Assembly: GCA_021791395.1 (NCBI GenBank)
Contig: JAJYWR010000013.1
Coordinates: forward strand, 21,384 to 85,383
Direction of reading: 5' to 3'
Length of the DNA: 64,000 bases
Source of the DNA: a bacterium
GTDB lineage: Bacteria > Patescibacteriota > Minisyncoccia > UBA6257 > GWB1-50-10
Each line of letters starts with the position of its first letter. Within the stretch, counting starts at the first letter, position 1. Below, piece by piece: positions 1 to 64,000 of this stretch. The position numbers and the translations under genes are program-made. The notes under the pieces were generated by a model. It searched no databases, had not been told where the DNA came from, and worked only from the letters and a program-made list of their open reading frames with translations.

Positions 1-96
1 CCCTTTATGAATTTTGATAATTCTTCGTGGTCTATGAGTATTAGATTAACACACTTGTAACAAGAGTGCCTGGAAAACGTAGTATCATTATCATCT

Positions 97-597
97 ATGA
101 AGAAAATCTTACTCACCGTTTCCCTCTTCCTTATCTTTGGGATATACGTTCTTTTGTCGCGCCCCTCGCCGGCGAACCAGCAAGTTGCCGCCACAACCCC
201 GGAATCTTCCGCGACTACTCCCCTTTCGCGGAAGAAAAATCCCGCTTCTTCGGCAACCGCGCCGACAACCGCCCAATCTCCGATGCCGATGCCCCAGATG
301 CGCATGGGAATGGGAACATATAAAGACGGTACCTACACCGGAAGCGTTGCAAACGCTTTCTTCGGCAACGTGCAAGTTCAAGCAACCATAAGCGGCGGAA
401 AGATCACCGACGTTCAATTTCTCCAATACCCGAACGACCGGTCATACTCGCAGTACGTGAACAGCCAGGCGATGCCATACCTGACCCAAGAAGCGATCCA
501 GGCTCAAAGTTCCAACGTGAACATTGTTTCCGGCGCGACGCAAACGAGCCAAGCGTTCCAACAATCACTCGCCTCAGCCCTTTCTCAAGCTTTATAA
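97..597 (+). CDS. Membrane-anchored/secreted FMN-binding-domain protein
   Basis: N-terminal hydrophobic anchor (KKILLTVSLFLIFGIYVLL) and an Ala/Pro/Ser/Thr-rich linker. FMN_bind-like core follows (GTYTG...GGKITDVQ...VSGATQTSQAFQQSL). Confidence 0.6.
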   Translation: MKKILLTVSLFLIFGIYVLLSRPSPANQQVAATTPESSATTPLSRKKNPASSATAPTTAQSPMPMPQMRMGMGTYKDGTYTGSVANAFFGNVQVQATISGGKITDVQFLQYPNDRSYSQYVNSQAMPYLTQEAIQAQSSNVNIVSGATQTSQAFQQSLASALSQAL

Positions 598-600
598 GAA

Positions 601-1110
601 CTAGCGATTCAACAACCAAATCGCAAAATTCAGGTATCCCGCAAACGTCACCCAGAAGAGATACGGCACGAGGATCCAAGCGGCGGCGCGGGAAATTTTT
701 CCGAATGCCATGATGGTCGCAATGACGGCGAGCCAGAGCGAAACAATTGCGATGAATCCGGGGAACGACGATTGCGACCCAAAGAAAATAATTGACCAAA
801 GAATATTCAAGATGAGCTGGATTACAAAGATACCGATCGCAGTTCTCGTGTTCCCTTTTTCTCGACCTTCCGAAGCCTTTGCGAAGGAGGACCACACAAG
901 GAAGAGTGCAACTCCCGTGAGGAAATATAAAATCGTCCACACGGGGCCGAAAACCCACGCGGGCGGCGTAAGCGCGGGCTTTGCAAGGAATACATACCAC
1001 GTTCCGATGTTCGGCGTTGTGTAGAGGGCACCCAGGACTCCCACGAGCTCACAAATCCCGACACTTACGATGAACCTAATGAAGTTCTTCCCCTTCTCCA
1101 TGTCATTCAT
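601..1110 (-). CDS. tspO: TspO/MBR family tryptophan-rich sensory protein
   Basis: Five-TM, Trp-rich 169 aa protein. Carries family motifs WY..L.KP..TPP.WVFGPVWTILY and YLFWVTFA.YLN. Confidence 0.75.
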   Translation of the reverse strand: MNDMEKGKNFIRFIVSVGICELVGVLGALYTTPNIGTWYVFLAKPALTPPAWVFGPVWTILYFLTGVALFLVWSSFAKASEGREKGNTRTAIGIFVIQLILNILWSIIFFGSQSSFPGFIAIVSLWLAVIATIMAFGKISRAAAWILVPYLFWVTFAGYLNFAIWLLNR

Positions 1111-1285
1111 TTTACCATAATGGATTTACCTCCCGAGTATCGCGTTCGCAGCCCCCGGGGAAACCAAAGTATTGATATACATAATCATACAACAAAATGG
1201 CATACAATCTCCTTTATTGATCATTGATGTATTGAAAATTGAACACCCCTTCCTATTTTTCCTCTATCTGGGTACTATAAGGAAC

Positions 1286-2737
1286 ATGTTGTCAAACGAG
1301 GTTATCCTGCGGTTCAATAAGGTTTCTTTCGAATACGGCCGGAACGTCATCCTCAGCGAGGTTGATTTCTCCGTACGGCAGGGATCAAAGGTGACCCTCA
1401 TGGGCCAGAACGGGGCCGGCAAATCGACCATCTTTGGACTCATTACCGGTGATTTGACTCCGGAGTCCGGAACCCTGAGTGTCGGGAACGGCCTTTCCAT
1501 TGCGACCGCGAGACAAGTCATTCCGAGGGATCAAATGGACATGACGGTTCGGGAGTTTTTTGAAAGCGTGTTTCCGAAGAAAATCTACGACATCGAGCCG
1601 CGCATCGATAAAATTTTGGACGTGGTCCATCTCTCGGCCCCGCAGGACCGGGAACTCAAAACGTTCTCCGGCGGCCAACAGGCCCGCCTTCTCCTCGCCC
1701 AGGCCCTCATCCAAAATCCGGACATCCTTCTCCTCGACGAGCCGACGAATAACCTCGACAAGGCCGGTATCGCCCATTTGACCCAATTCCTCATTGACTA
1801 CCAAAAGACCTGCATCGTCATCTCGCACGACGCCGACTTCCTAAACTCCTTCACCCACGGCGTGCTCTACCTCGACGTCTTTACCCACAAGGTTGAGCAA
1901 TATACCGGCGACTACTTCGACGTCGTGAAGGACATCGAAGCGCGCCTGGAGCGCGAGCGGATGAAGAACGCGCGGCTCTTGAAAGACATCGAGAACCGAA
2001 AAAATCAGGCAAATTTCTTCGCCCAGAAGGGCGGCCATATGCGCGACGTCGCGAAAAAGATGAACGAAAAGATCGAGGAGCTCTCCGAAGAGATCGTGGA
2101 ACTCCGCCAAGAAGACAAAACCATCCGGAAATTCGGCATCCCCTGTGAGCCCGATCTGCCGACCCCGATCCTCGAACTCAAATCCGTCTCGGTCGTGAAG
2201 GATCATAAGGCGGTCGCGAAAAAAGTGCATATCATATTGAAAAAGAAAGAACGCCTGCTCCTCGCGGGTCCGAACGGCATCGGAAAAACGACACTCTTGA
2301 ATTCACTCGCCGCGGGCCACGTGAAGGGAGAGCATATCGCCCCCGGCGTCCGCGTGAGCTACTATCGCCAGGATTTCTCGACACTGGATTTCGAGAAAAC
2401 CGTCCACCAGACCCTCTCGGATGCGAGCCGCGACAAGACGGAAGAAGAGATTCGATCCCGTGCCGCCGGATTCCTCTTGGACAGTGACATTATGAAACTC
2501 AAAGTCGGTTCTCTCTCTGAGGGCCAGAAAGGCCTCGTCGCCTTCGCGAAGATCACCCTTGAAGAGCCGGGGCTTTTGATCCTCGACGAGCCGACGAACC
2601 ACATCAACTTCCGCCACATCCCCGTGATCGCTGAAGCCCTTGACCGCTACGAAGGAGCAATGATCCTCGTCTCCCACGTCCCCGATTTCGTAAAGCAGAT
2701 CAGGATCGACCAGACCCTGGACCTCGCCGCGCTGTAG
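1286..2737 (+). CDS. ABC-F family ATPase (two ABC domains, no TM domain)
   Basis: Two Walker A sites (GQNGAGKST, GPNGIGKTT), two signature motifs (FSGGQQARL, LSEGQKGLV), Walker B (LLLDEPTN, LILDEPTN) and a charged inter-domain linker. Start moved to the ATG at 1286 (MLSNEVILRF). Confidence 0.8.
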   Translation: MLSNEVILRFNKVSFEYGRNVILSEVDFSVRQGSKVTLMGQNGAGKSTIFGLITGDLTPESGTLSVGNGLSIATARQVIPRDQMDMTVREFFESVFPKKIYDIEPRIDKILDVVHLSAPQDRELKTFSGGQQARLLLAQALIQNPDILLLDEPTNNLDKAGIAHLTQFLIDYQKTCIVISHDADFLNSFTHGVLYLDVFTHKVEQYTGDYFDVVKDIEARLERERMKNARLLKDIENRKNQANFFAQKGGHMRDVAKKMNEKIEELSEEIVELRQEDKTIRKFGIPCEPDLPTPILELKSVSVVKDHKAVAKKVHIILKKKERLLLAGPNGIGKTTLLNSLAAGHVKGEHIAPGVRVSYYRQDFSTLDFEKTVHQTLSDASRDKTEEEIRSRAAGFLLDSDIMKLKVGSLSEGQKGLVAFAKITLEEPGLLILDEPTNHINFRHIPVIAEALDRYEGAMILVSHVPDFVKQIRIDQTLDLAAL

Positions 2738-2765
2738 CAAAAAAGATGGCCCCCGGTGCGGCTCT

Positions 2766-3140
2766 TTAATTCTCCCTCTCCTTCCCGACTGAAAAGAGGT
2801 TTCGTTTCATTTCCTCCTGTTTCTCTTTCAATTCTTCCAGCAAACCCTCCAGCATTTTCTTACCCTCCTCCTGGGCGTCCCGAAAGGCCTCAAATTCCCT
2901 GACTTCCTCTTCCGTTTTATCGAGTGTTTTCATGAACTCATCAATGGCGCCGGTATCGCCGGCCGCTTTTCTCACCTCCCAATCTTTCAGGAGGCGGTTC
3001 AGCCGGTCAATAATGTCCTTGCCCATCGCTTCCAACCGCTCATTGGTCTTCAGAATCATTTCATTGAGGGCACCCATGCGTTCATCGAGCGTCATGGCAT
3101 CTTTCTCCGGGCTTTTCGATTTCACGTCAAAATGTTCCAT
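2766..3140 (-). CDS. Hypothetical coiled-coil protein
   Basis: 124 aa, Glu/Lys-rich with heptad-like sequence. No recognisable domain. Confidence 0.45.
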   Translation of the reverse strand: MEHFDVKSKSPEKDAMTLDERMGALNEMILKTNERLEAMGKDIIDRLNRLLKDWEVRKAAGDTGAIDEFMKTLDKTEEEVREFEAFRDAQEEGKKMLEGLLEELKEKQEEMKRNLFSVGKEREN

Positions 3141-3154
3141 ACTTTTATTATACC

Positions 3155-3532
3155 CTACCCCCTATTCTCTAACCTATCGATCTCCTCGTCCGTCATGCCG
3201 AAATGATGCGCGATCTCGTGCCGGACGGTTTCCGCGACGACATCCGGAACGTTCTCCAGGACTCCCGCTTCCGCGAGAATCGGCAGCCGGAAAATGGTGA
3301 TCCGGTCGGGAAATTCGCGATAGGCGCTCTCCACGGGCGGGACTCCCTCGTAGAGGCCGAGAAGCGTTTCACCCCGCTCACGCCTCAGCCCCACGCGCGC
3401 GAGTTCTTCATCCGACGGCTCATCCGCCACTATGACGGCAAGATTGTCGATCTTCTCCCGAAATTTTTTCGGGATCCGGTCCATTCCCTCCGCCACTAGC
3501 TTTTCGAATTCATCCGGTGTTATCGTTTCCAT
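3155..3532 (-). CDS. Small zincin-like metallopeptidase family protein
   Basis: 125 aa with a C-terminal HEIAHHFG (HExxH) motif. Layout is typical of the small putative Zn-protease family. Confidence 0.6.
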   Translation of the reverse strand: METITPDEFEKLVAEGMDRIPKKFREKIDNLAVIVADEPSDEELARVGLRRERGETLLGLYEGVPPVESAYREFPDRITIFRLPILAEAGVLENVPDVVAETVRHEIAHHFGMTDEEIDRLENRG

Positions 3533-3584
3533 TTATTTTTTTCTTCTTTTATCCATTCTACCGCCACCCTGCCGCCACCTGTTA

Positions 3585-3655
3585 GTTATCCACAAATTTT
3601 AGGCCCCCGGGGGGCCTCAATTTTTGAAGGAGAGCGGGGGGGCCGAAATTGAGCG
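3585..3655. repeat. Dispersed repeat family B, locus A (DnaA-box-like head TTATCCACA plus unit CAATTTTTGAAGGAGAGCGGGGGGGCC)
   Basis: Sequence gttatccacaaattttaggcccccggggggcctcaatttttgaaggagagcgggggggccgaaattgagcggcgg. Related copies lie at 4901-5005, 13441-13550 and 33238-33315. Confidence 0.7.
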
Positions 3656-4539
3656 GCGGTTTTGTTTTTCTTGATTTTTGCAATATCATCCACCGTGATC
3701 CATGCGGACATCGCCCCGAATCCCGCCTTGTCGATCTCAAACGGCTCTGTCGCCCGCGGATCTTTCTTCCCAATCGCATAGGCGAGTTTCACGCGCACTT
3801 TTTCCGCATTGAATTTTTCGAGATAATCGACGGCAATTCGCCGTGCCATATAGGCACCACTCCGATCCACTTTCGTGTAATCCTTCCCCGAAAATGATCC
3901 GCCGCCCACGCCGATTTCCGGCCCATAGTTATCGATCACAATCTTCCTCCCCGAGAGACCTGAGTCGGCTTCGAATCCGCCGACCGGCCATTCCCCCGCC
4001 GGATTTATCAGATACTCGTCCGCCCGGATGATTTCCCGAACCAACTTTTCAAGTTCCAGCGTCTTCGTATTTTGGAAACTTGCGACCACGACTTTCGCTT
4101 TGCCGTCTTCGACCGTGACCTGCGTCTTGCCGTCGTACGGGTATTTCTCGTATATCTTCCGGCACAGGTCGCGCGCAAGCTCGTATTCCAAGGGCATGTA
4201 GCTCTTCGTCTCCCGCGTCGCATACCCCATCATAATCCCCTGATCCCCCGCACCGCCGGCGTCGACGCCTCGGCCGATATACCGGCTCTGCTTCGCGACG
4301 AACGTCCGAACTTCGTAGTTCTGTCCGACGAGACCCTTCACGATATTCACGATATCGACATCCGCATTGCTTGTCACTTCTCCCGAAATGGTTATTTGCC
4401 CATGGCCGCCGACCGCTTCCAGGGCGACGCGGCTCGCGGGATCCTTCTTCACGTACTCATCGAGAAGCGTGTCGACCAAAACGTCGCACATCTTGTCCGG
4501 ATGCTTCGGCGACACGAACTCGGCTGTTTTAATATTCAT
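3586..4539 (-). CDS. metK: S-adenosylmethionine synthetase (short form)
   Basis: Motifs SPKHPDKMCD, GAGDQGIMMGYA and GGGSFSGKDYTKVDRSGAYMAR. Start set at MNIKTAEF (ATG 4539), downstream of the riboswitch. The last ~20 codons run into a dispersed repeat. Confidence 0.85.
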   Translation of the reverse strand: MNIKTAEFVSPKHPDKMCDVLVDTLLDEYVKKDPASRVALEAVGGHGQITISGEVTSNADVDIVNIVKGLVGQNYEVRTFVAKQSRYIGRGVDAGGAGDQGIMMGYATRETKSYMPLEYELARDLCRKIYEKYPYDGKTQVTVEDGKAKVVVASFQNTKTLELEKLVREIIRADEYLINPAGEWPVGGFEADSGLSGRKIVIDNYGPEIGVGGGSFSGKDYTKVDRSGAYMARRIAVDYLEKFNAEKVRVKLAYAIGKKDPRATEPFEIDKAGFGAMSAWITVDDIAKIKKNKTAAQFRPPRSPSKIEAPRGPKICG

Positions 4540-4565
4540 CGTTTTATTTGTTTTTAATGGCAACC

Positions 4566-4712
4566 GAAAAAGAAAATACTCTTCCCACAAAGAAGAGTCA
4601 GCAATTCGACCTTTATCTTCCCCCTTGCGGGCTGGATGTGGCACTTGCTCCTTTCGGATGAGTTGCCGGACGGATCACAGAGCCAGAACTCTCCCCGTCG
4701 CTCTCGATAAAC
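4566..4712 (-). promoter_or_regulatory. SAM-I (S-box) riboswitch with intrinsic terminator, leader of metK
   Basis: Minus-strand RNA reads UUUAUCGAGAG..GGGGAGAG..CUGGCUCUGUGA..GGCAAC...GUGCCACAUCCAGCCCGCAAGGGGGGAAGAUAAA. It shows P1 UUUAUC/GAUAAA and the GGCAAC and GUGC.A.AUCCAGC boxes. Hairpin ACUCUUC-UUUGUGG-GAAGAGU plus AUUUUCUUUUU follows (4566-4598). Confidence 0.8.
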
Positions 4713-4900
4713 TTATTCGGTTGTGTTTTTATGCTATCATTTTTTCCCTCTTTTTGAAAGCCCATACACTTTGCCTCTAAGTGTGCGGGCAAGCCACCAC
4801 TTTTTGAAAAACGGCATGGTTAAGGTTGAGAGCATGAGGGAAGAAGAAAGATCATCCATGATATTCCTCAAATTCTACCGCTTCCCGCCGGGCTTGAAAA

Positions 4901-5005
4901 GTTATCCCCAAAATATTCGGCCCCCCGCTCTCCTTCAAAAATTGAGGGTCCCCCGGAGGCCTTTAAAAATTAAAGGCCTCCGGTGGAAGGCTAAATCTGG
5001 GGATG
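4901..5005. repeat. Dispersed repeat family B, locus B (reverse unit) plus 13-bp-stem palindrome
   Basis: Sequence gttatccccaaaatattcggccccccgctctccttcaaaaattgagg, then the perfect palindrome ccggaggcctttaaaaattaaaggcctccgg (4953-4983). Confidence 0.7.
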
Positions 5006-5015
5006 GGTCGCGGAA

Positions 5016-5447
5016 CTACTTGAGGAGCGGCCAGAACCGCAAGAGCTTTCCACAGATCTCCCGGAAGCGTTCTTTATCTACGCCGTAGCGCTCCGCGATG
5101 TCGTCGAGCTTGAAAAGCTTCGCGGGGTTCCGCACCTCGCGGATTGTTTTCTCCGCTCCCGCTTGTTTCCCCGTCGTCACGAAAAAGAGCCACCGCAAAC
5201 TGTACTTCGGGAACATATAGAGCGATCCCCACGCGAACTGCCACGGAGAAAGCGGGAAAACGAGTTCTTGGTGGCCGGACCACCGCCCCCGCGTGTACGT
5301 ATAGACGATGTCCGAAAGTTCGCTCCACCGTGCGATGAATCCCTTCGCTTCTTCGTACTCTTTAATCTCATCCGCCATATCCTGCTTATGCCACGCGAGA
5401 TCGTGCTTTTGCATGCCGAGGAGACCGTGCCACCAATTGAAAACCAT
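5016..5447 (-). CDS. Hypothetical protein
   Basis: 143 aa Trp-rich ORF with no recognised domain. It is the longest ORF at this locus. Confidence 0.45.
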   Translation of the reverse strand: MVFNWWHGLLGMQKHDLAWHKQDMADEIKEYEEAKGFIARWSELSDIVYTYTRGRWSGHQELVFPLSPWQFAWGSLYMFPKYSLRWLFFVTTGKQAGAEKTIREVRNPAKLFKLDDIAERYGVDKERFREICGKLLRFWPLLK

Positions 5448-5518
5448 ATCCTCGATTTTAGTGCATCTTCCTGATTTGGGCGAGCGGGGTATCTCCCCTT
5501 GCGTTCCTTCTTGACTGA

Positions 5519-5548
5519 CCTCCGGGGCGCCTCCGGGTGCCCCGGAGG
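5519..5548. repeat. Palindromic hairpin family A copy (CCTCCGGGGC-loop-GCCCCGGAGG)
   Basis: 30 nt, cctccggggcgcctccgggtgccccggagg, identical to the copy at 6027-6056. Further GC-rich inverted repeats follow to ~5615. Confidence 0.8.
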
Positions 5549-5670
5549 ACTATAAATGCGGGGACTCCCGGTGCGACCTGCCTGCACGGGCAGGAGCCCC
5601 CCGGGAGTCCGCTCCCAAAAGGAAAAAGGGCAGTCGCAAAGACATGCCCCGTTTTTTTATCATCTCCTTT

Positions 5671-5919
5671 TTATCCCTCAAATTCGTTAAAAAATTCCCT
5701 GTCCTCCCTGATCGCGGATACTCGGGCAATGACCCCGAATACCGAGAACCAGAACGCGACGACGAGACCGAAGATCCTGACGTCGAACGTTAGCGATTTC
5801 GCCATAATCATCATTAAGACGATCACCGCGCAGATTGTGAACAAGATCACGGATACCCTCCGCAGCCGGTTCGCCTTCTCGATGTGCCCGAGGACTTTTT
5901 CAAGTCTCTTACCTTTCAT
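5671..5919 (-). CDS. Small two-TM membrane protein
   Basis: 82 aa with two hydrophobic helices. A strong GGAGG lies 4 nt upstream of the ATG. Confidence 0.5.
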   Translation of the reverse strand: MKGKRLEKVLGHIEKANRLRRVSVILFTICAVIVLMMIMAKSLTFDVRIFGLVVAFWFSVFGVIARVSAIREDREFFNEFEG

Positions 5920-6026
5920 GTTGCCTCCGAATTTTATGGAAAATATAAAAAAAATAGAATTACTGTCGCCTATTTTGACATATTTCCCATGTTTATGTCA
6001 ATGGCCTCTGAGGGCGAAAGCGCTAA

Positions 6027-6056
6027 CCTCCGGGGCGCCTCCGGGTGCCCCGGAGG
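6027..6056. repeat. Palindromic hairpin family A copy
   Basis: Identical 30-mer, ~10 nt downstream of the stop of the permease gene (6067). Confidence 0.8.
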
Positions 6057-6066
6057 AATCAGCTCG

Positions 6067-7029
6067 CTATTTCAAAATGGCGTTGAAGAGGTAGCCGGTC
6101 AGGATGATGCCGACTCCGACGACGGAAGCAAAGATGACGATGAGGCGCGTCTTCATCACCTTCTTCAGGATCATGAATTCCGGAAGCGACAAGGCGGTCA
6201 CCGACATCATGAACGCCAAAGTCGTTCCCATCGCGACTCCCTTCTCCGTCAGGGCCGAGACGAGCGGAATCACGCCCGCAGCATTCGAATAGAGCGGGAT
6301 GCCGATCAAGACGGCCAAGGGCACCGCGTACCACTTGTCGGGGCCGGCGTACCGGGCAAGAAAATCCATCGGAATGTAGCCGTGGATCCAGGCGCCGACG
6401 CCGACGCCGATCAGAATATACAGCCACACTCTTTTTATAATATCTACCGTATATCCCCCGGCATATTGCATCCTGTCCCGCCACGCCATTTTCGCGCCTT
6501 CATACGCAGCCGAAAGCTTATGTTCGAAGACGAACGGCTCCACGAGTCTTTCGGGTTTCAGCTTGCCGATGACGATGCCGGATACGACGGCAATCACGAG
6601 TCCGCTCCCGATGTAGATCGCCGCGATCTGCCAGCCGAAAAGACCCACAAGCATCACGAGCGCGACTTCGTTTATCATCGGCGAGGCGACGAGGAACGAG
6701 AATGTGACGCCCAAGGGGACCCCGGCTTCCACGAACCCGAGGAAGAGTGGGATCGCCGAGCAGGAGCAGAAGGGCGTCACGATGCCGAGGAGTGAAGCGA
6801 GGATATTGCCGAGATACGCCCGCTTGCGGGAAAGAATCATTCGAACCTTTTCCGCAGGAAGAAAGGAACGGATGGTGGAAACCGCGAAAATGATGACGGC
6901 GAGGAGGATGAAGATCTTCGTCGTGTCGAAAACGAAAAAATCGATGGCACTCCCGAGGAGTGACTGCGGCGCGATGCGGAAGAGGCCGTAGGTCAGCCAA
7001 TCGGCTAAAAGCTGGAGCGGAGCGAACAT
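6067..7029 (-). CDS. Permease (ArsP/DUF318-like predicted permease family)
   Basis: 320 aa polytopic membrane protein with a TPFCSCSAIP motif. Sits in an operon with a thioredoxin-like protein and ArsR, the usual context for this family. Confidence 0.7.
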   Translation of the reverse strand: MFAPLQLLADWLTYGLFRIAPQSLLGSAIDFFVFDTTKIFILLAVIIFAVSTIRSFLPAEKVRMILSRKRAYLGNILASLLGIVTPFCSCSAIPLFLGFVEAGVPLGVTFSFLVASPMINEVALVMLVGLFGWQIAAIYIGSGLVIAVVSGIVIGKLKPERLVEPFVFEHKLSAAYEGAKMAWRDRMQYAGGYTVDIIKRVWLYILIGVGVGAWIHGYIPMDFLARYAGPDKWYAVPLAVLIGIPLYSNAAGVIPLVSALTEKGVAMGTTLAFMMSVTALSLPEFMILKKVMKTRLIVIFASVVGVGIILTGYLFNAILK

Positions 7030-7030
7030 A

Positions 7031-7273
7031 CTACGGGATGTTTTTAATGATCGCTTCTTTCACCTTTTTGACGTCGGGGACGAACCCCACGAGGGCGGGC
7101 TTCCCGTCAATCGCGAGGACGGGGCTCTGCATGAGGCCCATTGCGACGATCTTCCGAACGTCCGTCACATATTCGACTTCCGTGCCGAGCTTCAATTCCT
7201 CGACTGCCTGCTTCGTCAGATTAAACAGCTTCTCACACGTCGGGCACCCCGATCCCAAAACTTGAATGATCAT
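7031..7273 (-). CDS. Thioredoxin-fold redox-active disulfide protein (MTH895/ArsE-like)
   Basis: 80 aa starting MIIQVLGSGCPTCEKL, with a CxxC near the N-terminus and ...SPVLAIDGK.... Confidence 0.75.
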   Translation of the reverse strand: MIIQVLGSGCPTCEKLFNLTKQAVEELKLGTEVEYVTDVRKIVAMGLMQSPVLAIDGKPALVGFVPDVKKVKEAIIKNIP

Positions 7274-7275
7274 GG

Positions 7276-7626
7276 CTATAACAATTGTTTAGCACTCGTG
7301 ACGAGCTTCCGGCCTTTGTCGGTCAAATGGTATTCGATGAACGTCCCCTTCCGCTCGCTCGCCACCAGCTTCTGTTTCGAGAAATCGATCAGGTGGTGCG
7401 AAATGAGCGTCTGGGAAAGCCCGGTGTGCTTTTCGAGATCGCACACGCAGTGGGGCATTTTTTGGAGCGTGAAGAGGATGGCGAGTTTTGCCGGCACGGA
7501 AATGGCTTTGAGTTTCTTGAAATATTCGGAGGTTGGAGAAAAATCCCTCTGATTCAGCTCTGGCACCTTGCAGGAGCAGCCAATCGTCTTATTTCTATAT
7601 GAACGCATATTCATATAGTATCCCAT
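7276..7626 (-). CDS. ArsR/SmtB family transcriptional regulator
   Basis: Winged-HTH core LKAISVPAKLAILFTL...CVCDLEKHTGLSQTLISHHL. First gene of the three-gene operon. Confidence 0.75.
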   Translation of the reverse strand: MGYYMNMRSYRNKTIGCSCKVPELNQRDFSPTSEYFKKLKAISVPAKLAILFTLQKMPHCVCDLEKHTGLSQTLISHHLIDFSKQKLVASERKGTFIEYHLTDKGRKLVTSAKQLL

Positions 7627-7661
7627 GCACCCAGAAAGTCAAATGCCGCCCCGGAGGTTGA

Positions 7662-9494
7662 TTACCAGCTGCCGCCTCCCCCGCCGCCGAACCCGCCGCC
7701 GGAGAACCCCCCGGCGCCGAATCCACTTGAGGCCGGCTGAGATGCAATATTGAACGTCCGATTGAACGAGCTTGAGAAGAGCATAAGGTTCGCCGTAAAG
7801 AGCGAGCTATTGAACGCCGTCATCGTCGGATCCTCGTACCACGCGGGCGCCGCCGTCATAACACCTTCGAACTTCTTCGCCCACTCCTTCTCGACGCCCA
7901 AGACCATGGCGTACGGCAAGCATTCTTCGAATTGCTCCGGCTTCAAGCTCGGCGCATTCATCATCTTTAGCCGATCCGTCTCGGTATAGCGGAGGAACTC
8001 GCGGAAGCCCAAGATTTTTTGAAGCGCCGTCATACCCTTCGACGTGAGCTTCGGTATCGGCGGTTTGCCGATCTCGCCAATGAGAAGCGCCACGGCAAAC
8101 ATAACCATAATGATGACGAAGGCGGACCCGCCACCCAACACCATACCGACCACGAACAAAATGAGGAGGCCAAGCGCGCCGAGACCAAAGAGGATCCTCT
8201 CTTTTTTAGTCTTCGCGCGCGCGGCTTGATCGAAATATCCTTCGGCATAGATGTTCTCGTCGGTCTTCGTGCCGACACTTTTCAGCGTTTCAAAGAGAGC
8301 GGCACCGGAGGATTGGAGATCGCTCAAGGAAACACTCTCGCGGGCGGTGAAAAGCATATTGAAAACGATCTGATACGCCGGGTGCCGGAGATCCGAGCCG
8401 TCCTTCACTTTCACGAGCTCGAAATCTTTCTTGTCCGGCCACAGCTTCATTTGCCGCACCGTATAGCGAATCTTCAAATACCCCTTGATCGCAAGATCCA
8501 TGATGACCGACGAGACGTCGGCCATATCGACCTTCCGGTCGACGATCGTGCCGACCTCGATCGGCAAAAGCCCGTCCGGCGGATCGTATTCGGCAACGAG
8601 CGGTATCTTTTTCAGTTCCCGCGGGATAATCGGACGCGATCTCGTTCGCAAACTGATACCCGAAAAGCTGCCGCGACCTCTCAGAACGATGATCCGAAAA
8701 ACGGTCACCGCAAGGATCAAGAAGAGAATGAACATGAGCGGAACAACCGACGCAATGCCACCGGAGGATGGGAAACCCACCGGAGCTGCAGCCGTAGGAG
8801 CGGCGGCGACAGCCGGGAGCGCAAGATATCCGAGCGGAACACCCAAGACGACGGACAGTCCCTCGCCGGGATTCAGGGGACGCGTCGCCGAATACGTCAT
8901 CGCGCTCCCCGACTCGGTATACGAACAATCCTTCGCGGTACTCCCGACCTGACCCGTGTAGCACGTCGCCGTGAGGCCGGCAACGTTTTCCGGCAAAACG
9001 ATCGACGCCGCGACATTATTCAAGGGAACATCCCAGCCATTCCCCGTCACATTCCAGTACACCTCGTCATGATCACTGAATTCACGAACGGCATTTTTGA
9101 CGACATAATCCACGACGTAGGTTTTAACGCCGCTCACTATAACATTCGGATCACCAATCTTGATTTCGAGTGTACTACCCGACACGGATGTCGTGTATGG
9201 GTACGTTCCCCCCGCGCCATTCCCAACGCCCGTCACCATCACCTGCAAACCCGGTCCATTCGGCGACGAAAGCGGAATATCGCGGAAGATGCCGTGTTTT
9301 TGATCCGAACCAAAATCGTAGATGATCGTTTCCGCAACGGAAAGCGTTCCATTTTTCGCAACTGTAATTTGCGAATTGAAACTCTGAATCGTTTCGGCGG
9401 AGGCGCGAGCCGTGTAACCCATACCAGCGATCAAAACAAGAAAAGCGGCTAGAACCGTCAGTTGCCAAAAATGTTCTTTCGCTCGCGTAAACAT
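7662..9494 (-). CDS. DUF2207 domain-containing membrane protein
   Basis: Signal/anchor, then N-terminal IQSFNSQITVAKNGTLSVAETIIYDF...HGIFRDIP. Has internal TM segments and the characteristic Gly-rich C-terminus GFSGGGFGGGGGGSW. Confidence 0.75.
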   Translation of the reverse strand: MFTRAKEHFWQLTVLAAFLVLIAGMGYTARASAETIQSFNSQITVAKNGTLSVAETIIYDFGSDQKHGIFRDIPLSSPNGPGLQVMVTGVGNGAGGTYPYTTSVSGSTLEIKIGDPNVIVSGVKTYVVDYVVKNAVREFSDHDEVYWNVTGNGWDVPLNNVAASIVLPENVAGLTATCYTGQVGSTAKDCSYTESGSAMTYSATRPLNPGEGLSVVLGVPLGYLALPAVAAAPTAAAPVGFPSSGGIASVVPLMFILFLILAVTVFRIIVLRGRGSFSGISLRTRSRPIIPRELKKIPLVAEYDPPDGLLPIEVGTIVDRKVDMADVSSVIMDLAIKGYLKIRYTVRQMKLWPDKKDFELVKVKDGSDLRHPAYQIVFNMLFTARESVSLSDLQSSGAALFETLKSVGTKTDENIYAEGYFDQAARAKTKKERILFGLGALGLLILFVVGMVLGGGSAFVIIMVMFAVALLIGEIGKPPIPKLTSKGMTALQKILGFREFLRYTETDRLKMMNAPSLKPEQFEECLPYAMVLGVEKEWAKKFEGVMTAAPAWYEDPTMTAFNSSLFTANLMLFSSSFNRTFNIASQPASSGFGAGGFSGGGFGGGGGGSW

Positions 9495-9571
9495 CTATTA
9501 GATTTTAGCACAAACAAACATCTCTTGGGGCGCCTTCAGTGCCTCGAGGGAATCAGTCGGCCCGTGGAGGA

Positions 9572-9611
9572 TAATCAAAAACAAGCAAGGGAGATATGAA
9601 TATCTCCCTTG
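9572..9611 (-). terminator. Intrinsic terminator after 9621-10307
   Basis: Perfect 11-bp stem CAAGGGAGATA / TATCTCCCTTG with a 4-nt loop (9586-9611). Followed on the minus strand by CTTGTTTTTGATT. Confidence 0.7.
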
Positions 9612-9620
9612 AACTATTTA

Positions 9621-10307
9621 TCACTGCTGCACCGCCACCGGATGGTGGTGGTCGTTGTGATTGCCGCCCTTCATCCGTTCGGTTCTCTGCCGCCGATATT
9701 CCTTCGGATTCTCCTGTAACCAATCCTCCGGAATGTGGCGAATATACCATAACCCGGAGCAGGGATCATCCATCTCGACAATAACGACAAGCATCAACGT
9801 CAGGACAAAAACGACCACATACACGATCACCACACCGGCAAGGACACTCGGGTACTCAATGATGAGAAACCCGAAGAGCACCGTGAGCGATAAGACGACG
9901 ATCAGGACATAGACCAAGGGCGAGAGATCTTCGTCGCGCAAATCCATGAAAAGATCTTTGTCGTGCCTTTTTACCGCTGCCCGAAGCTGTTTATACTCGC
10001 TCCAAACGGTGTTCATAGCAACCGTTGCAAGCAAGCTGTACCAGATGCCGAACATCGAGAGCCATGCAGTCGTCACGACGCTTTCCGCTTCCGCGGCAAA
10101 GTGTATCTCATTCCGATAGAAGATCACGTACCACCCGTACGTTACAACGATGCCGACAACAACCGGCCAGATGAGCATGAGAAAAATCTTTATTCCCAGC
10201 TCCACTCTTTTTCTGAACCGCTCTGCCGGCTTCTCATGCCTGATCTTCTTTCTGAATATTTTCGCCCTGTCTTCTTTTCCATTCGTGCTTTTCATCATTC
10301 CCTCCAA
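9621..10307 (-). CDS. Hypothetical polytopic membrane protein with His-rich tail
   Basis: 228 aa with several hydrophobic helices. C-terminus is GGNHNDHHHPVAVQQ. Confidence 0.5.
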   Translation of the reverse strand: MEGMMKSTNGKEDRAKIFRKKIRHEKPAERFRKRVELGIKIFLMLIWPVVVGIVVTYGWYVIFYRNEIHFAAEAESVVTTAWLSMFGIWYSLLATVAMNTVWSEYKQLRAAVKRHDKDLFMDLRDEDLSPLVYVLIVVLSLTVLFGFLIIEYPSVLAGVVIVYVVVFVLTLMLVVIVEMDDPCSGLWYIRHIPEDWLQENPKEYRRQRTERMKGGNHNDHHHPVAVQQ

Positions 10308-10488
10308 TTTTCAAAGATATAAATAATATAACATCTTTTTATATATCAGTCAATTACTTTCAATGCCTTCAAAAACCAACGAAAGCGAGCTGGTCGCCTC
10401 GCGAGTGCCCCGAACACAACACTGGACAAAAAAACAGGAAAAGTGGTACAACTATCCCTACAGCACATAAATAAATATAGGAGTACAT

Positions 10489-10917
10489 ATGGGCATAGGG
10501 TTATCCCCCAGTCACTACCGAAGCGTGGCCATCGGCATGAAATATATCCTCGACGGAGAGGGTAAAATGAGGCTGAATGTTCTTGCGGAAGCAAAATATT
10601 TTTTCATTGCAGCTCGCAGCGGAAACAAGAGCGAACGGCAAACAGCGGCGTTCATTCTTGCCGGCAAAACCCACCTTTCACGGGAAACGCGGGCAAAAAT
10701 CGAAACGTTCATCACCTTCATGGATGTCTTAGGCAGACGTCGAGAGCTTCAAGAAGATGAACTCGCCATCATCCAAGATCTCCGGGTCTTCTTTGCCAGT
10801 CTTCAAGAGATCGGACATGAAATAAAAATGAGGGAAATCCGGGAATCCGGATACTGGGATAAGCGGCAGAACCGGAAGGAATTCTGGAAAGAAAAAATAA
10901 GAGGTCGCGCTTTATGA
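10489..10917 (+). CDS. Hypothetical protein
   Basis: 142 aa ORF preceded by TAGGAGT. No recognised domain. Confidence 0.45.
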   Translation: MGIGLSPSHYRSVAIGMKYILDGEGKMRLNVLAEAKYFFIAARSGNKSERQTAAFILAGKTHLSRETRAKIETFITFMDVLGRRRELQEDELAIIQDLRVFFASLQEIGHEIKMREIRESGYWDKRQNRKEFWKEKIRGRAL

Positions 10918-10926
10918 AAGCGCGAC
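10904..10926. terminator. Shared hairpin between convergent genes (T-tract on the minus-strand side)
   Basis: 10-bp stem GTCGCGCTTT-ATG-AAAGCGCGAC. The minus-strand reading continues CTCTTATTTTTTCTTT. Confidence 0.6.
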
Positions 10927-10934
10927 TTACTCGT

Positions 10935-11186
10935 TTAGGACTTCTTTTTCATTTCTTCGATCTTCGCGATTACTTCTTCAAAAACGATGCCGTTCCCATT
11001 TGCGAAGAGCGCAGCAAGCCAGTAGACGTCGTTGATATTGTCCTCAAGGTCTTCTTTCAGTATTTCCATATCCTCTTCCAACTTCACGGCATTGCGGAGT
11101 TCGCCGATCTCCCCCACGATACTACAGAGAATATCCTTGGGGTTGTGCGGCTTCGGCTCACTACTTGTTACCTTTGAGACAGGCAT
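10935..11186 (-). CDS. Small MazG-like (all-alpha NTP pyrophosphohydrolase-like) protein, tentative
   Basis: IVGEIGELRNAV...EDLEDNINDVYWLAALFANGNGIVFEEVIAKIEEM resembles the MazG EExxE/DxxD helices. ATG at 11186 has GAGGA upstream. Confidence 0.4.
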   Translation of the reverse strand: MPVSKVTSSEPKPHNPKDILCSIVGEIGELRNAVKLEEDMEILKEDLEDNINDVYWLAALFANGNGIVFEEVIAKIEEMKKKS

Positions 11187-11286
11187 AATATTCCTCAAAT
11201 TTTAGCACAAACGGTTGACCTCGGACACCAAACCGAGGTTTCCAGTGGCTCCGCACCGGAAGATCAAACCCAGAACTCTTTTTGAT

Positions 11287-11315
11287 TTGACAAAATTTTT
11301 AAAAAATTATATTAT
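11287..11315 (+). promoter_or_regulatory. Sigma70-type promoter of the 3D-domain gene
   Basis: TTGACA (11287-11292), 17-nt spacer, TATTAT (11310-11315). An AAAGGAGAA RBS lies before the TTG start at 11376. Confidence 0.55.
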
Positions 11316-11375
11316 GAGAATCCTTAACGGGACTTAAAGCAGTAATTTTTACAATCACATAAAGGAGAATTATTC

Positions 11376-11819
11376 TTGAAAACAAAAGTTATATTTTTTT
11401 CATTGATTATGGTAGGCCTCCTCGTTCTCTCTCTTCCGGTCAACACCGAAGAGTGCGGGAGCCGCCTTCCTTTACCGACCAAAAGCGTCGAACTTCAAAA
11501 GATCCACGAAATCGAAGATAATAAGAACGTCGAGGTCATCGAAAATGTAGCGGTAACCGCCTATACAGACTCGGGACTCACGGCGAGCGGTATTCCTGCC
11601 GGCGACGGCATAGTAGCCTGTAACTTCCGAAAACTCGGGACGGTCATTCAAATACCGCATCTCTTCGGGACCAGAAAGTTCGTCATCCTTGACCGCATGA
11701 GCAAGGACTACCGCACCTATCCGCGAAACCGGAGAGGCATCGACGTTTGGATGCGCGACCACGATTCAGCGATCGCACTCGGCGTGAGGAGAACGACCAT
11801 TTTCATTGTTAAACAATAA
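11376..11819 (+). CDS. Secreted 3D-domain (RlpA-like double-psi beta-barrel) protein
   Basis: Signal peptide, then VAVTAYTDSGLTASGIPAGDGIVAC...LGTVIQIP...ILDRM...GIDVWM, typical of the 3D domain. TTG start. Confidence 0.65.
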   Translation: MKTKVIFFSLIMVGLLVLSLPVNTEECGSRLPLPTKSVELQKIHEIEDNKNVEVIENVAVTAYTDSGLTASGIPAGDGIVACNFRKLGTVIQIPHLFGTRKFVILDRMSKDYRTYPRNRRGIDVWMRDHDSAIALGVRRTTIFIVKQ

Positions 11820-11827
11820 AGATACAA

Positions 11828-11856
11828 GGAGCGCAGTGCGCTCCTTTTCCCTTTTT
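11828..11856 (+). terminator. Intrinsic terminator
   Basis: GGAGCGC-AGT-GCGCTCC followed by TTTTCCCTTTTT. Confidence 0.7.
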
Positions 11857-11866
11857 CGGGCACGGT

Positions 11867-12340
11867 CTATAAGAGACCCAAGGCCCCGGCAAGGATCACG
11901 CCCGTGACGCTCCCCCCGAACCCGAACGTCAAATCCCCCATCGTGTCGGCATTGGTCGGCTGCAGGAGCATATTTTCCTGCACCAAATTCTCGTGAAAAA
12001 TGTCCACCCTCACGTGATCATAGGTAAACTCCCACACTTCCCACGACACGCTCACAAAAACGCAAATGGCAACGGTGACGAAGGCTTTTTTCCAAAATCC
12101 GTCGGGCAACACGTGAAAGCGCGGGTGTGCTTCCATGACCCACAGGAGCGCCGAAGCGAACAAAATGCCGGCAAAGAAATGGACGACGGCATCATAGCCG
12201 AAAAAGCCGGCGTTACATCCCAAATACTTGAAGCACTGGTAGTTTTTCGAGAGATCGAAGAAATCGCCTCCCACAAATTGCAGAAAGGAAAAGACGACGA
12301 AGGCAAGAATGAAGAATGTAAGACGTTTTTTGGGCAGCAT
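11867..12340 (-). CDS. Hypothetical membrane protein
   Basis: 157 aa with 4-5 hydrophobic helices. No recognised domain. Confidence 0.5.
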   Translation of the reverse strand: MLPKKRLTFFILAFVVFSFLQFVGGDFFDLSKNYQCFKYLGCNAGFFGYDAVVHFFAGILFASALLWVMEAHPRFHVLPDGFWKKAFVTVAICVFVSVSWEVWEFTYDHVRVDIFHENLVQENMLLQPTNADTMGDLTFGFGGSVTGVILAGALGLL

Positions 12341-12435
12341 TTACAATAATCCCCTTTCGGTATTAGAATCAGGCTAAGTTCAGCAGGACATTCACAATTA
12401 TACATCAACCAAACCAGAAAGGAGTACGAGACAGA

Positions 12436-13080
12436 ATGAATTATGATCATCGAGAGATGATGAACGAGCGAACGCTCGTTCTCATCAAACCGGAGACCGT
12501 CCAGCGCGGCTACATCGGAGAGATCATCACCATCTTCGAGAGAGCCGGATTGAAGATTGTTGCGGCAAAGTTCCTGGTAGCCACGAAAAAACAACTCGAC
12601 GGCCATTTCCATGGCGGCGATGAGTGGCTTCGCGGCATCGGAAGAAAAACCACCGAAGGATGCCGTGAAGACGGCTTGAGGGTCGAGGATGTCATGGGGA
12701 CATCGGACCCCCTCGAGATTGGCAGAAAAATCAAGGAACAACTGTATCACTATCTTTCTTCGGGACCTATGATGGCTCTCGTTCTTGAAGGCATTCATGC
12801 CGTCAAGGTCGTTCGAAAGATCACTGGACACACTATTCCGGCAAAAGCGGAAACAGGGACCATACGTGCAATGTATTCCATCGCTTCCGCCGATCTCGCA
12901 AGCGTCGTGGGAAGCCCCGCGAGAAACGTTATCCATGCATCATCGAGCGTGGACGAAGCGAAAATCGAAATTCGCCATTGGTTCAAGGACAGTGAAGTCA
13001 TCGAATGGAAAAAAATCGATGAAGACGTCCTATTCACCGATGGAGATTACACCAAAATCTCAGACAAGAAAGGAAACTAG
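12436..13080 (+). CDS. ndk: Nucleoside-diphosphate kinase with internal insertion and C-terminal extension
   Basis: ERTLVLIKPETVQRGYIGEIITIFERAGLKIVAAK, GTIRAMY, and NVIHASSSVDEAKIEIRHWF (catalytic His context). AAAGGAG RBS. Length is ~210 aa against the usual ~140-150 aa. Confidence 0.8.
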   Translation: MNYDHREMMNERTLVLIKPETVQRGYIGEIITIFERAGLKIVAAKFLVATKKQLDGHFHGGDEWLRGIGRKTTEGCREDGLRVEDVMGTSDPLEIGRKIKEQLYHYLSSGPMMALVLEGIHAVKVVRKITGHTIPAKAETGTIRAMYSIASADLASVVGSPARNVIHASSSVDEAKIEIRHWFKDSEVIEWKKIDEDVLFTDGDYTKISDKKGN

Positions 13081-13082
13081 CC

Positions 13083-13382
13083 ATGAAACCAAACACAGAA
13101 ATCCTAGAAAAGCGATTCCGGTCGCTGAAGCTTTCTAACCGACATGACGACCGCCGCAATGCAGCGGAACATGCCTACGCCCTGTCTATCATCTTCAAAA
13201 ATCAGGGCAATATGCGGAAAGCCCGCCAGTTTGCGAAGGTGTCGATCGACCTCTTCGACGAAAATCAGGGGAAAAACCCGGGCGATTATGCCCCCCAGAA
13301 CGTCGTTATCAGCGGTATCCCGATGCCGAGCTCGTACATTCACAGCGGTGTCGTCAAAGATCGCCTGAAAAGCCTCTTCTAA
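13083..13382 (+). CDS. Hypothetical protein
   Basis: 99 aa ORF directly after ndk, with AAAGGAAA upstream. Followed by a terminator. Confidence 0.45.
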   Translation: MKPNTEILEKRFRSLKLSNRHDDRRNAAEHAYALSIIFKNQGNMRKARQFAKVSIDLFDENQGKNPGDYAPQNVVISGIPMPSSYIHSGVVKDRLKSLF

Positions 13383-13408
13383 ACGATATAAACAGGCCCC
13401 CGTGGCCG

Positions 13409-13441
13409 GCCACTTCTTCGGAAGTGGCTTTCTCTTTATTT
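13409..13441 (+). terminator. Intrinsic terminator
   Basis: GCCACTTC-TTCG-GAAGTGGC followed by TTTCTCTTTATTT. Confidence 0.7.
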
Positions 13442-13550
13442 AAATTTAGGCTCCCAATTTAGGCCCCCGGTTTCCTTCAAAAATTCGAGGAGAGCGGGGG
13501 GCCTGCAATTTTTGAGGGAGAGCGGGGGGCCGAAGATTCTGTGAATAACT
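13441..13550. repeat. Dispersed repeat family B, locus C (two full units plus degenerate units; DnaA-box-like TTATTCACA on the minus strand at 13540-13548)
   Basis: Sequence ...aaaaattcgaggagagcggggggcc tgcaatttttgagggagagcggggggcc gaagattctgtgaataac. Confidence 0.7.
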
Positions 13551-13556
13551 TTTCGG

Positions 13557-13589
13557 ATAAAAACAAAAACGCCGGGCTAAAGCCCGACG
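13557..13589 (-). terminator. Intrinsic terminator after the Cys-repeat protein gene
   Basis: Minus strand reads CGTCGGGCTTTAGCCCGGCG followed by TTTTTGTTTTT. A second GC-rich hairpin plus T-run lies just upstream (13600-13650). Confidence 0.7.
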
Positions 13590-13701
13590 TTATAAGAAAA
13601 AGAGGGGGTGTGGCCCTTTTAGGACCCCTAGGACCCGGCCACGGGGTTTCTTTCCCAGGGGACATTACAGTATACGTTAAAAGAACCCAAAACGTAACGG
13701 G

Positions 13702-15033
13702 CTAATTATCCCCACCTCCGCTATTGTCACCTCCCCTGTTATTCATCATATTTTGGAGCTGCGGCAAAATGCCGTTCAGCGAGGATGTTGCCGGTATCAT
13801 GGGAGCATTATCTCCTCCCGGTCGCACCGGTATGCCCGCCGGCCCCTGCCCTTCTCCTTCCCCCGGTTGCGTACTCGTGCCGAATGCCTGCATACAACTT
13901 GCAATGATCTGGCCGAGATTCGTGCTCGACGGATTTGCAAGAAGGTACGGCTGGACGCAGCTCTTCACCCGGTCCGGCAAATTCATACCATCGAGCCGGT
14001 TTTGTATCGATTCCCGGTTCCGCTCTTGATTCTGGGTATCCCCTTGGTTCTGTTCCTGATTTTGGGTGCTCGTTTGATTTTGTTCTCCTTCGGGAACTTG
14101 GCTTTCCGGACCCTTCAAGCATTCTTTAATCTTCTCTCCCATATCGGGAGCGATAGCACCGAAATTCCCTTCCTGCAAATCGGCGATCGTCGACGTTCCG
14201 ATATTCTGAAGACAACCTTGCACCGTCGTCGAAGCGTTCTGGATCAAATTCTGGAATCTGTTTTGAATCTGGTTCTTGTAAGCATTAAAGCACGAGGTAA
14301 CCGCGGCGCTCGTCGAAGCGTTCGGCGTGATATTCCCGCTTTCAAGTTCGCCGACCGCATTGTCGCCAAGTTCGCCCTTCAAGCAGGAAACCACCTGCCC
14401 GGGGAACTGTGCAAGGCCAATCTTCAAGCCCGTCGCGCTTTGCTGGATGTTTTTCGCCTGCACCTCGGAGATCAAACCGTTCTGCTTTGCAAAATTCAAA
14501 CATACCGACTGGTTCTGCGGATTATTGCAGAACGCGGTGCACGATTGTTCCGAATCGCAGCCGCCGGGCCCTTTGCCCGCATTTTGTTGGATCGCCTGCA
14601 CTTGCGCTTGGCTTACAAATCCCTCCCGTTCGGCAAAGGCAAGACACTCGCTCGCATGGCTCGCATCTGAACAGTACGTCCGGCATTCGCCCGCCGAAGA
14701 GCAATTTCCCGGCGTTCCCCCGCTTTGGATCAAGGAAAGGAACGACTGCGCTCGCCGGACCTCCTCTCGGGTCATCAAGTGATTTTGTTCAGCGAAGGCA
14801 AGACAGGCATTTTCGTTCGCCGGGTTATTGCAATAGGTCCGGCAATCACCGACGCTCCCGCAATTCCCGAGCGCTGCGATCGGATATTGCAGAGACGACG
14901 GCGAAACGACCGTGCTCGACGACAACGTCGTGACCGCCGTCGTTTGGGCGTTTGTCACGAGATAGTGCGACACAAAAAGTCCCGTCCCGAGAATGACCAC
15001 CGACAAAGCGATAGAAAAAGTTTTGTTTTTCAT
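13702..15033 (-). CDS. Secreted Cys-repeat, Gln/Asn-rich protein of unknown function
   Basis: Signal peptide MKNKTFSIALSVVILGTGLFV. Three tandem ~45-aa repeats with C-x5-C-x3-C-x9-C (GNCGSVGDCRTYCNNPANENACLAFAEQN...), then a Q/N-rich region with spaced single Cys. Start refined to the ATG at 15033. Confidence 0.6.
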   Translation of the reverse strand: MKNKTFSIALSVVILGTGLFVSHYLVTNAQTTAVTTLSSSTVVSPSSLQYPIAALGNCGSVGDCRTYCNNPANENACLAFAEQNHLMTREEVRRAQSFLSLIQSGGTPGNCSSAGECRTYCSDASHASECLAFAEREGFVSQAQVQAIQQNAGKGPGGCDSEQSCTAFCNNPQNQSVCLNFAKQNGLISEVQAKNIQQSATGLKIGLAQFPGQVVSCLKGELGDNAVGELESGNITPNASTSAAVTSCFNAYKNQIQNRFQNLIQNASTTVQGCLQNIGTSTIADLQEGNFGAIAPDMGEKIKECLKGPESQVPEGEQNQTSTQNQEQNQGDTQNQERNRESIQNRLDGMNLPDRVKSCVQPYLLANPSSTNLGQIIASCMQAFGTSTQPGEGEGQGPAGIPVRPGGDNAPMIPATSSLNGILPQLQNMMNNRGGDNSGGGDN

Positions 15034-15034
15034 G

Positions 15035-15274
15035 TTATTGACCGAATGGATTGGTTTGCGGCAAGCTTTGCGGTACCGCAGCTTGAGGGGCGACGTTTGA
15101 GTAGATCTGAGCTCCCAAGCTCTGTGTACTGGTGGTAGTAGTGGCAGCAGCCGGCGCCAGGTTCGCATTCGAGGCAGGAGCTTGAGGCTTCGCTCCCACG
15201 AAAACGAAGAACATGATGAGGGCGACCACTAAAACCACTATGGCTACGATGAGCCAGGCTATTTGAGGTTTCAT
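15035..15274 (-). CDS. Small single-TM protein
   Basis: MKPQIAWLIVAIVVLVVALIMFFVFVG, followed by an Ala/Thr/Gln-rich tail. Abuts the downstream gene. Confidence 0.4.
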   Translation of the reverse strand: MKPQIAWLIVAIVVLVVALIMFFVFVGAKPQAPASNANLAPAAATTTTSTQSLGAQIYSNVAPQAAVPQSLPQTNPFGQ

Positions 15275-15296
15275 ACTTTCATTATAGCAAAAAGCA

Positions 15297-16496
15297 CTAT
15301 GCAATTCTCAAAAGTTCGTTGAATTTGAAAATCCGCTCCCGGGTTGGGGCGCCGATTTTCACACCGTATGCGCCCGCGGCCTTCGCTAAATGAATGATAA
15401 ATACGTCATCGGTCTCTCCCGATCGGTGGGAAACAATGGTCCGTATTCCTCTCTCGTGGGCACCCTGCACGGCTTCGATTGTTTCGGTCACCGTCCCCGC
15501 TTGATTGGGTTTTATAATGACGCCGTTCATCAATCCCTTCCCTGCATATTCTTCGATGAGCGAGCGGTTGGTAACGGTAAGGTCGTCGCTGACGATCATC
15601 CTTCCTTCAAGTTTTTTGGAGAGCAGAGCGAAGCCCGTCGTGTCGCGTTCCGAAAAGGGGTCTTCGATGGAAAACAAAGCCGGAGCTTTCTTGCAGTATC
15701 CTTCGTAAATCCCGGCGAGCTTTGGGGTAGTCACTTTCTTGCCATCGAAGAGGTATGCATCGCCGGACGAAAATCCATTCGCCGCGGCATCCACTCCCAA
15801 ACGGAAGGTTCTGGATAAGCCATCCTTCCGCACGAGATCCGAAAGAACGGCCAATGGTTCGAAATTATTTTTAAAATCCAAAGAATATCCACCCTCGTCG
15901 CCGATCGGAATATTCGAAATGCGCTTCATCGTGCCGAGTTTTTCACCGAGGTCACGGTAAAACGAAATAAGTTTTTCAATTGCGCTCTTCATATCACCTC
16001 GCGTCTCGACGAGCACCATGTATTCCTGGATATTGAGATCGTTCCGTGCGTGCTCACCGCCGTTTATGAGATTCGAAAATATCACGGGCTTCCATACCTT
16101 CTGCACCGCCTTTCCGAAGAATTCCTTTTGTAAGGATTCCCACAATTCTTTTTTTTGACTTGCAGCTGCCGCGCGCGCAAAGGCCATAGAAAGGCCCAAC
16201 ATCACGTTACCGCCGATCATGCGCTTATTTTCCGTTCCGTCAAGCTTGATCAAAAATTCGTCGAAGGACCGCTGGTTCGAAAAATCCTTCCCTTTCAGCG
16301 CGGCAAGCCTTTTTAAGTTCTTCGCACTCGACGCTTCGGCAAAGCTCACAACCGCGGCTTCGCGCGATCCCCGACTCTTGCCGGCCGGAACCGACGCATA
16401 AAAAGCAAAGCCGTTTCCGACCGCAATGCCCGCTTCGATCGTGGAATTCCCGCGTGAGTCGAAGATCTCGTCGATTGCAAAATCTTTTACCTTCAT
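15297..16496 (-). CDS. eno: Enolase (short form)
   Basis: IDEIFDSRGNSTIE at the N-terminus, SHRSGETDD, and KPNQAGTVTE. Confidence 0.9.
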   Translation of the reverse strand: MKVKDFAIDEIFDSRGNSTIEAGIAVGNGFAFYASVPAGKSRGSREAAVVSFAEASSAKNLKRLAALKGKDFSNQRSFDEFLIKLDGTENKRMIGGNVMLGLSMAFARAAAASQKKELWESLQKEFFGKAVQKVWKPVIFSNLINGGEHARNDLNIQEYMVLVETRGDMKSAIEKLISFYRDLGEKLGTMKRISNIPIGDEGGYSLDFKNNFEPLAVLSDLVRKDGLSRTFRLGVDAAANGFSSGDAYLFDGKKVTTPKLAGIYEGYCKKAPALFSIEDPFSERDTTGFALLSKKLEGRMIVSDDLTVTNRSLIEEYAGKGLMNGVIIKPNQAGTVTETIEAVQGAHERGIRTIVSHRSGETDDVFIIHLAKAAGAYGVKIGAPTRERIFKFNELLRIA

Positions 16497-16500
16497 TCTC

Positions 16501-17508
16501 TTACTCTTTCACCACATTCGTCGGCGTGCCGGACGCGAACGCCTTGATATTTCCGATGGTCGCTGCGAGGATCCGCGCCAGCGCTTCTTTGGTATTGAAC
16601 GCATTATGGGGGGTGATGAGAACCTTCGGATGTTTCATCAATATATCGTTCTCCAGTACTGTCTTCAAACTTCCCTTCTCCGCCGACGAACCCGACAAAA
16701 ATTCGAATTCGTTCTTCGTACCCCCTTCTTCCTCTAAAACATCCAAGGCGACTCCGCCGAAAATCTCTTTCTTGAGCCCTTGGATCACTGCATCCGTTTC
16801 AACCACTGCACCGCGAGACGTGTTCACGAGATACACCCCCTTCTTAAGGAGTGAGATATTCTTGGTATTAATCAAGTGCTCCGTTTGGGGCGTCAACGGA
16901 CAATGGAGGGAAATTGCATCCGCACTCTTCAAGAGCTCCTCGAGTGTAACATACTTGACGTCGAATGCTTTTGCAAAGTTATAGTCGGGGTAGAGATCGA
17001 AAGCATAAACCACCATGCCGAATCCTTTCGCGATCCGAATCGCCTCTTTCCCAATGCGACCGGTCCCCACGATCCCCATGATCTTTCCCTTCAAATCGAC
17101 CCCCTCAAGACCTTCCAGTGAAAATGACTCCGTCTCCTTGACCTGGTCGATCGCCCAATAAATCCGGCGCGTGAGATTCAAAAGGAGGCCAAAGGCATAC
17201 TCGGCGACGGTATTATCGCCGTACCCCGGCACAGAGCTCACCGTAATCCCTTTCGCCCGGCATGCCGCAAGATCGATGTGATCGAAGCCGGTCGAACGCG
17301 TCGTGATGAGTTTGACGTTCGGGAAATTCTCCAAAATCGGAGCGTCGATCTTCGTACCAATGAAAGTCGAAATGACATCAAAATCCTTTTTCTCCGGCAG
17401 ATTCTCGGCCGTAAGTTTTTCCTTCGACAAGTAAAGCCCGTCGCTCGGGAATGACTGCTTGATTGATTCATCTTCCCACCCTTCCAACTCAAAGAATCCG
17501 ATTTTCAT
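16501..17508 (-). CDS. D-isomer-specific 2-hydroxyacid dehydrogenase (LdhA/PGDH-like)
   Basis: NAD-binding GIVGTGRIGKEA and catalytic-domain motifs (LVNTSRG, TPH). Start refined to MKIGFFELEGW (ATG 17508). Confidence 0.85.
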   Translation of the reverse strand: MKIGFFELEGWEDESIKQSFPSDGLYLSKEKLTAENLPEKKDFDVISTFIGTKIDAPILENFPNVKLITTRSTGFDHIDLAACRAKGITVSSVPGYGDNTVAEYAFGLLLNLTRRIYWAIDQVKETESFSLEGLEGVDLKGKIMGIVGTGRIGKEAIRIAKGFGMVVYAFDLYPDYNFAKAFDVKYVTLEELLKSADAISLHCPLTPQTEHLINTKNISLLKKGVYLVNTSRGAVVETDAVIQGLKKEIFGGVALDVLEEEGGTKNEFEFLSGSSAEKGSLKTVLENDILMKHPKVLITPHNAFNTKEALARILAATIGNIKAFASGTPTNVVKE

Positions 17509-17535
17509 AATTTGATTATAGCACGGGCTACCGTA

Positions 17536-17565
17536 TTGAGCATTCAACAGTCGACGAATTATAAT
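17536..17565 (+). promoter_or_regulatory. Promoter with -10 box 8 nt before the ATG (leaderless-type)
   Basis: TTGAGC (17536-17541), 18 nt, TATAAT (17560-17565), 8 nt, ATG at 17574. No SD. Confidence 0.5.
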
Positions 17566-17573
17566 AAAATGTA

Positions 17574-18266
17574 ATGAACACTTATCGATCAAAACTATTA
17601 AAGAAGGAGGAGGTCGCAAGAGGTACGACGGCCTTCCACTTCGAAAAGCCGGAAGGGTTCACGTTCGTGGCCGGTCAGTACGCCGACCTCACCATTCTCG
17701 ATCCCGCAGAAACCGATCAGGAGGGCAATATCCGGACATTTTCGATCGCAAGTACTCCATTCGATCCTGATCTCGTTTTTGCGACCCGCATGCGCGACAC
17801 CGCGTTCAAGCGGCAGCTCGGGAAGATGCTCGAAGGTACGGCGCTCCAGATCGACGGGCCGTACGGATCGTTCACGCTCCACGCGAAAAAAGAGCGGCCG
17901 GCCGTTTTCATCGCCGGCGGCATCGGTATCACGCCTTTTATGAGCATCCTCGCAACCGCAGGTAAGGAAAAGCCCGATCGGAAGTTCTATCTTTTTTACT
18001 CCAATCACACCAAAAATGACGCTGCATTTTTTGACAAGCTTTCCCATTTGATCGAGAAAATACCGGATTTCACGTTCATTCCCGTCATGTCGGATACGGA
18101 AGGGCACATCACTGACCAAACCATCAAGAAACACATCGAGCATACTGACGGCCCCGTTTACTACCTCGCAGGACCCCCGGCGATGGTCGCCGCCATGCGG
18201 GAAATGCTCGCCGGCATGAATATCTCGGAAGACGATATCCGGTTCGAGGAATTTGCCGGGTATTGA
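17574..18266 (+). CDS. FNR-like FAD/NAD(P)-binding oxidoreductase
   Basis: RTFSIAS (RxYS-type FAD motif), GPYGSF, and FIAGGIGITPFMSIL (NAD(P)-binding). Confidence 0.75.
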   Translation: MNTYRSKLLKKEEVARGTTAFHFEKPEGFTFVAGQYADLTILDPAETDQEGNIRTFSIASTPFDPDLVFATRMRDTAFKRQLGKMLEGTALQIDGPYGSFTLHAKKERPAVFIAGGIGITPFMSILATAGKEKPDRKFYLFYSNHTKNDAAFFDKLSHLIEKIPDFTFIPVMSDTEGHITDQTIKKHIEHTDGPVYYLAGPPAMVAAMREMLAGMNISEDDIRFEEFAGY

Positions 18267-18306
18267 GAGACACCCTGGCGCCCCACTCTTATAAACATTC
18301 AAATAA

Positions 18307-18972
18307 ATGATCACCAAACAGCTAAAAACGAGAAAGCTCAGGGCTCGCAAGATTATCGCCGCTTTGAAGAAGCTTTTCCCGAAAGCCGGCATTGCCCTCA
18401 ACTACCGAAACAACTGGGAGCTCTTGGTAGCCGTCGAATTATCGGCCCAGTGTACGGATAAAAAAGTGAACGAAGTAACAAAAGGACTCTTCAGAAAATA
18501 CCGGACGCTCGACGACTACGTAAAAGCAAAGCCGAGCGAATTCGAACAAGATATTCGGGCGACTGGCTTTTATCACAATAAGGCGAAGAATATCCTCGCG
18601 GCGGCAAAAATAATCAAGGAAAAGTTTCACGGAAAAATTCCACGCACCATGGAAGAAATCCTGACCATTCCCGGCGTTGCACGAAAGACGGCGAATGTCG
18701 TCCTCGGGAACGCATACGGCGTCGTAGAAGGAATCGCCGTCGACACGCACGTGCGGCGGCTCGCGATGAAACTCGGTCTCACCGATCACGACGATCCAGT
18801 GAAAATCGAACGCGACCTCATGGAGCTATTCCCCAAAAAAGATTGGTTTCTCTTAACCTATCAGCTCATCGAATACGGCCGGCATATTTGCCCCGCGCGC
18901 CCGCATGATTGCGTGGATCACCCCCTGACGAAGATCTACCCGAAAGCCGCAAACATTTGGCCGAAACACTAA
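18307..18972 (+). CDS. nth: Endonuclease III family DNA glycosylase (atypical C-terminal cluster ligands)
   Basis: HhH-GPD core LTIPGVARKTANVVLG...VDTHVRRL, including the catalytic Lys context. C-terminus reads C-x6-C-x2-H rather than C-x6-C-x2-C-x5-C. Confidence 0.85.
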   Translation: MITKQLKTRKLRARKIIAALKKLFPKAGIALNYRNNWELLVAVELSAQCTDKKVNEVTKGLFRKYRTLDDYVKAKPSEFEQDIRATGFYHNKAKNILAAAKIIKEKFHGKIPRTMEEILTIPGVARKTANVVLGNAYGVVEGIAVDTHVRRLAMKLGLTDHDDPVKIERDLMELFPKKDWFLLTYQLIEYGRHICPARPHDCVDHPLTKIYPKAANIWPKH

Positions 18973-18977
18973 GAGGG

Positions 18978-19012
18978 GGGTTTAGGGTTTAGGGTTTAGG
19001 GTTTAGGGTTTA
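18978..19012. repeat. Tandem heptamer (GGGTTTA)x5
   Basis: Five perfect head-to-tail copies between convergent genes. Confidence 0.95.
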
Positions 19013-19043
19013 GAAATTTAGTAACTATACCCCATACCCTAAC

Positions 19044-19607
19044 TCAGTAGGCCTTTTGCGTGATGTTCTCGCAGCCGGGCGGGATGATGCACCGCGTTCC
19101 GACATCCGGCCCGGGCATGCAATTGACCCATTCAGGGCAGCTCGAAAGCGCTTTCGTGCTCGATTCGTCGATGAGCGAAACAACATTCACCACTCCACCA
19201 TTCTCGATCCCATCGACCGTCACTCGATCGCCGGCAGTGAAACTTGCTTCGGTGCAAGGAAAAACTCTGCCGCTCAACGTGCACGAACTCGAAGCATCAA
19301 ACGACAATGCAGCGGCCGCTGCCGGATTCCCCGGCTTTTCATAAACGAGATACCACGTGCCCGGCGTAAGGCCCGGGTTATCTTTCACGAGATTCCCCAT
19401 TGCGGAAAACGAAGTTGCCGGCGTTCCGGCATTTCCGCATCCCGACTCCGGCATAGGCGAGGCGGGATTTCCATGCTTCACCCATTCTCCATTCACACAA
19501 ATCCACCCATCCTCCGCCCAACCGCCCGCGAATCGCACGATGAATATCAAAACGACGATCAAGAGCAGCACGCCCCCGAGTATCAAAGCCCCCTTTTTCA
19601 TACCCAT
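19044..19607 (-). CDS. Membrane-anchored extracytoplasmic protein, unknown function
   Basis: N-terminal TM KKGALILGGVLLLIVVLIFIV, followed by a Cys-containing soluble domain. Confidence 0.5.
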   Translation of the reverse strand: MGMKKGALILGGVLLLIVVLIFIVRFAGGWAEDGWICVNGEWVKHGNPASPMPESGCGNAGTPATSFSAMGNLVKDNPGLTPGTWYLVYEKPGNPAAAAALSFDASSSCTLSGRVFPCTEASFTAGDRVTVDGIENGGVVNVVSLIDESSTKALSSCPEWVNCMPGPDVGTRCIIPPGCENITQKAY

Positions 19608-19608
19608 A

Positions 19609-21480
19609 CTATGAGGATAGCATAGTGACTTTGGTTTTGAGGAAATAGATCTGGAAGACGTTCATGACGGGGAAGAAGTCCGTCACGAAGTTGTACGCCG
19701 CGGCGCCGGTCGGGCCCAGAACGCCGCCGAAAACGAGGACAAGACCCAGGGCGTTCGTCACGCCCCAGATCCAGAAGTTGTTATTGATAACCCGCATTGA
19801 TTTTTTGCTAAGGAGCATGAGTTCGGGAATTTTCTTCACGCTGTCGTGCATCAAAGCGATATCAGCGGCTTCAATCGCCGCGTCGGATCCGATCGCCCCC
19901 ATGGCGATCGAAACGTCCGCAAGCGCCAAGGCCGCCGCGTCATTCACGCCGTCCCCCATCATCGCGAGATCACCGGGGTATTTCTTCTTAATCTCCTTCA
20001 AGATGCGGAGTTTATCCTCCGGCTTCAGGTTCGCGCGGTATTCGTCGAGACCGACCTCGTCGGAAACTTTCTTCGCCACCCGTTCATTGTCGCCCGTCAG
20101 CATGATCCAATGTTCGGCACCGAGTTTCCGCGTTTCGGCGACGCTCGCCTTTGCGAGTGGCCGCAGTTCATCCTCCATAACCATGAGGCCGACGAGGTGC
20201 CCGTCGGATCCGAAGGCGGTTAAGCTGTATCCCTTCTCCTCCAAACCGGCTATTTTTTTCTTTTCTTCTTCGGTGAATTTTACTCCGTTGGATTCCAAAA
20301 AAGATATTTTCCCGGCGTAGTAACTCTTCTTTTCCTTGGTAATAGCAATGCCGTCGCCCGGCGTCTCGTGAAACTCGTCCGGCGACGGGAACGACACTCC
20401 CTTTTCTTTCAGGAATTTCAGCATCGCGAGGCTCACCGGATGGCGGGAATTCACCTGGCAGGTTCCCACGAGTTTTAGGAAATCGTCTTCGGCGATGTCA
20501 CCGAACCGGACGATGTCCACCACCCGCGCCATCCCTTTCGTGAGCGTGCCGGTCTTGTCGGTCACGAACGTCTTGAGTTTTTGAATCCTTTCGAAGATCG
20601 CCGCTCCCTTCACAATGACGCCCTCTTTCCCGGCCTTCGCGATCGCAATCGTGAATCCGAGGGGAACCGCGACGGCAATATCATCGGCGCACGTGACGAG
20701 GAGCACGGAAAGAACGAGATTCAAATCGCCGGATGCGACATAGAGAATAAACGATCCGACGAGCGAAACAATGATGTAGTACGTGCTGAACCGGTCGGCG
20801 ATCCGCTCGATCGAGGTCTTCGCGCGGGACGCTTCGTCGATGAGTGCAATCATCTTCGCAAGCGTCGTGTCGGCGCCGACTTTCTCGGCCCGCACGAGGA
20901 GTGAACCGGAATCGTTCAAGGTGGAACTCCAAACTTTATCGCCTTCTTTTTTCGTCACGTGTTCACTCTCGCCCGTCAAGGATGACTCATCGATGCTCGC
21001 CTGGCCCTGAATGATCACGCCGTCGATCGGAACCCGTTCCCCTGACTCGATAACTATGATATCGCCCACCTTCACCCGATCCAAGGGAACATCTTCGAGT
21101 TTTTCGCCGGTTTTTATCTTCACGCGATCCGGCCGGAGCTTCATGAGGCGCTCGATCACATGCTTCGTCCGCATTTCCGTGAAATTGTCGAAGAGCCGCG
21201 CCGAGGCGAGCATGAGGTTGATGAAAGCGGCCGACAACCACTCCCCCTTGATGAAGGTGAATGCTAGGGCGATCGATGCCAAAAGGTCAATGGTGATCTT
21301 CCGGTTCCATACGGCCTTCGCCGCGCTCCAGGCGACCGGCAAGACGCCCGCGATTGAAACGGCGATCAAAAGGTCATCCTCCCACGCCGGCGGCAGAATC
21401 TTGAACCAAACCAAAACGAGCGCTACCGCGAGGAGCGCGATCAACGCTTCATTCCCCCTTGTTTTCGTTTCGGTCTTCAA
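19609..21480 (-). CDS. P-type ATPase, P1B-like (heavy-metal type) without an N-terminal metal-binding domain
   Basis: DKTGTLT, TGDN, MMGDGVNDAAALALADVSIAMG, and TGES in the actuator domain. TM6 reads TCADDIAVAVP instead of CPC. TTG start. Confidence 0.85.
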   Translation of the reverse strand: MKTETKTRGNEALIALLAVALVLVWFKILPPAWEDDLLIAVSIAGVLPVAWSAAKAVWNRKITIDLLASIALAFTFIKGEWLSAAFINLMLASARLFDNFTEMRTKHVIERLMKLRPDRVKIKTGEKLEDVPLDRVKVGDIIVIESGERVPIDGVIIQGQASIDESSLTGESEHVTKKEGDKVWSSTLNDSGSLLVRAEKVGADTTLAKMIALIDEASRAKTSIERIADRFSTYYIIVSLVGSFILYVASGDLNLVLSVLLVTCADDIAVAVPLGFTIAIAKAGKEGVIVKGAAIFERIQKLKTFVTDKTGTLTKGMARVVDIVRFGDIAEDDFLKLVGTCQVNSRHPVSLAMLKFLKEKGVSFPSPDEFHETPGDGIAITKEKKSYYAGKISFLESNGVKFTEEEKKKIAGLEEKGYSLTAFGSDGHLVGLMVMEDELRPLAKASVAETRKLGAEHWIMLTGDNERVAKKVSDEVGLDEYRANLKPEDKLRILKEIKKKYPGDLAMMGDGVNDAAALALADVSIAMGAIGSDAAIEAADIALMHDSVKKIPELMLLSKKSMRVINNNFWIWGVTNALGLVLVFGGVLGPTGAAAYNFVTDFFPVMNVFQIYFLKTKVTMLSS

Positions 21481-21486
21481 TGATTC

Positions 21487-21580
21487 AATTTTACCCCGTT
21501 AGAAGCAAAATGTCCCGCAGCAGCGTGCAGTGCGGACGTGGAGTCTGATGATCCATGCAAGCTTCTAACGGGGTTTACCA
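21487..21580 (-). ncRNA. Candidate structured 5' leader of the P-type ATPase gene
   Basis: Perfect 14-bp stem ACCCCGTTAGAAGC (21493-21506 / 21561-21574) encloses a 54-nt region with a nested GTCCCGCA...TGCGGAC hairpin. It ends ~10 nt before the start codon. Confidence 0.35.
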
Positions 21581-21634
21581 TAAAAAGAGAAACGGCCGCC
21601 ATTTTTATCAAATGACGACCGTCATGTTTATACT

Positions 21635-21928
21635 CTAGGAAACGGAGTTGCCGAACGTCTCCATGAGAATATCCGTACTTACATACCGCACCGCAATGCC
21701 ATGTGGTTCGACGGCGCAGCAATACCTATCATCAGATTCAGCGGGGACGGTGACAGCTTTGTAAATTGTGAGTTTGCCGTTTTTTGTATCCGGCAAACTG
21801 AAGAGGCACTTCTCGCAAATTACACCCAACTGCTCTCCTTCACCGTCATGAATTGAATAGACGGTTTCCTCGTGGTTGATTGGTCCATTGTGTCCGACAC
21901 AATGGACGAAGGTTTCTCCTTCGTTCAT
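21635..21928 (-). CDS. Hypothetical protein
   Basis: 97 aa with GGAGGAAAA directly upstream of the ATG. No recognised domain. Confidence 0.45.
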   Translation of the reverse strand: MNEGETFVHCVGHNGPINHEETVYSIHDGEGEQLGVICEKCLFSLPDTKNGKLTIYKAVTVPAESDDRYCCAVEPHGIAVRYVSTDILMETFGNSVS

Positions 21929-22039
21929 TTTTCCTCCGAAATTTTTGTTGTAGGAAGTAGGAATAAAAAAGATGAAAAGAACAAAAACTCTATGGTTTTA
22001 TATATACCAGAAAATCAGAGAAATGTCAATCTCTCCGGT

Positions 22040-24475
22040 TTATTTACTGAGTTTCAAAATCGTCTTCACCACCGTGTCGGGATTCAACGAGATACTCTCG
22101 ATCCCCTCCTTCATGAGGAACGCGGCGAACTCGGGATAGTCGGACGGCGCCTGGCCGCAGATGCCGATGTACTTCCCCCGCTTCTTGCACGCTCGGATGA
22201 CGCTCCGGATCAAGGTCTTCACCGCCTCGTCGTTCTCGTTCGTGATCCCGCGGATCATGTCGTTTCCGTCGCGGTCGATGCCGACCGTGAGCTGCGTCAA
22301 GTCATTCGATCCGATCGACATGCCGTCGAAGACATCCAAGAACTTGTCGGCTAACATGACGTTCGATGGTATTTCGCACATCACGTAAATTTTCAAATTC
22401 GTATTCTTTCCCCTCTTCAGTCCGTTCTTCGCCATGATGTCCACCACATTCTTGCCCTCGTCCACGGTACGGCAGAACGGAATCATCGGAACGACATTCG
22501 TGAGACCCATTTCCTCGCGCACTTTTTTCATCGCCTTCACCTCAAGGACGAACGCTGGAGCGAACTGCGGGTTATAGTACCGGGAGGCGCCCCGCCACCC
22601 GATCATCGGGTTCTCCTCTTTCGGCTCGTAGGTATCGCCCCCGAGGAGCACCCGGTATTCATTGGTCTTGAAATCGGAGAATCGCACGATCACGTCGTAG
22701 GGATGGAACGCCGCCGCGATCTTCGCGATGCCATAGGCGAGCTTATCGACGTAAAACTGCTCCTTGTCCTTCCATCCCTTCGTTTTCTCGTCGATTGCCC
22801 TCGCGAGCGGCTTGTTGCGCTTCGCAATCTTGTCATATTCAATCAAGGCCATCGGATGAACGCCGATATCGCCCGCAATGATGAATTCTTCCCGCGCGAG
22901 GCCGACACCCTTGGCCGGCAGGAACGATTTTTCGAATGCCGAATCCGGCGTCGCGATGTTCACCATAATCTTCACCCTCGGCTTCGGCAGTTTCCGAACG
23001 TCCCGCTCTTCCACCTTAAATTTCAGAGCTCCCGCGAAAACCAGACCCTCCGTGCCGGTCGTATCAACCGTTACCATATCACCAGTCCGGATGACGCGCG
23101 TCGCGTTTTCCGTTCCCACGACACACGGAATGCCGAGTTCGCGGGAAACAATCGCGGCATGAGACGTTCGTCCGCCCTTATTCGTCACGATCGCCGAGGC
23201 GATCTTCATGATCGGTTCCCAATCCGGGTCGGTCATGTCGGTTACGAGAACTTCGCCGGATTTGAAGTCGCCGATATTTTTTGCGCTCAAGATAATCCGC
23301 GCCTTCCCGTTCGCAATCCGCGAACCGACCGAGAAGCCTTTCGTCAAGAGCTTCCCGCTGCCGATTCGCTCGTATTCCTTGAGCTTCGAAAAATCGCGGC
23401 TCGCTTGGACCGTCTCCGGGCGCGATTGGACGATGAAAAGTTCGCCGCTTTTGCCGTCCTTCGCCCATTCCATATCCATCGGCGTCCATTTTCCGTTCTT
23501 CTTCGAATAGTGCTTCTCGATCAGAACGCCCCAGCGGGCGAGTTCCAGAATCTCCTTTTCCGAAAGGACGAACGTGCTTTTTTCTTTTTCGTCCGTCGGG
23601 ACGATTTTCGTCATCTTAATCCCCCGTCCCGCCGAATAGATCATCTTTCGATTCTTGACCCCGAGTTTTTTGTCTATGATCGGTTTATATCCGTGCTGCT
23701 CTGTTTTATTTGCGTCCATCAGCGTTTTTTTGAAAACAAGGAATTCATCAGGTGTCACTTCTCCCTGCACAATCATTTCTCCCAATCCCCACGATCCGTT
23801 GATGAGGACCACATCCTTAAAGCCGGATTCGGTATCGACGGTGAACATGACGCCCGACGATCCGAGATCGGATCGCACCATTTTCTGCACACCCGCCGAG
23901 AGCGCCACTTTCATGTGATCGAATCCCTTGTCGGCGCGATACGAGATCGCCCGGTCGGTGAAGAGCGACGCAAAGTCAGCCTGCACCGCCTCGAGGAGCT
24001 CATCGACGCCCCGGATATTCAAATACGTTTCGTGCTCACCGGCGAAACTTGCGCCCGGCAGATCTTCGGCCGTCGCGGACGAACGGACGGCGACGTCGGC
24101 GTTTTTGCCGTATATTTTTTCGAGTTGGCCGTAACTCCGCACAATCGCCTGTTTTAGGTCATACGGCATTTTCGCGGCCTTGATCGTTCTTCGGATTTCT
24201 TCGCCCCGCTTTGCGAGATCGTTCAAATTCTTAGTATCCAAGCCCTTGAGCGTTTTTTGGATATACTTATCGAGTTCGGTCTTTTTCAAAAAGTATCGGT
24301 ACGCCTCCGCCGTCACGACGAATCCGTTCGGCACCCGCACGCCCTGCGGTGTGAGGTATTTAATCATTTCGCCCAAGGAGGCATTCTTACCACCCACGAG
24401 CGGGACATCCCGTATCGTGATATCTTGATACCACAGAATTAACTTTTTTGATTTTATTGGCATAAGTGATTTCAA
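22040..24475 (-). CDS. ppsA: Phosphoenolpyruvate synthase (pyruvate, water dikinase)
   Basis: 811 aa. N-terminal ATP-grasp, phosphohistidine motif GGRTSHAAIVSRELGIPCVVG, and a C-terminal PEP-utilising TIM barrel. Confidence 0.9.
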   Translation of the reverse strand: MKSLMPIKSKKLILWYQDITIRDVPLVGGKNASLGEMIKYLTPQGVRVPNGFVVTAEAYRYFLKKTELDKYIQKTLKGLDTKNLNDLAKRGEEIRRTIKAAKMPYDLKQAIVRSYGQLEKIYGKNADVAVRSSATAEDLPGASFAGEHETYLNIRGVDELLEAVQADFASLFTDRAISYRADKGFDHMKVALSAGVQKMVRSDLGSSGVMFTVDTESGFKDVVLINGSWGLGEMIVQGEVTPDEFLVFKKTLMDANKTEQHGYKPIIDKKLGVKNRKMIYSAGRGIKMTKIVPTDEKEKSTFVLSEKEILELARWGVLIEKHYSKKNGKWTPMDMEWAKDGKSGELFIVQSRPETVQASRDFSKLKEYERIGSGKLLTKGFSVGSRIANGKARIILSAKNIGDFKSGEVLVTDMTDPDWEPIMKIASAIVTNKGGRTSHAAIVSRELGIPCVVGTENATRVIRTGDMVTVDTTGTEGLVFAGALKFKVEERDVRKLPKPRVKIMVNIATPDSAFEKSFLPAKGVGLAREEFIIAGDIGVHPMALIEYDKIAKRNKPLARAIDEKTKGWKDKEQFYVDKLAYGIAKIAAAFHPYDVIVRFSDFKTNEYRVLLGGDTYEPKEENPMIGWRGASRYYNPQFAPAFVLEVKAMKKVREEMGLTNVVPMIPFCRTVDEGKNVVDIMAKNGLKRGKNTNLKIYVMCEIPSNVMLADKFLDVFDGMSIGSNDLTQLTVGIDRDGNDMIRGITNENDEAVKTLIRSVIRACKKRGKYIGICGQAPSDYPEFAAFLMKEGIESISLNPDTVVKTILKLSK

Positions 24476-24476
24476 T

Positions 24477-25781
24477 TTATAATTTCAGAGCAATAATAAG
24501 GTCCGACACGTTCGAGCCGGTATCTCCCATTTCGATACAGTCCCCGACTTTTTCAAAAAATCCGGCTGAATCATTCTCTTTTAGGAACTTTTCCGCACGG
24601 AGATTGAGCTTCTCGGCTTTTTCCTTCGTTATTATATCACACAACGCTCCGGCGTATCCGCTCTGATTGTCATGGCCGTCGGAATCAAATGAAAGAACGA
24701 GCGTCCCTTTCGTTATCCCGTTCAAGGCCCCGAGCACGAGTTCCTGATTGCGGCCGCCGCGGCCGCTCCGTTCCACGGTTACTGTCGTCTCTCCGCCATA
24801 GAGGCGAACCGTTTTGTCCGGCAATTCGGCGACGTCCCCGGCGATGTTTTCCCCAACTTCCCGCGCTTCGCCTTTGAGCGTCACAGTCGTGATTTCCGCC
24901 TTGAATCCCGCCGCCTCGGCTCGCGCCTTCATGGCCGAAAGTGCGGTTGTATTCGAGACGAAAAGCACGTTCTCGATCTTTTCGAAATACTTGTCCTCTT
25001 TCGGCGTTTCCAAAGGTTCTATCTTCAGGCCGGTACTTTTTTCCAAGTCGTATTTCTTGATGACCACCCTTGCTTCATCCACCGTCGTTACATCCTTCAC
25101 CGTTGGCCCGGAAGCGACGAATTCCAAATTGTCGCCCGGAACATCCGAAAAGATCAATGCGACCGACGTTGCCGGATACGCGTAGGCCGCGAGATGCCCG
25201 CCGCGCGCGAGCGAGAGATGCTTGCGGATCGTGTTAATCTCTTGGATCGTCGCTCCTTTCTCAAAGAGAATTTTTAAAAGATTTCCTTCTTCGGTGCACA
25301 CCATATTTTGAGGTTGACAAAGAAGCGTCGATCCGCCGCCGGATATTACGAACATCACGAAATCTTTTTCCGTGAGAGATGAAAGCAAGCGGACGATGTC
25401 GCTTGTCGCATCGACGTTTGCTTCGGTCGGAAAGGGATGCGTGCCAAAACGAATTTCTAATTTCGAATTTCTAATTTCGAATGACGATGGAGCGCCGACA
25501 GTTAGAATAACGCCGCCGGTCAACCGTTCGCCGAAAATTTTCTCGAGCGCCCTCCCGGCCTCAAGGGCGCATTTTCCGACGCCGACGATGAAAACTCGTT
25601 CAAAATCCTTCAAATCAAAGGGTCTATGGTCGATCTTCAAAACATCATTCTCCAAGGACAATCGCGACAGAATAGATTGCTCCGTGTCGATTGCCCGAAG
25701 TCCTGCTTCCGCGATTCCCAAAGCGAATTTCCTCGCCGGCGTCGTTGCCAACCCTTCAAAATTTTTTATCTTTCCCCCCAT
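24477..25781 (-). CDS. Glycerate 2-kinase / MOFRL family protein
   Basis: DUF4147-like N-terminus (VGVGKCALEAGRALE) and an MOFRL C-terminus (GGETTVTV...GRGGRNQELVL). Confidence 0.75.
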   Translation of the reverse strand: MGGKIKNFEGLATTPARKFALGIAEAGLRAIDTEQSILSRLSLENDVLKIDHRPFDLKDFERVFIVGVGKCALEAGRALEKIFGERLTGGVILTVGAPSSFEIRNSKLEIRFGTHPFPTEANVDATSDIVRLLSSLTEKDFVMFVISGGGSTLLCQPQNMVCTEEGNLLKILFEKGATIQEINTIRKHLSLARGGHLAAYAYPATSVALIFSDVPGDNLEFVASGPTVKDVTTVDEARVVIKKYDLEKSTGLKIEPLETPKEDKYFEKIENVLFVSNTTALSAMKARAEAAGFKAEITTVTLKGEAREVGENIAGDVAELPDKTVRLYGGETTVTVERSGRGGRNQELVLGALNGITKGTLVLSFDSDGHDNQSGYAGALCDIITKEKAEKLNLRAEKFLKENDSAGFFEKVGDCIEMGDTGSNVSDLIIALKL

Positions 25782-25806
25782 TGTTCACCATTATAAACTT
25801 CCCTCT

Positions 25807-26175
25807 TCACTCCGGCAATTTACAACCGCTCGCTCCGGAAAGCGCTTCGAGCGTCTGGGTTCCCACCAACCGCTGGCCGTCCGGTTCGATCCAGGTCGGC
25901 ACGGCCTCGACATTGTCGGCCGTGCATTTCTGCGGATCAGTCGAACACTCGACATAATTCACGTATTTGAACGAGCTTTCGAAAAGCTGTTTCTCGGCCG
26001 TACAATGCGGACAAGAAGAGAGCCCGTACATCGTGAACCCTTTCGCGGTGAGACACTCGGCGAACGCGTCGAGCGTATTTCCCGATTTCGGCCGGTAGGC
26101 GAAATAAACCGCAATGCCGATGACGACAATTAATACCACTAAACCGATCGTAGATATTTTTGTTTTATTTTTCAT
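25807..26175 (-). CDS. Membrane-anchored thioredoxin-like protein (VKOR-associated Trx-domain type)
   Basis: TM anchor, then MYGLSSCPHCTAEKQLF...YVEC...VPTW. Start refined to MKNKTKIS (26175); the upstream part of the ORF is hairpin repeat sequence. Confidence 0.65.
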   Translation of the reverse strand: MKNKTKISTIGLVVLIVVIGIAVYFAYRPKSGNTLDAFAECLTAKGFTMYGLSSCPHCTAEKQLFESSFKYVNYVECSTDPQKCTADNVEAVPTWIEPDGQRLVGTQTLEALSGASGCKLPE

Positions 26176-26209
26176 TATTCCTGATTTTTCAATTTTATAT
26201 TTTACAACA

Positions 26210-26315
26210 CCTCCGGGGCGCCTCACGGGTGCCCCGGAGGTAGGGCCCTCGGGAGCCCTTCGGCTCCCCGAGGGCCAGTGACAATGAGGGCGTCCGAGGA
26301 CGCCCTCATTGTCAC
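26210..26315. repeat. Cluster of three GC-rich hairpins (the first is a family A copy)
   Basis: 26210-26240 cctccggggcgcctcacgggtgccccggagg. 26243-26276 gggccctcgggagcccttcggctccccgagggcc. 26278-26315 gtgacaatgagggcgtccgaggacgccctcattgtcac. Confidence 0.8.
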
Positions 26316-26815
26316 TCTTCGCAGCAGTTGATGAGCTCAGTCATGATGCTTTCGAAATCAAGCGGCTTCCCCTCTTCCTTGGCCTTCTTGATGTTCGACG
26401 CGTCGACGAGCTTCAGGCGAAGCGCCCAGAAGAGCGAATACAGTTTGAACGCTGAATCGTAGGCACTCCTCGCTTCTTCCCTCCTCTTCGATGAATCAAG
26501 CTTGGTCCCGACTTCGATCAAGCGCATCGTCGCGGCAAGCAAATGCTTCGAGATGCACCAGGTTTCTCCTTCATTCACAGGCATGAGCTTGGCAAGCAGA
26601 TCCTTCCGCACATTCCGCACCTCTTCCAAGAGATCGAAGTATTCGTCTTTCTTGGTTTTTTCGGCCGTGAAGAAAAAGTGCTCTTCCAAACTCACGAGGT
26701 TCATGATGCCAATCGACAAATCTTCATCCGTCGAAAGATCCAACTTGTGGTCGAGGTGGGCTTTCTTGATTTTCTCGAGAAGCTCCTCCCATTTTTTTCT
26801 TTTTGCTTCTTCCAT
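26312..26815 (-). CDS. Hypothetical helical protein
   Basis: 167 aa, charged and helical. No recognised domain. Confidence 0.5.
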   Translation of the reverse strand: MEEAKRKKWEELLEKIKKAHLDHKLDLSTDEDLSIGIMNLVSLEEHFFFTAEKTKKDEYFDLLEEVRNVRKDLLAKLMPVNEGETWCISKHLLAATMRLIEVGTKLDSSKRREEARSAYDSAFKLYSLFWALRLKLVDASNIKKAKEEGKPLDFESIMTELINCCEE

Positions 26816-26955
26816 AGTAGTAATACCTGTCCCAAAATTAGCATTATTTGCATAACCTCATCCGCAATTTTCGCATTATATTCGGGGGCTTGAGCAGAAT
26901 GCGAAATAACGAATACTCCATACGAATGCTACGAATGATAATTTCAAGAAAGGTT

Positions 26956-27690
26956 CTAGAAGAAGATGATAACGGCCGCAAGCGCGATCATGATCGTTCC
27001 CACAACAATCCGCGTCGCGCGGCCGTTTTCTCTTCTTGCTTTATCGACCTTTTCCAAAACTTCTTTATTGCTCGCAACGACCAAAACCACCATGAGTGGC
27101 AAAATAAAGATCAAGTTGTAAAGGATCAAGTACCCAAGGCCCGCAAACTCCGTCGCCCGATCGTGCAGGAGCCCCAAAACGAAAAGATACGGGCCTCCGA
27201 CGCAGGGAAATTCAAAAAGGCCGACAAGAATACCAAGCACAAAGGATGCGACAAGCGATCCCCTTTCGATGAAACGAGCAAGCGTCCGGTGCGTCGACTC
27301 CGGCATCTTGAGGCGGACGGGAAACTTTGGGAAGATGCCGTCAGCAATCTCGATCGCGCCGAATGCGACAAGTATGACGGCGACGATCTTCGACAAAAAA
27401 TCCGGAATGCCGAAGAGCGTCAAGGCCCCCAGAACGCCGAGACCTATCAACACATACGTCAAGAATATTCCGAATATGTAGAGACCACCCGCCGCAAGAA
27501 CATCAACGCGCTCGCGGCCCAAACCGAAGAGAAAGGTAACCGTAAGGAAGAGTACCGAGAAAGCGCACGGATTCAAGCTGTCGACAAATGCGGAACCCAC
27601 GAGGAGCGGCACAAAACTGCCGGTCCAAAAGAAAGATCCCACGAGGAGCGCACACACAACGACTAAAAATACCAATAACCCCTTTTTCAT
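26956..27690 (-). CDS. ccdA: Cytochrome c biogenesis protein CcdA / DsbD-family thiol-disulfide transporter
   Basis: Six-TM protein with the two conserved Cys motifs DSLNPCAFSVL and EFPCVGGPYL. Confidence 0.75.
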   Translation of the reverse strand: MKKGLLVFLVVVCALLVGSFFWTGSFVPLLVGSAFVDSLNPCAFSVLFLTVTFLFGLGRERVDVLAAGGLYIFGIFLTYVLIGLGVLGALTLFGIPDFLSKIVAVILVAFGAIEIADGIFPKFPVRLKMPESTHRTLARFIERGSLVASFVLGILVGLFEFPCVGGPYLFVLGLLHDRATEFAGLGYLILYNLIFILPLMVVLVVASNKEVLEKVDKARRENGRATRIVVGTIMIALAAVIIFF

Positions 27691-27734
27691 AAAACCAACA
27701 AAAAATAAACCGACCTTGAACTACAAAAGCCGAC

Positions 27735-28088
27735 CTATTTTGTGGGGCTCGCTTCGTGAAGCGAAAACCAGAAGGTTATTTTTTTAAAAACGAGATCGGA
27801 AAGTTCCTCGATGTCAGCCGTCGTATAAACCGCCGTCGATCTATCCACAACCGGCAATCCGACAAAAAACGCCGCCCCAAACACAACGAAGAGGATGACA
27901 ATGACCGCAAATGCGGAACCGGCAAGCGCTCCGTTCCCCGAGGATGCGGACGACGCAAAAACGCCGTTCGTCAACGGACAAGCAAAACCGCAGGAAGAGA
28001 TCCCGCCGAGCATCTTGAAATTCAAAAATCCAAAAACCGCCGATCCAAGGAACAGCATCAAAAGGACTATGACGGCAACCTTGAACAT
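27735..28088 (-). CDS. Hypothetical membrane protein
   Basis: MFKVAVIVLLMLFLGSAVFGF, plus a second hydrophobic segment. An alternative TTG start lies at 28142. Confidence 0.45.
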   Translation of the reverse strand: MFKVAVIVLLMLFLGSAVFGFLNFKMLGGISSCGFACPLTNGVFASSASSGNGALAGSAFAVIVILFVVFGAAFFVGLPVVDRSTAVYTTADIEELSDLVFKKITFWFSLHEASPTK

Positions 28089-28310
28089 GATCTTGGATCC
28101 ACGCTTCGTTAGAATACTAATACAGTTTAGGTCTGGAGGCAAACAAAAATCCCGTTCTTGGAATTATTCCCGGTTGATACCAGGTGGGTCTTCTCAGTCC
28201 GACCCTTAAGAAGAAATAAATCCTCTGTCGAGCCGGATCAATTCGAAGTCCCAATGAAATTAAACAATCCGGAATTCACATTGAACGGGACACCTTTATT
28301 ATATCACGCT

Positions 28311-29384
28311 CTAGAGATCCAGCACCTTGACTACTTGATGTAAGAATGACACAACGACGGGAGCCGGAAGCAAGCTCACGGAAGGCTTGCCGTTGTCGTC
28401 TGAAACCACCCATGGCTCCTCAATAACGTTCACTTCCTTTTTTGCAGGATCCCACTCGTAGCGATAGCCAGGCGTCACTTCGTAGTCATCGACATATTCC
28501 CTTGCGACGTCCGCCGGGATCGAATTTCGGAGATAAATTTTCGGCACGCCCTCAAGTTTCAAAAGCGTCCGCATAACGGCATCGTCTACTTCAATGCGGT
28601 CGCGGATCGCTTCGATGCCGAGCTCATCACCTTCTTTCGGCACCATGCGCTTCCCGCCGCATGCCGGATTATCGCACACAAGATAAAATTTCTTTTCTGC
28701 TTCATCATATTCAATCTTCTTCGTCCGCAGGAGTTTTAAATTGCGGGGCGTATGGCAGACGGGGCAAACGACGCGGTACTTCATCCGCTCGTCGATGATT
28801 GGTTCCGGCAGATCGATAAACGCCAAAAAATCCGGATCGTCCCGGTATCCCATAAGTTCGCGGAAGTACAAGGAGTACGAGACTTGATCCAAGCTCCGGG
28901 GAAAGCCGTCCACGAAAATCGCCCTATGCTCACTCTTCGCAATTTCCCGTTCGACGAGCGCGAGAATGAACTCGGTCGGCAGAAGCGATGACGTCGAGCG
29001 GCCCGACAAGGCGTTGAATGCTTCATCAAGCGACATCGTTCCCCGATACTTTTCCTTAAGATAATTCGCCAATTCTTCTTTTTTTGCCGGATCCTCAATG
29101 TCCTCGTGCGCGGCGCGCACGATATCGCCGACCGACACGTGACGCAAATGCTCCGATCCAACCGCTTCCATGAAGAGCTTCGAATATGTCCCCTTCCCCG
29201 AGTTTTTCTTCCCGAGAAGGATTCCCAAAAACGAGTTTCCTCCGTCCAGATATTCCTTGATCTTTTCGATCTCCGGACCGGCTTTCGCGGCAAAATACTT
29301 CTTCCGCTCCATCGGATCATCCAGCGCAAACGTTTGGTTCGACTCGCTCTTCGTCTTGAACAATGGGAATTCAAAATCTTTCAT
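28311..29384 (-). CDS. Adenylate-kinase-family protein, atypically long, with a Cys4 lid
   Basis: P-loop GKKNSGKGT, VDGFPRSLDQ, and lid CPVCHTP...CDNPACGG, with extra N- and C-terminal regions. Start refined to MKDFEF (29384). Confidence 0.6.
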   Translation of the reverse strand: MKDFEFPLFKTKSESNQTFALDDPMERKKYFAAKAGPEIEKIKEYLDGGNSFLGILLGKKNSGKGTYSKLFMEAVGSEHLRHVSVGDIVRAAHEDIEDPAKKEELANYLKEKYRGTMSLDEAFNALSGRSTSSLLPTEFILALVEREIAKSEHRAIFVDGFPRSLDQVSYSLYFRELMGYRDDPDFLAFIDLPEPIIDERMKYRVVCPVCHTPRNLKLLRTKKIEYDEAEKKFYLVCDNPACGGKRMVPKEGDELGIEAIRDRIEVDDAVMRTLLKLEGVPKIYLRNSIPADVAREYVDDYEVTPGYRYEWDPAKKEVNVIEEPWVVSDDNGKPSVSLLPAPVVVSFLHQVVKVLDL

Positions 29385-29441
29385 GGTTTTGTTTTTTGTT
29401 ATTTGGTTTTGTTTTTTTTCGACGTGGATCATATGGCTGCA

Positions 29442-29487
29442 GCGCATCTCCCGTCGGTATCGACTTCGTCGAACTACGGGACTGCGC
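29442..29487 (-). terminator. GC-rich compound hairpin ~10 nt after the aspS stop (no U-tract)
   Basis: Minus strand reads GCGCAGTCCCGT-AGTTCGACGAAGTCGATACCG-ACGGGAGATGCGC, followed by an A-rich leader to the next ATG. Confidence 0.4.
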
Positions 29488-29496
29488 TTACCCTGC

Positions 29497-30903
29497 CTAT
29501 TCTTTTTGTTCAATCTTAATATGAAGTTCTCTCAATTGTTCCTTGCTTACCTCTGATGGCGCTTGCATCATGAGGTCCCTGCCGTCGCCGGTCTTCGGGA
29601 ACGCGATGACCTCGCGGATGTTTGGCTCTTCCTGAAGAATCGCGATCAATCGGTCGAGGCCTGAAGCAATCCCGCCGTGAGGCGGAACCCCGTAGGAAAA
29701 TGCCTCAAGGAGGTGACCGAACTTTTCCCGCACGTCCTCCGGCTTGTTCCCCATAGCCTCGAAGACGGCGGCGAGGAGCTCGGGATCCGTCGTCCGAATG
29801 CTGCCGCCCGCAACCTCATAGCCGTTCAAAACGAGATCATACTGGAGTGCCGCGATTTTTTCCGGAGCTTCGTTGAAGAGCTTCATAAATTCGTCTTTGT
29901 CCTTCACATTCGGCTTGGTGAACGGGTGATGAACCGCATCCCACCGTTTCTCCGTTTCTTTCCACTCGAACATCGGGAAGTTCACAATGAACGCAAAGGC
30001 GAGTTCGTTCGGATCTTCTTTGTTGTCGCGGAGATCCGGCTTATCGGAGTTGTAGGTTGCCATCACATCGACATAATTCAAGCGCGGGAATGGAGACCAT
30101 TTGATCTTCTTTTCCGGATACAGCTCTTTCACCATCTTCGTATAGAGATCTTCGATGAGACCCAGAACTTCGTCCTGTGATGTGAAGCTCATTTCGATGT
30201 CGAGCTGCGTGAATTCCGGCTGCCGGTCACCGCGCGTGTCCTCGTCGCGGAAACACCGCGCAATCTGAAAATACTTTTCGAGGCCCGCGACCATCAAGAG
30301 CTGCTTGTACTGCTGCGGCGACTGCGGAAGCGCATAGAATTTGCCCGGATAGAGACGGCTTGGGATCAAATAGTCCCGGGCGCCTTCCGGCGTCGATTTG
30401 CCGATATCCGGCGTTTCTACTTCCACAAAATCCCGTTCGGAAAGATAATCGCGGATGAATTTATTGATTTTCGCACGCATCACGAGGTTTCGGCGCATGC
30501 GCGGTCTCCGCAAATCGAGGTAGCGATATTTCATTCTTATCTCTTCCCCGATTTCCCGTCCGTCACTCATAAGGTCGAATGGCGGCGTTTTTGCTTCCGA
30601 AACGATCTCGAGCCCCGTCGCCTGAAGCTCATGGTACCCACCCGGGATTTTGGGGTTTTCCATTCCCGCCGGCCGTTTGCCGACGATTCCATTTATTTTC
30701 ACCACCCATTCCGGCCGGAGCTTCTCCGCGAGCGCGTGGAGATCTTTGTCTTTGGGCGTAAAAACGACTTGCATGACCCCGGTCCGATCCCGAAGATCGA
30801 TGAAAATCAATTTCCCGTGGTCGCGCCGAACGTCCACCCAGCCCGTGAGCGCAATTTCCTTCCCTTCGTAATCCTTGACATCTCTCGACAAAACCCTATT
30901 CAT
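29497..30903 (-). CDS. aspS: Aspartyl-tRNA synthetase, bacterial-type motifs but lacking the GAD insertion domain
   Basis: OB-fold N-terminus, motif 2 FRDEDTRGDRQPEFTQLDIEMSF, and motif 3 GGIASGLDRL. About 468 aa. ATG at 30903 is preceded by TACAAT plus 8 nt. Confidence 0.85.
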   Translation of the reverse strand: MNRVLSRDVKDYEGKEIALTGWVDVRRDHGKLIFIDLRDRTGVMQVVFTPKDKDLHALAEKLRPEWVVKINGIVGKRPAGMENPKIPGGYHELQATGLEIVSEAKTPPFDLMSDGREIGEEIRMKYRYLDLRRPRMRRNLVMRAKINKFIRDYLSERDFVEVETPDIGKSTPEGARDYLIPSRLYPGKFYALPQSPQQYKQLLMVAGLEKYFQIARCFRDEDTRGDRQPEFTQLDIEMSFTSQDEVLGLIEDLYTKMVKELYPEKKIKWSPFPRLNYVDVMATYNSDKPDLRDNKEDPNELAFAFIVNFPMFEWKETEKRWDAVHHPFTKPNVKDKDEFMKLFNEAPEKIAALQYDLVLNGYEVAGGSIRTTDPELLAAVFEAMGNKPEDVREKFGHLLEAFSYGVPPHGGIASGLDRLIAILQEEPNIREVIAFPKTGDGRDLMMQAPSEVSKEQLRELHIKIEQKE

Positions 30904-30926
30904 TACAGGGAATTGTACCCGAAATT

Positions 30927-31826
30927 TCACCACACCGCAAACACGCCGACGTTTCCATCGGTTGTTTTTTTCACTTTAATAATCCCCTTCTCGTCGGTAC
31001 GGAAAACTCGTGCGCCGACCGTGCTCAGAGCAGATACTACCTCCCTCGACGGATGTCCGTAAGAATTTTTTCCGACTTCAATCACTGCAATAGTCGGAGA
31101 AAGTGTGTTGAAAAATTCCTCCGACAACGACCCCTTCGAGCCGTGATGGGCGACTTTCAAAACATCTACGCGGCCGATGCGTCCGGCAAGCATTTCTTCA
31201 ATATTCGAACTTATATCACTCATAAAAGCCGATCTCATGCTCTCCGCATCTACTTCAACAATAATCGCTGAATCATTTAAGTCACCTCCAGCGAGGAGTG
31301 CCTTGTCGGGAGAAACGACGTAAATTTTCGTTCCGCCGATCGTCATCCGGTCGCCTTCTGCGATGACGAGCAAAGCTATGTTTTCTTCGTCTAAAACTTT
31401 CTTGAAAGCCTTAAACGTTTCCTTTCCGCTCTCGATGCCATTCCACATAAACAAACCAACGCGGTAGTTCTTTACGACATCCATGAGTCCGCCGAAGTGA
31501 TCAACCTCGGCATGCGTCATGATGATGACGTCGAGAGAGCGGTCAAGAGGAGAAAAAATTGCGTCCAATGATTCCAGGACCGCGGAGTTTACCGGTCCTC
31601 CGTCGATCAAAATCTTCGCTCCACTTGCCGTTATAATAAGCTCACTATCCCCTTCGCCAACCGGCAAGAAGTATTCAGAGAATGAATCTTTCCCGCCAAT
31701 CACACTGAAAGAAAGGGTACCGACCACGACGATAACTAAAAGAAATGGGGAAAACTTTTTAAAATACCCGTCAATGAAGTCAACGACGATCCTTAATTCC
31801 CTTGCGCAATCCTTTTTCTTCTCCAT
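30927..31826 (-). CDS. comEC: ComEC C-terminal metallo-beta-lactamase domain protein (separate ORF with its own TM anchor)
   Basis: LPVGEGDSELIITASGAKILIDGGP, HAEVDHFGGL, VAHHGSKGS, YGHPSREV. Start taken at MEKKKD (31826). Confidence 0.7.
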   Translation of the reverse strand: MEKKKDCARELRIVVDFIDGYFKKFSPFLLVIVVVGTLSFSVIGGKDSFSEYFLPVGEGDSELIITASGAKILIDGGPVNSAVLESLDAIFSPLDRSLDVIIMTHAEVDHFGGLMDVVKNYRVGLFMWNGIESGKETFKAFKKVLDEENIALLVIAEGDRMTIGGTKIYVVSPDKALLAGGDLNDSAIIVEVDAESMRSAFMSDISSNIEEMLAGRIGRVDVLKVAHHGSKGSLSEEFFNTLSPTIAVIEVGKNSYGHPSREVVSALSTVGARVFRTDEKGIIKVKKTTDGNVGVFAVW

Positions 31827-33208
31827 GCAATAAGAGCAATGAGACAACCGTAATACACCGCCATAAGCCACGGATTGAACGGCAGTTGAACCATGGCATG
31901 CAATCCCCCAAAAAACTCGATGGTTGCTGTTTCGAATTTAAGGAACGGGAATGCAAGAAATGCCGCACCGAGAGCAACTGTCCGTGACACGAATCCGAGA
32001 AGCGCTTCCACAAATCCAAATGCCATGGTCACCGGTATGAAACCTAAAACGAGAACATTCGAAATGATGGACAGCGGTGAAATCGACCCGAAACTTGCTG
32101 CGATAATCGGAAGAACCGCCGCTTGAGCAGCGAATGTCGACGATATATTGCCTTTCCAATCCATGAAACTCTTGCTGAATGGAGGTCTTAAATACATGAT
32201 GCCGAGGAAAGCCGCGAATGATAGCTCGAAACCGACGTCAAAAACGAGCAGTTTCGGATTCACCGTCAGCATAAAAAAAGCGGCAAGCATGATAATATTC
32301 CTCGAATCGAAGAAGCGACCGCTCTCAGTCGCAAGGAGGACAAGAAATCCCATAATAGCTGCGCGAACGACCGATGCTTCGGCACCGGTCATGACAACGA
32401 AGAGGAAAATAGCGAATGAGGTAACGCCGAACGCCCATATCCGTGGCAACAAGAGCGAAAAAGCCGCCATGGCGCCGATCACGACGAGCGATATGTTGTA
32501 ACCCGAGAGCGCCACGAGATGCGTCGTGCCGCTCGACTGCATAGCAGCAGTGAAATCTTCCGAAAAACCGCCGCGGTAGCCGAGAAGGAGACCAGACATG
32601 AACGCACTTTCTTTTTCCGGCAGCGTTCTTTTGAAAGTATCAATCACTCGACCTCTCACCCCGAATAAGAAACGCTGCAATCCGCCGCCGGACGACACTG
32701 AAACGATTGCCGGAAAATTTGACGTCCCAATGATTCCTTCTTTCGCGAGATAATCAGCATATCCTCCCGCTGCCGGTCGCTCTATGACTCCTTTCAATGA
32801 TACCGCATCGCCAACCGCGACTGGCGAATACTTCCGGAGCATCACGAGCACTTTCCCGCCCCGGTCGAGTTTAACTATGGCTTTTGTCGATGAGTAGTCC
32901 GACGTTTCCATGTCGATAATCTTCCCGAGGAAAACATCATCCACGTCGTACCTGACAACCGACGACGCTCTCAAGTTCATATCAAACGCTTCTGCGTAAA
33001 ACGCTCCGCCAAAGACAAGGAGGGAAAGAAAAAGAAAAACCAGGTATTTCTTTTTTCGTTTCCAAAAGAAAAATGCAGCGGATACAACGGCCAAAAAAAC
33101 GGTAACGGCCAAAATGATCCAACTAACATGGATGCTCGCAAGGAAGATGCCAAAGATGAAAAACGCAATCCCGAAGAAGAGGATGTTGTACGCCGGCATT
33201 TCCCTCAT
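31793..33208 (-). CDS. comEC: ComEC/Rec2 N-terminal part (DUF4131/OB region plus competence membrane domain)
   Basis: Polytopic membrane protein with the typical ComEC layout (YLAKEGIIGT, TGAEASVVRAAIM). Ends before the MBL domain. Start taken at MREMPAYN (33208) because the upstream codons are repeat sequence. Confidence 0.7.
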   Translation of the reverse strand: MREMPAYNILFFGIAFFIFGIFLASIHVSWIILAVTVFLAVVSAAFFFWKRKKKYLVFLFLSLLVFGGAFYAEAFDMNLRASSVVRYDVDDVFLGKIIDMETSDYSSTKAIVKLDRGGKVLVMLRKYSPVAVGDAVSLKGVIERPAAGGYADYLAKEGIIGTSNFPAIVSVSSGGGLQRFLFGVRGRVIDTFKRTLPEKESAFMSGLLLGYRGGFSEDFTAAMQSSGTTHLVALSGYNISLVVIGAMAAFSLLLPRIWAFGVTSFAIFLFVVMTGAEASVVRAAIMGFLVLLATESGRFFDSRNIIMLAAFFMLTVNPKLLVFDVGFELSFAAFLGIMYLRPPFSKSFMDWKGNISSTFAAQAAVLPIIAASFGSISPLSIISNVLVLGFIPVTMAFGFVEALLGFVSRTVALGAAFLAFPFLKFETATIEFFGGLHAMVQLPFNPWLMAVYYGCLIALIAWRRKRIAQGN

Positions 33209-33237
33209 TATAGAGTCAAAAAACCGCTCTCTTTTCC

Positions 33238-33315
33238 AGTTTATCCCCCAAAACTTCCGCCCTCCGGTCTCCCTCAAAAATTCGAGGAGAGCGGGGGTCG
33301 GAAAATGGGGAAAAA
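33238..33315. repeat. Dispersed repeat family B, locus D
   Basis: Sequence gtttatcccccaaaacttccgccctccggtctccctcaaaaattcgaggagagcgggggtcggaaaatgggg. Confidence 0.65.
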
Positions 33316-33316
33316 C

Positions 33317-34525
33317 TTAGACAATGACGCCGCCGCCGAGCATTTCGCCTGATTTCGCATAGAATACAGCCGACTGGCCGGGTGCCACGAATTTCACCGG
33401 TTCGCGAAATTCGATTTTTAATTTTGAATTTTCGATTTTTAATTCCGCTTGAGCCAACGGCTGGCGGTATCTGACCCGCGCCAAGATTCTTATTCCACCA
33501 TTCGCGCGAATGAGAGGGGGTAGCTTTTCGTCAATGAAATTCACCTGGCGCAGTTCCATTTCTTTCCTAAAAAGCGCGGGATGGTTATCCCCTTCCGCGA
33601 CGACGAGCGTGTTCGACGCCAGATCTTTCGACGCGACGTAGTACGGTTTATGGTCGGGGTTTTTGACCTTGAGGTCGACCCCGAGGTGCCGCTGGCCGAT
33701 GGTATAGAAATAAATCCCTTCGTGCTGCCCCACAACGGCACCCTCGGTCGTTACAATGTCACCCGGCTTTTCAGGCAGATATTGCTTTAAAAAATCCTCC
33801 AGATCCACTTGACCCAAAAAACAAATGCCTTGTGAATCTTTTTTCTCGGCAGTTGGAAGCATCGCCTTCCGCGCAATTTCCCGTACCTGCGGTTTCGTAT
33901 AATCGCCGATTGGAAACAAACAATATTTGAGCTGCTCTTTCGTCAGCGTCCACAGGAAATAACTTTGGTCTTTGTTTTTGTCTTTCGCCTCAAATAATCC
34001 AAGCGAGCTGGAATTTTTTCGAGAGAAGCTCTCGGAGGTCACAAAAGCTTGGCCTCCCGCAGGGCGGGAGTTTTGCGACCGAGAGCGCAGAGCGACGCTT
34101 GCCGCAGGAGCAAGCGGACGCTCGGTTCTCGAGAGAGAATTCTGGCGAAGCTTTACATAGTGGCCGGTCGCGATGTAATCCGCGCCCAGCGCCAGGGCTT
34201 TTTTTAAAAAGAGCCCGAATTTAATATCCTTGTTGCACATAACATCCGGGTTCGGCGTAATGCCATCGCGGTATGCGGAAACCATGTAATCCACAACGCT
34301 TTCTTTGTATTCCCCCTCCATGTCAAAGACATAAAACAAAATACCAAGGTGTTCGGCGGCCCGCCGGGCGTCTTCCGCGTCCCGCTCCGCGCAACCGTCC
34401 ACGTTGTAACCGCGGATATAAACGCCCGTCACTTTGTAACCTTGCTTTTGCAATAAATACGCAGCAACCGATGAATCAACTCCGCCGGACATCCCAACAA
34501 ACACCTTACCTTTTGACTTGGTCAT
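33317..34525 (-). CDS. mnmA: tRNA 2-thiouridine(34) synthase MnmA with a ~40-50 aa low-complexity insertion
   Basis: PP-loop VGMSGGVDSSVAA, ATGHY, KDQSYFL. Insertion RQNSLSRTERPLAPAASVALRSRSQNSRPAGGQAFVTSESFSRKNSS lies between the latter two. Confidence 0.85.
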   Translation of the reverse strand: MTKSKGKVFVGMSGGVDSSVAAYLLQKQGYKVTGVYIRGYNVDGCAERDAEDARRAAEHLGILFYVFDMEGEYKESVVDYMVSAYRDGITPNPDVMCNKDIKFGLFLKKALALGADYIATGHYVKLRQNSLSRTERPLAPAASVALRSRSQNSRPAGGQAFVTSESFSRKNSSSLGLFEAKDKNKDQSYFLWTLTKEQLKYCLFPIGDYTKPQVREIARKAMLPTAEKKDSQGICFLGQVDLEDFLKQYLPEKPGDIVTTEGAVVGQHEGIYFYTIGQRHLGVDLKVKNPDHKPYYVASKDLASNTLVVAEGDNHPALFRKEMELRQVNFIDEKLPPLIRANGGIRILARVRYRQPLAQAELKIENSKLKIEFREPVKFVAPGQSAVFYAKSGEMLGGGVIV

Positions 34526-34541
34526 GAAATTGCTCTAAAAT
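34513..34541 (+). promoter_or_regulatory. Sigma70-type promoter of efp
   Basis: TTGACT (34513-34518), 17 nt, TAAAAT (34536-34541). ATG lies 11 nt downstream, with no SD. Confidence 0.5.
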
Positions 34542-34552
34542 ATGTTCCTGTT

Positions 34553-35119
34553 ATGGCACGGTTATCCTACAACGAACTCAAAGTCGGCACAATCTTCGTG
34601 AAAGACGGGGCTCCCTACAAAGTTGTCGAGTCGGCGTTCATCCGGATGCAGCAGCGGAAACCCGTCATGCAGCTCAAGATCATCAATCTCGTGAGCGGCA
34701 AAACGCAGGAATACGCGGCTCATCAGAACGAGGAATTTACGGAAGCTGAGATCGAGGTGATGCCAGTTCAGTTCATCTATCAAAACCGCGGCGAATACTG
34801 GTTCAATGAAAAAGGGAATCCCAAGAATCGCTTCCAGCTCGACCAGAACATCCTCGGTCAAGCCGCGCAGTTCCTCAAATCAAACACAGAACTCACGGCC
34901 TATAAATTCGATGGGAAAATCATCAATATCGAATTGCCGATCAAAATGGATCTCAAGGTAACCGAAGCGCCGCCCGCCATTAAGGGCAATACCGCACAAG
35001 GCGGTACCAAAACGGTTCAGCTTGAAACCGGCGCAAAAGTGAACGTCCCCCTTTTCGTGGAAGAGGGCGACACGGTGAAAATCAACACGCAAACCGGGGA
35101 GTATATCGAACGGCTTTAA
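34553..35119 (+). CDS. efp: Elongation factor P
   Basis: 188 aa with three-domain EF-P-like sequence (LKVGTIFVKDGAPYKVVE..., C-terminal GDTVKINTQTGEYIERL). Confidence 0.85.
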   Translation: MARLSYNELKVGTIFVKDGAPYKVVESAFIRMQQRKPVMQLKIINLVSGKTQEYAAHQNEEFTEAEIEVMPVQFIYQNRGEYWFNEKGNPKNRFQLDQNILGQAAQFLKSNTELTAYKFDGKIINIELPIKMDLKVTEAPPAIKGNTAQGGTKTVQLETGAKVNVPLFVEEGDTVKINTQTGEYIERL

Positions 35120-36834
35120 GAACCAAGATTCTTTAAAGACTCCTTGAGTGACTCACGGAGCGATTCGACATCATGATTTCCCTCTTGGGGTCTCTTCGCC
35201 GATTTTGTTTCTTCCTTCAGGTCCGCGAGCGAAATGGTTCCGGTATCTGGGGGTGCTTCCGAGACTTCATCTCCACCCACGATGGTTTGTTTCCTGGTAT
35301 TCACGGGTTTCTGCTGCGGCGGCTGCCGTCTGAAATTCTTCAAAAAGGGGCGTCTTCGCTCGCCGTAACCGCTCCGGCCTGAATGGCTCGGCGCACTCGG
35401 CGCGATCGATCCTCCTTTTTGACTTTCTTGAAATTCTATTCCGAGCTTCGCAAGATCAGAAAATCTTGAGGCGGTTTCTCTTTCTTCATATCGATGTTCA
35501 AACTTCCGTTCCGCCGTCCCCTCTTCCTTCGGGGACATAACACCGCTCCATCGGTTGATTTCTTCCTCCACAGCCCACCGCGGCCGTGCGTAGATTCTCC
35601 GCGAGGTTTCGATGATTTTCTCGGCAATGGCCGGCGATGATTCCAAATTGAACGGCGGGAGCGTCGTCGCCGAAAACGGGCGGGATGTCACGCCGTCAAC
35701 TAGGAGCTTCAAATAAACGTGATAGTTCGGCAAATTTACGAGGTCTTGCGCCATAAACTCGGGCTCGAATTCCTTTTCCAAAAATTCCGCGTCGGCTGCT
35801 CCGACCCGGAACGAGACCATGGTGCCGACGTTGCCAAACACGGCATCGCGGACTTTCGTTGAAACATCCGTCACAAGCTGCCCCACATACTGATGTGCAA
35901 GAATCAAGTCGAGGCGGTATTTTCGCGCCTCGGACAAGATGTTTGCAAACGAGTCGGTGGCAAAATTCTGGAACTCGTCGACATAGAGATAAAAATCGAC
36001 GCGCTCGTCCTCTGGAATTCTTACACGCTCCATCGCGGCGAGTTGCATCTTCGTGATGAGCATAGACCCGAGGAGCGCTGAGTTATCTTCGCCGATTCTT
36101 CCTTTCGATACATTCACAAGGAAAATTTTCCCCGTGTTCATGATATTGAAGATGTCGATCGTGCTCTTTGATTGGCCAACGATGTTCCGAACGAGGGCCG
36201 TTGAAAGAAATTGGCCAACTTTGTTTTGAATCGGGGCGATGGCTTCGTTCCGGAACTGATCGCGCCACTCCTCAAACTCATTCACCCAAAACGCCTTGAC
36301 CACCGGATCTTTGATATTGTCGACGATTTTCTGCCGATATTCCTTGTCAACCAAAATACGCGTAATACCAAGGAGTGTCGTACCGGGCGTGTCGAGGAGC
36401 GCCAAGATTGCGTTATTTAAAATATATTCCATCCTCGCCGACCAAACATTTGACCAAATCTTCGTGAAGATACCCATAAGCCCCGAAGCAACCAAGTGTT
36501 TGTACTTCGGATCGGGTAATTCCAAAACGTTGAACCCGATGTGGGAATCGGCATCGGCCGGATTGAAATAAATGACATTGCTCAACCGCTCCTCGGGAAT
36601 TTTCTCGAGGAGTCCTTCGACGAGTTCGCCGTGGGGATCGACGACGCACAACCCTTCACCGTTTGCAATGTCCTGCACAATCAAGTTGTTGAGCATCGCC
36701 GTCTTTCCGGTACCAGTCTTTCCGATGACATACATGTGCTGGCGGCGATCGCGCCGCTTAATGCCAAAAAGCCGGTTCGAGTTCCGGAAATCAACCCTGC
36801 CGAAATAAGCCACATCTTTGTCGTTCTCGGCCAT
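35116..36834 (-). CDS. VirD4/TraD-like coupling-protein-family ATPase (T4SS DNA-binding-domain protein)
   Basis: Walker A GKTGTGKT, Walker B LYVDEFQNFAT, and ARKYRLDLILAHQY. Disordered basic C-terminus. Confidence 0.65.
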   Translation of the reverse strand: MAENDKDVAYFGRVDFRNSNRLFGIKRRDRRQHMYVIGKTGTGKTAMLNNLIVQDIANGEGLCVVDPHGELVEGLLEKIPEERLSNVIYFNPADADSHIGFNVLELPDPKYKHLVASGLMGIFTKIWSNVWSARMEYILNNAILALLDTPGTTLLGITRILVDKEYRQKIVDNIKDPVVKAFWVNEFEEWRDQFRNEAIAPIQNKVGQFLSTALVRNIVGQSKSTIDIFNIMNTGKIFLVNVSKGRIGEDNSALLGSMLITKMQLAAMERVRIPEDERVDFYLYVDEFQNFATDSFANILSEARKYRLDLILAHQYVGQLVTDVSTKVRDAVFGNVGTMVSFRVGAADAEFLEKEFEPEFMAQDLVNLPNYHVYLKLLVDGVTSRPFSATTLPPFNLESSPAIAEKIIETSRRIYARPRWAVEEEINRWSGVMSPKEEGTAERKFEHRYEERETASRFSDLAKLGIEFQESQKGGSIAPSAPSHSGRSGYGERRRPFLKNFRRQPPQQKPVNTRKQTIVGGDEVSEAPPDTGTISLADLKEETKSAKRPQEGNHDVESLRESLKESLKNLGS

Positions 36835-36843
36835 ATGGAAATT

Positions 36844-37272
36844 TTACAGCAAATTTTTATACTTCTCCACCAGTTTCTCCATCACGCCGTTGTGGAGGCA
36901 AATATCCCGATAGAGATACGCCGACGGACGCATCTTCCGTTCGAGTGTCTTATAATCTATCTCTACGAGGCCGAACCGCGGCCAAAATCCCTCACCCCAT
37001 TCGAAGTTGTCCATCAGGGACCAATGAAGATAACCTCTTACATCGACGCCGTTTTCGATCGCCCGATGAACCCGTTTCAGGGTCTCCACGATAAACCACG
37101 GCCGCTTCACGTCGCCCGCGTCGGCAAGACCATTCTCAGTGATATAAACCGGCTTCTCGGATTTTTCCCACTCGCTCCGGTCATTTGTTGTATTGCCCTC
37201 AACCTGGTGCGCCGCAGTTGAAGCGCCCCAAAGAAATCCTTTCGGGAATATGAAGTCTTTTTGCTCCGTCAT
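36844..37272 (-). pseudogene. Glycoside hydrolase family 1 remnant with a large internal deletion
   Basis: GH1 N-terminal signature FPKGFLWGASTAAHQVEGN is joined after ~20 residues to the C-terminal nucleophile region YITENG...GYLHWSLMDNFEWGEGFWPRFGL. The acid/base NEP region is absent. Length is 142 aa against ~450 aa. Confidence 0.7.
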
Positions 37273-38300
37273 TGGTTCAATAATTGTTTACCAGCATCCC
37301 AAAAGCTCGAGTCGCCATGGACCTTGCGCCAATACCACCACTCGGATCCCCAAAGATAAATGGGAGAAAGCCCGGTCCGCGCAGCGAATTGGAAATTATC
37401 GCGAAGCGTCGTCGTCGAGAAGTCGGATGTTTGAGCATTCATGCTCTCATACGCCAAGGGTGCCCCATTGATCGACCACGGCTCGGCTTGAAGCTCGGAT
37501 ATGAAAATTTTCGAAACGCCGGTGAATTCCTTAACGAGAGCGGCTTTTAGGATATAGAACGCTGGAGGGATGAAGAAGTAATGGAACACGCCGATCGTGG
37601 GAGCACTGACCACCCGGTAGAGCGTCGTCCCAAAGATATTTACCTGCGACGCGGGAGTGAGCCACAACCCGAGTTCTCCGCTGTCGGTCGTCATGACGGG
37701 GCGCGTCGGGTCGAGCTTCTTGACGAGTGCCAGTTCTTTACTGAACAAGCCTTGATCAAATGGCGGGCAATCGCCGAACGTTCCGAGATACGGCTCGTTT
37801 TCAACCTGCCATGCCTTGATCACCGAATACGATTTGTAATGATTGATCACCTGCGTGAGATATGAGAGGAGCGCCTGATCGTAATCGCTTCGGCTCAGTT
37901 TCGTGGCCCAGCCGGGGATGTGGCATTCCGGCCACCGCGGCACCCGCTGCCCCACGGCGAGAATGACGCTTTTCCCCTTCTCCTCGGCAATGTTCATTTC
38001 CCAATCCAGATCGCTCCAGTCATACATCCCCTGCTTCGGCTCAATATATTGCCAATACGCCATGAGGAGCAGGTTCTGCGGATTCAAATCGTCCACGATT
38101 GATTGATAGGCCGCTTTCCAATCCAGGCCTAGGTCTTCCTTCGCGTACAATTCACTGAACGAAAGTCCCGTCGCGGGACGGCCGTTCCCGAAACTCAGCG
38201 CGAAACTCCCCAGATACAGGGAGAAGGCGCAAGCGAGAACGATGACGATAATCCTGAAAAATTTCTTCATCCCGTTAGAAATAGTACGCATACGCGCCAA
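37269..38300 (-). CDS. Membrane-anchored clan GH-A glycoside hydrolase (GH42/GH5-like TIM barrel)
   Basis: N-terminal TM, WQYIEPKQGMYDWSDLD, acid/base WQVENEP and candidate nucleophile ISELQAEPW. Its stop overlaps the next start (ATGA). Confidence 0.55.
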   Translation of the reverse strand: MARMRTISNGMKKFFRIIVIVLACAFSLYLGSFALSFGNGRPATGLSFSELYAKEDLGLDWKAAYQSIVDDLNPQNLLLMAYWQYIEPKQGMYDWSDLDWEMNIAEEKGKSVILAVGQRVPRWPECHIPGWATKLSRSDYDQALLSYLTQVINHYKSYSVIKAWQVENEPYLGTFGDCPPFDQGLFSKELALVKKLDPTRPVMTTDSGELGLWLTPASQVNIFGTTLYRVVSAPTIGVFHYFFIPPAFYILKAALVKEFTGVSKIFISELQAEPWSINGAPLAYESMNAQTSDFSTTTLRDNFQFAARTGLSPIYLWGSEWWYWRKVHGDSSFWDAGKQLLNQ

Positions 38301-38394
38301 GCGCTTTGCGTCTGTTACTTCTGATCCTTTCGATTGGTTGCGCCTTCATGTTCTTTGTTGCGATCTGCGTACGCGATTTCCAGCGGGATTCATA

Positions 38395-39297
38395 CTATAT
38401 AAACAGCACAGCGACGCCGGCTGTTATAAGAATGATCGAAATGACCTTTTGCCACACGATCCCTCGCTTCAAAGGCTCTTTGAGGAACTTTGGGTACTTT
38501 TTTGAAAGGAAAACGACGAACCCAAAAAGGAATGCATATTGGATCCCCGAAAGCGCGTTCACCAAGGATACCGGCCCCAAGGAAAAGGCATAATTCACGA
38601 GCACGAAACTCGCGAGCGCTGCAACCTGGCCAGCAATAAAGATGAAGCCGGTCTTTACGTTCGACGGCTTGAAGGATATGAGGATCGCTTTCCGCTGCTT
38701 CTCAGGCAAGAGGAGAAACGCCGCACCGAGGACGGCGCCGAAGCCCCGCAACATAAAACCGTTCACGAACGTATCATTATTGAAAACGAACTTCATTAAA
38801 ACCTGCGACGCACCGAAAAGGGCTGCCGAAAGGACCGAACCCCAAAAGAGTTTCGGGCCCATATGTGCAAGGCGCTCCTTAACGGATTCCTCATGTGCAA
38901 CAACGAATCCGCCGACAACAATGAGAATGAATCCAACCATCTGGTCGACATTCAAGAACTCACCAAGCCAAAAAAAGGCCATCACAAAAACGAAAACCGG
39001 CGTCATGCCGCCCGTTAAAGGCACTACCTGCGACGCTTCCTCTCTCGCAAGAAGCTTATAGAGGATGAGGAGCGCGTAAACATATGTCACGCCGGACGCG
39101 AGAGCGGCGAGAACGACCGCAAGCGATGGCACGAAGAAACTGAATGGTAAAAGGAAAATGACCAAGACTCCTAAGATATTCACGAAAAACGTATAGACCC
39201 ACGGATTGGGGATGAGATCCTTCAGCATCACCTTCGAAACGACAAACGAAATGGCGTTCAAAAAATACGCGACGAGACCGATATAAAGCCAGTTCAT
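38395..39297 (-). CDS. EamA/DMT family transporter
   Basis: 300 aa, ten-TM duplicated EamA-like pattern. ATGA overlap with the upstream gene. Confidence 0.7.
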   Translation of the reverse strand: MNWLYIGLVAYFLNAISFVVSKVMLKDLIPNPWVYTFFVNILGVLVIFLLPFSFFVPSLAVVLAALASGVTYVYALLILYKLLAREEASQVVPLTGGMTPVFVFVMAFFWLGEFLNVDQMVGFILIVVGGFVVAHEESVKERLAHMGPKLFWGSVLSAALFGASQVLMKFVFNNDTFVNGFMLRGFGAVLGAAFLLLPEKQRKAILISFKPSNVKTGFIFIAGQVAALASFVLVNYAFSLGPVSLVNALSGIQYAFLFGFVVFLSKKYPKFLKEPLKRGIVWQKVISIILITAGVAVLFI

Positions 39298-40604
39298 TCT
39301 TTTTTCTTTTCAATCAACTTTTCGATATTATATGCTCCCATCTTTTCCGCTTCCAAAAATCCGTGCATGGCGGCCTCGGCAAACCAGCCGTCTTTCAGAT
39401 AATTAAAAAGCCACTCGTGGGTATATTCCGGATTGTATTGATCCATAGCAGCTCCGACCTTGAGGAGCCATTCCCGGTTGAAATCTTCCTGCGAACCGAT
39501 GGGCGGCGCGATAATGATGGGGAGTCCGAGCGCACAATAGAACGAGAGTTCCGACGGCTTGGTCCACAGGATATCCGTGGCCCGCAGAGCTTCATTGAAC
39601 TTGTCGAAATAATCATGGAGACCGATCGCCCAGAGAATCTCGGCACCGTCATTGAACGGCTCTCTGAATCCCAGCGCCTTGAGCTCGGCCGCGAAATAAT
39701 TCATCGTTTCCTGCCGCGTACCGGCCGAAAGAATGACCTTCACCTTCTTGTTTTTGATGTCGTCCCGGAGACTCTTCACGATGGCCATGCCAATCTCCTT
39801 CTGCGCTCCCGCGCCGCCGATTGAGAACATAATTGTGAGGGGCCGTCCGGACGACTTCGGCAATTTGCCGAAATTCTCCCTGATGACCGGCCCATATTCG
39901 CTCATGTACCGCCCCGAGGGATCGAGGTTCACGAGCCGCGGACGCATATCCTTTTTCAAAATCGTCATACCGGCGCCGCCGATGTTTTCCTTCGGGAGCG
40001 GATACCCCGTGAGATGGATATTCTCTTCTTTCACGCCGTAAAGTTTCAAGCGCTCAAAAACCCGGTCGGTCGACGCGCAATAATGGATCTTCGTTTTTCC
40101 TGGGTCGAGCGGCGCCCATCCCCGCGCGATGTCCGCATCGGCCGTCACGCAATAAATGCTGCCCGGATATTTCCATTCTTCAGCCATGAACGCGGTCGTG
40201 AAAAACGTCGTGACGAGCGGGATCTTCTTCCTGGAAAGACGTTCGATGAGATCCCTTCCCCAGCCGTTCCAGATCAACCGGAATGCCTGCTTCAGCGTCT
40301 CAGTCGGCCGCGAAAGGTCGCGCTTTGGATAGAAGGTTAAAATCCGCTGGAACCACCGGTCGTACAAATAAAAAACGGCCGATCCCACGAGTGGTACCCG
40401 CTTGAAACGCGAAATGAATTCATAAAAATGCGACGTACTGGACCAAATCTCCCGGTCTTCCGTGGGGATTCCTTCGTAGTCATTGGCATTCACCAATTTC
40501 CCGTCGAGAGAGAGATCCCGCAGTGGATACGCCGTCCGCTGATGGCCGTACCCCATGCTGACGGCGACCACCCACGCCTTACCCATCGAAGCATTTCTCG
40601 GCAT
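39294..40604 (-). CDS. Putative GT-B fold glycosyltransferase (MGDG-synthase/UgtP-like), tentative
   Basis: N-terminal VAVSMGYGHQRTA motif and a C-terminal half with IGGAGAQKE, consistent with a GT-B nucleotide-sugar transferase. Assignment is from memory of family motifs only. Confidence 0.4.
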   Translation of the reverse strand: MPRNASMGKAWVVAVSMGYGHQRTAYPLRDLSLDGKLVNANDYEGIPTEDREIWSSTSHFYEFISRFKRVPLVGSAVFYLYDRWFQRILTFYPKRDLSRPTETLKQAFRLIWNGWGRDLIERLSRKKIPLVTTFFTTAFMAEEWKYPGSIYCVTADADIARGWAPLDPGKTKIHYCASTDRVFERLKLYGVKEENIHLTGYPLPKENIGGAGMTILKKDMRPRLVNLDPSGRYMSEYGPVIRENFGKLPKSSGRPLTIMFSIGGAGAQKEIGMAIVKSLRDDIKNKKVKVILSAGTRQETMNYFAAELKALGFREPFNDGAEILWAIGLHDYFDKFNEALRATDILWTKPSELSFYCALGLPIIIAPPIGSQEDFNREWLLKVGAAMDQYNPEYTHEWLFNYLKDGWFAEAAMHGFLEAEKMGAYNIEKLIEKKKE

Positions 40605-40620
40605 ATGAAACTATTATAAA

Positions 40621-42057
40621 TCACTGGCACAAAAACTGAAGGAGAAGCGGAACCGGAGACCCGGCGGCGCCTTTCGCGAGATACTCGCCGTCGATTGAGG
40701 TCATCCGCGGCGCCATGTCGATATGCACCCACGGCGTTCCTTTGATAAACTGCCAGAGGAACGCGGCGGCGGTTATCGTCCCGCCGTACCGCGTTTTCGC
40801 GTCGTTTGCCACATCACCAAACGTTCCCTTGATGTCCTCCTCGTATTCTTCCCACAGCGGCAACGGCCAGACGTAATCGCCAGCGAGCTCCCCGCTTTCC
40901 TGCATTTTTTCCACGAATTTTTCATCGGTCGAGAAAATCGCCGATGCCCGCTGGCCCAAGGCAACCATTGCCGCCCCCGTTAAGGTCGCGATGTCGATGA
41001 CAAGTTGCGGCTTATACCGCTTCGCATAATGGAGTGCGTCCGCGAGGATAACCCGACCTTCGGCATCGGTATTTAAAACCTCGATGGTCTTACCGGACAT
41101 CGTTTTCAAAAGATCGCCCGGATGGTAACTCGACCCGGACGGCATGTTTTCCACCGCCGGTACGATACCTATGATATTTTTCTTAAGCTTCAACCGCGCC
41201 GCGGCCGCAAGTATGCGGATGACCGCTGCGCCGCCCGACATGTCCATGTGCATTTCATAAATACCGCTCGATGGCTTCAGGTTCAATCCCCCGCTGTCAA
41301 ACGTGACGCCTTTGCCGACCAAGACGATCGGCTTTTCTTTTCCACCCTTTAGATATTCCATGATGATGAACTTCGGTTTTTCAGACGAACCGCGCGCGAC
41401 ACCGAGGATTCCGCCCATTCCCAATTTTTCTATTTCATTCTCATTCAATATTTTCACCTTGAAACCCGACTTCTTTCCCGCCGCCGTTGCGGCTTTGGCC
41501 AAAACCTCCGGGGTCATATCACCACCCGGCGTGTTCGAAAGTTCCCGTGTCTTATTGATTTCCTCGCCGATAATTTTCCCTTCCCGTAAAGCGCCTGTGG
41601 CATCCTTGCCATCAAAAACCAAAACGTTCTCGATAAAATTCCATCCGCCCTTCGGCGGCGTTTTGTATTTCACAAACTCGAAATTCGCGATTTCAAATTC
41701 CATCGCCGCAACCCTTGGGAGAATTTTGTCGAAATCTTTTTCCCCGGTTAGAAAATCATCCATGTCTACCGCAATGTTCTTAAGTTTGTTGCTCTTGGCG
41801 GTAACAATAACCTGCCGCATCAACGTTATCGATTTCCGGTGATTGAACTTCTTGGGCAAATGCATGAATATCGCTTTCCGGCCGCCCGGCAGCAAAACGA
41901 CATTTTCCCCCTCTTTCAAATTCTTCTCGATGCTTTTCACATATTCCCGCTCTTTTGCATCCAGAGCATGGAAAAACGGATGTTTTTTTACATCTTCATC
42001 CATTACAAAAATCAAACTTGAATTCGCCGGAATTTTTTTAACTTGCTTGATGGTCAT
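40621..42057 (-). CDS. pepA: Leucyl aminopeptidase (M17)
   Basis: M17 signature NTDAEGRVILADAL, and VGKGVTFDSGG. Confidence 0.85.
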   Translation of the reverse strand: MTIKQVKKIPANSSLIFVMDEDVKKHPFFHALDAKEREYVKSIEKNLKEGENVVLLPGGRKAIFMHLPKKFNHRKSITLMRQVIVTAKSNKLKNIAVDMDDFLTGEKDFDKILPRVAAMEFEIANFEFVKYKTPPKGGWNFIENVLVFDGKDATGALREGKIIGEEINKTRELSNTPGGDMTPEVLAKAATAAGKKSGFKVKILNENEIEKLGMGGILGVARGSSEKPKFIIMEYLKGGKEKPIVLVGKGVTFDSGGLNLKPSSGIYEMHMDMSGGAAVIRILAAAARLKLKKNIIGIVPAVENMPSGSSYHPGDLLKTMSGKTIEVLNTDAEGRVILADALHYAKRYKPQLVIDIATLTGAAMVALGQRASAIFSTDEKFVEKMQESGELAGDYVWPLPLWEEYEEDIKGTFGDVANDAKTRYGGTITAAAFLWQFIKGTPWVHIDMAPRMTSIDGEYLAKGAAGSPVPLLLQFLCQ

Positions 42058-42084
42058 ACTAAATACTATATACCAAATACCGAC

Positions 42085-43827
42085 TCACGCCACTTCCTTT
42101 TGGTAGCACTCCTCGCAGTAGACGATTTCCGGTCGATCCGGGGCAAATGCCGTCTCGAACTCATTCGAACATCTTTCCCCCCCGTGGAAGTGATTTTTCT
42201 TGTCGCACATGCAACTGCGACGCCAAAGCCGGAGAGGCGTTCCCTGCTTCAGGCGCCCGTAATGCCGGCAGTTCGGGCAAAGACGCGGCAGCGGCAAACC
42301 TATCCTTCTCAAAAACTGCAATTCCGGAGCGATGATCCTGAACACGCCCGTGCACTGCTCACCGCATTTCCCTCCGTGAGGGCATTCAATGGTTTGATTC
42401 AAAATATCGTCTTTCACATCCTTGATGTCATCGGGCAATTCGTCCGCTTTCACCGAAATCGCATAATCCTTCGCCGTTTCGTTTCTCCACGGATATTTTT
42501 CTTCCACCGCTCGTTCCGCCGTCAGCGGGAAATACTCCTGGGCGATGGTTTCGTTGTACGCGAAGGGTGAAAGTTCGATCGGGAAGAACTCTCCGTATTT
42601 ATAGATCCTGCCCTTCGCGTCCGTATACGGCATATCATTTATATGCTTTTTGATTTTCGGGAGAAGGGCTTCATATTCTTCTTTTGAATACTGCTTATTG
42701 AGGATACAAAGATCCTTCTTCCGCACCCCGACACATCCGAAGAGATTAGATCCTCCCCGGCAGTAATCCGAATACTCTACATTCACAATATTCTCATAGG
42801 TATTGGAAGAGAAAAAATTGCGGGAATCGTGATAAGCAACGTTCACCCCTTCGTAACTCAGTTCCCCACCGTCCCCCGCGCCGTGGAGGTCCATACAGTC
42901 CTTGATCTTCAGCGCCTGCGTGCAATACCGCAGATTTTCACATTCATCGACGTTGAACGATTTGAAAATGTTCTTTGAATTGATGATGTGGTTGCCGCTC
43001 ACGTTCACGACCTTGTTGGTGAACGCGAATCTTTGAATGGAATTTTTTTTCAGGTCGGCGAACTCGATCTTGAGGGATTGGATTGCCCTTGAGCTTCCCA
43101 ATCCCACTTCCGCCATCTTCCTTTCGTACTCCTCCTTGGTCAGCTGTTCGTTCCGAAACACATAAGACCGGCTCCTCAGATTAGACCCCATGAAGCAGCT
43201 CTTGCACCCCGCGCAATTATACAGGAAATAAGAATCCATGCAGTCGCGGCAATTTTGCAGGTAAGCAGAATGCACCGCATGATTAGTATCCATGGTTTCG
43301 TAGCAAAACTCGGAATCGGTAACGACATTCGAATCAAAAACATCGCGATCGTGGAACGCCTTATGGCTATAGGCGATGTTTTCGGAATAGAAGGTCGAGG
43401 GCGCCATGTAAACATCCTTCGAGAGCCACGTGAAATTCGAATACGGCGCATTCTGATTCTGAAGGCTTTCCAGAGCAAGACGGGGAACGTCCGCGAGGAG
43501 TTCCCGGAACTGCTCGAAAAACGGCCTCGAAAAATCGTAGTCGCGGCCGTATGACATGACGTCCCACTTGTCCGAGAACCAGCAGTCATAACAGTAGGCT
43601 TTAAACGGCCGGTCCCCGGAGTACATCGAGATGACGGGCTTGCCGCAAAGATCGCACATATCTTTGTACAAGCTGCGCTCATTTCTAAAGGCCATTCGTC
43701 GCTCGCGCCGGCACTCGGGGCAGAAGGTCGGCGGAGGAACTTTTATTTTTTCGTAAAAACTGAAATCCTCCGGTTCGATCGTGAATTCCTTTTTACAGTT
43801 TTGACAGGTTTTTGTTTCTGAATTCAT
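42085..43827 (-). CDS. Cys-rich ZnR-FY family paralog 1 (unknown function)
   Basis: MNSETKTCQNCKKEFTIEPEDFSFYEKIKVPPPTFCPECR ... LPLPRLCPNCRHYGRL ... IVYCEECYQKEVA. Start at 43827 forms ATGA with the upstream stop. Confidence 0.85.
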   Translation of the reverse strand: MNSETKTCQNCKKEFTIEPEDFSFYEKIKVPPPTFCPECRRERRMAFRNERSLYKDMCDLCGKPVISMYSGDRPFKAYCYDCWFSDKWDVMSYGRDYDFSRPFFEQFRELLADVPRLALESLQNQNAPYSNFTWLSKDVYMAPSTFYSENIAYSHKAFHDRDVFDSNVVTDSEFCYETMDTNHAVHSAYLQNCRDCMDSYFLYNCAGCKSCFMGSNLRSRSYVFRNEQLTKEEYERKMAEVGLGSSRAIQSLKIEFADLKKNSIQRFAFTNKVVNVSGNHIINSKNIFKSFNVDECENLRYCTQALKIKDCMDLHGAGDGGELSYEGVNVAYHDSRNFFSSNTYENIVNVEYSDYCRGGSNLFGCVGVRKKDLCILNKQYSKEEYEALLPKIKKHINDMPYTDAKGRIYKYGEFFPIELSPFAYNETIAQEYFPLTAERAVEEKYPWRNETAKDYAISVKADELPDDIKDVKDDILNQTIECPHGGKCGEQCTGVFRIIAPELQFLRRIGLPLPRLCPNCRHYGRLKQGTPLRLWRRSCMCDKKNHFHGGERCSNEFETAFAPDRPEIVYCEECYQKEVA

Positions 43828-45602
43828 ACGACTTCCGCATTGTAGCACTCCTCGCAATATACAATGTCTGGCTTGTTGGGTGCATACGAGGTTTCGAATT
43901 CATTCGGGCAGTGCGCTTTTCCGTGAGCATGAGCGACAGTGTTCCGATAGACACCATCCTCGCTTTTCGCGCCAGCGCATTGGCACTTCCGGCGCCACAA
44001 CTTCAACGGATTCCGCTGCTTCAGGCGTTCGTAGTGCCGGCAATTCGGGCAGAGGCGCGGAAGCGGAAGGTTGAATTTTTTATAGAATTCGAGTTCGTCC
44101 TTCAGTATCTTGAAGGCCTGCGTGCACTGTTCATTACAGGTCTGGCCGTGAGCGCACCCAATAACCTCATTCAAGATATCTCCTGAAATTTCTTTTACAT
44201 TGTCAGGCAAGTCCGCTGCCTTCTTTGTAATGCCATAATTTCTGTTTTCATCATCTCTCCACCGATAGCCGGCGTTCAATGCCTCTTCTTTTACTGTGGG
44301 GAAATACTGTTGTGCGATTGTTTCGTTGTACGCAAAAGGAGAAAGATCCGACGGGAAGAATTCGCCATAGCCGTATATTCTCCCCTTCTGGTCGGTATAG
44401 GGCATATCCTTCATATGCTGGATGATTTTCGGAACCAGGGCTTCATATTCTTCTTTTGAGTATTGTTTGTTCAAGATGCAGTATTCCTTGTTGTGGATAT
44501 GGTTGCACCCGAAGCAGTTATGACACCCCGAAAAAGCATTGATGCAGTAGGTTTGGTTCGAGCCGGTCCACGGCAGATAGCAGAACTTCGCATTATACGC
44601 GGGCGCGCCAGAACCGACCGTTTCGTAGCACAACTCCGATGTGGTGTACGCCGCATATGCATCCATGGTATCCTTCGCTTCATTGCCGTATGAGACATAT
44701 TTGCAGTTTTCACTGGAAGAAACGTCAAAGCAATTCTTACAGTTCTTTGTATTAATTAAGTAATTGCCGGTCGATCCCTCGTGATTAAATCCCTCAACAG
44801 CTTTCTTAAGAGATTTCTCCCTCATTTCTTTAAATTCATTTTTCAACGCCTCGATGTCTTTCTCGCTTCCGAAATCGATGCCATTCATGATTTTCTGGTA
44901 TTCCTCCTTCGAATACTGCTTGTTCCTGACGCAATAATTTTTCCGGACCAGATTGGAGCACATGAAACAGTTCGAGCATCCTCGGCAGTTATAGAGAAAG
45001 GAACTTCCCAGTGAATCTTGGCACTGTTGCGAGAAGAAGAGGCTGTTGCAGTTTTGGCAATCTATTGAATCGAAGCATGATTCACTTTTTAAAACCCGGA
45101 GCCCGTCAACGATCGTCTTGGAGTAATTGACGTAATTGCAGTACATACAGTCTTCATTGCCGATGGATGCAAAAACGAGGTAGCAGTTTTTGTCGCCCGC
45201 AAAATGGTTGCCGTACTCGCTGTTCACGAGATCGTGGGATGCCTGAAGGCCAAGCTTGGGCGCCCGCAACGCAAGTTCCCGATACTGCTCGAAAAACGGC
45301 CTCGAGAAATCATAGTCACGACCCGAGGTAAGCTGATCCCAGTTATCGGCATAAAAGCAGTCGTAGCAATAGACTGCGTAGGGTGCATCGGGGGCGTAGA
45401 TGCTTATCTTGTCCTTCCCGCAGAGATCGCATTTCCGCCGATAAATCGTCCGCTCGTTCCGGAAAGACATCCTCCGGACCATCCGGCAATCCGGGCAGAA
45501 GGTCGGCGGCGGGACTTGGATCTTCTCGTAGAAACTGAAATCATCCGGTTCGATCGTGAATTCCTGATGGCAGTTTTGGCAGGTTTTAACTTCTCGATTC
45601 AT
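43824..45602 (-). CDS. Cys-rich ZnR-FY family paralog 2
   Basis: MNREVKTCQNCHQEFTIEPDDFSFYEKIQVPPPTFCPDCR ... CPNCRHYERLKQRNPLKLWRRKCQC ... VYCEECYNAEVV. ATGA overlaps at both ends. Confidence 0.85.
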   Translation of the reverse strand: MNREVKTCQNCHQEFTIEPDDFSFYEKIQVPPPTFCPDCRMVRRMSFRNERTIYRRKCDLCGKDKISIYAPDAPYAVYCYDCFYADNWDQLTSGRDYDFSRPFFEQYRELALRAPKLGLQASHDLVNSEYGNHFAGDKNCYLVFASIGNEDCMYCNYVNYSKTIVDGLRVLKSESCFDSIDCQNCNSLFFSQQCQDSLGSSFLYNCRGCSNCFMCSNLVRKNYCVRNKQYSKEEYQKIMNGIDFGSEKDIEALKNEFKEMREKSLKKAVEGFNHEGSTGNYLINTKNCKNCFDVSSSENCKYVSYGNEAKDTMDAYAAYTTSELCYETVGSGAPAYNAKFCYLPWTGSNQTYCINAFSGCHNCFGCNHIHNKEYCILNKQYSKEEYEALVPKIIQHMKDMPYTDQKGRIYGYGEFFPSDLSPFAYNETIAQQYFPTVKEEALNAGYRWRDDENRNYGITKKAADLPDNVKEISGDILNEVIGCAHGQTCNEQCTQAFKILKDELEFYKKFNLPLPRLCPNCRHYERLKQRNPLKLWRRKCQCAGAKSEDGVYRNTVAHAHGKAHCPNEFETSYAPNKPDIVYCEECYNAEVV

Positions 45603-47389
45603 ACAACTTCGGCTTGATAACAACTTTCACAGTACACGATTTCCTTTCTCTCGGGCGCATAGGGTGTCTCGAATTCACCTTGACAATGGCTTATGCCATG
45701 ACCGTGCTGCGCCGTGTTTGTGTAAACGCCATTCTCCGATTTGATTCCTCCGCATTGGCACTTCCGATGCCACAGCTTGAGCGGATTCCGCTGCCGCAGG
45801 CGTTCGTAGTGCCGGCAATTCGGGCAAAGTGTCGGGAGCGACAAATTCATCCGCCTATAGAATTGAAGTTCCTGGGGAATGATTTTGAAAGCGATCGTGC
45901 ACTGCTCCTTGCATTTTCCTTCATGGGCGCATCCAATTGTTTCTTTCATGATTGAATCATCGATGTCTTTTATGCCATCAGGCAGATCGGATGATTTTTT
46001 GGTGATCTGATAATTCTTGCCTTCCGGTTCTTTCCACCGATATCCCCGGGAAACCGCACCTTCCTTTGTTAGGGAAAAATATTCCTCGGCAATCGTTTCG
46101 TTATACGCGAAGGGAGATAAATCCAGAGGAAAGAATTCACCGTAGCCGTACGTCCTCCCTTGTTGATCGACGTACGGCATATCCTTCATGTGCTGGATGA
46201 CTTGAGGGACCAATTTTTCGTATTCTTCTCTTGTATATTGCTTGTTTAAGACGCAATATTGCTTGCCCCGCAAGCCGTAGCAACCGAAGAGATTTTGCGA
46301 TGACGTGCAATTATAGGAATAGAAAATGTCGGAACTTCCTTTAATGAACTGGCTGCACACGTACCGGGAGTTTTCCGTAGATTCGAAACCGAGGGAAAGA
46401 GATTCGTAGAGCAATTCTCCTCTGCTCAAGCCGTAGATATCGTACGAATCTTTGAGACCGAGGCCGATATAATGCGAAAAACGCGAATTTTCATAACCGT
46501 CTCCGGAAAAATCAAAACAATCGTGACAGTTCTTGGAATTTTTGAGGTTGTCGCCCGTGCAGTTGACCGATTTTAATATCTCGGCATATTTATGGAGCGA
46601 ATTTTTCTTCAAATCACTGAACTTCGTTTTCCACTCCTCGATTTGTGTACGATTTCCTAGATCAATTTTCGCAATTTTCTCTTGATACTGCTCTTTCGTG
46701 CACGGTTGGTTCAGAAAGTAGTGTTGCTTGTTCCGCAGATTGACGGACCCAAAACAGTTTTGGCAACCCTTGCAGTTGTAAAGGAACGAAGAATCGGAAC
46801 AACCATCACAGTACTGACAAAACTTCAAACCGTAAGAATTTTCGCACTGCACCGACTCGTAGCACGCTTCCGTTTTGGTATTTGTATAGAGATCCATCCC
46901 GTCCTTCGACATGTAAATCCGGTTCGAGTAGAGGATATCCTCACTTTCCCGTCCTCCCATCAGAAGGTAGCAATTTTTCGCGCCGGCCATGTAGTTGCAG
47001 TAATCGGCATTGACGGCAGTTGTATTGAAGAGCGCCATTGCGGGAACCCGCTTCAGGAGAAATTCCGAAAACTGAGAGAAGAAGGACTTGTTGAAATCAT
47101 AGGAACGCCCGAACATTTCGGGGTTCCACCTATCGCTCCACCAACACTCTTGGCAGTAAACGGGAAAGTCGACACCACTCGGATAAATGGAAATAATCGA
47201 TTTACTGCATAAATCGCACGTGCGGCGGTACAACGTCCGCTCGTTCCGCCACACCATCTTGCGCATCAGACGGCAATCAGGACACCAGGTCGGCGGCGGA
47301 ACCCGCATCTTTTCGTAAAAAGAAAAATCGTCGGGTTCAATAGTGAACTCCTTCTTGCAGTTTTGGCAGGTTTTAACTTCTCGATTCAT
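45599..47389 (-). CDS. Cys-rich ZnR-FY family paralog 3
   Basis: Same architecture as the other paralogs. ATGA overlaps at both ends. Confidence 0.85.
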   Translation of the reverse strand: MNREVKTCQNCKKEFTIEPDDFSFYEKMRVPPPTWCPDCRLMRKMVWRNERTLYRRTCDLCSKSIISIYPSGVDFPVYCQECWWSDRWNPEMFGRSYDFNKSFFSQFSEFLLKRVPAMALFNTTAVNADYCNYMAGAKNCYLLMGGRESEDILYSNRIYMSKDGMDLYTNTKTEACYESVQCENSYGLKFCQYCDGCSDSSFLYNCKGCQNCFGSVNLRNKQHYFLNQPCTKEQYQEKIAKIDLGNRTQIEEWKTKFSDLKKNSLHKYAEILKSVNCTGDNLKNSKNCHDCFDFSGDGYENSRFSHYIGLGLKDSYDIYGLSRGELLYESLSLGFESTENSRYVCSQFIKGSSDIFYSYNCTSSQNLFGCYGLRGKQYCVLNKQYTREEYEKLVPQVIQHMKDMPYVDQQGRTYGYGEFFPLDLSPFAYNETIAEEYFSLTKEGAVSRGYRWKEPEGKNYQITKKSSDLPDGIKDIDDSIMKETIGCAHEGKCKEQCTIAFKIIPQELQFYRRMNLSLPTLCPNCRHYERLRQRNPLKLWHRKCQCGGIKSENGVYTNTAQHGHGISHCQGEFETPYAPERKEIVYCESCYQAEVV

Positions 47390-49131
47390 GCTATCTCACT
47401 ATTATAACAGCTCTCGCAGTACACGATTTCCGGGCGGTCGGGGGCATAGCTCGTTTCGAATTCGACGGTGCAATGCGAGTCGCCGTGAAAATGATTTTTC
47501 CGATCGCACATGCACGACCTATGCCACAGCTTCATGGGGTTCCTTTTCTTCAATCTTTCGTAATGCCGGCAGTTCGGACATAACCGAGGCAGAGGCAGAT
47601 TCATTCGCTTATAGAATTGAAGTTCCTGAGGAACAATTTTAAAGGCACCGACACACTGATGGAGACATCTCCCCGCGTGTTCGCACCCAACAACCTCGTT
47701 CACGATGGAATCGGTGACATCCTTGATGTTGTCCGGAAGATCTTCAGATCGAATGGTCACCTGGTATTCTTTAATATTCGGATCTTTCCACCGGTAACCC
47801 CGGCCCATCGTCTCGTCTTTCGTGAGCGGAAAATATTCTTGTGCGATGGTTTCATTGTAGGCGAAGGGGCTGAGTTCCGGCGGAAAGAATTCGCCGTAGC
47901 CGTACGTTCTTCCCCTTTGATCGACATAGGGCATGGTGTTCATCTGATCAATGATCCGTGGGGTTAGCTCCTCGTATTCTTCCTTCGAGTATTGCTTGTT
48001 CAGAATGCAGTATTGTTTGTTTCGGAGGCCGATGCAACCGAAGCAATCGTTGCAACCATGGCAATTATAACTATAGAGAACATTCTTCCCGCCCCAAACG
48101 ACAATGCCGTTGATCAACCGGGAAGCGTTCAACCCGGAATCCATTACCTCATAGCTTAAATCAACGTGTTCACCCGGTCCGTAGCTGTCATAAATGTCAC
48201 TCATGATGACGCCTCCATTCGTGGTATATTTGCAATCTTTCGCGTTATCAAAAAGGTCGAAGCAGGATTTGCAGTTTTTTACGTTCGTCAGATTGTCGCC
48301 CGTCGAATCCGGTGCGTTCACCAAAAAGGCGAACTTACGGATCGTTTGCAATTTGAGGTCGTTAAAGTCTCGTTTGATCCGCTTGAGCCCCTCATGGCTC
48401 CCCAGGTCGAATTCTTTCAGTTTTTGGACATATTCCTCGGGAGAGCATTGCTCGTTCCAAATGCAGTATGACTTGTTCCTTAAATTGGAGCACCCAAAGC
48501 AGTTCGAGCATCCCTTGCAGTTGTAGAGGAAGTACGAATCATTGCAGGAGTCAGAATTTTCTGAAAAGAACATACGGTATAATTTCATGCCGGTAATGAC
48601 CTCATAGCTCAGTTCGACATACGATGATGATAAAACATCGAGCGAATCTTTCGACATCCACGTCTTGTTCGCGTACATCACCCGCTCATTCATCCAAGCG
48701 CCGAATACCAGATAGCAATCCTTGGAACGTCCGCCATGGTTGGTGTATTCGCAGTTCTCGGACTGGGCATTGAAGATCGCCGGCATTGGCGCGCGTTCGA
48801 GGAGCGACCGGAATTGGCTGAAAAACGTTTCCTTGAAGTCGTAGGGGCGGCCGGAAGCGAGGGGGTCCCACTGGTCGCTCCACCAGACGTCGCGATCGTA
48901 CACGGTTACCTTACTATCCGGCGCGAAAATTGAAAGAACCCGCTTTCCCGTCAAATCACAGTTTCTCTGGTACAGCGAACGTTCATTCCGCCACGTCATT
49001 TTGCGCATTAAACGGCAATCAGGACACCAGGTCGGCGGCGGGACTTGGATGCGCTCATAGAAATCAAAATCCTCCGGTTCGATCGTGAATTCCTTCTTGC
49101 AGTTTTGACAGGTTTTTGTTTCTGAATTCAT
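47386..49131 (-). CDS. Cys-rich ZnR-FY family paralog 4
   Basis: Same architecture. The second ribbon is degenerate (CDLTGK...VYDRDVW). ATGA overlaps at both ends. Confidence 0.85.
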   Translation of the reverse strand: MNSETKTCQNCKKEFTIEPEDFDFYERIQVPPPTWCPDCRLMRKMTWRNERSLYQRNCDLTGKRVLSIFAPDSKVTVYDRDVWWSDQWDPLASGRPYDFKETFFSQFRSLLERAPMPAIFNAQSENCEYTNHGGRSKDCYLVFGAWMNERVMYANKTWMSKDSLDVLSSSYVELSYEVITGMKLYRMFFSENSDSCNDSYFLYNCKGCSNCFGCSNLRNKSYCIWNEQCSPEEYVQKLKEFDLGSHEGLKRIKRDFNDLKLQTIRKFAFLVNAPDSTGDNLTNVKNCKSCFDLFDNAKDCKYTTNGGVIMSDIYDSYGPGEHVDLSYEVMDSGLNASRLINGIVVWGGKNVLYSYNCHGCNDCFGCIGLRNKQYCILNKQYSKEEYEELTPRIIDQMNTMPYVDQRGRTYGYGEFFPPELSPFAYNETIAQEYFPLTKDETMGRGYRWKDPNIKEYQVTIRSEDLPDNIKDVTDSIVNEVVGCEHAGRCLHQCVGAFKIVPQELQFYKRMNLPLPRLCPNCRHYERLKKRNPMKLWHRSCMCDRKNHFHGDSHCTVEFETSYAPDRPEIVYCESCYNSEIA

Positions 49132-50836
49132 ACGACTTCCGCATTATAACATTGTTCGCAATAGACAATTTCCTTCCGATCCGGGGCATAGCTCGTCTCG
49201 AATTCGTTCGGGCACCGACCCGTGTGGCCATGGCTTATCGCCTGTGGTGAGCTTTTCAAACCACACATGCATTGCCGATGCCAGAGTTTAACGGGGTTTT
49301 TGAACTTCAAGCGATCCTTGAGCCGGCAGAAAAAACATTTCCGCGGGACTGGAATGCCGTTCCGTTTATAGAACGCGAGTTCTTCAGCGAGAATCTTATA
49401 ATTCCTGCCGCAGTCGGCGCAAGCGAGGATTTCATTCACGATCGAATTCGGAACATCCCCAATCGCATCAGGAATTTCTCGCATCGTTTCCTTCCCCGTC
49501 GTGAATTGGAGTTTATCCTGCCATCGATACCCCTTCGCGAGTGCCTCTTCTTTCGTCATAGGGTAGTTATCTTCCGCCAGTGTTTCGTTGTATCCGAAGG
49601 TCGAGAGCGATACCGGGAAGAATTCGCCCCATTCTCCCCCTTTTTCATTCCGTCCACGATCTCTTCCTTGAGCTTTTCATACGACTCCTTGGTGTACTGT
49701 TTGTTCAAGATGCAGTATTGGGCGCTTTTCAAACCGACACAGCCGAATAGTTCCTCCGACGATTGGCAGCTGTCTGAATACAGAACATTCCGATCTTTAT
49801 GGCAGTAAGACGTGAAATGCGTGCCATACGAATTGTCGGGATTGATACCTTCGTAGCAAAGCTCCTGCTCGCCCCCGCTCGCGCAGTCATAGCTGTCCTT
49901 AATCGTGTCACCGTTCTCAAAAAACTTAGAATCTTCAACTCTCACCGCATTCCAGCAATTCAAGGCGTTTTTTGAATTGACGAGGTAATTCCCCGCGCAG
50001 TTGACGCAATTCATGAAGTTGGCCGGTCTCCGCGGGAATTTCAGAATGAAATCGAAAAATTCCTTTTTGACCCGCTCCGACCTGCTCCAGGTATCGATCC
50101 GGTATTCACCGAGGATTTTCTCATATTCTTCCTTTGTATACTGCTGATTTTTCACGCAGTACTTTTTGTGACGGAGGCCGATCGACATGAAACAATCGCT
50201 GCAATCCCGGCAATCGTAACAGAAAGCACAGTTGATGAGCGATTCTGAGTTAAAAACGAATCGGCAGGAGTTGCTCTCTCCTACATAAATCGATTCATAG
50301 ATATTCCGGGCATTTGAGAAAACCGTCATTACATCCACCATATCCTTCGCGTTCACCATATGGTAGCAATACATGCAATTTTCCACTTTCCACGAGTTCA
50401 TGGTGAGGTAACAGTTTTTGCCGAGAGCGAAGTAGTTCGTATATTCGCATCCGACGCTTGCGATATTGTTGTCGTTCAAAATCGCGAGAGCCGGTACGAT
50501 ATCGAGAAGTTCTCGATATTGCTCGAAGAAAGACCGTGATAGATCGTAATCACGACCGTATTTCTTCGGATCCCAGCCGTCGCCCCACCAGCATTTGTTG
50601 CAATAGATCGGGACAGGCTTCTCCGGCGAGTAGATGGAGATAATTTTCCGGCTGCAGAGCTCGCACTCACGATTGTAGAAGTTGTAATCATTCCGCCAGG
50701 CGAGCCGACGTTGCCTCCGGCAGTCGGGACACAAAATCGGCGCTGGCACCCCGATACGGTTATAGAACAAAGAGTCGTCCCCCTCGACCGTGAAATCTGA
50801 TTTACAATTTACGCATTTTTTTATTTCCTTCTTCAT
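49128..50836 (-). pseudogene. Cys-rich ZnR-FY family paralog 5, interrupted by a -1 frame change (ORFs 49556-50836 and 49128-49559)
   Basis: The N-terminal 426-aa ORF loses family similarity after ...IVDGMKK. The -1 frame continues GGEWGEFFPVSLSTFGYNETLAEDNYPMTKEEALAKGYRW... to the normal family C-terminus. The switch point is the run AAAAAGGGGG (49636-49645). Confidence 0.75.
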
Positions 50837-52611
50837 GCTATTTCACTGTTATAACACTCTTCGCAGTACACAATGTCTGGCTTGTTGGGTGCATACGATG
50901 TTTCGAATTCATTGGGGCATTTCCCCGCTCCGTGGGAATGAGCGGCAGTGTTTTGATAGACACCATCCTCGCTTTTCGCGCCGGAACACTGGCATTTCCG
51001 GTGCCAGAGCTTGAACGGATTCCGCTGCCGCAGGCGCTCGTAATGCCGGCAGTTCGGGCAGAGGCGCGGCAGGGTAAACCCCATTTTTTTGTAGAACTGA
51101 AATTCTTGAGGGATTATCTTGAAGCCAACCGTACATCGCTCATTGCATTTTCCCTGATGAGCGCATCCAATAATTTCACTCACTATCGAATCCTCAGCAA
51201 CCGCTATTTCTGGGATTTTATCCGGTTGCAACGTAATTTTATAATTCCTTTCCTCGAGAGTTCTCCAACCGTAGTTAGCTATTCTTGCTCCATCCTCATC
51301 GAGAGGAAAGTATTCTTGCGCAACCGACTCATTGTAGGCGAAGGGAGAAATTTCTATTGGAAAGAATTCGCCGTATCGGTAAACCCGGCCTCCTTTATCG
51401 ACATACGGCACTTCGTTCATTTGTTTTATGATTTTCGAAACAAATGATCGATATTCTTCCTTGGAATATTGTTTGTTCAGGATGCAATATTGTTTATTCC
51501 TAAGCCCAACACAACCAAAACAATTTGATGAATTCCTCAGAAAATAAGAATAACGAAGAGAATAGCCGTCCCAAACATTCCCGCAAAAAGCAACATCGTG
51601 CATATTACTCCCCGCGTCCATAATATCGTAACTATTCTCCAAATTTACTCCTACGGCATAAGCATCATAGATATTCCTCATATCGGTAACTCCGTAAATG
51701 ACAAATTTGGAATCTTCCAACGGCCCTTCTATATCGAAGCAATTTTTAGAGTTTTTTACTTCTTTCAGGTAGTCCCCCGTCGAATTGACGACATGGCGTG
51801 AATTGGAGAATTTTCTGGGTTTTTGAACCAAGAGCTTCGAAAATTCCTCTTCAAAATTTTGTCGCCCTTCAGGGGTCTTTAATTCTTCGAGTTCATTCTG
51901 GTAATCTTCTTCTGATCGCTCTTGGTTCAAAACATAGTACTTTGCGTTCCTCAAGCCAACGCACCCGATGCAATTCCGCACGTTCCGGCAATCATAGCAA
52001 TACCTCGAATCAATGCAGGAATCAGAAAGAGTCAGGTATTCGCTATTGTAGCAACCTTCACAATCATTCAACTCGCGGCAACCCTCGTTTTTGCGAGAGC
52101 CGAGCATATCAAAACAATTTTTATTTTGAATAGAATGGTAGAGATAAGCCGAATCTTCATTCATATCACTCGCAAAGTTCAGATAACAATTTTTAGACTG
52201 GTAAGTAAAATTGCAGTAGTCGCTGTTTACGGCATCAATGTTGATAAGTGCGGGCGTCGGTACTTTATAAAGAAGTTCTTTCCACTGTTCAAAAAACGGT
52301 TTGCCAAAATCGTATTCTTGTCCGTATTGCATTGGATCCCATTCATCGCTCCACCAGTATTGATGACAATAAACTTCGATTGGCGATTCTTGAGAGTACA
52401 TCGAAATGAGGTTTTCGCTGTGTCCAGGTGCATCGCATTTCCTTTTATGCAAACCCCTCTCGTTCCGCCAAGATAGATGGCGGCACAGCCTGCACTCGGG
52501 GCAGAACGTCGGCGGCGGGACCTGGATTTTCTCATAGAAAGCAAAATCCTCCGGTTCGATCGTGAACTCTCGTTTGCAGTTTTGGCAGATTCTCGTTTCA
52601 GTTTTGGTCAT
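50833..52611 (-). CDS. Cys-rich ZnR-FY family paralog 6 (first gene of the six-gene chain)
   Basis: MTKTETRICQNCKREFTIEPEDFAFYEKIQVPPPTFCPECR ... CPNCRHYERLRQRNPFKLWHRKCQC ... VYCEECYNSEIA. Confidence 0.85.
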   Translation of the reverse strand: MTKTETRICQNCKREFTIEPEDFAFYEKIQVPPPTFCPECRLCRHLSWRNERGLHKRKCDAPGHSENLISMYSQESPIEVYCHQYWWSDEWDPMQYGQEYDFGKPFFEQWKELLYKVPTPALINIDAVNSDYCNFTYQSKNCYLNFASDMNEDSAYLYHSIQNKNCFDMLGSRKNEGCRELNDCEGCYNSEYLTLSDSCIDSRYCYDCRNVRNCIGCVGLRNAKYYVLNQERSEEDYQNELEELKTPEGRQNFEEEFSKLLVQKPRKFSNSRHVVNSTGDYLKEVKNSKNCFDIEGPLEDSKFVIYGVTDMRNIYDAYAVGVNLENSYDIMDAGSNMHDVAFCGNVWDGYSLRYSYFLRNSSNCFGCVGLRNKQYCILNKQYSKEEYRSFVSKIIKQMNEVPYVDKGGRVYRYGEFFPIEISPFAYNESVAQEYFPLDEDGARIANYGWRTLEERNYKITLQPDKIPEIAVAEDSIVSEIIGCAHQGKCNERCTVGFKIIPQEFQFYKKMGFTLPRLCPNCRHYERLRQRNPFKLWHRKCQCSGAKSEDGVYQNTAAHSHGAGKCPNEFETSYAPNKPDIVYCEECYNSEIA

Positions 52612-52629
52612 TTGATCATTAGTATATTG

Positions 52630-52646
52630 AAATCCACCATGGATTT
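52630..52646. promoter_or_regulatory. Operator-like inverted repeat in the divergent promoter region
   Basis: AAATCCA-CCA-TGGATTT, perfect 7-bp arms. Lies between the -10-like TATACT of paralog 6 (52621-52626, minus) and TGGTACACT of the MGMT-like gene (52676-52684, plus). Confidence 0.4.
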
Positions 52647-52692
52647 ATTATAAAGCATTCATGCCGTGAGCGTTGTGGTACACTGAATAGTA

Positions 52693-53001
52693 TTGAAATT
52701 ATCATTTCAAGAGAAGGTTTACGCTATCACCAAGCGGATCCCGCGGGGCAAGGTAGCGACCTACGGACAAATCGCGCGGCTTGCCGGTAAACCCCGGGCG
52801 GCCCGGATGGTAGGTTTTTTCATGAAAACTAACCCGCACGCGCCGATTGTCCCCTGCCACCGCGTGGTTGCAGCAAACGGGGCTTTGACTGGATATTCAG
52901 TCAAGGGCGGCCTGGAGGCTAAGAGGAAAATGCTTCTCCGCGAAGACGTAAAATTCCGCGGCGACCGCGCCGATCTCAAGGTTTCCCAGTGGCAAGCATA
53001 G
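52693..53001 (+). CDS. MGMT-family protein (single DNA-binding/active-site domain, 102 aa)
   Basis: IPRGKVATYGQIA...PCHRVV...LTGY (PCHR active-site motif). TTG start. Confidence 0.75.
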   Translation: MKLSFQEKVYAITKRIPRGKVATYGQIARLAGKPRAARMVGFFMKTNPHAPIVPCHRVVAANGALTGYSVKGGLEAKRKMLLREDVKFRGDRADLKVSQWQA

Positions 53002-54272
53002 TAATTGAAAAATATCCAAAACTGGCGGAAAATGACTATATGAATCTGGAACGGATAACGCAACCAATAGAGACGGAAAACACTGAAGAAAGAGAATTGA
53101 AGCTTGCCGAACGGCTAATGGGTATTCAGGTCTATTTCGCTGATTCGCGATACAACAAGAGGCCCGGAGAAAACGAGAGCCGTTATTCAGATTTCAGCGA
53201 CGCGCTCAACAAAAATACTCCTCTTATTACCCGAATACTCACAAGATATTCCGATTCTGTCCGGGACGATAAGGATAGAAATGAAAAATCTAAATCCTTT
53301 GCCGTTTCGCTCAATAATAAAATAAACAAGATTTACCGGGAAACGGCTGATAGGGAAAAGAGAGACGAACTGATAACTCAATATCTTTTCGATACCTATT
53401 CCCGCATTAAAAAGGAAGAGCCGAACGAGATCGAGAGAAGAATGGATGAGGACACGACTATAGGAGTTATTAAAATAGAGCCGTCCGCTCATGAAGATAC
53501 TCTTATGGAACAAGCGGGATTCAATCCGGAAGACGAATTCTTGTCCATCCATTTCCCCTCTTTTTACGAAAATGGATCGGAAAGATCCCTACTCGTCGAA
53601 CTGGACGATTCTTTCAAGAAACTCGCTGAAATCATTCCCCGGGAATATCCCGAAGCGCAGGCGGTAATCGGTAAATCATGGCTTCTTTCACTGCCGGCCG
53701 CCGAACGACTAGGATTCAAAAAAGTAATAACCTTGGAAAGCCATTTCAACGGTAATGGCTTGTGGTCGCAGTTCATCGACCAAAATGGAAATATCAGTAA
53801 GCATAGATTTGAGGAATTTATAAAAACGGGGAAGCCGCCATACGAGGTATCGCTCGGCTACATACCCATAGAAGAATTTTTAAGCAGATATTTGCCGACG
53901 GAAAAGAAAGGAGAAATAATATTGAAAGAGATTGACCCGAAATGGAACAGGGAAGATACTCAGAAGCTTGAAGAATATACAGAGAAAATCCACCAGCTAA
54001 GAGAGGATTTTGAAAATTTCGTGAATGATAAAAGTATGTCCGCAGAAGCATTCATACAAAAATATCCCGCCGTCGTGGAAGTTATGACGAAAGCCGGCTG
54101 CTACGGAGATCTACTGAAAATTATGAACGAAGCGAGAGACAAGGGGTATCGTATCGAAGAAATAGGCAGGAGAATGCCGCTCGAAAATTCAAGACTAGAA
54201 AAAGCGTACCAGGAATATAGAGATGGACTTAAAAGCAAGAAATATCGCGATCGAAAGGTTTTTATAAAATAG
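52989..54272 (+). CDS. Hypothetical protein (427 aa)
   Basis: Long Glu/Lys-rich ORF with no confidently recognised domain. GTG start at 52989 or ATG at 53040. Confidence 0.5.
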   Translation: MASIVIEKYPKLAENDYMNLERITQPIETENTEERELKLAERLMGIQVYFADSRYNKRPGENESRYSDFSDALNKNTPLITRILTRYSDSVRDDKDRNEKSKSFAVSLNNKINKIYRETADREKRDELITQYLFDTYSRIKKEEPNEIERRMDEDTTIGVIKIEPSAHEDTLMEQAGFNPEDEFLSIHFPSFYENGSERSLLVELDDSFKKLAEIIPREYPEAQAVIGKSWLLSLPAAERLGFKKVITLESHFNGNGLWSQFIDQNGNISKHRFEEFIKTGKPPYEVSLGYIPIEEFLSRYLPTEKKGEIILKEIDPKWNREDTQKLEEYTEKIHQLREDFENFVNDKSMSAEAFIQKYPAVVEVMTKAGCYGDLLKIMNEARDKGYRIEEIGRRMPLENSRLEKAYQEYRDGLKSKKYRDRKVFIK

Positions 54273-54284
54273 ATAACTTGCTTT

Positions 54285-55985
54285 TTATAAAACCAAGGAT
54301 TGATAACACTTATTGCAGTATACAACCGGCGCTTCTTTCTCGGTATATCGCGCAACGAACCGGATGCCGCAGTTCGAGCACTTGCGAGGGTACTGCGCCA
54401 TATTCCCGAGCCAAAGCTTGAATTTTTCGTTGATGCGGCAGAAGGGACACTCGCGCGGGAGCGGCAAGTTCATCCGGCGGAGGAATGACAATTCCATCGG
54501 GATCAACTTGAATCCGCGCCCGCATTTTGCGCAGCCGATAACCTCACTCAAGATGCTGTCTTTCGCGTCCTTGATATGATCTGGTAAATTCGCCGCTTCA
54601 ATGGTTACCCGGTATTCGCTCTTCGGTGGATCGCGCCAGACATATCCCTCCTGCAAGATTTCTTCTTTTGCGAGTGGTAAGAAGTGATTCGCCTCGGCTT
54701 CATTGTAACCGTTGGGAGAAAGCTCAATGGGGAAAAATTCGCCGTACCGATATTCCTTCCCTTTCTTGTCCCGGTAGACATTCTCGTCCATATCTCTTCT
54801 GATGCGTTCGACGAGCCTTTGATATTCTTCTTTGGAATATTTTTTGTTTAAAACGCAATATTCCCCCTTCTTCATACCAACGCAACCGAAACAATGGGAA
54901 CTGGAAACCAGCGCTTTGCAATATTCCAAATCTTCGCTCTTTAGTATCTCTTGACTGAACTTGATGCCCGAACTTTGATTTCCAACCACCGACGAATCAT
55001 AGGAGAGAGAAAGATTCTCGCCCCAATAGGTTATGTCGTAACTGTCCCATATGCCGTCCGACACCATGCTTACGTACCGGCAATTCTCGCCGTTATTCAC
55101 CTGGAATGAATCTTTGACATTCTTAGAATCGTAGATATGCGCTCCCCAACAGTTGATGTTCCGGTCGCCGAACTCCGCCTTCGGGATCCGAGTGGCCCAA
55201 AACGCCTCTGCTTCCTTGAGCGCTTTCCGATATCCCGCGTACGACCCAAGATCATATTTCGTGATTTCCTTTTGGTACTCCTCTTTCGTATATTGCTTGT
55301 TTTCGATGCAATATTTTTTGTTCTTGACGCTCGCGCACATGAAACAGTCCTGGCAATTCGACGCATCTTTCATGAACGAGCAATTCAAGAGTTCGACGGC
55401 ATAACCCCTCAGCCCGATGCCATGATTGCACCTCCACGCGTGCATCGAATCGTACAACCACTCGGAATTGAGGCAAAGCGTGCAATCCAAGACGGACTTA
55501 TCATGTTCCACGTAAAATCCATATGCGGAATCCTCATCGCAGTTGGCTTGGTACAGGAGGTAGCAATTTTTCAGATTGGCGGCATTGCTCGTGTAGGGCG
55601 AATCCTTCGACGTCGGGATGTCAAGTGAAATTCCCAAAAGTGGCACTTTATGCATCAATTTGTCGAATTGTTCGAGGAACGGCTTCGCCGGATCATATTC
55701 CTTGCCTGTTGCATACTGGTCCCAATTGTCTCCCCACCAGCACTCAGGACAGTAGACGACGTACGGCGCATCCGGTGCGTAAACTGAGATTACGTTCTTT
55801 TTACAAAGATCACATGCCCGTTTATAGAGATTGAATGTATTAAACCACGCAAGCCGCCGCTGGAACCGGCACTCGGGGCAGAAGGTCGGCGGCGGAACCT
55901 GGATTTTCTCATAGAAAGCAAAATCGTCGGGTTCGATCGTGAATTCCTTTTTACAGTTTTGGCAGATTCTTTTTTCTTGATTCAT
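54285..55985 (-). CDS. Cys-rich ZnR-FY family paralog 7 (subtype B C-terminus)
   Basis: MNQEKRICQNCKKEFTIEPDDFAFYEKIQVPPPTFCPECR ... CAKCGRGFKLIPMELSFLRRMNLPLPRECPFCRINEK ... VYCNKCYQSLVL. The ORF-track extension to 56033 is hairpin sequence. Confidence 0.85.
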   Translation of the reverse strand: MNQEKRICQNCKKEFTIEPDDFAFYEKIQVPPPTFCPECRFQRRLAWFNTFNLYKRACDLCKKNVISVYAPDAPYVVYCPECWWGDNWDQYATGKEYDPAKPFLEQFDKLMHKVPLLGISLDIPTSKDSPYTSNAANLKNCYLLYQANCDEDSAYGFYVEHDKSVLDCTLCLNSEWLYDSMHAWRCNHGIGLRGYAVELLNCSFMKDASNCQDCFMCASVKNKKYCIENKQYTKEEYQKEITKYDLGSYAGYRKALKEAEAFWATRIPKAEFGDRNINCWGAHIYDSKNVKDSFQVNNGENCRYVSMVSDGIWDSYDITYWGENLSLSYDSSVVGNQSSGIKFSQEILKSEDLEYCKALVSSSHCFGCVGMKKGEYCVLNKKYSKEEYQRLVERIRRDMDENVYRDKKGKEYRYGEFFPIELSPNGYNEAEANHFLPLAKEEILQEGYVWRDPPKSEYRVTIEAANLPDHIKDAKDSILSEVIGCAKCGRGFKLIPMELSFLRRMNLPLPRECPFCRINEKFKLWLGNMAQYPRKCSNCGIRFVARYTEKEAPVVYCNKCYQSLVL

Positions 55986-55996
55986 GGTTCGTTCGG

Positions 55997-56025
55997 CCTC
56001 CGGGGCGCTTTCAGTGCCCCGGAGG
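55997..56025. repeat. Palindromic hairpin family A copy between paralogs 8 and 7
   Basis: cctccggggcgctttcagtgccccggagg. Part of an 84-nt block (55954-56037) identical to 61432-61515. Confidence 0.85.
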
Positions 56026-56033
56026 AACCTCAC

Positions 56034-57695
56034 TTATAATACTTCTTTTTGGTAGCACTCTTCGCAGACAATTTTTTTATATCCCCACTCCGGCGGATAG
56101 TAGTGGACAATCGGTTTCGAGCAGAAAAAACATATCCCCTCATACGGCGTCGTAACGGTAAGCGGCTTCATGCGTTCCATGTTGCGCTTGTCGGGATGGC
56201 GGCTCGGCAAAGGTATGCCGTGCTCCTTGTAAAACGCAAGCTCTTGGGGCGCTATATTGAACCGCCACTTGGTTTCAGGACAAATGATCGCTTGTTTCGA
56301 AAAATCGTCGCCGACACCGTCAATGACGTCCGGTACCTCGTCACCCGCTATGCCTTCGTATGCCCGATCTTGAATATCTTCCCATATGCCGCCTTTTGCC
56401 TCTATAGATTCGCGCGTCTCGGGAAAATACATTTGCCCGGTCGACAAATTGTACCCGCAGTAGGCCAACGAATACGGGAAAAACGTCCCCCAGGTGCCGT
56501 CGGCGATCATTTGGTCTTTGATTTTTTTCACGAGGTTATCGTACTCGGATTCCGTATATTGTTTGTTCAAGATGCAATATTTCTTTTTCCGCAAGCCGAC
56601 GCAGCCGAAACAGTACTCGCATTCCTCGCAGTACTCGAGGTAGGCGCTGTATCGACAATTGCCGCACCGGGATGTGGCAACGGTTCCGTAGTTGTAGCCG
56701 TCCATCATGCTCAAGGCCGCATTCTCAGCGATGGTGCCTGCCGCATGAACAACCTCACGCTGTTCATAGCCGCGAAGGAGGTAGCAACTGTTCTCGGATT
56801 TCTGAGCAAAGTAGGACTCGCGGCAGTTCTTGCATTCCTCGAGAAAATTCCCCGTTACATTGGCAACCTTGAGATTGCGATCCGCCCGATGAACGGCGTC
56901 GCGGGCGACGATATCGGCAAATTCTTTCTTCAGTTGTTCGACCTCCCGCCTTGAGTTCAAACGATGTCCTTTCATCTTTTCAAAATACTCCTCCTTGGAA
57001 TACTGCTTATTTAAAATGCAATATTGCTTGTTCCTCAAGTTCCAACACATAAAACAGTTTTTCACATTCCGGCAGTCATGGAGGAATATGCCGTCCATGC
57101 TGTCGCGCGCATCGAAGGAGTGCCGGATTTTGTAGGATTTGAAACAGTACGTGCAATCGTACGAACGCTCGACATCGAAGCAGAACGTGAGGTCCGTGGA
57201 GTTTTTGCAATTCACGGTGCGGTAGGCATAGTTCACCTCTTCGCAGTTGAGCATCGAGCGGCAGAGATAACAGTTTTTGCAGCTCCATGCATCATCGCTC
57301 CAATCGCAATTCGTGCTCATGGTTCCCGACCGATGCGGATGCGGCGTTTTTCGCTGGATTTCCGCATACTGCTCAAAGAACGGCCGCGTAGGATCATACT
57401 CTCGGCCGTATGCGAGCGGGTCCCATACGTCGGACATCCATTCATCGTAATCGTAGAGTGGGAACGGCGTGGCCTCCGAAAATGTCGTGATGATAGCTTT
57501 TCCGGAGAGCGCCGATGTTGTTTTCCTGAATTTGCCGAAGACCCAAAAAGCTGTCAGGTTCTTCCAAATGCAAACGTGGCATTCCTGGGGCACCGGGATT
57601 CCCGTTTTTTCGTACAAAACAATGCTGTCCGGCAGAATTGAGGATTCCTTCCCGCAACTCTTGCATTTCCGCACTTCGGATTCCATTACGTTCAT
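56034..57695 (-). CDS. Cys-rich ZnR-FY family paralog 8 (most divergent member)
   Basis: Retains YCILNKQYSKEEY twice, FNIAPQELAFYKEHGIPLP, and the KIVCEECYQKEVL tail. N-terminal ribbons are partly degenerate. An alternative start ATG at 57686 lies 7 nt after TATAAT (57694-57699). Confidence 0.8.
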   Translation of the reverse strand: MNVMESEVRKCKSCGKESSILPDSIVLYEKTGIPVPQECHVCIWKNLTAFWVFGKFRKTTSALSGKAIITTFSEATPFPLYDYDEWMSDVWDPLAYGREYDPTRPFFEQYAEIQRKTPHPHRSGTMSTNCDWSDDAWSCKNCYLCRSMLNCEEVNYAYRTVNCKNSTDLTFCFDVERSYDCTYCFKSYKIRHSFDARDSMDGIFLHDCRNVKNCFMCWNLRNKQYCILNKQYSKEEYFEKMKGHRLNSRREVEQLKKEFADIVARDAVHRADRNLKVANVTGNFLEECKNCRESYFAQKSENSCYLLRGYEQREVVHAAGTIAENAALSMMDGYNYGTVATSRCGNCRYSAYLEYCEECEYCFGCVGLRKKKYCILNKQYTESEYDNLVKKIKDQMIADGTWGTFFPYSLAYCGYNLSTGQMYFPETRESIEAKGGIWEDIQDRAYEGIAGDEVPDVIDGVGDDFSKQAIICPETKWRFNIAPQELAFYKEHGIPLPSRHPDKRNMERMKPLTVTTPYEGICFFCSKPIVHYYPPEWGYKKIVCEECYQKEVL

Positions 57696-57705
57696 TATAA
57701 AACAA

Positions 57706-57733
57706 ATGCTCCGCGGGGTTAGACGCAGAGCAT
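57706..57733 (-). terminator. Terminator-like hairpin after the 144-aa gene
   Basis: Minus strand reads ATGCTCTGCGTCTAACCCCGCGGAGCAT followed by TTGTTTTATAA. Confidence 0.45.
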
Positions 57734-57755
57734 AAAACGAATCAACGAGGGTTGG

Positions 57756-58190
57756 TTATATGGGGCCGCCGACGATGATGACGCCCCCAAGGATTGGATC
57801 TTCCTTTTCCTCGGACTTGAAGGAAATGATCTTCCAGTCCGGTCGGAGGTTCAAGTCGTCATATTCAGCATCGCCGAGTTCAGCATGCACCGACGACCAA
57901 AACACCTTGCGAAGGATATCCGCCTTGTCCATGAGAGCGCGGTAATCGCGAAAGAATCTTTCGCACTCCTTGCCATCACCATCGAAGAGAAATTGAGCAT
58001 GCTTCTCCTCATGATCCTTCTTTATCCTGCTTGCCTCTTTGGCAAGTTTGGCATGGAGAGAATAAATCCGTTTCAGGTCGTCACTGACTCCCATAATTAC
58101 GTGACCTTCCGGGTACGGACCTTCCGCTACCGGTTTTACGATCGTGGTACTACTAATCTCCTTTTGGAGATCTTCGAGAAATGTGGCCAT
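57756..58190 (-). CDS. Hypothetical protein (144 aa)
   Basis: GGAGG RBS upstream. Acidic, helical, no recognised domain. Confidence 0.5.
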   Translation of the reverse strand: MATFLEDLQKEISSTTIVKPVAEGPYPEGHVIMGVSDDLKRIYSLHAKLAKEASRIKKDHEEKHAQFLFDGDGKECERFFRDYRALMDKADILRKVFWSSVHAELGDAEYDDLNLRPDWKIISFKSEEKEDPILGGVIIVGGPI

Positions 58191-58257
58191 AAACCACCTC
58201 CTGTATTAGTGAAAAAATATGTTTAGTTACAGGACCATACTATAAACTATTTTTATA

Positions 58258-59436
58258 TTATTTGTCAATCTCTTTCCGCTTTTTGCCAAAGAAGCGGACA
58301 TAGAGGTAACTGTTTGCAATCATAACGACGCCATACGCAAAGAATGGGATCTCGAAAAGCGCCGCATCCATGAGATAGCCGGCGAGCCCCGTGCCGGCGG
58401 ACGATGCCGCAAGCCGCGCGACCTGGTTCACGCCGAGTGCGCGGCCCATTTCGTCGCCGTCCACCCGCCGCGTGAGCTCCGCCTGCTGAATCGGGAGCGC
58501 CATAATGCGGAGCGCCGGTCCCACGACATAAACGAAAATAGCAAACGGCAGAAAGCGGATAATCGGGAAGGCGACGAAGAGAATTGTTCCAATCCCCCGG
58601 GTCCAAACCATACTCTTCACGAACCCGAGGTATTTTTCGAGGAACGGCGCGGCAAGGAGCGCAACCGATCCCACAATGCCGGAAATGAAAGCATATTCCG
58701 CCATTTGTGATTTTGGAATATTATAAATCAAAAGAAAAAACGGAATGAGGAACGGCACAATGAGACCCTGCGAAAATCCGTTCAAAATGCCGGTCAGGGT
58801 GAACTTACCGATGGTCGCTTTCGTTTTCAGGACGCGGAGTTTCCCTTTTGCTTCCCTGACTTCGATGAAAGGAAGCGCGATGACGCCCGCAGCAGCAATC
58901 ACGGTCGCAACAAGGAAGATTTCCTGAACCGTGAAAACTTTCGCAAGAAGTGCTCCCAGTGCCGCCGTAAAGCCGGAAAGAAACGTGAGAAAGGAGAAGT
59001 ATTTCGTCCGCTTCTCGCTCGGCGTGAGTTCCGTGATAATGGTGTTTTGAATCGGTTGAACCGCACCGCCGATACCGCCGCCGACCAAGGACCCCGTTGC
59101 GGAATAGCCGCCGACCATCGCCGCAATAAAGACCACCCACAAACTCGACGAAAAATACACCAAGGCGGAGCTCACCGGCAAGAGCGCGCTTGCGATGAAA
59201 AGCGTTCCCCGCTTCCCCCAAACGTCGGTCGTAATACCAGCGAGAAAACTCAACACTGCCGTCGCAATTGTCGCCGCGACGTAGATAAGGCCGATCATTC
59301 CGGCGGTTTGATGAAGATCGACGAGAATGTAATACGGGAACGCAATATTGATCATCCCGGCCGCAATGCTCCGGGTGATCCTTGAAACTATAATGAGATA
59401 AATACCTTTTTTCTTGGGTTTTAGTTCAGTTTCCAC
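58258..59436 (-). CDS. MFS transporter
   Basis: About 12 TM segments with the MFS loop motif TDVWGKRGT. Start moved to the in-frame GTG at 59436, 10 nt after TGGTATAAT. The track extension to 59655 is antisense to a better-supported HTH gene. Confidence 0.7.
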   Translation of the reverse strand: METELKPKKKGIYLIIVSRITRSIAAGMINIAFPYYILVDLHQTAGMIGLIYVAATIATAVLSFLAGITTDVWGKRGTLFIASALLPVSSALVYFSSSLWVVFIAAMVGGYSATGSLVGGGIGGAVQPIQNTIITELTPSEKRTKYFSFLTFLSGFTAALGALLAKVFTVQEIFLVATVIAAAGVIALPFIEVREAKGKLRVLKTKATIGKFTLTGILNGFSQGLIVPFLIPFFLLIYNIPKSQMAEYAFISGIVGSVALLAAPFLEKYLGFVKSMVWTRGIGTILFVAFPIIRFLPFAIFVYVVGPALRIMALPIQQAELTRRVDGDEMGRALGVNQVARLAASSAGTGLAGYLMDAALFEIPFFAYGVVMIANSYLYVRFFGKKRKEIDK

Positions 59437-59487
59437 AGTACGAACGATTATACCATACTGAATGAAGCCGGGTGTATAATAAGAGTG

Positions 59488-59703
59488 ATGAAAAGCCGCG
59501 AGAATGCCATATACGATACCACGAAGCTTGCCAAATTCTTCGGCGTAACCGAACGGACCGTCCTTGAGTGGTGCAGGAAAGGGAAACTTCCGGCTTTTAA
59601 GATCGGCAAACAATGGAGGGTACGAGTTATCGATCTCCAAAAAATGATCAATCACAAAGTACTAACTCGCCGAGATTCGCGCTATACCACTTCGCTCTTA
59701 TAG
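59488..59703 (+). CDS. Excisionase-family (HTH_17/MerR-like) small DNA-binding protein
   Basis: YDTTKLAKFFGVTERTVLEWCRKGKLPAFKIGKQWRVRVIDLQKMI matches the excisionase-type HTH pattern (G.s..Tv..w...GklPa.kiG..wr....dl). TATAAT (59475-59480) lies 7 nt before the ATG. Confidence 0.7.
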   Translation: MKSRENAIYDTTKLAKFFGVTERTVLEWCRKGKLPAFKIGKQWRVRVIDLQKMINHKVLTRRDSRYTTSLL

Positions 59704-61463
59704 CACTCCTCGCAGTACACGATCTCCGGACGGTCGGGGGCGTAGGTCGTTTCGAATTCGTTCGGACATTTCCCTTCTCCGTGGGAATGCTTGCTCGTAT
59801 TTTGATAGATACCGTTTTCAGATTTCGCGCCGGCACATTGGCATGTGCGGTGCCAGAGCCTCAAGGGGTTCCGCTGTTTAATCCTCTCATAATGCCTGCA
59901 ATTGGAACAGAGATGCGGAGGCGGCAGATCGAACTTGCGATAGAATGCAAGTTCTGCGGACGTAATTTTGAACGCTGTTGCACACTGATCGTTGCATTTA
60001 CCCTTATGCTCACAACCAATGGTTTGCTCAAGAATGTCGTCTTTTACTTCCCCGATCGTATCGGGAAGATCGTGAGCCTCCATCGTTATACCGTATTGCT
60101 TCTCAACTGATTCATGCCACCGGTATCCCCTTTCAAGGGCTTCTTCTCTGCTTAAGGGATGGAGTTCCGCTGCAACCGTCTCGTTGTATGAGAAAGGAGA
60201 AATCTCTGCGGGGAAGAATTCGCCGTAGCCATGCCTTCTCCCTCCGCGATCAACATACGGCATCTCGTCCATATGGCTCTCGATCTTCGGCACGAGTGCT
60301 TCGTATTCTTCCTTGGTATATTGCTTATTGAAAATGCAATACTGTTTGTTCCGAAGGCCGACGCATCCGAAAAGATCGGATGAATCGTGGCAGTTGTACG
60401 AATACGAAACATCGCGGCACGAACGGACGAAACGGGAATACCAAATGCCGTTTCCGGGGTAGACGGTCGATGAATCGACGACGCGTTCCGAATTAAGCCC
60501 CGAGTGGTCGCAATCGAAGCAATCTTTCACCTTCGAATAGATGAGCCAAAGATAGCCGGAATCCTCCGCTCCCTCGAACACTTCGAACGATCGTCGGCAA
60601 TTCTTGGCACCTTCGAGGTTGTCTCCGCTCGAATTCACACTCCGGAGGACGCGGGCGAAACGCCGGGGATATTCAAGGGACGCCAAGCGGTATTTTTCTT
60701 TTGCTTCGGAAACCGACCGATACCCTTTCGGCATCAGTTCTTTTATTTTCTTTTCATACCCCTCTTTTGTATACTGAACGTTCTCAATGCAGTACGACTT
60801 GTTCGCTAAATTCGTGCACCCGAAGCAATCATGACAGTTCTTGCAGTTGAAGAGGAAGGCGCCGTCGTAGCACCCTTCCGAGTAGCGGCTCCAGAAAAGC
60901 CGGCTCGAGGAAATGCAATCCACTGTTTCATAATTGAATTCCCCCTTCGATACCCAGTAGCAATCCATGCACTCTTTACTGTTGAAGATGAATGCCGAAT
61001 AGAGCGTATTCTCGTTGAAATCGCCGCCGATCACGAGATAACAGTCCTTATTCCCTTCCGTAATGCTGCAATACTCGCTCCGCACGCCCCGCTGGTTCAT
61101 CAGCGCCACGTCCGGCACTTCTTTCCATAATTCGCGAAGCTGCTCGAAAAACGGTTTCGAAAAATTGTAGTCACGCCCGTACACCATCGGATCCCATCCA
61201 TCGCTCCACCAGAATTCTTGATCGTACACCCGCTGGGGATTTTCCGGCGAAAAAAGGCAAAGCATGGCTTCTCCGTGTCCCGGCGCATCGCATTTTCGCC
61301 AATAGAGGATCCGCTCGTTGCGGTATGTCATCCGGCGCAGAAGCCGGCACTCAGGACAGAAGGTCGGCGGCGGAACCTGCATCTTCTCGTAGAACGCGAA
61401 ATCGTCCGACTCAATCGTGAACTCCTTTTTGCAGTTTTGGCAGATTCTTTTTTCTTGATTCAT
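59682..61463 (-). CDS. Cys-rich ZnR-FY family paralog 9
   Basis: MNQEKRICQNCKKEFTIESDDFAFYEKMQVPPPTFCPECR ... CSNCRHYERIKQRNPLRLWHRTCQC ... VYCEECYKSEVV. The track extension to 61511 is hairpin sequence. Confidence 0.85.
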   Translation of the reverse strand: MNQEKRICQNCKKEFTIESDDFAFYEKMQVPPPTFCPECRLLRRMTYRNERILYWRKCDAPGHGEAMLCLFSPENPQRVYDQEFWWSDGWDPMVYGRDYNFSKPFFEQLRELWKEVPDVALMNQRGVRSEYCSITEGNKDCYLVIGGDFNENTLYSAFIFNSKECMDCYWVSKGEFNYETVDCISSSRLFWSRYSEGCYDGAFLFNCKNCHDCFGCTNLANKSYCIENVQYTKEGYEKKIKELMPKGYRSVSEAKEKYRLASLEYPRRFARVLRSVNSSGDNLEGAKNCRRSFEVFEGAEDSGYLWLIYSKVKDCFDCDHSGLNSERVVDSSTVYPGNGIWYSRFVRSCRDVSYSYNCHDSSDLFGCVGLRNKQYCIFNKQYTKEEYEALVPKIESHMDEMPYVDRGGRRHGYGEFFPAEISPFSYNETVAAELHPLSREEALERGYRWHESVEKQYGITMEAHDLPDTIGEVKDDILEQTIGCEHKGKCNDQCATAFKITSAELAFYRKFDLPPPHLCSNCRHYERIKQRNPLRLWHRTCQCAGAKSENGIYQNTSKHSHGEGKCPNEFETTYAPDRPEIVYCEECYKSEVV

Positions 61464-61474
61464 GGTTCGTTCGG

Positions 61475-61503
61475 CCTCCGGGGCGCTTTCAGTGCCCCGG
61501 AGG
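61475..61503. repeat. Palindromic hairpin family A copy between paralogs 10 and 9
   Basis: Identical to 55997-56025. Lies 9 nt after the TAA stop of paralog 10. Confidence 0.85.
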
Positions 61504-61511
61504 AACCTCAC

Positions 61512-63218
61512 TTATGCCGTTAATTCAGCATAACATTTTTTACAGAGGATGCTTGGAGCATCATGATTTGCGACCGACGTCATGAATTCTGCGCCGCACT
61601 TCGAGCACGTCCGCTTTTCCATCTTCAAATTGTTGACCCAGATATCGATCTTCTCGTTGATCCTGCAAAAGGGACATTCTCGAGGCAAGGAATAATTCAT
61701 CTTCCGGAGGAATTCAAGCTCGTCCCTCGTTATCCTGAATCCCCGGCCACACTTCGCGCAACCGATAATTTCACTCAAAATCGAATCCGGCACATCTTTG
61801 ATATGATCCGGCAGATCAGCGGCCTTTTTTATCACCTCGTATTCTTTCTTCTCGAAAGTACGCCACCCGTAGCCTTCGGTACGCGCATCGCACTCGGTCA
61901 TCGGAAAAAAATTCTGAGCCAATGTCTCATTGTACGCAAACGTACTCATTTCGATCGGGAAAAATTCCCCATACCGGTATGTCCTTCCTTTTTGGTCGAG
62001 ATACGGCATGTCCATCATATGCTGCCGTATTTTCGGGACGAGAGCATTGTATTCCTCGGAGGTATACTGCTTGTTCAAAATACAATACTGGCCCTTTTTG
62101 AGAGAAACGGATCCGAAGACATGTGCCCCGCCGTAGATGAGAAATGAGTATTCCGAGTCAACTAAATTCAAGCCCGACCCGTAGTTGAATTTCACTCCGC
62201 TCGCGTTTTCGCCGACGTTCGGCGAATCGTAGGAAAGCGTGAGATTATTCCCCCAGCTCGTAATGTCGTAGCAATCTTTTGTTCCCGGAAGGTAGAGCAT
62301 CGCGAGGTATTTGGAATTCTCGGCGCCCAAAACCTCGTAGCACTCCTTACAGTTCCGCGATTGGAACACGTTGTTCCCCGTGCAGTTTTCGGTGAATTCG
62401 TTAAAGATTGGCTTCGGCGGGAATTTTTTCCAATGCCCTTCGGCCCGCCGTTGGATTTCTTGGTACTGCCGATACGACCCCAGGTCCCATTTTTTGATCT
62501 CCTTGAAATATTCTTCTCTCGAGTACGGCTCGTTGAAGATATGGTATTTTTTATTCCTCAAATTAACCGAAGCAAAACAATTTTGGCATCCCCATGAGTA
62601 TTTCAGGAAGTATGAATCGATCGATTCCGTTACTTGCCCCCGAAGACCGGCGCATCGGGTGCATCGGTATGTGTGCATCGAGTCGTAGCAAAGTTCAGAA
62701 TTCATAATGAGTGACGAGTCGAAGACCGATCTGCTCTCCGTGACATAAAAACCGTACGCGGAATCCTCGTCGAAATCGGCATGAAAGAGCATGTAGACAT
62801 TCTTATTATTGCCGCTCAAGTGCGAATAAGGCGAAGTCTTCAAGGTCATGAAATCCGTCGAGAGCGCCGGAAGCGGCGCTTCACGCAAAAGGTCCTTGAA
62901 TTGTTCAAAGAATGGCCGGGAGAAATCGTAATCGCGGCCGTATGCAAGCGGATCCCACTGATCGCTGAACCAGCACGGCACGCAAAAGACCCGATACGGA
63001 GCATCGGGAGCATAAACAGAGATCGTGTCCTTGCCGCAAAGGTCGCACTTCCGCTTATATAAGTTGATGACGTTCATAAACGCCAAGCGCCGCTCTTTAC
63101 GGCACTCGGGACAAAACGTCGGCGGAGGCACTTTTATCCTTTCATAAAAAGCGAAATCCTCGGACTCGATGACAAATTCATGGTGGCAGTTCTGACAAAT
63201 TTCTCTCCGGGGACCCAT
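61512..63218 (-). CDS. Cys-rich ZnR-FY family paralog 10 (subtype B C-terminus)
   Basis: MGPRREICQNCHHEFVIESEDFAFYERIKVPPPTFCPECR ... CAKCGRGFRITRDELEFLRKMNYSLPRECPFCRINEK ... ILCKKCYAELTA. Confidence 0.85.
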   Translation of the reverse strand: MGPRREICQNCHHEFVIESEDFAFYERIKVPPPTFCPECRKERRLAFMNVINLYKRKCDLCGKDTISVYAPDAPYRVFCVPCWFSDQWDPLAYGRDYDFSRPFFEQFKDLLREAPLPALSTDFMTLKTSPYSHLSGNNKNVYMLFHADFDEDSAYGFYVTESRSVFDSSLIMNSELCYDSMHTYRCTRCAGLRGQVTESIDSYFLKYSWGCQNCFASVNLRNKKYHIFNEPYSREEYFKEIKKWDLGSYRQYQEIQRRAEGHWKKFPPKPIFNEFTENCTGNNVFQSRNCKECYEVLGAENSKYLAMLYLPGTKDCYDITSWGNNLTLSYDSPNVGENASGVKFNYGSGLNLVDSEYSFLIYGGAHVFGSVSLKKGQYCILNKQYTSEEYNALVPKIRQHMMDMPYLDQKGRTYRYGEFFPIEMSTFAYNETLAQNFFPMTECDARTEGYGWRTFEKKEYEVIKKAADLPDHIKDVPDSILSEIIGCAKCGRGFRITRDELEFLRKMNYSLPRECPFCRINEKIDIWVNNLKMEKRTCSKCGAEFMTSVANHDAPSILCKKCYAELTA

Positions 63219-63220
63219 AG

Positions 63221-63409
63221 CTACTCCGCGTCATCGCCTTCCTCTTCCACGGTTACATGATTCTCGGTAAGAAGCCCGGATTCCTTTAATTTTTTCTGCT
63301 GCATTTTGAAAATCCTCTTACATCGAGCGGTCAAAATCAAACCTCTCACGATTTTATACGCGAGAAAAAGAACGACTAACCCTAGTACGATGTACCAAAA
63401 AACATTCAT
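63221..63409 (-). CDS. Small single-TM protein, co-transcribed with paralog 10
   Basis: MNVFWYIVLGLVVLFLAYKIV with an acidic tail. Its stop is 2 nt before the paralog 10 ATG. Confidence 0.45.
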   Translation of the reverse strand: MNVFWYIVLGLVVLFLAYKIVRGLILTARCKRIFKMQQKKLKESGLLTENHVTVEEEGDDAE

Positions 63410-63418
63410 CGTAAAAGT

Positions 63419-63447
63419 ATTATATCACAAATATGATGAAAAATCAA
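63419..63447 (-). promoter_or_regulatory. Extended -10 promoter for the 62-aa gene / paralog 10-9 unit
   Basis: Minus strand: TTGATT (63447-63442), 17 nt, TGATATAAT (63427-63419), 9 nt, ATG at 63409. No SD. Confidence 0.5.
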
Positions 63448-63457
63448 GATTTTTCTT

Positions 63458-63763
63458 CTATCCCACAACCGTCGTCATCCATTCCTTATATGCCCGATTG
63501 ACGCGTCGGACATCCACAACCGCAACAAGCGGCGTTGAATAGGAATGGTTTTGCTGAATGAGATCCTCGACATCCTGCACTTTCGATTCATTGGTTTTAA
63601 TGAGGAGCGCATACTCGTTTTCACACTTCATTTTCCCTTCCCATGTATAGCATGACTCGATCGGCCACGTATTGACACACGCGGCGATCTTCCGCTCGAC
63701 AATGAGCTTTGCAAGCTTTCTGGCTTCCTCAACACCCTCACAGGTTGAATAAATGAAAACCAT
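63458..63763 (-). CDS. cutA: Divalent-cation tolerance protein CutA
   Basis: 101 aa. IAACVN...Y.W.G.....E..L..KT and YS.P... pattern typical of CutA1. Confidence 0.8.
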   Translation of the reverse strand: MVFIYSTCEGVEEARKLAKLIVERKIAACVNTWPIESCYTWEGKMKCENEYALLIKTNESKVQDVEDLIQQNHSYSTPLVAVVDVRRVNRAYKEWMTTVVG

Positions 63764-63800
63764 TGTTCAATTTTATTTACCGACCTTTTCCTCCTTTGTT

Positions 63801-63992
63801 TTAAACCAGGGGCTCCGGCGTTTGATTGTCTTCGGCGGGCTTGCCCGTGATAGCCGCTTTTTCCTGCGCGCTTCGCCAAATGCCGGCTTCTTCTTCCGCG
63901 ATGAGATGCTTTGCAGCATCCGCCGAAATGGAATATTTTTCGCGGGATCGCTTGATGATCTCGTCTTTAAACGAAGGGTGGGTCGGCGGCAA
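63801..63992 (-). CDS. Hypothetical protein (may extend beyond the window)
   Basis: An ORF reaching the window edge region. No recognised domain. Confidence 0.3.
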   Translation of the reverse strand: MPPTHPSFKDEIIKRSREKYSISADAAKHLIAEEEAGIWRSAQEKAAITGKPAEDNQTPEPLV

Positions 63993-64000
63993 AACCTTCA

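Follow-up and report, generated by a model that had tools for sequence, protein, structure and literature searches.

Old paralogs chained by ATGA overlaps in a Patescibacteria genome: support for short-tract gene conversion at the gene ends and a plausible case for termination-reinitiation

How can six members of one protein family follow one another with no spacer between them, some of their junctions being identical in DNA, when the bodies of the genes are strongly diverged? The question is raised by the minus strand between positions 42085 and 52611 of a 64,000-nt stretch of an uncultured Patescibacteria (Parcubacteria-type) genome; "the window" below means that whole stretch. We hold it probable that this region is a single operon of six old, diverged paralogs, which would be translated by SD-less reinitiation at ATGA overlaps and whose junctions would undergo short-tract ectopic gene conversion.

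Layout of the array and the protein family

The genes of the sub-array are designated A to F from the upstream end (Table 1), and the window holds ten copies of the family in all, occupying ~17.4 kb or 27% of its length. ATGA, combining a TGA stop with an ATG start, was confirmed at each of the five minus-strand junctions named in an earlier, sequence-only reading of this DNA (43824-43827, 45599-45602, 47386-47389, 49128-49131 and 50833-50836), as it was on the same strand at 37269-37272 and 39294-39297. The frequency of these overlaps in the sub-array appears to be more than chance would give. Among adjacent family genes in other genomes, -4 overlaps were found at just 8 of 71 junctions, and the type of junction does not stay with the gene: in other genomes, relatives of D and I may come with a promoter, with a spacer or with an ATGA overlap, which also speaks for exchange. 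On the 3' side of F, a 27-nt gap is followed by pepA, which has its own TATAGT -10 box.

The same reading described a chain of six paralogs; its overlaps are real, but its fifth gene (B, 49128-50836) is broken, giving seven ORFs and six ATGA sequences. One nucleotide has been deleted from the A5G5 run ATGAAAAAG-GGGGA (49645-49636), relative to the intact ortholog L001_6491 (563 aa, 87% identical), so that the ORF starting at 50836 ends at 49556 and the C-terminal part forms a separate ORF. The same frameshift is present in a second assembly, and G5 was the only homopolymer state seen, in two identical assemblies. B may have been recently inactivated or split by this frameshift. The sixth ATGA (49556-49559) happens to link the two halves and is regarded as fortuitous. 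Since the frameshift stops translation 428 nt before C, a strictly coupled chain would be broken at this point unless the sixth ATGA rescues it, and the stoichiometric co-expression proposed for the array would be complicated by it.

The family is large (more than 5,000 clusters at 50% identity) and unannotated, consists of zinc-ribbon/beta-solenoid proteins of ~590 aa and was found only in Patescibacteria MAGs. Paralog D served as the query of the family search and was the copy modelled structurally; the protein is predicted to be cytoplasmic, with a zinc ribbon at the N-terminus, zinc ribbons at the C-terminus and, between them, a Cys-rich core resembling a beta-solenoid. This ~590-aa architecture with its Cys-rich solenoid core had no match in Pfam, NCBIfam, PDB or PADLOC, and no informative one in PHROG. 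At the N- and C-termini, paired CxxC motifs resemble those of PF13451 (zf_Tbcl), PF23477 (zf_Tbcl_2) and TIGR04272, the reference type being the treble-clef/CxxC-x17-CxxC families; the profile matches there are weak, at 15-17 bits (15.9-17.2) versus curated cut-offs of 24, 27 and 36, and the Cys-rich solenoid core sets the ~590-aa proteins apart from zf_Tbcl-type families. Phage "zinc-ribbon domain" models matched structurally over ~66 residues. At variable positions of the family proteins, alternative states (SETKT, REVKT, QEKRI) are shared by different pairs. The paralogs have 29-54% amino-acid and 43-60% nucleotide identity, their third positions are saturated (0.33-0.45), and 7 of the 10 copies have closer relatives in other genomes than in the window. 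Judged from their sequences, the copies in the window are ancient paralogs.

Table 1. Features of the window discussed in the text (positions of the window; all on the minus strand)
Feature	Position	Strand	Remarks
VirD4/TrwB/TraD-like ATPase	35116..36834	-	without N-terminal membrane anchor
Paralog F	42085..43827	-	580 aa, closes sub-array
E|F junction block	43763..43841	-	tail of E, ATGA, head of F; partner 49067-49145
Paralog E	43824..45602	-	592 aa; start is the ATG of the ATGA overlap, not an upstream TTG
E 3' part	43840..44060	-	85.5% over 221 nt versus A 3' part 50849-51069
Head of E	45570..45602	-	33 nt identical to head of D
Paralog D	45599..47389	-	596 aa; orthologs L004 (80%), L001 (76%)
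Head of D	47357..47389	-	33 nt identical to head of E
Paralog C	47386..49131	-	581 aa; L009 ortholog 81%
B|C junction block	49067..49145	-	partner of 43763-43841
Paralog B	49128..50836	-	frameshift-split: ORFs 49556-50836 (426 aa) and 49128-49559 (143 aa)
Paralog A	50833..52611	-	592 aa, opens sub-array; closest relative in another genome, L040, 61%
-10-like hexamer TATACT	52621..52626	-	9 nt upstream of the ATG of A; putative operon promoter
Paralog G	54285..55985	-	outside sub-array
H|G 84-nt exact block	55954..56037	-	identical to 61432-61515
Paralog H	56034..57695	-	likely start ATG 57686, TATAAT 7 nt upstream
Paralog I	59682..61463	-	outside sub-array
J|I 84-nt exact block	61432..61515	-	partner of 55954-56037
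Paralog J	61512..63218	-	outside sub-array

Start signals and expression of the array

A promoter had been proposed at ~52621-52650. A -10-like TATACT is present there (52626-52621), but a sigma-70 scan found no -35/-10 pair in that region. The hexamer has a leaderless-type placement, 9 nt before A, and the same pattern is seen at 17 other long ORFs; in the window as a whole, 18 of the 38 ATGs that have a -10-like hexamer 5-10 nt upstream start ORFs of at least 100 aa, against a background of 22%, and many starts have such boxes at 6-9 nt. The -10 boxes 6-9 nt before starts, in an SD-poor genome, suggest leaderless mRNAs.

The claim that no convincing SD precedes the internal starts held. Computed with the canonical anti-SD, which was assumed because the 16S 3' end of the organism lies outside the window and which may not be its own, duplex energies were -0.5 to -3.6 kcal/mol for B to E and -6.4 kcal/mol for F, in the latter case ~20 nt upstream, compared with -9.5 kcal/mol for paralogs G and I. 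Most other starts in the window likewise lack an SD. The RNA of the junctions is unstructured (z-scores about -1 to +2), and promoter-like and terminator-like sites inside the array show no excess over shuffles. The internal starts have, then, neither SD nor structure, yet -10-like motifs stand 11 nt upstream of three of them.

Transcription from the -10 box 9 nt upstream of A would probably begin on the ATG itself or immediately ahead of it, and the resulting operon mRNA would be leaderless, the apparent norm in this SD-poor genome; we infer a single transcript. On the downstream cistrons, which have neither SD nor spacer, ribosomes ending at the UGA would most likely restart at the overlapping AUG. 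As the genome is SD-poor and its starts appear to be of the leaderless type, termination-reinitiation at ATGA, served by one upstream promoter, is plausible.

In tested bacteria and archaea, -4 nt overlaps mediate strict coupling, for which an SD is sometimes dispensable and which is abolished by a gap of ~20 nt (PMC6728339, PMC10666635). The -4 overlap is the commonest class in all prokaryotic phyla and is enriched among genes whose products are subunits of heteromeric complexes (Huber et al. 2019, PMC6728339; Huber et al. 2023, PMC10666635). Like the pairs studied in those papers, the array genes are co-directional, with a -4 overlap, the UGA inside AUGA and no spacer, and stop and start overlap in this way at five junctions and once more inside the split B. 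Unlike them, the array joins paralogs of one family rather than different subunits, through five overlaps in a row (six if the split gene is counted), and its genome appears to do without both SD and 5' leaders.

Alternatively, each internal gene may have its own promoter inside the preceding 3' end, where Cys-Tyr-Asn codons form TGTTATAAT, an extended -10; we regard this as unlikely. The transcripts would be near-leaderless, the overlaps would reflect compact packing and the paralogs would be individually expressible, and to these consequences we give the same rather low credence. TGTTATAAT does stand 11 nt before the ATG of both C and D, F is preceded by TGCTACAAT and B by a weaker TATAAC, and the genome sets -10 boxes directly before many ATGs; in other genomes TANNNT was found in 4 of 8 tails preceding ATGA overlaps versus 22 of 150 elsewhere, and the frameshift in B would be harmless if the genes were expressed one by one. 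However, the spacing of 11 nt departs from the 6-9 nt seen where a gene start in the window is clear, E lacks the box and has TATCAA instead, and, given Tyr-Asn, TATAAT/TACAAT is no commoner before overlaps than at terminal genes (15/24), so that the motif may be a by-product of the protein sequence.

Shared DNA at the gene ends

The 46-nt block was found to be exactly identical at 43796-43841 and 49100-49145, as had been reported, and it extends to 79 nt with 2 mismatches; the 33-nt block at the heads of D and E is likewise exact. A second and apparently stronger case of exchange lies outside the sub-array first considered. Here, the H|G and J|I junctions share an 84-nt exact block that runs from the TAA stop of H through a 48-nt spacer, in which a 10-bp GC hairpin sequesters GGAGG, into the head of G, of which it covers 32 nt; the identity begins sharply at the stop codon, and G and I are just 50% identical overall. 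The 221-nt tract common to the 3' parts of E and A contrasts with an overall identity of 57% between these genes and may therefore represent an older conversion tract.

The genes are highly alike in nucleotide sequence only over their first ~120 nt and last ~250 nt, and there the identity is mosaic. In the first 33 nt, D and E show no differences, C and F one, G and I one, and most other pairs 6-11; in the last 21 nt, B and E differ at 1 position and A and C at 2, and in the preceding 60 nt A and E differ at 5 and C and I at 8. The nearest paralog changes along the head, and all gene bodies are less than 75% identical. The tracts (33, 46/79 and 84 nt, and 221 nt at 85.5%) are far above the background of their pairs, which are 50-59% identical overall. 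Tract and body are also discordant in the comparison of B with L001_6491, in which most of the body is 85-100% identical, the first ~110 nt 55-63% and the last ~150 nt 38-73%.

These identities go beyond amino-acid and codon expectation: exact runs of at least 30 nt were found in the heads of 5 of 36 within-window pairs, versus none of 540 between-genome pairs matched for codons or GC, of which 77 were non-orthologous pairs involving closely related genomes and 463 were GC-matched. The frequency of such runs is 0.043% among ~14,000 between-genome pairs, and when all loci are taken together 12 of 198 pairs from the same locus have one. At shared amino acids the fraction of identical codons is 0.66 in within-genome heads, 0.47 in bodies and 0.53 in between-genome heads. 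The lowest p in a per-pair silent-codon run test was 0.0086, which lost significance once 45 pairs were corrected for, and a whole-gene PHI-like test yielded p = 0.17-0.30; such formal recombination tests are low-powered because the sequences are saturated. Over all genomes, head identity is just slightly higher within loci (0.685) than in matched between-genome pairs (0.640), and some of the head conservation is therefore plain constraint. Gene conversion between copies, already suspected in the sequence-only reading, draws support from the end-restricted mosaic identity, the excess over the codon-matched null, the non-coding tract and the decoupling of ends and body relative to orthologs. 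Short-tract conversion is thus supported, and it would be broader than the blocks originally noted.

It is very unlikely that the blocks owe their identity to purifying selection only, acting on the zinc-ribbon N-terminus, the C-terminus and codon or initiation constraints with no exchange of DNA, and this explanation is already largely refuted. The heads are indeed the most conserved part family-wide (between-genome median 62% versus ~50% for bodies), and neither the corrected silent-codon run test nor the PHI-like test was significant. Selection leaves unexplained, however, that pairs differ in the states they share at variable amino acids (SETKT, REVKT, QEKRI), that runs of at least 30 nt are confined to the within-window side of the matched comparison, that the 84-nt block has 48 non-coding nt and a sharp end at the stop codon, and that the ends of B differ from those of an ortholog with a body ~90% identical.

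Recent tandem duplication of a multi-gene segment, with the junction identities as leftovers, is highly improbable. A three-gene duplication would account for the distance of three genes between the B|C and E|F junctions, and between the MFS gene and pepA there are two copies in L001 versus eight in the window; but the supposed duplicates (B-E 43%, C-F 49% and A-D 48% amino-acid identity) are no more alike than other pairs, third positions are saturated, and other genomes contain 80-87% identical orthologs of B, C and D. The segmental duplication that had been offered as an explanation is contradicted also by gene bodies that are 45-60% identical and by most copies being closer to genes of other genomes. 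Finally, the source is a metagenome-assembled contig with repeats of 33-84 nt, at which an assembler could have joined or homogenised paralogs and created false identical junctions or the frameshift. Such an artefact is extremely improbable, as a second assembly (a 76.8-kb contig, named k141) matches the sequence at 100% for 21.8 kb, frameshift included, and 2.9 kb are identical in a JGI contig that comes from another sample record. In addition, a k-mer of 141 is longer than any of these repeats, and related genomes have the same kind of arrays and overlaps.

The identical junction DNA would have arisen by ectopic gene conversion in short tracts, tens to ~200 nt long; its mechanism and direction are what we infer. 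The conserved 5' heads and 3' tails may be the only stretches similar enough to recombine, and conversion would repeatedly copy head, tail or whole-junction modules, the bodies staying diverged, which would explain why the same ATGA architecture is kept at all five junctions. Concerted evolution through ectopic gene conversion is well known among bacterial paralogs, for example tufA/tufB and the rRNA operons. The window resembles the tufA/tufB type in having near-identity tracts in diverged copies, mosaic ancestry and discordance of tract and flank. It differs from both examples in that the tracts are limited to the ends and junctions of very old paralogs (~50%), just 5-15% of each gene is homogenised, and one tract carries a whole intergenic hairpin module.

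VirD4-like ATPase genes and possible roles of the locus

Arrays of this family often adjoin orphan VirD4-like ATPase genes. T4CP-like genes were found in 33 of 83 family loci, and 33 such genes lie at most 600 nt from a family gene, 31 of them on the same strand, which constitutes a conserved genomic linkage; the T4CP-like protein of the window lacks the usual N-terminal membrane anchor. A survey of Patescibacteria counted 5,713 T4CP homologues in 2,918 genomes, just 148 of them near virB4, and considered exaptation for another function possible (PMC12102498). Orphan genes of that kind are carried by the window and by the 33 family loci, whereas the zinc-ribbon family is not mentioned in that paper. 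The linkage between the family and T4CP genes appears to be a new observation.

Neither of the two mechanisms, coupling through ATGA overlaps and conversion between tandem gene copies, is new: both are textbook matter and of little importance on their own, whereas the protein family is uncharacterised. The lineage is typically described as very small-genomed, and 27% of the window is spent on ten copies of this uncharacterised family, which is repeatedly linked to orphan VirD4-like ATPases. The role of these ATPases is left open in the literature (PMC12102498). The locus is also a natural test of how internal cistrons are translated in SD-less, leaderless-type genomes, with the frameshift in B as a natural "premature stop" experiment within the array. 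A bolder and decidedly unlikely view is that heads, tails and junctions are portable recombination modules, with their own translation signals, that reshuffle the paralog bodies, and that together with on/off switching at homopolymers they make this a diversity-generating locus, perhaps for effectors. If this were true, the modules, each bringing its own ATGA overlap or else a spacer whose hairpin sequesters an SD, would let a Patescibacteria-specific family associated with VirD4-like ATPases re-wire its paralog bodies within and between arrays, and the locus would serve the host-dependent lifestyle of these ultra-small bacteria.

Junctions of the paralog array and the reading frame of gene B

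Along the minus strand of the region from A to F, long ORFs lie head to tail, and the sequence-only reading had described them as six chained paralogs. All five 4-mers at the proposed junctions are indeed ATGA, the TGA stop of one gene overlapping the ATG of the next, and the two ATGA overlaps proposed outside the array are also genuine. The two pairs of junction blocks described as identical proved exact, and the 46-nt block lies inside a 79-nt match that has 2 mismatches. These observations are real apart from one overlooked frameshift, in that the fifth gene, B, is not intact: the frame opened at 50836 stops at 49556, leaving the C-terminal third as an ORF of its own (143 aa). Alignment to an intact ortholog of 563 aa from a close relative, L001 (L001_6491, 87% identity over the full length), revealed a 1-nt deletion in a G-run (49636–49640) within ATGAAAAAGGGGGAG (49636–49645). 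A second assembly is 100% identical across 21.8 kb, the break in B included. Programmed frameshifting (-1, at G AAA AAG) was ruled out, since the ortholog reveals a plain 1-nt deletion. A sixth ATGA (49556–49559) joins the two halves of B, with the TGA of the shifted frame overlapping a Met codon already present; under strict coupling the frameshift would interrupt the chain, unless ribosomes that reinitiate at this site rescue it.

Coordinates of features in the window (SD, Shine-Dalgarno; T4CP, type IV coupling protein; percentages for genes are identities to the nearest relative outside the window; hexamers are -10-like, with their distance to the start)
Feature	Position	Strand	Remarks
SAM riboswitch RF00162	4610–4713	-	53 bits; only Rfam family in the window
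Starts with hexamer, without SD (examples)	9494, 17508, 25781, 30903, 36834, 40604, 42057, 52611, 57686	-	
T4CP-like gene	35116–36834		protein without N-terminal membrane anchor
ATGA outside the array	37269, 39294		each between two called genes
Gene F	42085–43827	-	
Gene E	43824–45602	-	
Gene D	45599–47389	-	80%
Gene C	47386–49131	-	81%
Gene B	49128–50836	-	87%
Gene A	50833–52611	-	61%; TATACT, 9 nt
pepA, downstream of F			TATAGT, 7 nt
ATGA within the array	43824, 45599, 47386, 49128, 50833	-	
46-nt block	43796–43841, 49100–49145		
33-nt block	45570–45602, 47357–47389		
Extended -10-like tail motifs TGTTATAAT/TGCTACAAT (examples)	49146–49154, 47404–47412, 43842–43850		
Inverted repeat AAATCCA-TGG-TGGATTT	52646–52630	-	7 bp
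TATAAT upstream of A	52652–52647	-	perfect
102-aa ORF	52693–53001	+	PCHRV motif; PF01035
427-aa ORF	52989–54272	+	
Gene G	54285–55985	-	
Gene H	56034–57695	-	59%; TATAAT, 7 nt
Gene I	59682–61463	-	64%
Gene J	61512–63218	-	59%
48-nt spacer (H|G, J|I)	55986–56033, 61464–61511		
84-nt block (H|G, J|I)	55954–56037, 61432–61515		
Second T4CP-like gene, 3' end	63801–63998		upstream of J

The family commonly forms tandem arrays, with 205 family ORFs in the 85 sources searched (the window together with four near relatives and 80 loci from a genome scan), and adjacent family genes are mostly packed tightly. The 71 junctions from other genomes include 8 overlaps of -4, 2 overlaps of -1 and 13 gaps of +1 to +4 nt. 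Since only 8 of the 71 are -4 overlaps, the ATGA pattern at five of five junctions is unusual within the family. Relatives of one and the same paralog differ in junction type (promoter, spacer or overlap); because the junction type is not tied to the paralog, independent origins of the ATGA junctions are unnecessary, and their uniformity in A–F fits junction modules that either spread by conversion or were inherited and retained. The interval between the MFS gene and pepA holds two copies in L001 and eight in the window, and the B ortholog occupies a different slot in L001, so that array content is fluid.

An identical 48-nt spacer lies at two non-adjacent junctions outside the sub-array (H|G and J|I). 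It is predicted to form a perfect 10-bp GC hairpin, CCTCCGGGGC...GCCCCGGAGG (-27.5 kcal/mol, z = -4.3), whose 3' arm is itself a GGAGG located 10 nt ahead of the ATG. This is the sole strong SD-like motif among the starts checked, and the hairpin would sequester it. Palindromic hairpins are also found between family genes of other genomes, in several spacers of ~40 nt among the 71 junctions.

Histories of the gene ends and gene bodies

In 60-nt windows, identity of at least 85% was restricted to the first ~120 nt of the paralogs, plus the last ~250 nt in A, D and E, with one short internal patch between E and F; gene bodies were below 75% in all cases. The identity of the ends is mosaic, different pairs sharing different segments. 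Over the first 33 nt, D and E show 0 differences, C and F as well as G and I show 1, and most other pairs of these copies 6–11; over the last 21 nt, B and E differ by 1 and A and C by 2, and over the 60 nt preceding these, A and E differ by 5 and C and I by 8. Variable N-terminal residues occur in alternative states common to pairs (MNSETKT, MNREVKT and MNQEKRI).

Formal recombination tests were not significant: the best per-pair value of a silent-codon run permutation test (p = 0.0086 before correction, 45 pairs) did not survive correction, and a PHI-like four-gamete test on whole genes gave p = 0.17–0.30. As both have low power on such saturated sequences, an empirical null was built from 175 family genes of about 80 other genomes, based on the length of the longest exact match within the first 45 codons, and this test did reveal an excess. 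Between genomes the median run was 9 nt and the 99.9th percentile 29 nt, with runs of at least 30 nt in 0.043% of ~14,000 pairs; when restricted to genomes of the same GC content and codon usage, such runs occurred in 0 of 463 pairs (maximum 29), and in 0 of 77 non-orthologous pairs formed with the closest relatives (maximum 23). Within the window they occurred in 5 of 36 pairs, an excess over what amino-acid constraint, the alternative raised in the sequence-only reading, produces between matched genomes. Other genomes contain within-locus head runs of 62, 48, 35 and 32 nt, and overall 12 of 198 within-locus pairs reach at least 30 nt. At shared amino acids, the fraction of identical codons is 0.66 in the heads of within-genome pairs, versus 0.47 in bodies and 0.53 in the heads of between-genome pairs.

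Constraint does not readily account for two more observations. An exact 84-nt block is common to the H|G and J|I junctions; it has a sharp onset at the TAA stop and runs through the 48 nt of non-coding spacer plus 32 nt of coding head. Identity is ~88% for about 100 nt beyond it, and G and I as wholes share only 50% identity. Gene B and its ortholog are 85–100% identical over most of the body but only 55–63% over the first ~110 nt and 38–73% over the last ~150 nt, the flanking housekeeping genes of the two genomes being 74–88% identical. The end-restricted mosaic identity, the excess over the null, the 84-nt block and the discordance of B argue for separate histories of ends and bodies, the pattern that ectopic recombination over short tracts leaves behind. 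Gene conversion between copies, as originally proposed, is supported and reaches beyond A–F to the H|G and J|I junctions, whereas recent segmental duplication is not, since duplicated bodies would be alike and those observed have diverged.

Signals for translation and transcription

If a canonical anti-SD is assumed, the starts of B–F pair with it weakly or at the wrong distance, confirming that internal starts are without an SD; most other genes in the window, gene A included, show the same behaviour. Hexamers resembling a -10 box lie 6–9 nt ahead of many long ORFs, and 18 of the 38 ATGs preceded by such a hexamer begin an ORF of at least 100 aa, against a background of 22%. The combination of a TATAAT-like hexamer at this distance with the absence of an SD at many genes suggests leaderless mRNAs as the rule in the source genome; the literature searched offered nothing specific on leaderless transcripts or SD use in Patescibacteria. 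The promoter proposed at ~52621–52650 derives some support from the hexamer of A, but a sigma-70 -35/-10 scan found nothing there, and together with a terminator scan it gave a site count for the array that was below that of shuffled sequence.

As for the internal starts, ATGA junction RNAs are unstructured by predicted folding. In experiments with E. coli and Haloferax, -4 overlaps lead to strict coupling, the SD is dispensable in some cases, and a gap of ~20 nt abolishes coupling (PMC6728339, PMC10666635). Because of these precedents, termination-reinitiation at ATGA is, by inference, the most plausible mechanism. Alternatively, the codons for a conserved C-terminal Cys-Tyr-Asn could act as an internal extended -10 promoter, as they spell TGTTATAAT or TGCTACAAT at a distance of 11 nt upstream of the C, D and F starts; however, this spacing lies outside the 6–9 nt found at clear starts, and the motif is not more frequent than expected from the amino acids. 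The same tail motif occurs at ATGA junctions in two other genomes (L004 and L040).

Upstream of A, a perfect TATAAT is followed by a 7-bp inverted repeat, which lies between it and the abutting TATACT box of A and could serve as a putative operator. The repeat falls in an 81-nt region common to A and a divergent gene. Two opposite-strand genes lie between H–G and A–F; one encodes a 102-aa protein matching a methylated-DNA-protein-cysteine methyltransferase DNA-binding domain, and the other, a 427-aa ORF, had no match in the libraries searched. Rfam detected no RNA family in or near the array.

The protein family and its genomic link to VirD4-like ATPases

All ten paralogs in the window (A–F, H–G and J–I) are encoded on the minus strand, with mutual identities of 29–54% in amino acids and 43–60% in nucleotides. 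Identity at third positions is 0.33–0.45, and synonymous sites are therefore saturated. Since mutual identity is low, sites are saturated and 7 of the 10 have their nearest relative in another genome, the paralogs are old subfamilies rather than recent duplicates. The family comprises 5,328 clusters at 50% identity (E <= 1e-3), essentially only from Patescibacteria/Parcubacteria-type MAGs, and its named matches are all "hypothetical protein". Matches in Pfam, NCBIfam, PADLOC and PHROGs were all below threshold, to treble-clef zinc ribbons at the N- and C-termini; the curated libraries assigned none of the paralogs to a membrane-protein family, and a PDB sequence profile search gave no match. 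An AlphaFold model of paralog D is confident (pLDDT 83.9, pTM 0.85) and predicts zinc-ribbon-like ends and a repetitive core of short strands. Foldseek searches with the model found nothing at E < 1 in the PDB, only weak resemblances to left-handed beta-helices, and only zinc-ribbon matches of ~66 residues in a viral library. Many Cys/His positions reach 70% conservation or more across the family sequences, seven Cys being invariant, and paralog D contains 36 Cys. A literature search on the family in Parcubacteria/CPR found nothing specific. In L001, the first family gene of an array (4770–6489) apparently has no canonical start upstream of the conserved N-terminal zinc ribbon, its called start being an internal Met at MQVPPPTFCP.

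Among the ORFs flanking the arrays, TrwB/VirD4/TraD-like ATPases are strongly over-represented, and 13–15 of 120 match the corresponding Pfam families. By BLAST, 33 of 83 loci have a T4CP-like gene; 33 such genes are at most 600 nt away from a family gene, 31 on the same strand and several spaced by -4, +1 or +5 nt. ATPase paralogs of ~700 aa and ~490 aa often bracket the array, a pattern that the window loosely matches. The 5,713 VirD4-like homologues that a recent survey reported from 2,918 Patescibacteria genomes include only 148 near virB4; the survey leaves their role open, its text makes no mention of zinc, and no reference to the present family was found in it (PMC12102498). Guilt by association suggests that the family may act with, or be handled by, VirD4-like ATPases. 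ATGA coupling and gene conversion are both well known, and this locus would be a fresh instance of each; more interesting than either mechanism is the uncharacterised, T4CP-linked and highly expanded family itself.

Follow-up and report, generated by a model that had tools for sequence, protein, structure and literature searches.

On the minus strand of the window, by which we mean the whole stretch of 64,000 nucleotides analysed here, a long open reading frame of 465 aa (58258-59655) carries an MFS transporter, and on the plus strand a much shorter frame with an HTH signature lies across its 5' end. Which of the two overlapping frames is coding, and what would so small a protein do at this position? 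The first-pass annotation had proposed that an HTH gene is masked here by a spurious extension of the MFS ORF. It had described the product as an excisionase/MerR-like HTH_17 protein, either a candidate regulator of the surrounding array of paralogs or of the MFS gene, or a relic of a mobile element. We compared the locus with related genomes, four of which (designated L015, L016, L017 and L018) are used below for frame-by-frame comparison, and with domain profiles, structures and orthologous loci across the Patescibacteria (CPR).

The HTH gene occupies positions 59488-59703 of the plus strand, from ATG 59488 to the stop codon TAG at 59701-59703, and encodes a 71-aa product, MKSRENAIYDTTKLAKFFGVTERTVLEWCRKGKLPAFKIGKQWRVRVIDLQKMINHKVLTRRDSRYTTSLL. 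A GTG at 59485 is in frame and would make a 72-aa form possible. It is ATG 59488 that is the conserved start; as a potential start GTG 59485 lacks conservation, and in L018 a stop precedes the codon before the ATG, leaving the ATG as the only possible start. The protein matches Pfam HTH_17 (PF12728) with 53.2 bits against a cutoff of 27 (E 3.5e-14) and the TIGR01764 'excise' domain with 31.8 bits (cutoff 28.8), so the proposed check of the ORF against the HTH_17 profile came out in its favor. PHROG families of HTH DNA-binding proteins and excisionases also match the protein (E 2e-9 to 4e-3), the excisionase families among them with E 1e-7 to 1e-3. Database searches returned 74 homologues with E values down to 1e-36, nearly all of them 63-103 aa long and one of 51 aa, and homologues of about 70 aa were found in more than 50 Patescibacteria species. 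Judging from record titles, the lineages of the homologous loci include Minisyncoccia and Doudna-, Kaiser-, Taylor- and Liptonbacteria. Exact-sequence look-ups of the 71-aa and 72-aa forms gave no record. The HTH_17 match is far beyond chance because of these 74 homologues and the purifying selection in the HTH frame described below, and the gene adds one more member to a domain family already known.

Public annotation gives a different picture. An identical contig (ENA ERZ27237183, k141_1287453) has a gene call that contains the 465-aa MFS protein and lacks the HTH gene, exactly the masking that had been suspected, and an exact-sequence look-up of a shorter, 392-aa MFS protein returned no record, the 465-aa form being the only one on record. 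One could argue from this that the 465-aa ORF is correct and that the HTH ORF is a chance antisense ORF, or that both are translated as overlapping genes; after all, the long frame is open and a gene caller picked it. Codon usage also lends this argument something, since the score of the extension frame (0.078) comes near the upper tail of the antisense-frame distribution (95th percentile 0.086). The log-odds are nevertheless higher in the HTH frame than in the extension frame (0.18 vs 0.08 bits/codon), a difference in the right direction and weak alone.

Comparison of the window with L015-L018 over the 168 nt of overlap was far more discriminating. Frame-specific dN/dS is 0.02-0.14 in the HTH frame and about 0.6-4.5 in the frame of the MFS extension. 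The spacer between the two starts reads GGTGGTATAAT in L015, L016 and L017 and GGTGTATAAT in the window, and the one extra G in these three relatives puts the antisense frame out of register with the MFS gene; their 'extension' consequently has a different amino-acid sequence or meets a stop after 25 codons. The MFS_1 profile aligns with the long ORF from profile position 5 (100.5 bits, residues 92-421, equivalent to 19-348 of the 392-aa form), so that the match begins after GTG 59436, and no Pfam match was found in the 73-codon extension. A GTG is present at 59436 in the window and in L015-L017, and L018 has an ATG at the same place (MDTELRPKRRG..., MDTELRPKRRGIYLIV). Starting there, the transporter has a short, positively charged N-terminus directly before TM1. 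Finally, the closest relative (GCA_021825465.1, L003/L015) is annotated with a 377-aa MFS protein, a 72-aa HTH_17 protein that is 93% identical to the one in the window, and a paralog overlapping the latter by 22 nt.

The dN/dS values, the spacer indel, the start codon and the homologues together establish that the HTH gene is real and that 59437-59655 of the minus strand, a spurious 73-codon 5' extension of the MFS ORF made of the open antisense frame of the HTH gene, is non-coding. We have hardly any doubt about the corrected gene model, in which the MFS gene runs from GTG 59436 to 58258 on the minus strand (58258-59436, 392 aa), and next to no credence is left for the 465-aa frame. Both the small ORF and the MFS start of about 392 aa had been called correctly from the window alone. 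In the window genome, a 1-nt deletion in the 51-bp spacer has fused the MFS frame to the antisense open frame of the HTH gene, a fusion by which gene callers are misled. Correcting an annotation error of this type is ordinary in kind. The locus is, however, a clean case of a 1-nt change fusing an open antisense frame to a neighbor, after which automated annotation loses a conserved small regulator and burdens a transporter with 73 bogus N-terminal residues, and the error has already entered the public gene calls for this contig.

With the starts corrected, the HTH and MFS genes point away from each other and have separate -10 boxes, as had been proposed. The -10 box of the HTH gene (TATAAT, 59475-59480, plus strand) lies 7 nt before the ATG, and an extended -10 box, TGGTATAAT (59447-59455, minus strand), lies 10 nt before GTG 59436; the two boxes stand back to back, 19 bp apart, in a spacer of 51 bp. 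Both are conserved. In L015-L018 the HTH box is kept at a distance of 7-8 nt from the ATG as TGGTATAAT or TGATATAAT, in L018 even with unrelated upstream DNA. The MFS box is conserved in L015 and L016 and takes the form TGATATAAT in L017; TATGGTATAATCGT is found 10 nt before the MFS start in all five genomes, where the upstream frame reads YGIIV, and it travels with the MFS gene in L018. The deletion that brought the extension frame into register with the MFS gene in the window also costs the HTH promoter the TG of its extended -10. Across the family, a -10-like hexamer ends 4-12 nt upstream of the HTH start at 21 of 53 loci, TGn-extended in 16 cases, and such hexamers are several-fold rarer further upstream.

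A sigma-70 consensus scan found neither the HTH nor the MFS promoter, and the -35 regions are poor, which is why the case for these promoters is built on the conservation of their -10 boxes. With the -10 boxes so close to the start codons, we infer that both mRNAs are leaderless or near-leaderless. A repeat search over 59380-59720 gave only short matches consistent with chance, and there are no direct repeats in the 51-bp spacer. The motif TGNTATAAT occurs 8 times in the window against about 1 expected, and we considered whether it could be a general sign of near-leaderless genes. Two of the occurrences (47401 and 49143) are Cys-Tyr-Asn codons of the conserved paralog C-terminus and four further sites lie at least 100 nt from any ORF start, and the generalization was dropped.

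The window is ordinary core chromosome with housekeeping genes, among them genes for an ABC ATPase, metK, enolase, a 2-hydroxyacid dehydrogenase, a P-type ATPase, PPDK, an aminoacyl-tRNA synthetase, comEC, mnmA, EF-P and an M17 aminopeptidase. A SAM riboswitch is present upstream of metK, which marks the organism as a bacterium. After the housekeeping genes comes the array, which consists of Cys-rich proteins of about 550-610 aa without a Pfam match. One of these, paralog 9 (59682-61463, minus strand), has its 3' end over that of the HTH gene, and the ORF coordinates agree with the convergent overlap of 22 nt (59682-59703) given by the first-pass annotation. The same overlap exists in L003/L015 and L016, and L017 has a gap of 119 nt instead. 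Contrary to what had been stated, the array encodes another DNA-binding protein besides the HTH protein: a small plus-strand gene of the MGMT type (PF01035, E 5e-14), which has a PCHR motif, is located at about 52695-53001.

Adjacency of the HTH gene to the MFS gene and the paralogs was seen only in the five closest genomes (the window and L015-L018). L018 is arranged differently: its HTH gene is found beyond the MFS gene, with which it converges, is divergent from a paralog, and retains its own promoter. Within 6 kb of the HTH gene, the other 49 CPR loci have neither an MFS homologue nor a paralog. Conservation of the small ORF next to the array family in other genomes had been proposed as a check: the ORF itself is conserved across CPR, and its association with the array is confined to the five closest genomes. 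Adjacency of the HTH and MFS genes in all five is compatible with some local role.

The AF2 model of the HTH protein (pLDDT 82) is a winged helix with the order beta-alpha-alpha-beta-beta-alpha. Strand 8-10 is followed by helices 11-18 and 22-31, a hairpin of strands 36-39 and 42-46 (residues 36-46), a long helix 47-66 and a tail of low confidence. Fifteen positions are invariant in 66 aligned sequences (F17, F18, G19, V20, T24, W28, G32, P35, F37, K38, G40, W43, D49, I54 and L70). No domain beyond the wHTH was detected with Pfam and NCBIfam profiles. The best fold matches in the PDB are BldC (6AMA/6AMK), RacA, RppC, P2 Cox, RdfS and Pukovnik Xis, all with Foldseek E values above 0.01, as expected for a 70-aa domain, and BldC 6AMA is also the best PDB match by sequence (E 0.004).

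BldC of Streptomyces, a protein of 68 aa (PDB 6AMA/6AMK; PMC5859096), is the closest parallel. Like the HTH protein, it is a stand-alone, host-encoded MerR-like winged-helix domain of about 70 aa without coiled-coil dimerization or an effector domain, and it gives the best fold match (TM 0.72-0.77 normalized to the target). The likeness has limits. The BldC model NF033787 scores 18.5 bits against a cutoff of 77, in a partial match over residues 13-37, identity is 24%, and the window family belongs to a different phylum, Patescibacteria. Its long C-terminal helix, Leu-Phe tip and holA operon have not been described for BldC. BldC binds direct repeats as a cooperative head-to-tail multimer; in the 51-bp spacer no direct repeats were found. 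The N-terminal domain of RacA from B. subtilis (5I44, TM about 0.55) offers an example of a MerR-like wHTH in an architectural, non-effector role; RacA, however, has a long coiled coil and a DivIVA-binding region, and no sequence relationship is detectable beyond the domain. MerR regulators share the N-terminal wHTH topology and genes divergent to a transporter with overlapping promoters, but the 71-aa HTH protein has neither their long coiled-coil dimerization helix nor their C-terminal effector-binding domain.

HTH_17-class excisionases and recombination directionality factors (Tn916-type Xis, Pukovnik Xis 4J2N and RdfS 8DGL; PMC11963761) have the same Pfam and TIGR01764 domains, the same fold and a similarly small size, and often oligomerize on DNA. 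Unlike them, the window gene has no partner recombinase, mobile-element context or viral relatives, and it is probably vertically inherited, with conserved chromosomal synteny. Another small HTH_17 protein, MAD1 (NF047737 / PADLOC mad1), is the best NCBIfam model (39.3 bits) and the sole PADLOC match (23 bits). The score of 39.3 bits is far under the cutoff of 80, and none of the five other genes scanned from the array and its neighbors matched a PADLOC model.

More distant orthologues place the family in a different setting. A genome scan with two peptide patterns found 74 loci, and 53 of these belong to CPR genomes. It detected one HTH copy per genome scanned, although divergent second copies would escape these patterns. 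Identifying holA, the gene for DNA polymerase III delta, by Pfam PF21694 and PF06144 and then by an HMM built from neighbors of about 330-357 aa, we found it within 6 kb of the HTH gene at 27 of the 53 CPR loci. It follows directly downstream on the same strand at 23 loci and with a small gene between at one, and is nearby on the other strand at three. The distance from the HTH stop to the holA start is at most 18 nt in 17 of the 24 same-strand loci, including four TAATG overlaps. Median identity among the holA-linked loci is 33% for HolA (minimum 24%) and about 63% for the HTH protein, from which it follows that the linkage is old and that the HTH protein is far more constrained than the essential protein encoded beside it. 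There is no holA in the window, and none within reach of the HTH gene in the four closest relatives. As the linkage is observed in orthologues of 45-59% identity, for the window gene it would be an ancestral trait, and the holA-linked orthologues could be a functionally distinct subfamily.

We also took a census of the neighbors (244 genes at 49 loci), in which the families listed are the 25 commonest and single occurrences could escape. At the 27 loci with holA (130 genes) RNHCP-domain proteins (10) and ZIP transporters (6) recur, and at the 22 loci without it (114 genes) PIF1-type helicases (4), NUDIX proteins (4) and MGMT domains (3). A profile search of 1.84 billion cluster representatives returned about ten single-domain full-length representatives with E below 1e-20, and many other high scorers were multi-copy HTH_17 repeat proteins; no fusion of the HTH protein with HolA, which would have spoken for a physical interaction of the two, was found among them.

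The end of the protein is conserved in an unusual way. Behind a variable charged linker of about 12 residues, in the region of low pLDDT, family members end in Leu-Phe (85/111) or Leu-Leu (17/111), and a Leu stands at position -2 in 103 of the 111. The window protein ends TTSLL. In the stand-alone group the tip is P-R-L-F/L, and in the more distant, holA-linked orthologues it is x-L-F. Short linear interaction motifs typically take this form, with a terminal dipeptide that is conserved while the linker before it varies, and the tip may be one of them. The bacterial beta-clamp-binding consensus is QL[SD]LF or QLxLxL, often at the extreme C-terminus, and some holA-linked members end in NLSLF, NLPLF or NIPLF, which is close to QL[SD]LF. 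Most family tails are without the Gln and Leu of the first two motif positions, and the part in common is LF only. The HolA proteins encoded next door in CPR keep their own (P/S/G)-S/G-L-F element, which aligns with MSLF of E. coli delta. The LF tip and the holA operon together suggest contact with the sliding clamp or the clamp loader, and we regard this as a lead.

How should the role of the HTH protein then be understood? One simple possibility is a local regulator that binds the 51-bp spacer and controls the divergent MFS gene and itself, or the array promoters, as in a MerR- or TetR-style pair. The divergent layout with its closely spaced -10 boxes and the adjacency in the five closest genomes would fit such a pair, and a divergent upstream neighbor is found at 36 of 50 family loci. 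These upstream neighbors nevertheless differ between loci (RNHCP, NUDIX, deacetylase and others), and the arrangement in L018, with the HTH gene beyond the MFS gene and under its own promoter, has no shared control region. The 49 CPR loci free of MFS homologues and paralogs, the size of the protein at 71 aa without an effector-binding domain, the lack of repeats in the spacer and of a common operator-like motif upstream of the array genes all argue against local control, and we consider it rather unlikely. What survives of the proposed regulator of the array or of the MFS gene is a weakly supported suggestion, with adjacency in the closest genomes on its side but not the 49 other loci or the control region of L018. 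Much less probable still is an excisionase or recombination directionality factor remaining from a mobile element that brought in part of the array. In its favor are the TIGR01764 score above cutoff, the PHROG excisionase families, the structural similarity to RdfS, Pukovnik Xis and P2 Cox, and TraG/VirD4-like ATPase genes at 35116-36834 and just past the window end. The earlier description as excisionase/MerR-like holds at the level of domain and fold. But no integrase, recombinase or transposase family matched the scanned window genes, some of which, including the paralogs, are without any Pfam match, and the surroundings are of a housekeeping kind. No recombinase family recurs among the 25 commonest families of the census, and no relatives were found in the 2.9 million viral contigs of IMG/VR. 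The holA synteny is conserved across lineages whose HolA proteins are 24-35% identical, and sequence conservation is far above that usual for Xis proteins. As a functional excisionase, or as a mobile relic, the gene is largely refuted.

Another possibility is that the whole family is a replisome-associated factor whose LF tail docks in the hydrophobic cleft of the beta clamp or on the clamp loader. The protein would ancestrally have been co-translated with the clamp-loader delta subunit, its docking pocket would be the one used by the (P/S)SLF element of delta that CPR HolA retains, and at specific DNA sites it would anchor replication or repair proteins or regulate them. The window copy would be the same factor, relocated away from holA. 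The tight holA operon and the tails close to the clamp consensus point this way, and most tails share only the LF with that consensus. We think this specific proposal unlikely; if true, it would add a previously unrecognized factor in Patescibacteria.

The explanation we prefer, and on balance think probable as a whole, is a host-encoded stand-alone wHTH factor of a CPR-specific family, with a leaderless promoter and an ancestral holA operon, which has been relocated to its present position. The mRNA of the HTH gene, leaderless or nearly so, would start at the gene's own -10 promoter and point away from the MFS gene. The HTH gene belongs to a compact, very strongly conserved and chromosomally inherited family. 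In roughly half the species the family member comes first in a tight holA operon, next to the promoter, and in the lineage of the window the gene may have moved away from holA to a place beside the MFS gene within the paralog array. From the fold, the basic N-terminal wHTH (residues 8-46) is predicted to bind DNA without an effector domain, like BldC, RacA and Xis-type proteins, and helix 47-66 and the flexible tail ending in Leu-Phe or Leu-Leu may mediate self-association or contact with a partner. On this view the protein would serve its host by binding DNA in a regulatory or architectural capacity, with a possible tie to replication; a role as recombination directionality factor or as a regulator dedicated to the array is unlikely.

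For the paralog array, the HTH gene yields no evidence of mobility or of a dedicated regulator. At the level of the family, the combination of extreme conservation, leaderless-type promoters, a holA operon and a Leu-Phe tip has no description in the literature we could search, where we also found nothing linking excisionase, holA and clamp, and nothing on leaderless promoters in Patescibacteria. We consider this pattern moderately interesting and worth a targeted test. The small proteins of CPR bacteria are almost entirely uncharacterized, and here is a family twice as conserved as the essential HolA, with a terminal short linear motif and with holA, PIF1-type helicase, MGMT and NUDIX genes nearby. 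With its conservation, terminal motif and DNA-metabolism neighbors, the family may reasonably be put forward as a candidate core DNA-transaction factor of organisms whose replisome is minimal.

Between the divergent MFS and HTH genes, window positions 59465-59475 carry a 1-nt deletion relative to three of the closest relatives (GGTGGTATAAT in L015-L017, GGTGTATAAT in the window). This deletion joins the MFS reading frame to an antisense ORF, and the TG of the extended -10 box of the HTH gene is lost through the same change. The resulting 465-aa MFS product is recorded in four assemblies, and the deletion is therefore probably a real variant and not an assembly error. The metK ORF (3586-4713 region, minus strand) is probably another case of an over-extended 5' end. 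Its listed start, GTG 4644, is overlapped by a SAM riboswitch (4610-4713), and the match to the metK N-domain starts only at residue 38 of the listed ORF. On the same strand, comEC is present as two overlapping ORFs (30927-33277), with the Competence/DUF4131 part at 31793-33277 and the metallo-beta-lactamase part at 30927-31871, which may represent a frameshift or a split gene.

The paralog array (42085-63218, minus strand) comprises approximately ten paralogs, each encoding a Cys-rich protein of 550-610 aa, and is also present in the relatives L015-L018. The paralogs share an N-terminal zinc-ribbon-like motif, CQNCKKEFTIEPEDFxFYEK..PPTFCPECR, and a C-terminal motif, CEECY(N/K)SEVV; no match to them was found in Pfam, NCBIfam or PADLOC. 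Two shorter genes of the array on the same strand (49128-49559 and 49556-50836), with weak zf_Tbcl matches, look like pieces of one paralog. Boxes of the "extended -10" type, TGTTATAAT, were detected 11 nt upstream of two paralog start codons (47401-47409 and 49143-49151, minus strand). Since these same nucleotides are the Cys-Tyr-Asn codons of the conserved C-terminus of the preceding paralog, any promoter role cannot be separated from the constraint on coding.

A small MGMT/Ogt-type gene (PF01035, E 5e-14, PCHR motif) was identified inside the array on the plus strand, at approximately 52695-53001. The public gene call is a 64-aa fragment from an internal ATG, the reading frame extends upstream of that ATG (..FQEKVYAITKRIPRGKVATYGQIARLAG..), and the true start is probably a TTG. 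MGMT-domain genes were also detected near the HTH gene in three of the 22 other CPR loci scanned, which are not linked to holA. Downstream of the MFS gene lies a gene for a 144-aa protein with no family match (57756-58190, minus strand; 3629-4060 in L009-L011). It adjoins the MFS gene in relatives too (81-83% identity), and in one locus that is unrelated in other respects a 39%-identical homologue was found approximately 3 kb away from the HTH gene. The array region is flanked by two genes for TraG/VirD4/TrwB-like coupling ATPases, one at 35116-36834 (minus strand) and the other beyond 63801 (401-1855 in locus L001); besides these two, no conjugation or integration genes were seen.

In 23 CPR species, the HTH homologue forms a tight operon with holA, the gene of DNA polymerase III delta, and in four further species holA is nearby. 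In loci L026, L032, L033, L035, L041, L045-L048, L050-L055, L057-L059 and L061-L066 the HTH gene lies at approximately 6001-6213 with holA directly downstream, and four of the HTH/holA junctions show a TAATG overlap. The HTH proteins are approximately 63% identical, compared to approximately 33% for the HolA proteins.

In about ten of the 27 holA-linked loci, the HTH gene is immediately preceded, on the opposite strand, by a divergent gene for a small Cys-rich protein with an RNHCP domain (PF12647). Many promoters of these RNHCP-neighboured, holA-linked HTH loci contain a CTTGAAATCAAG-like palindrome overlapping the -35 position.

The family alignment (A2) shows a near-invariant Leu-Phe/Leu-Leu at the C-terminus of the HTH proteins, behind a variable charged linker. 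The window protein ends in TTSLL, and its tail codons (59671-59700) overlap the C-terminal codons of a paralog on the opposite strand. Some family members end in NLSLF or NLPLF, and these ends resemble the beta-clamp-binding motif.
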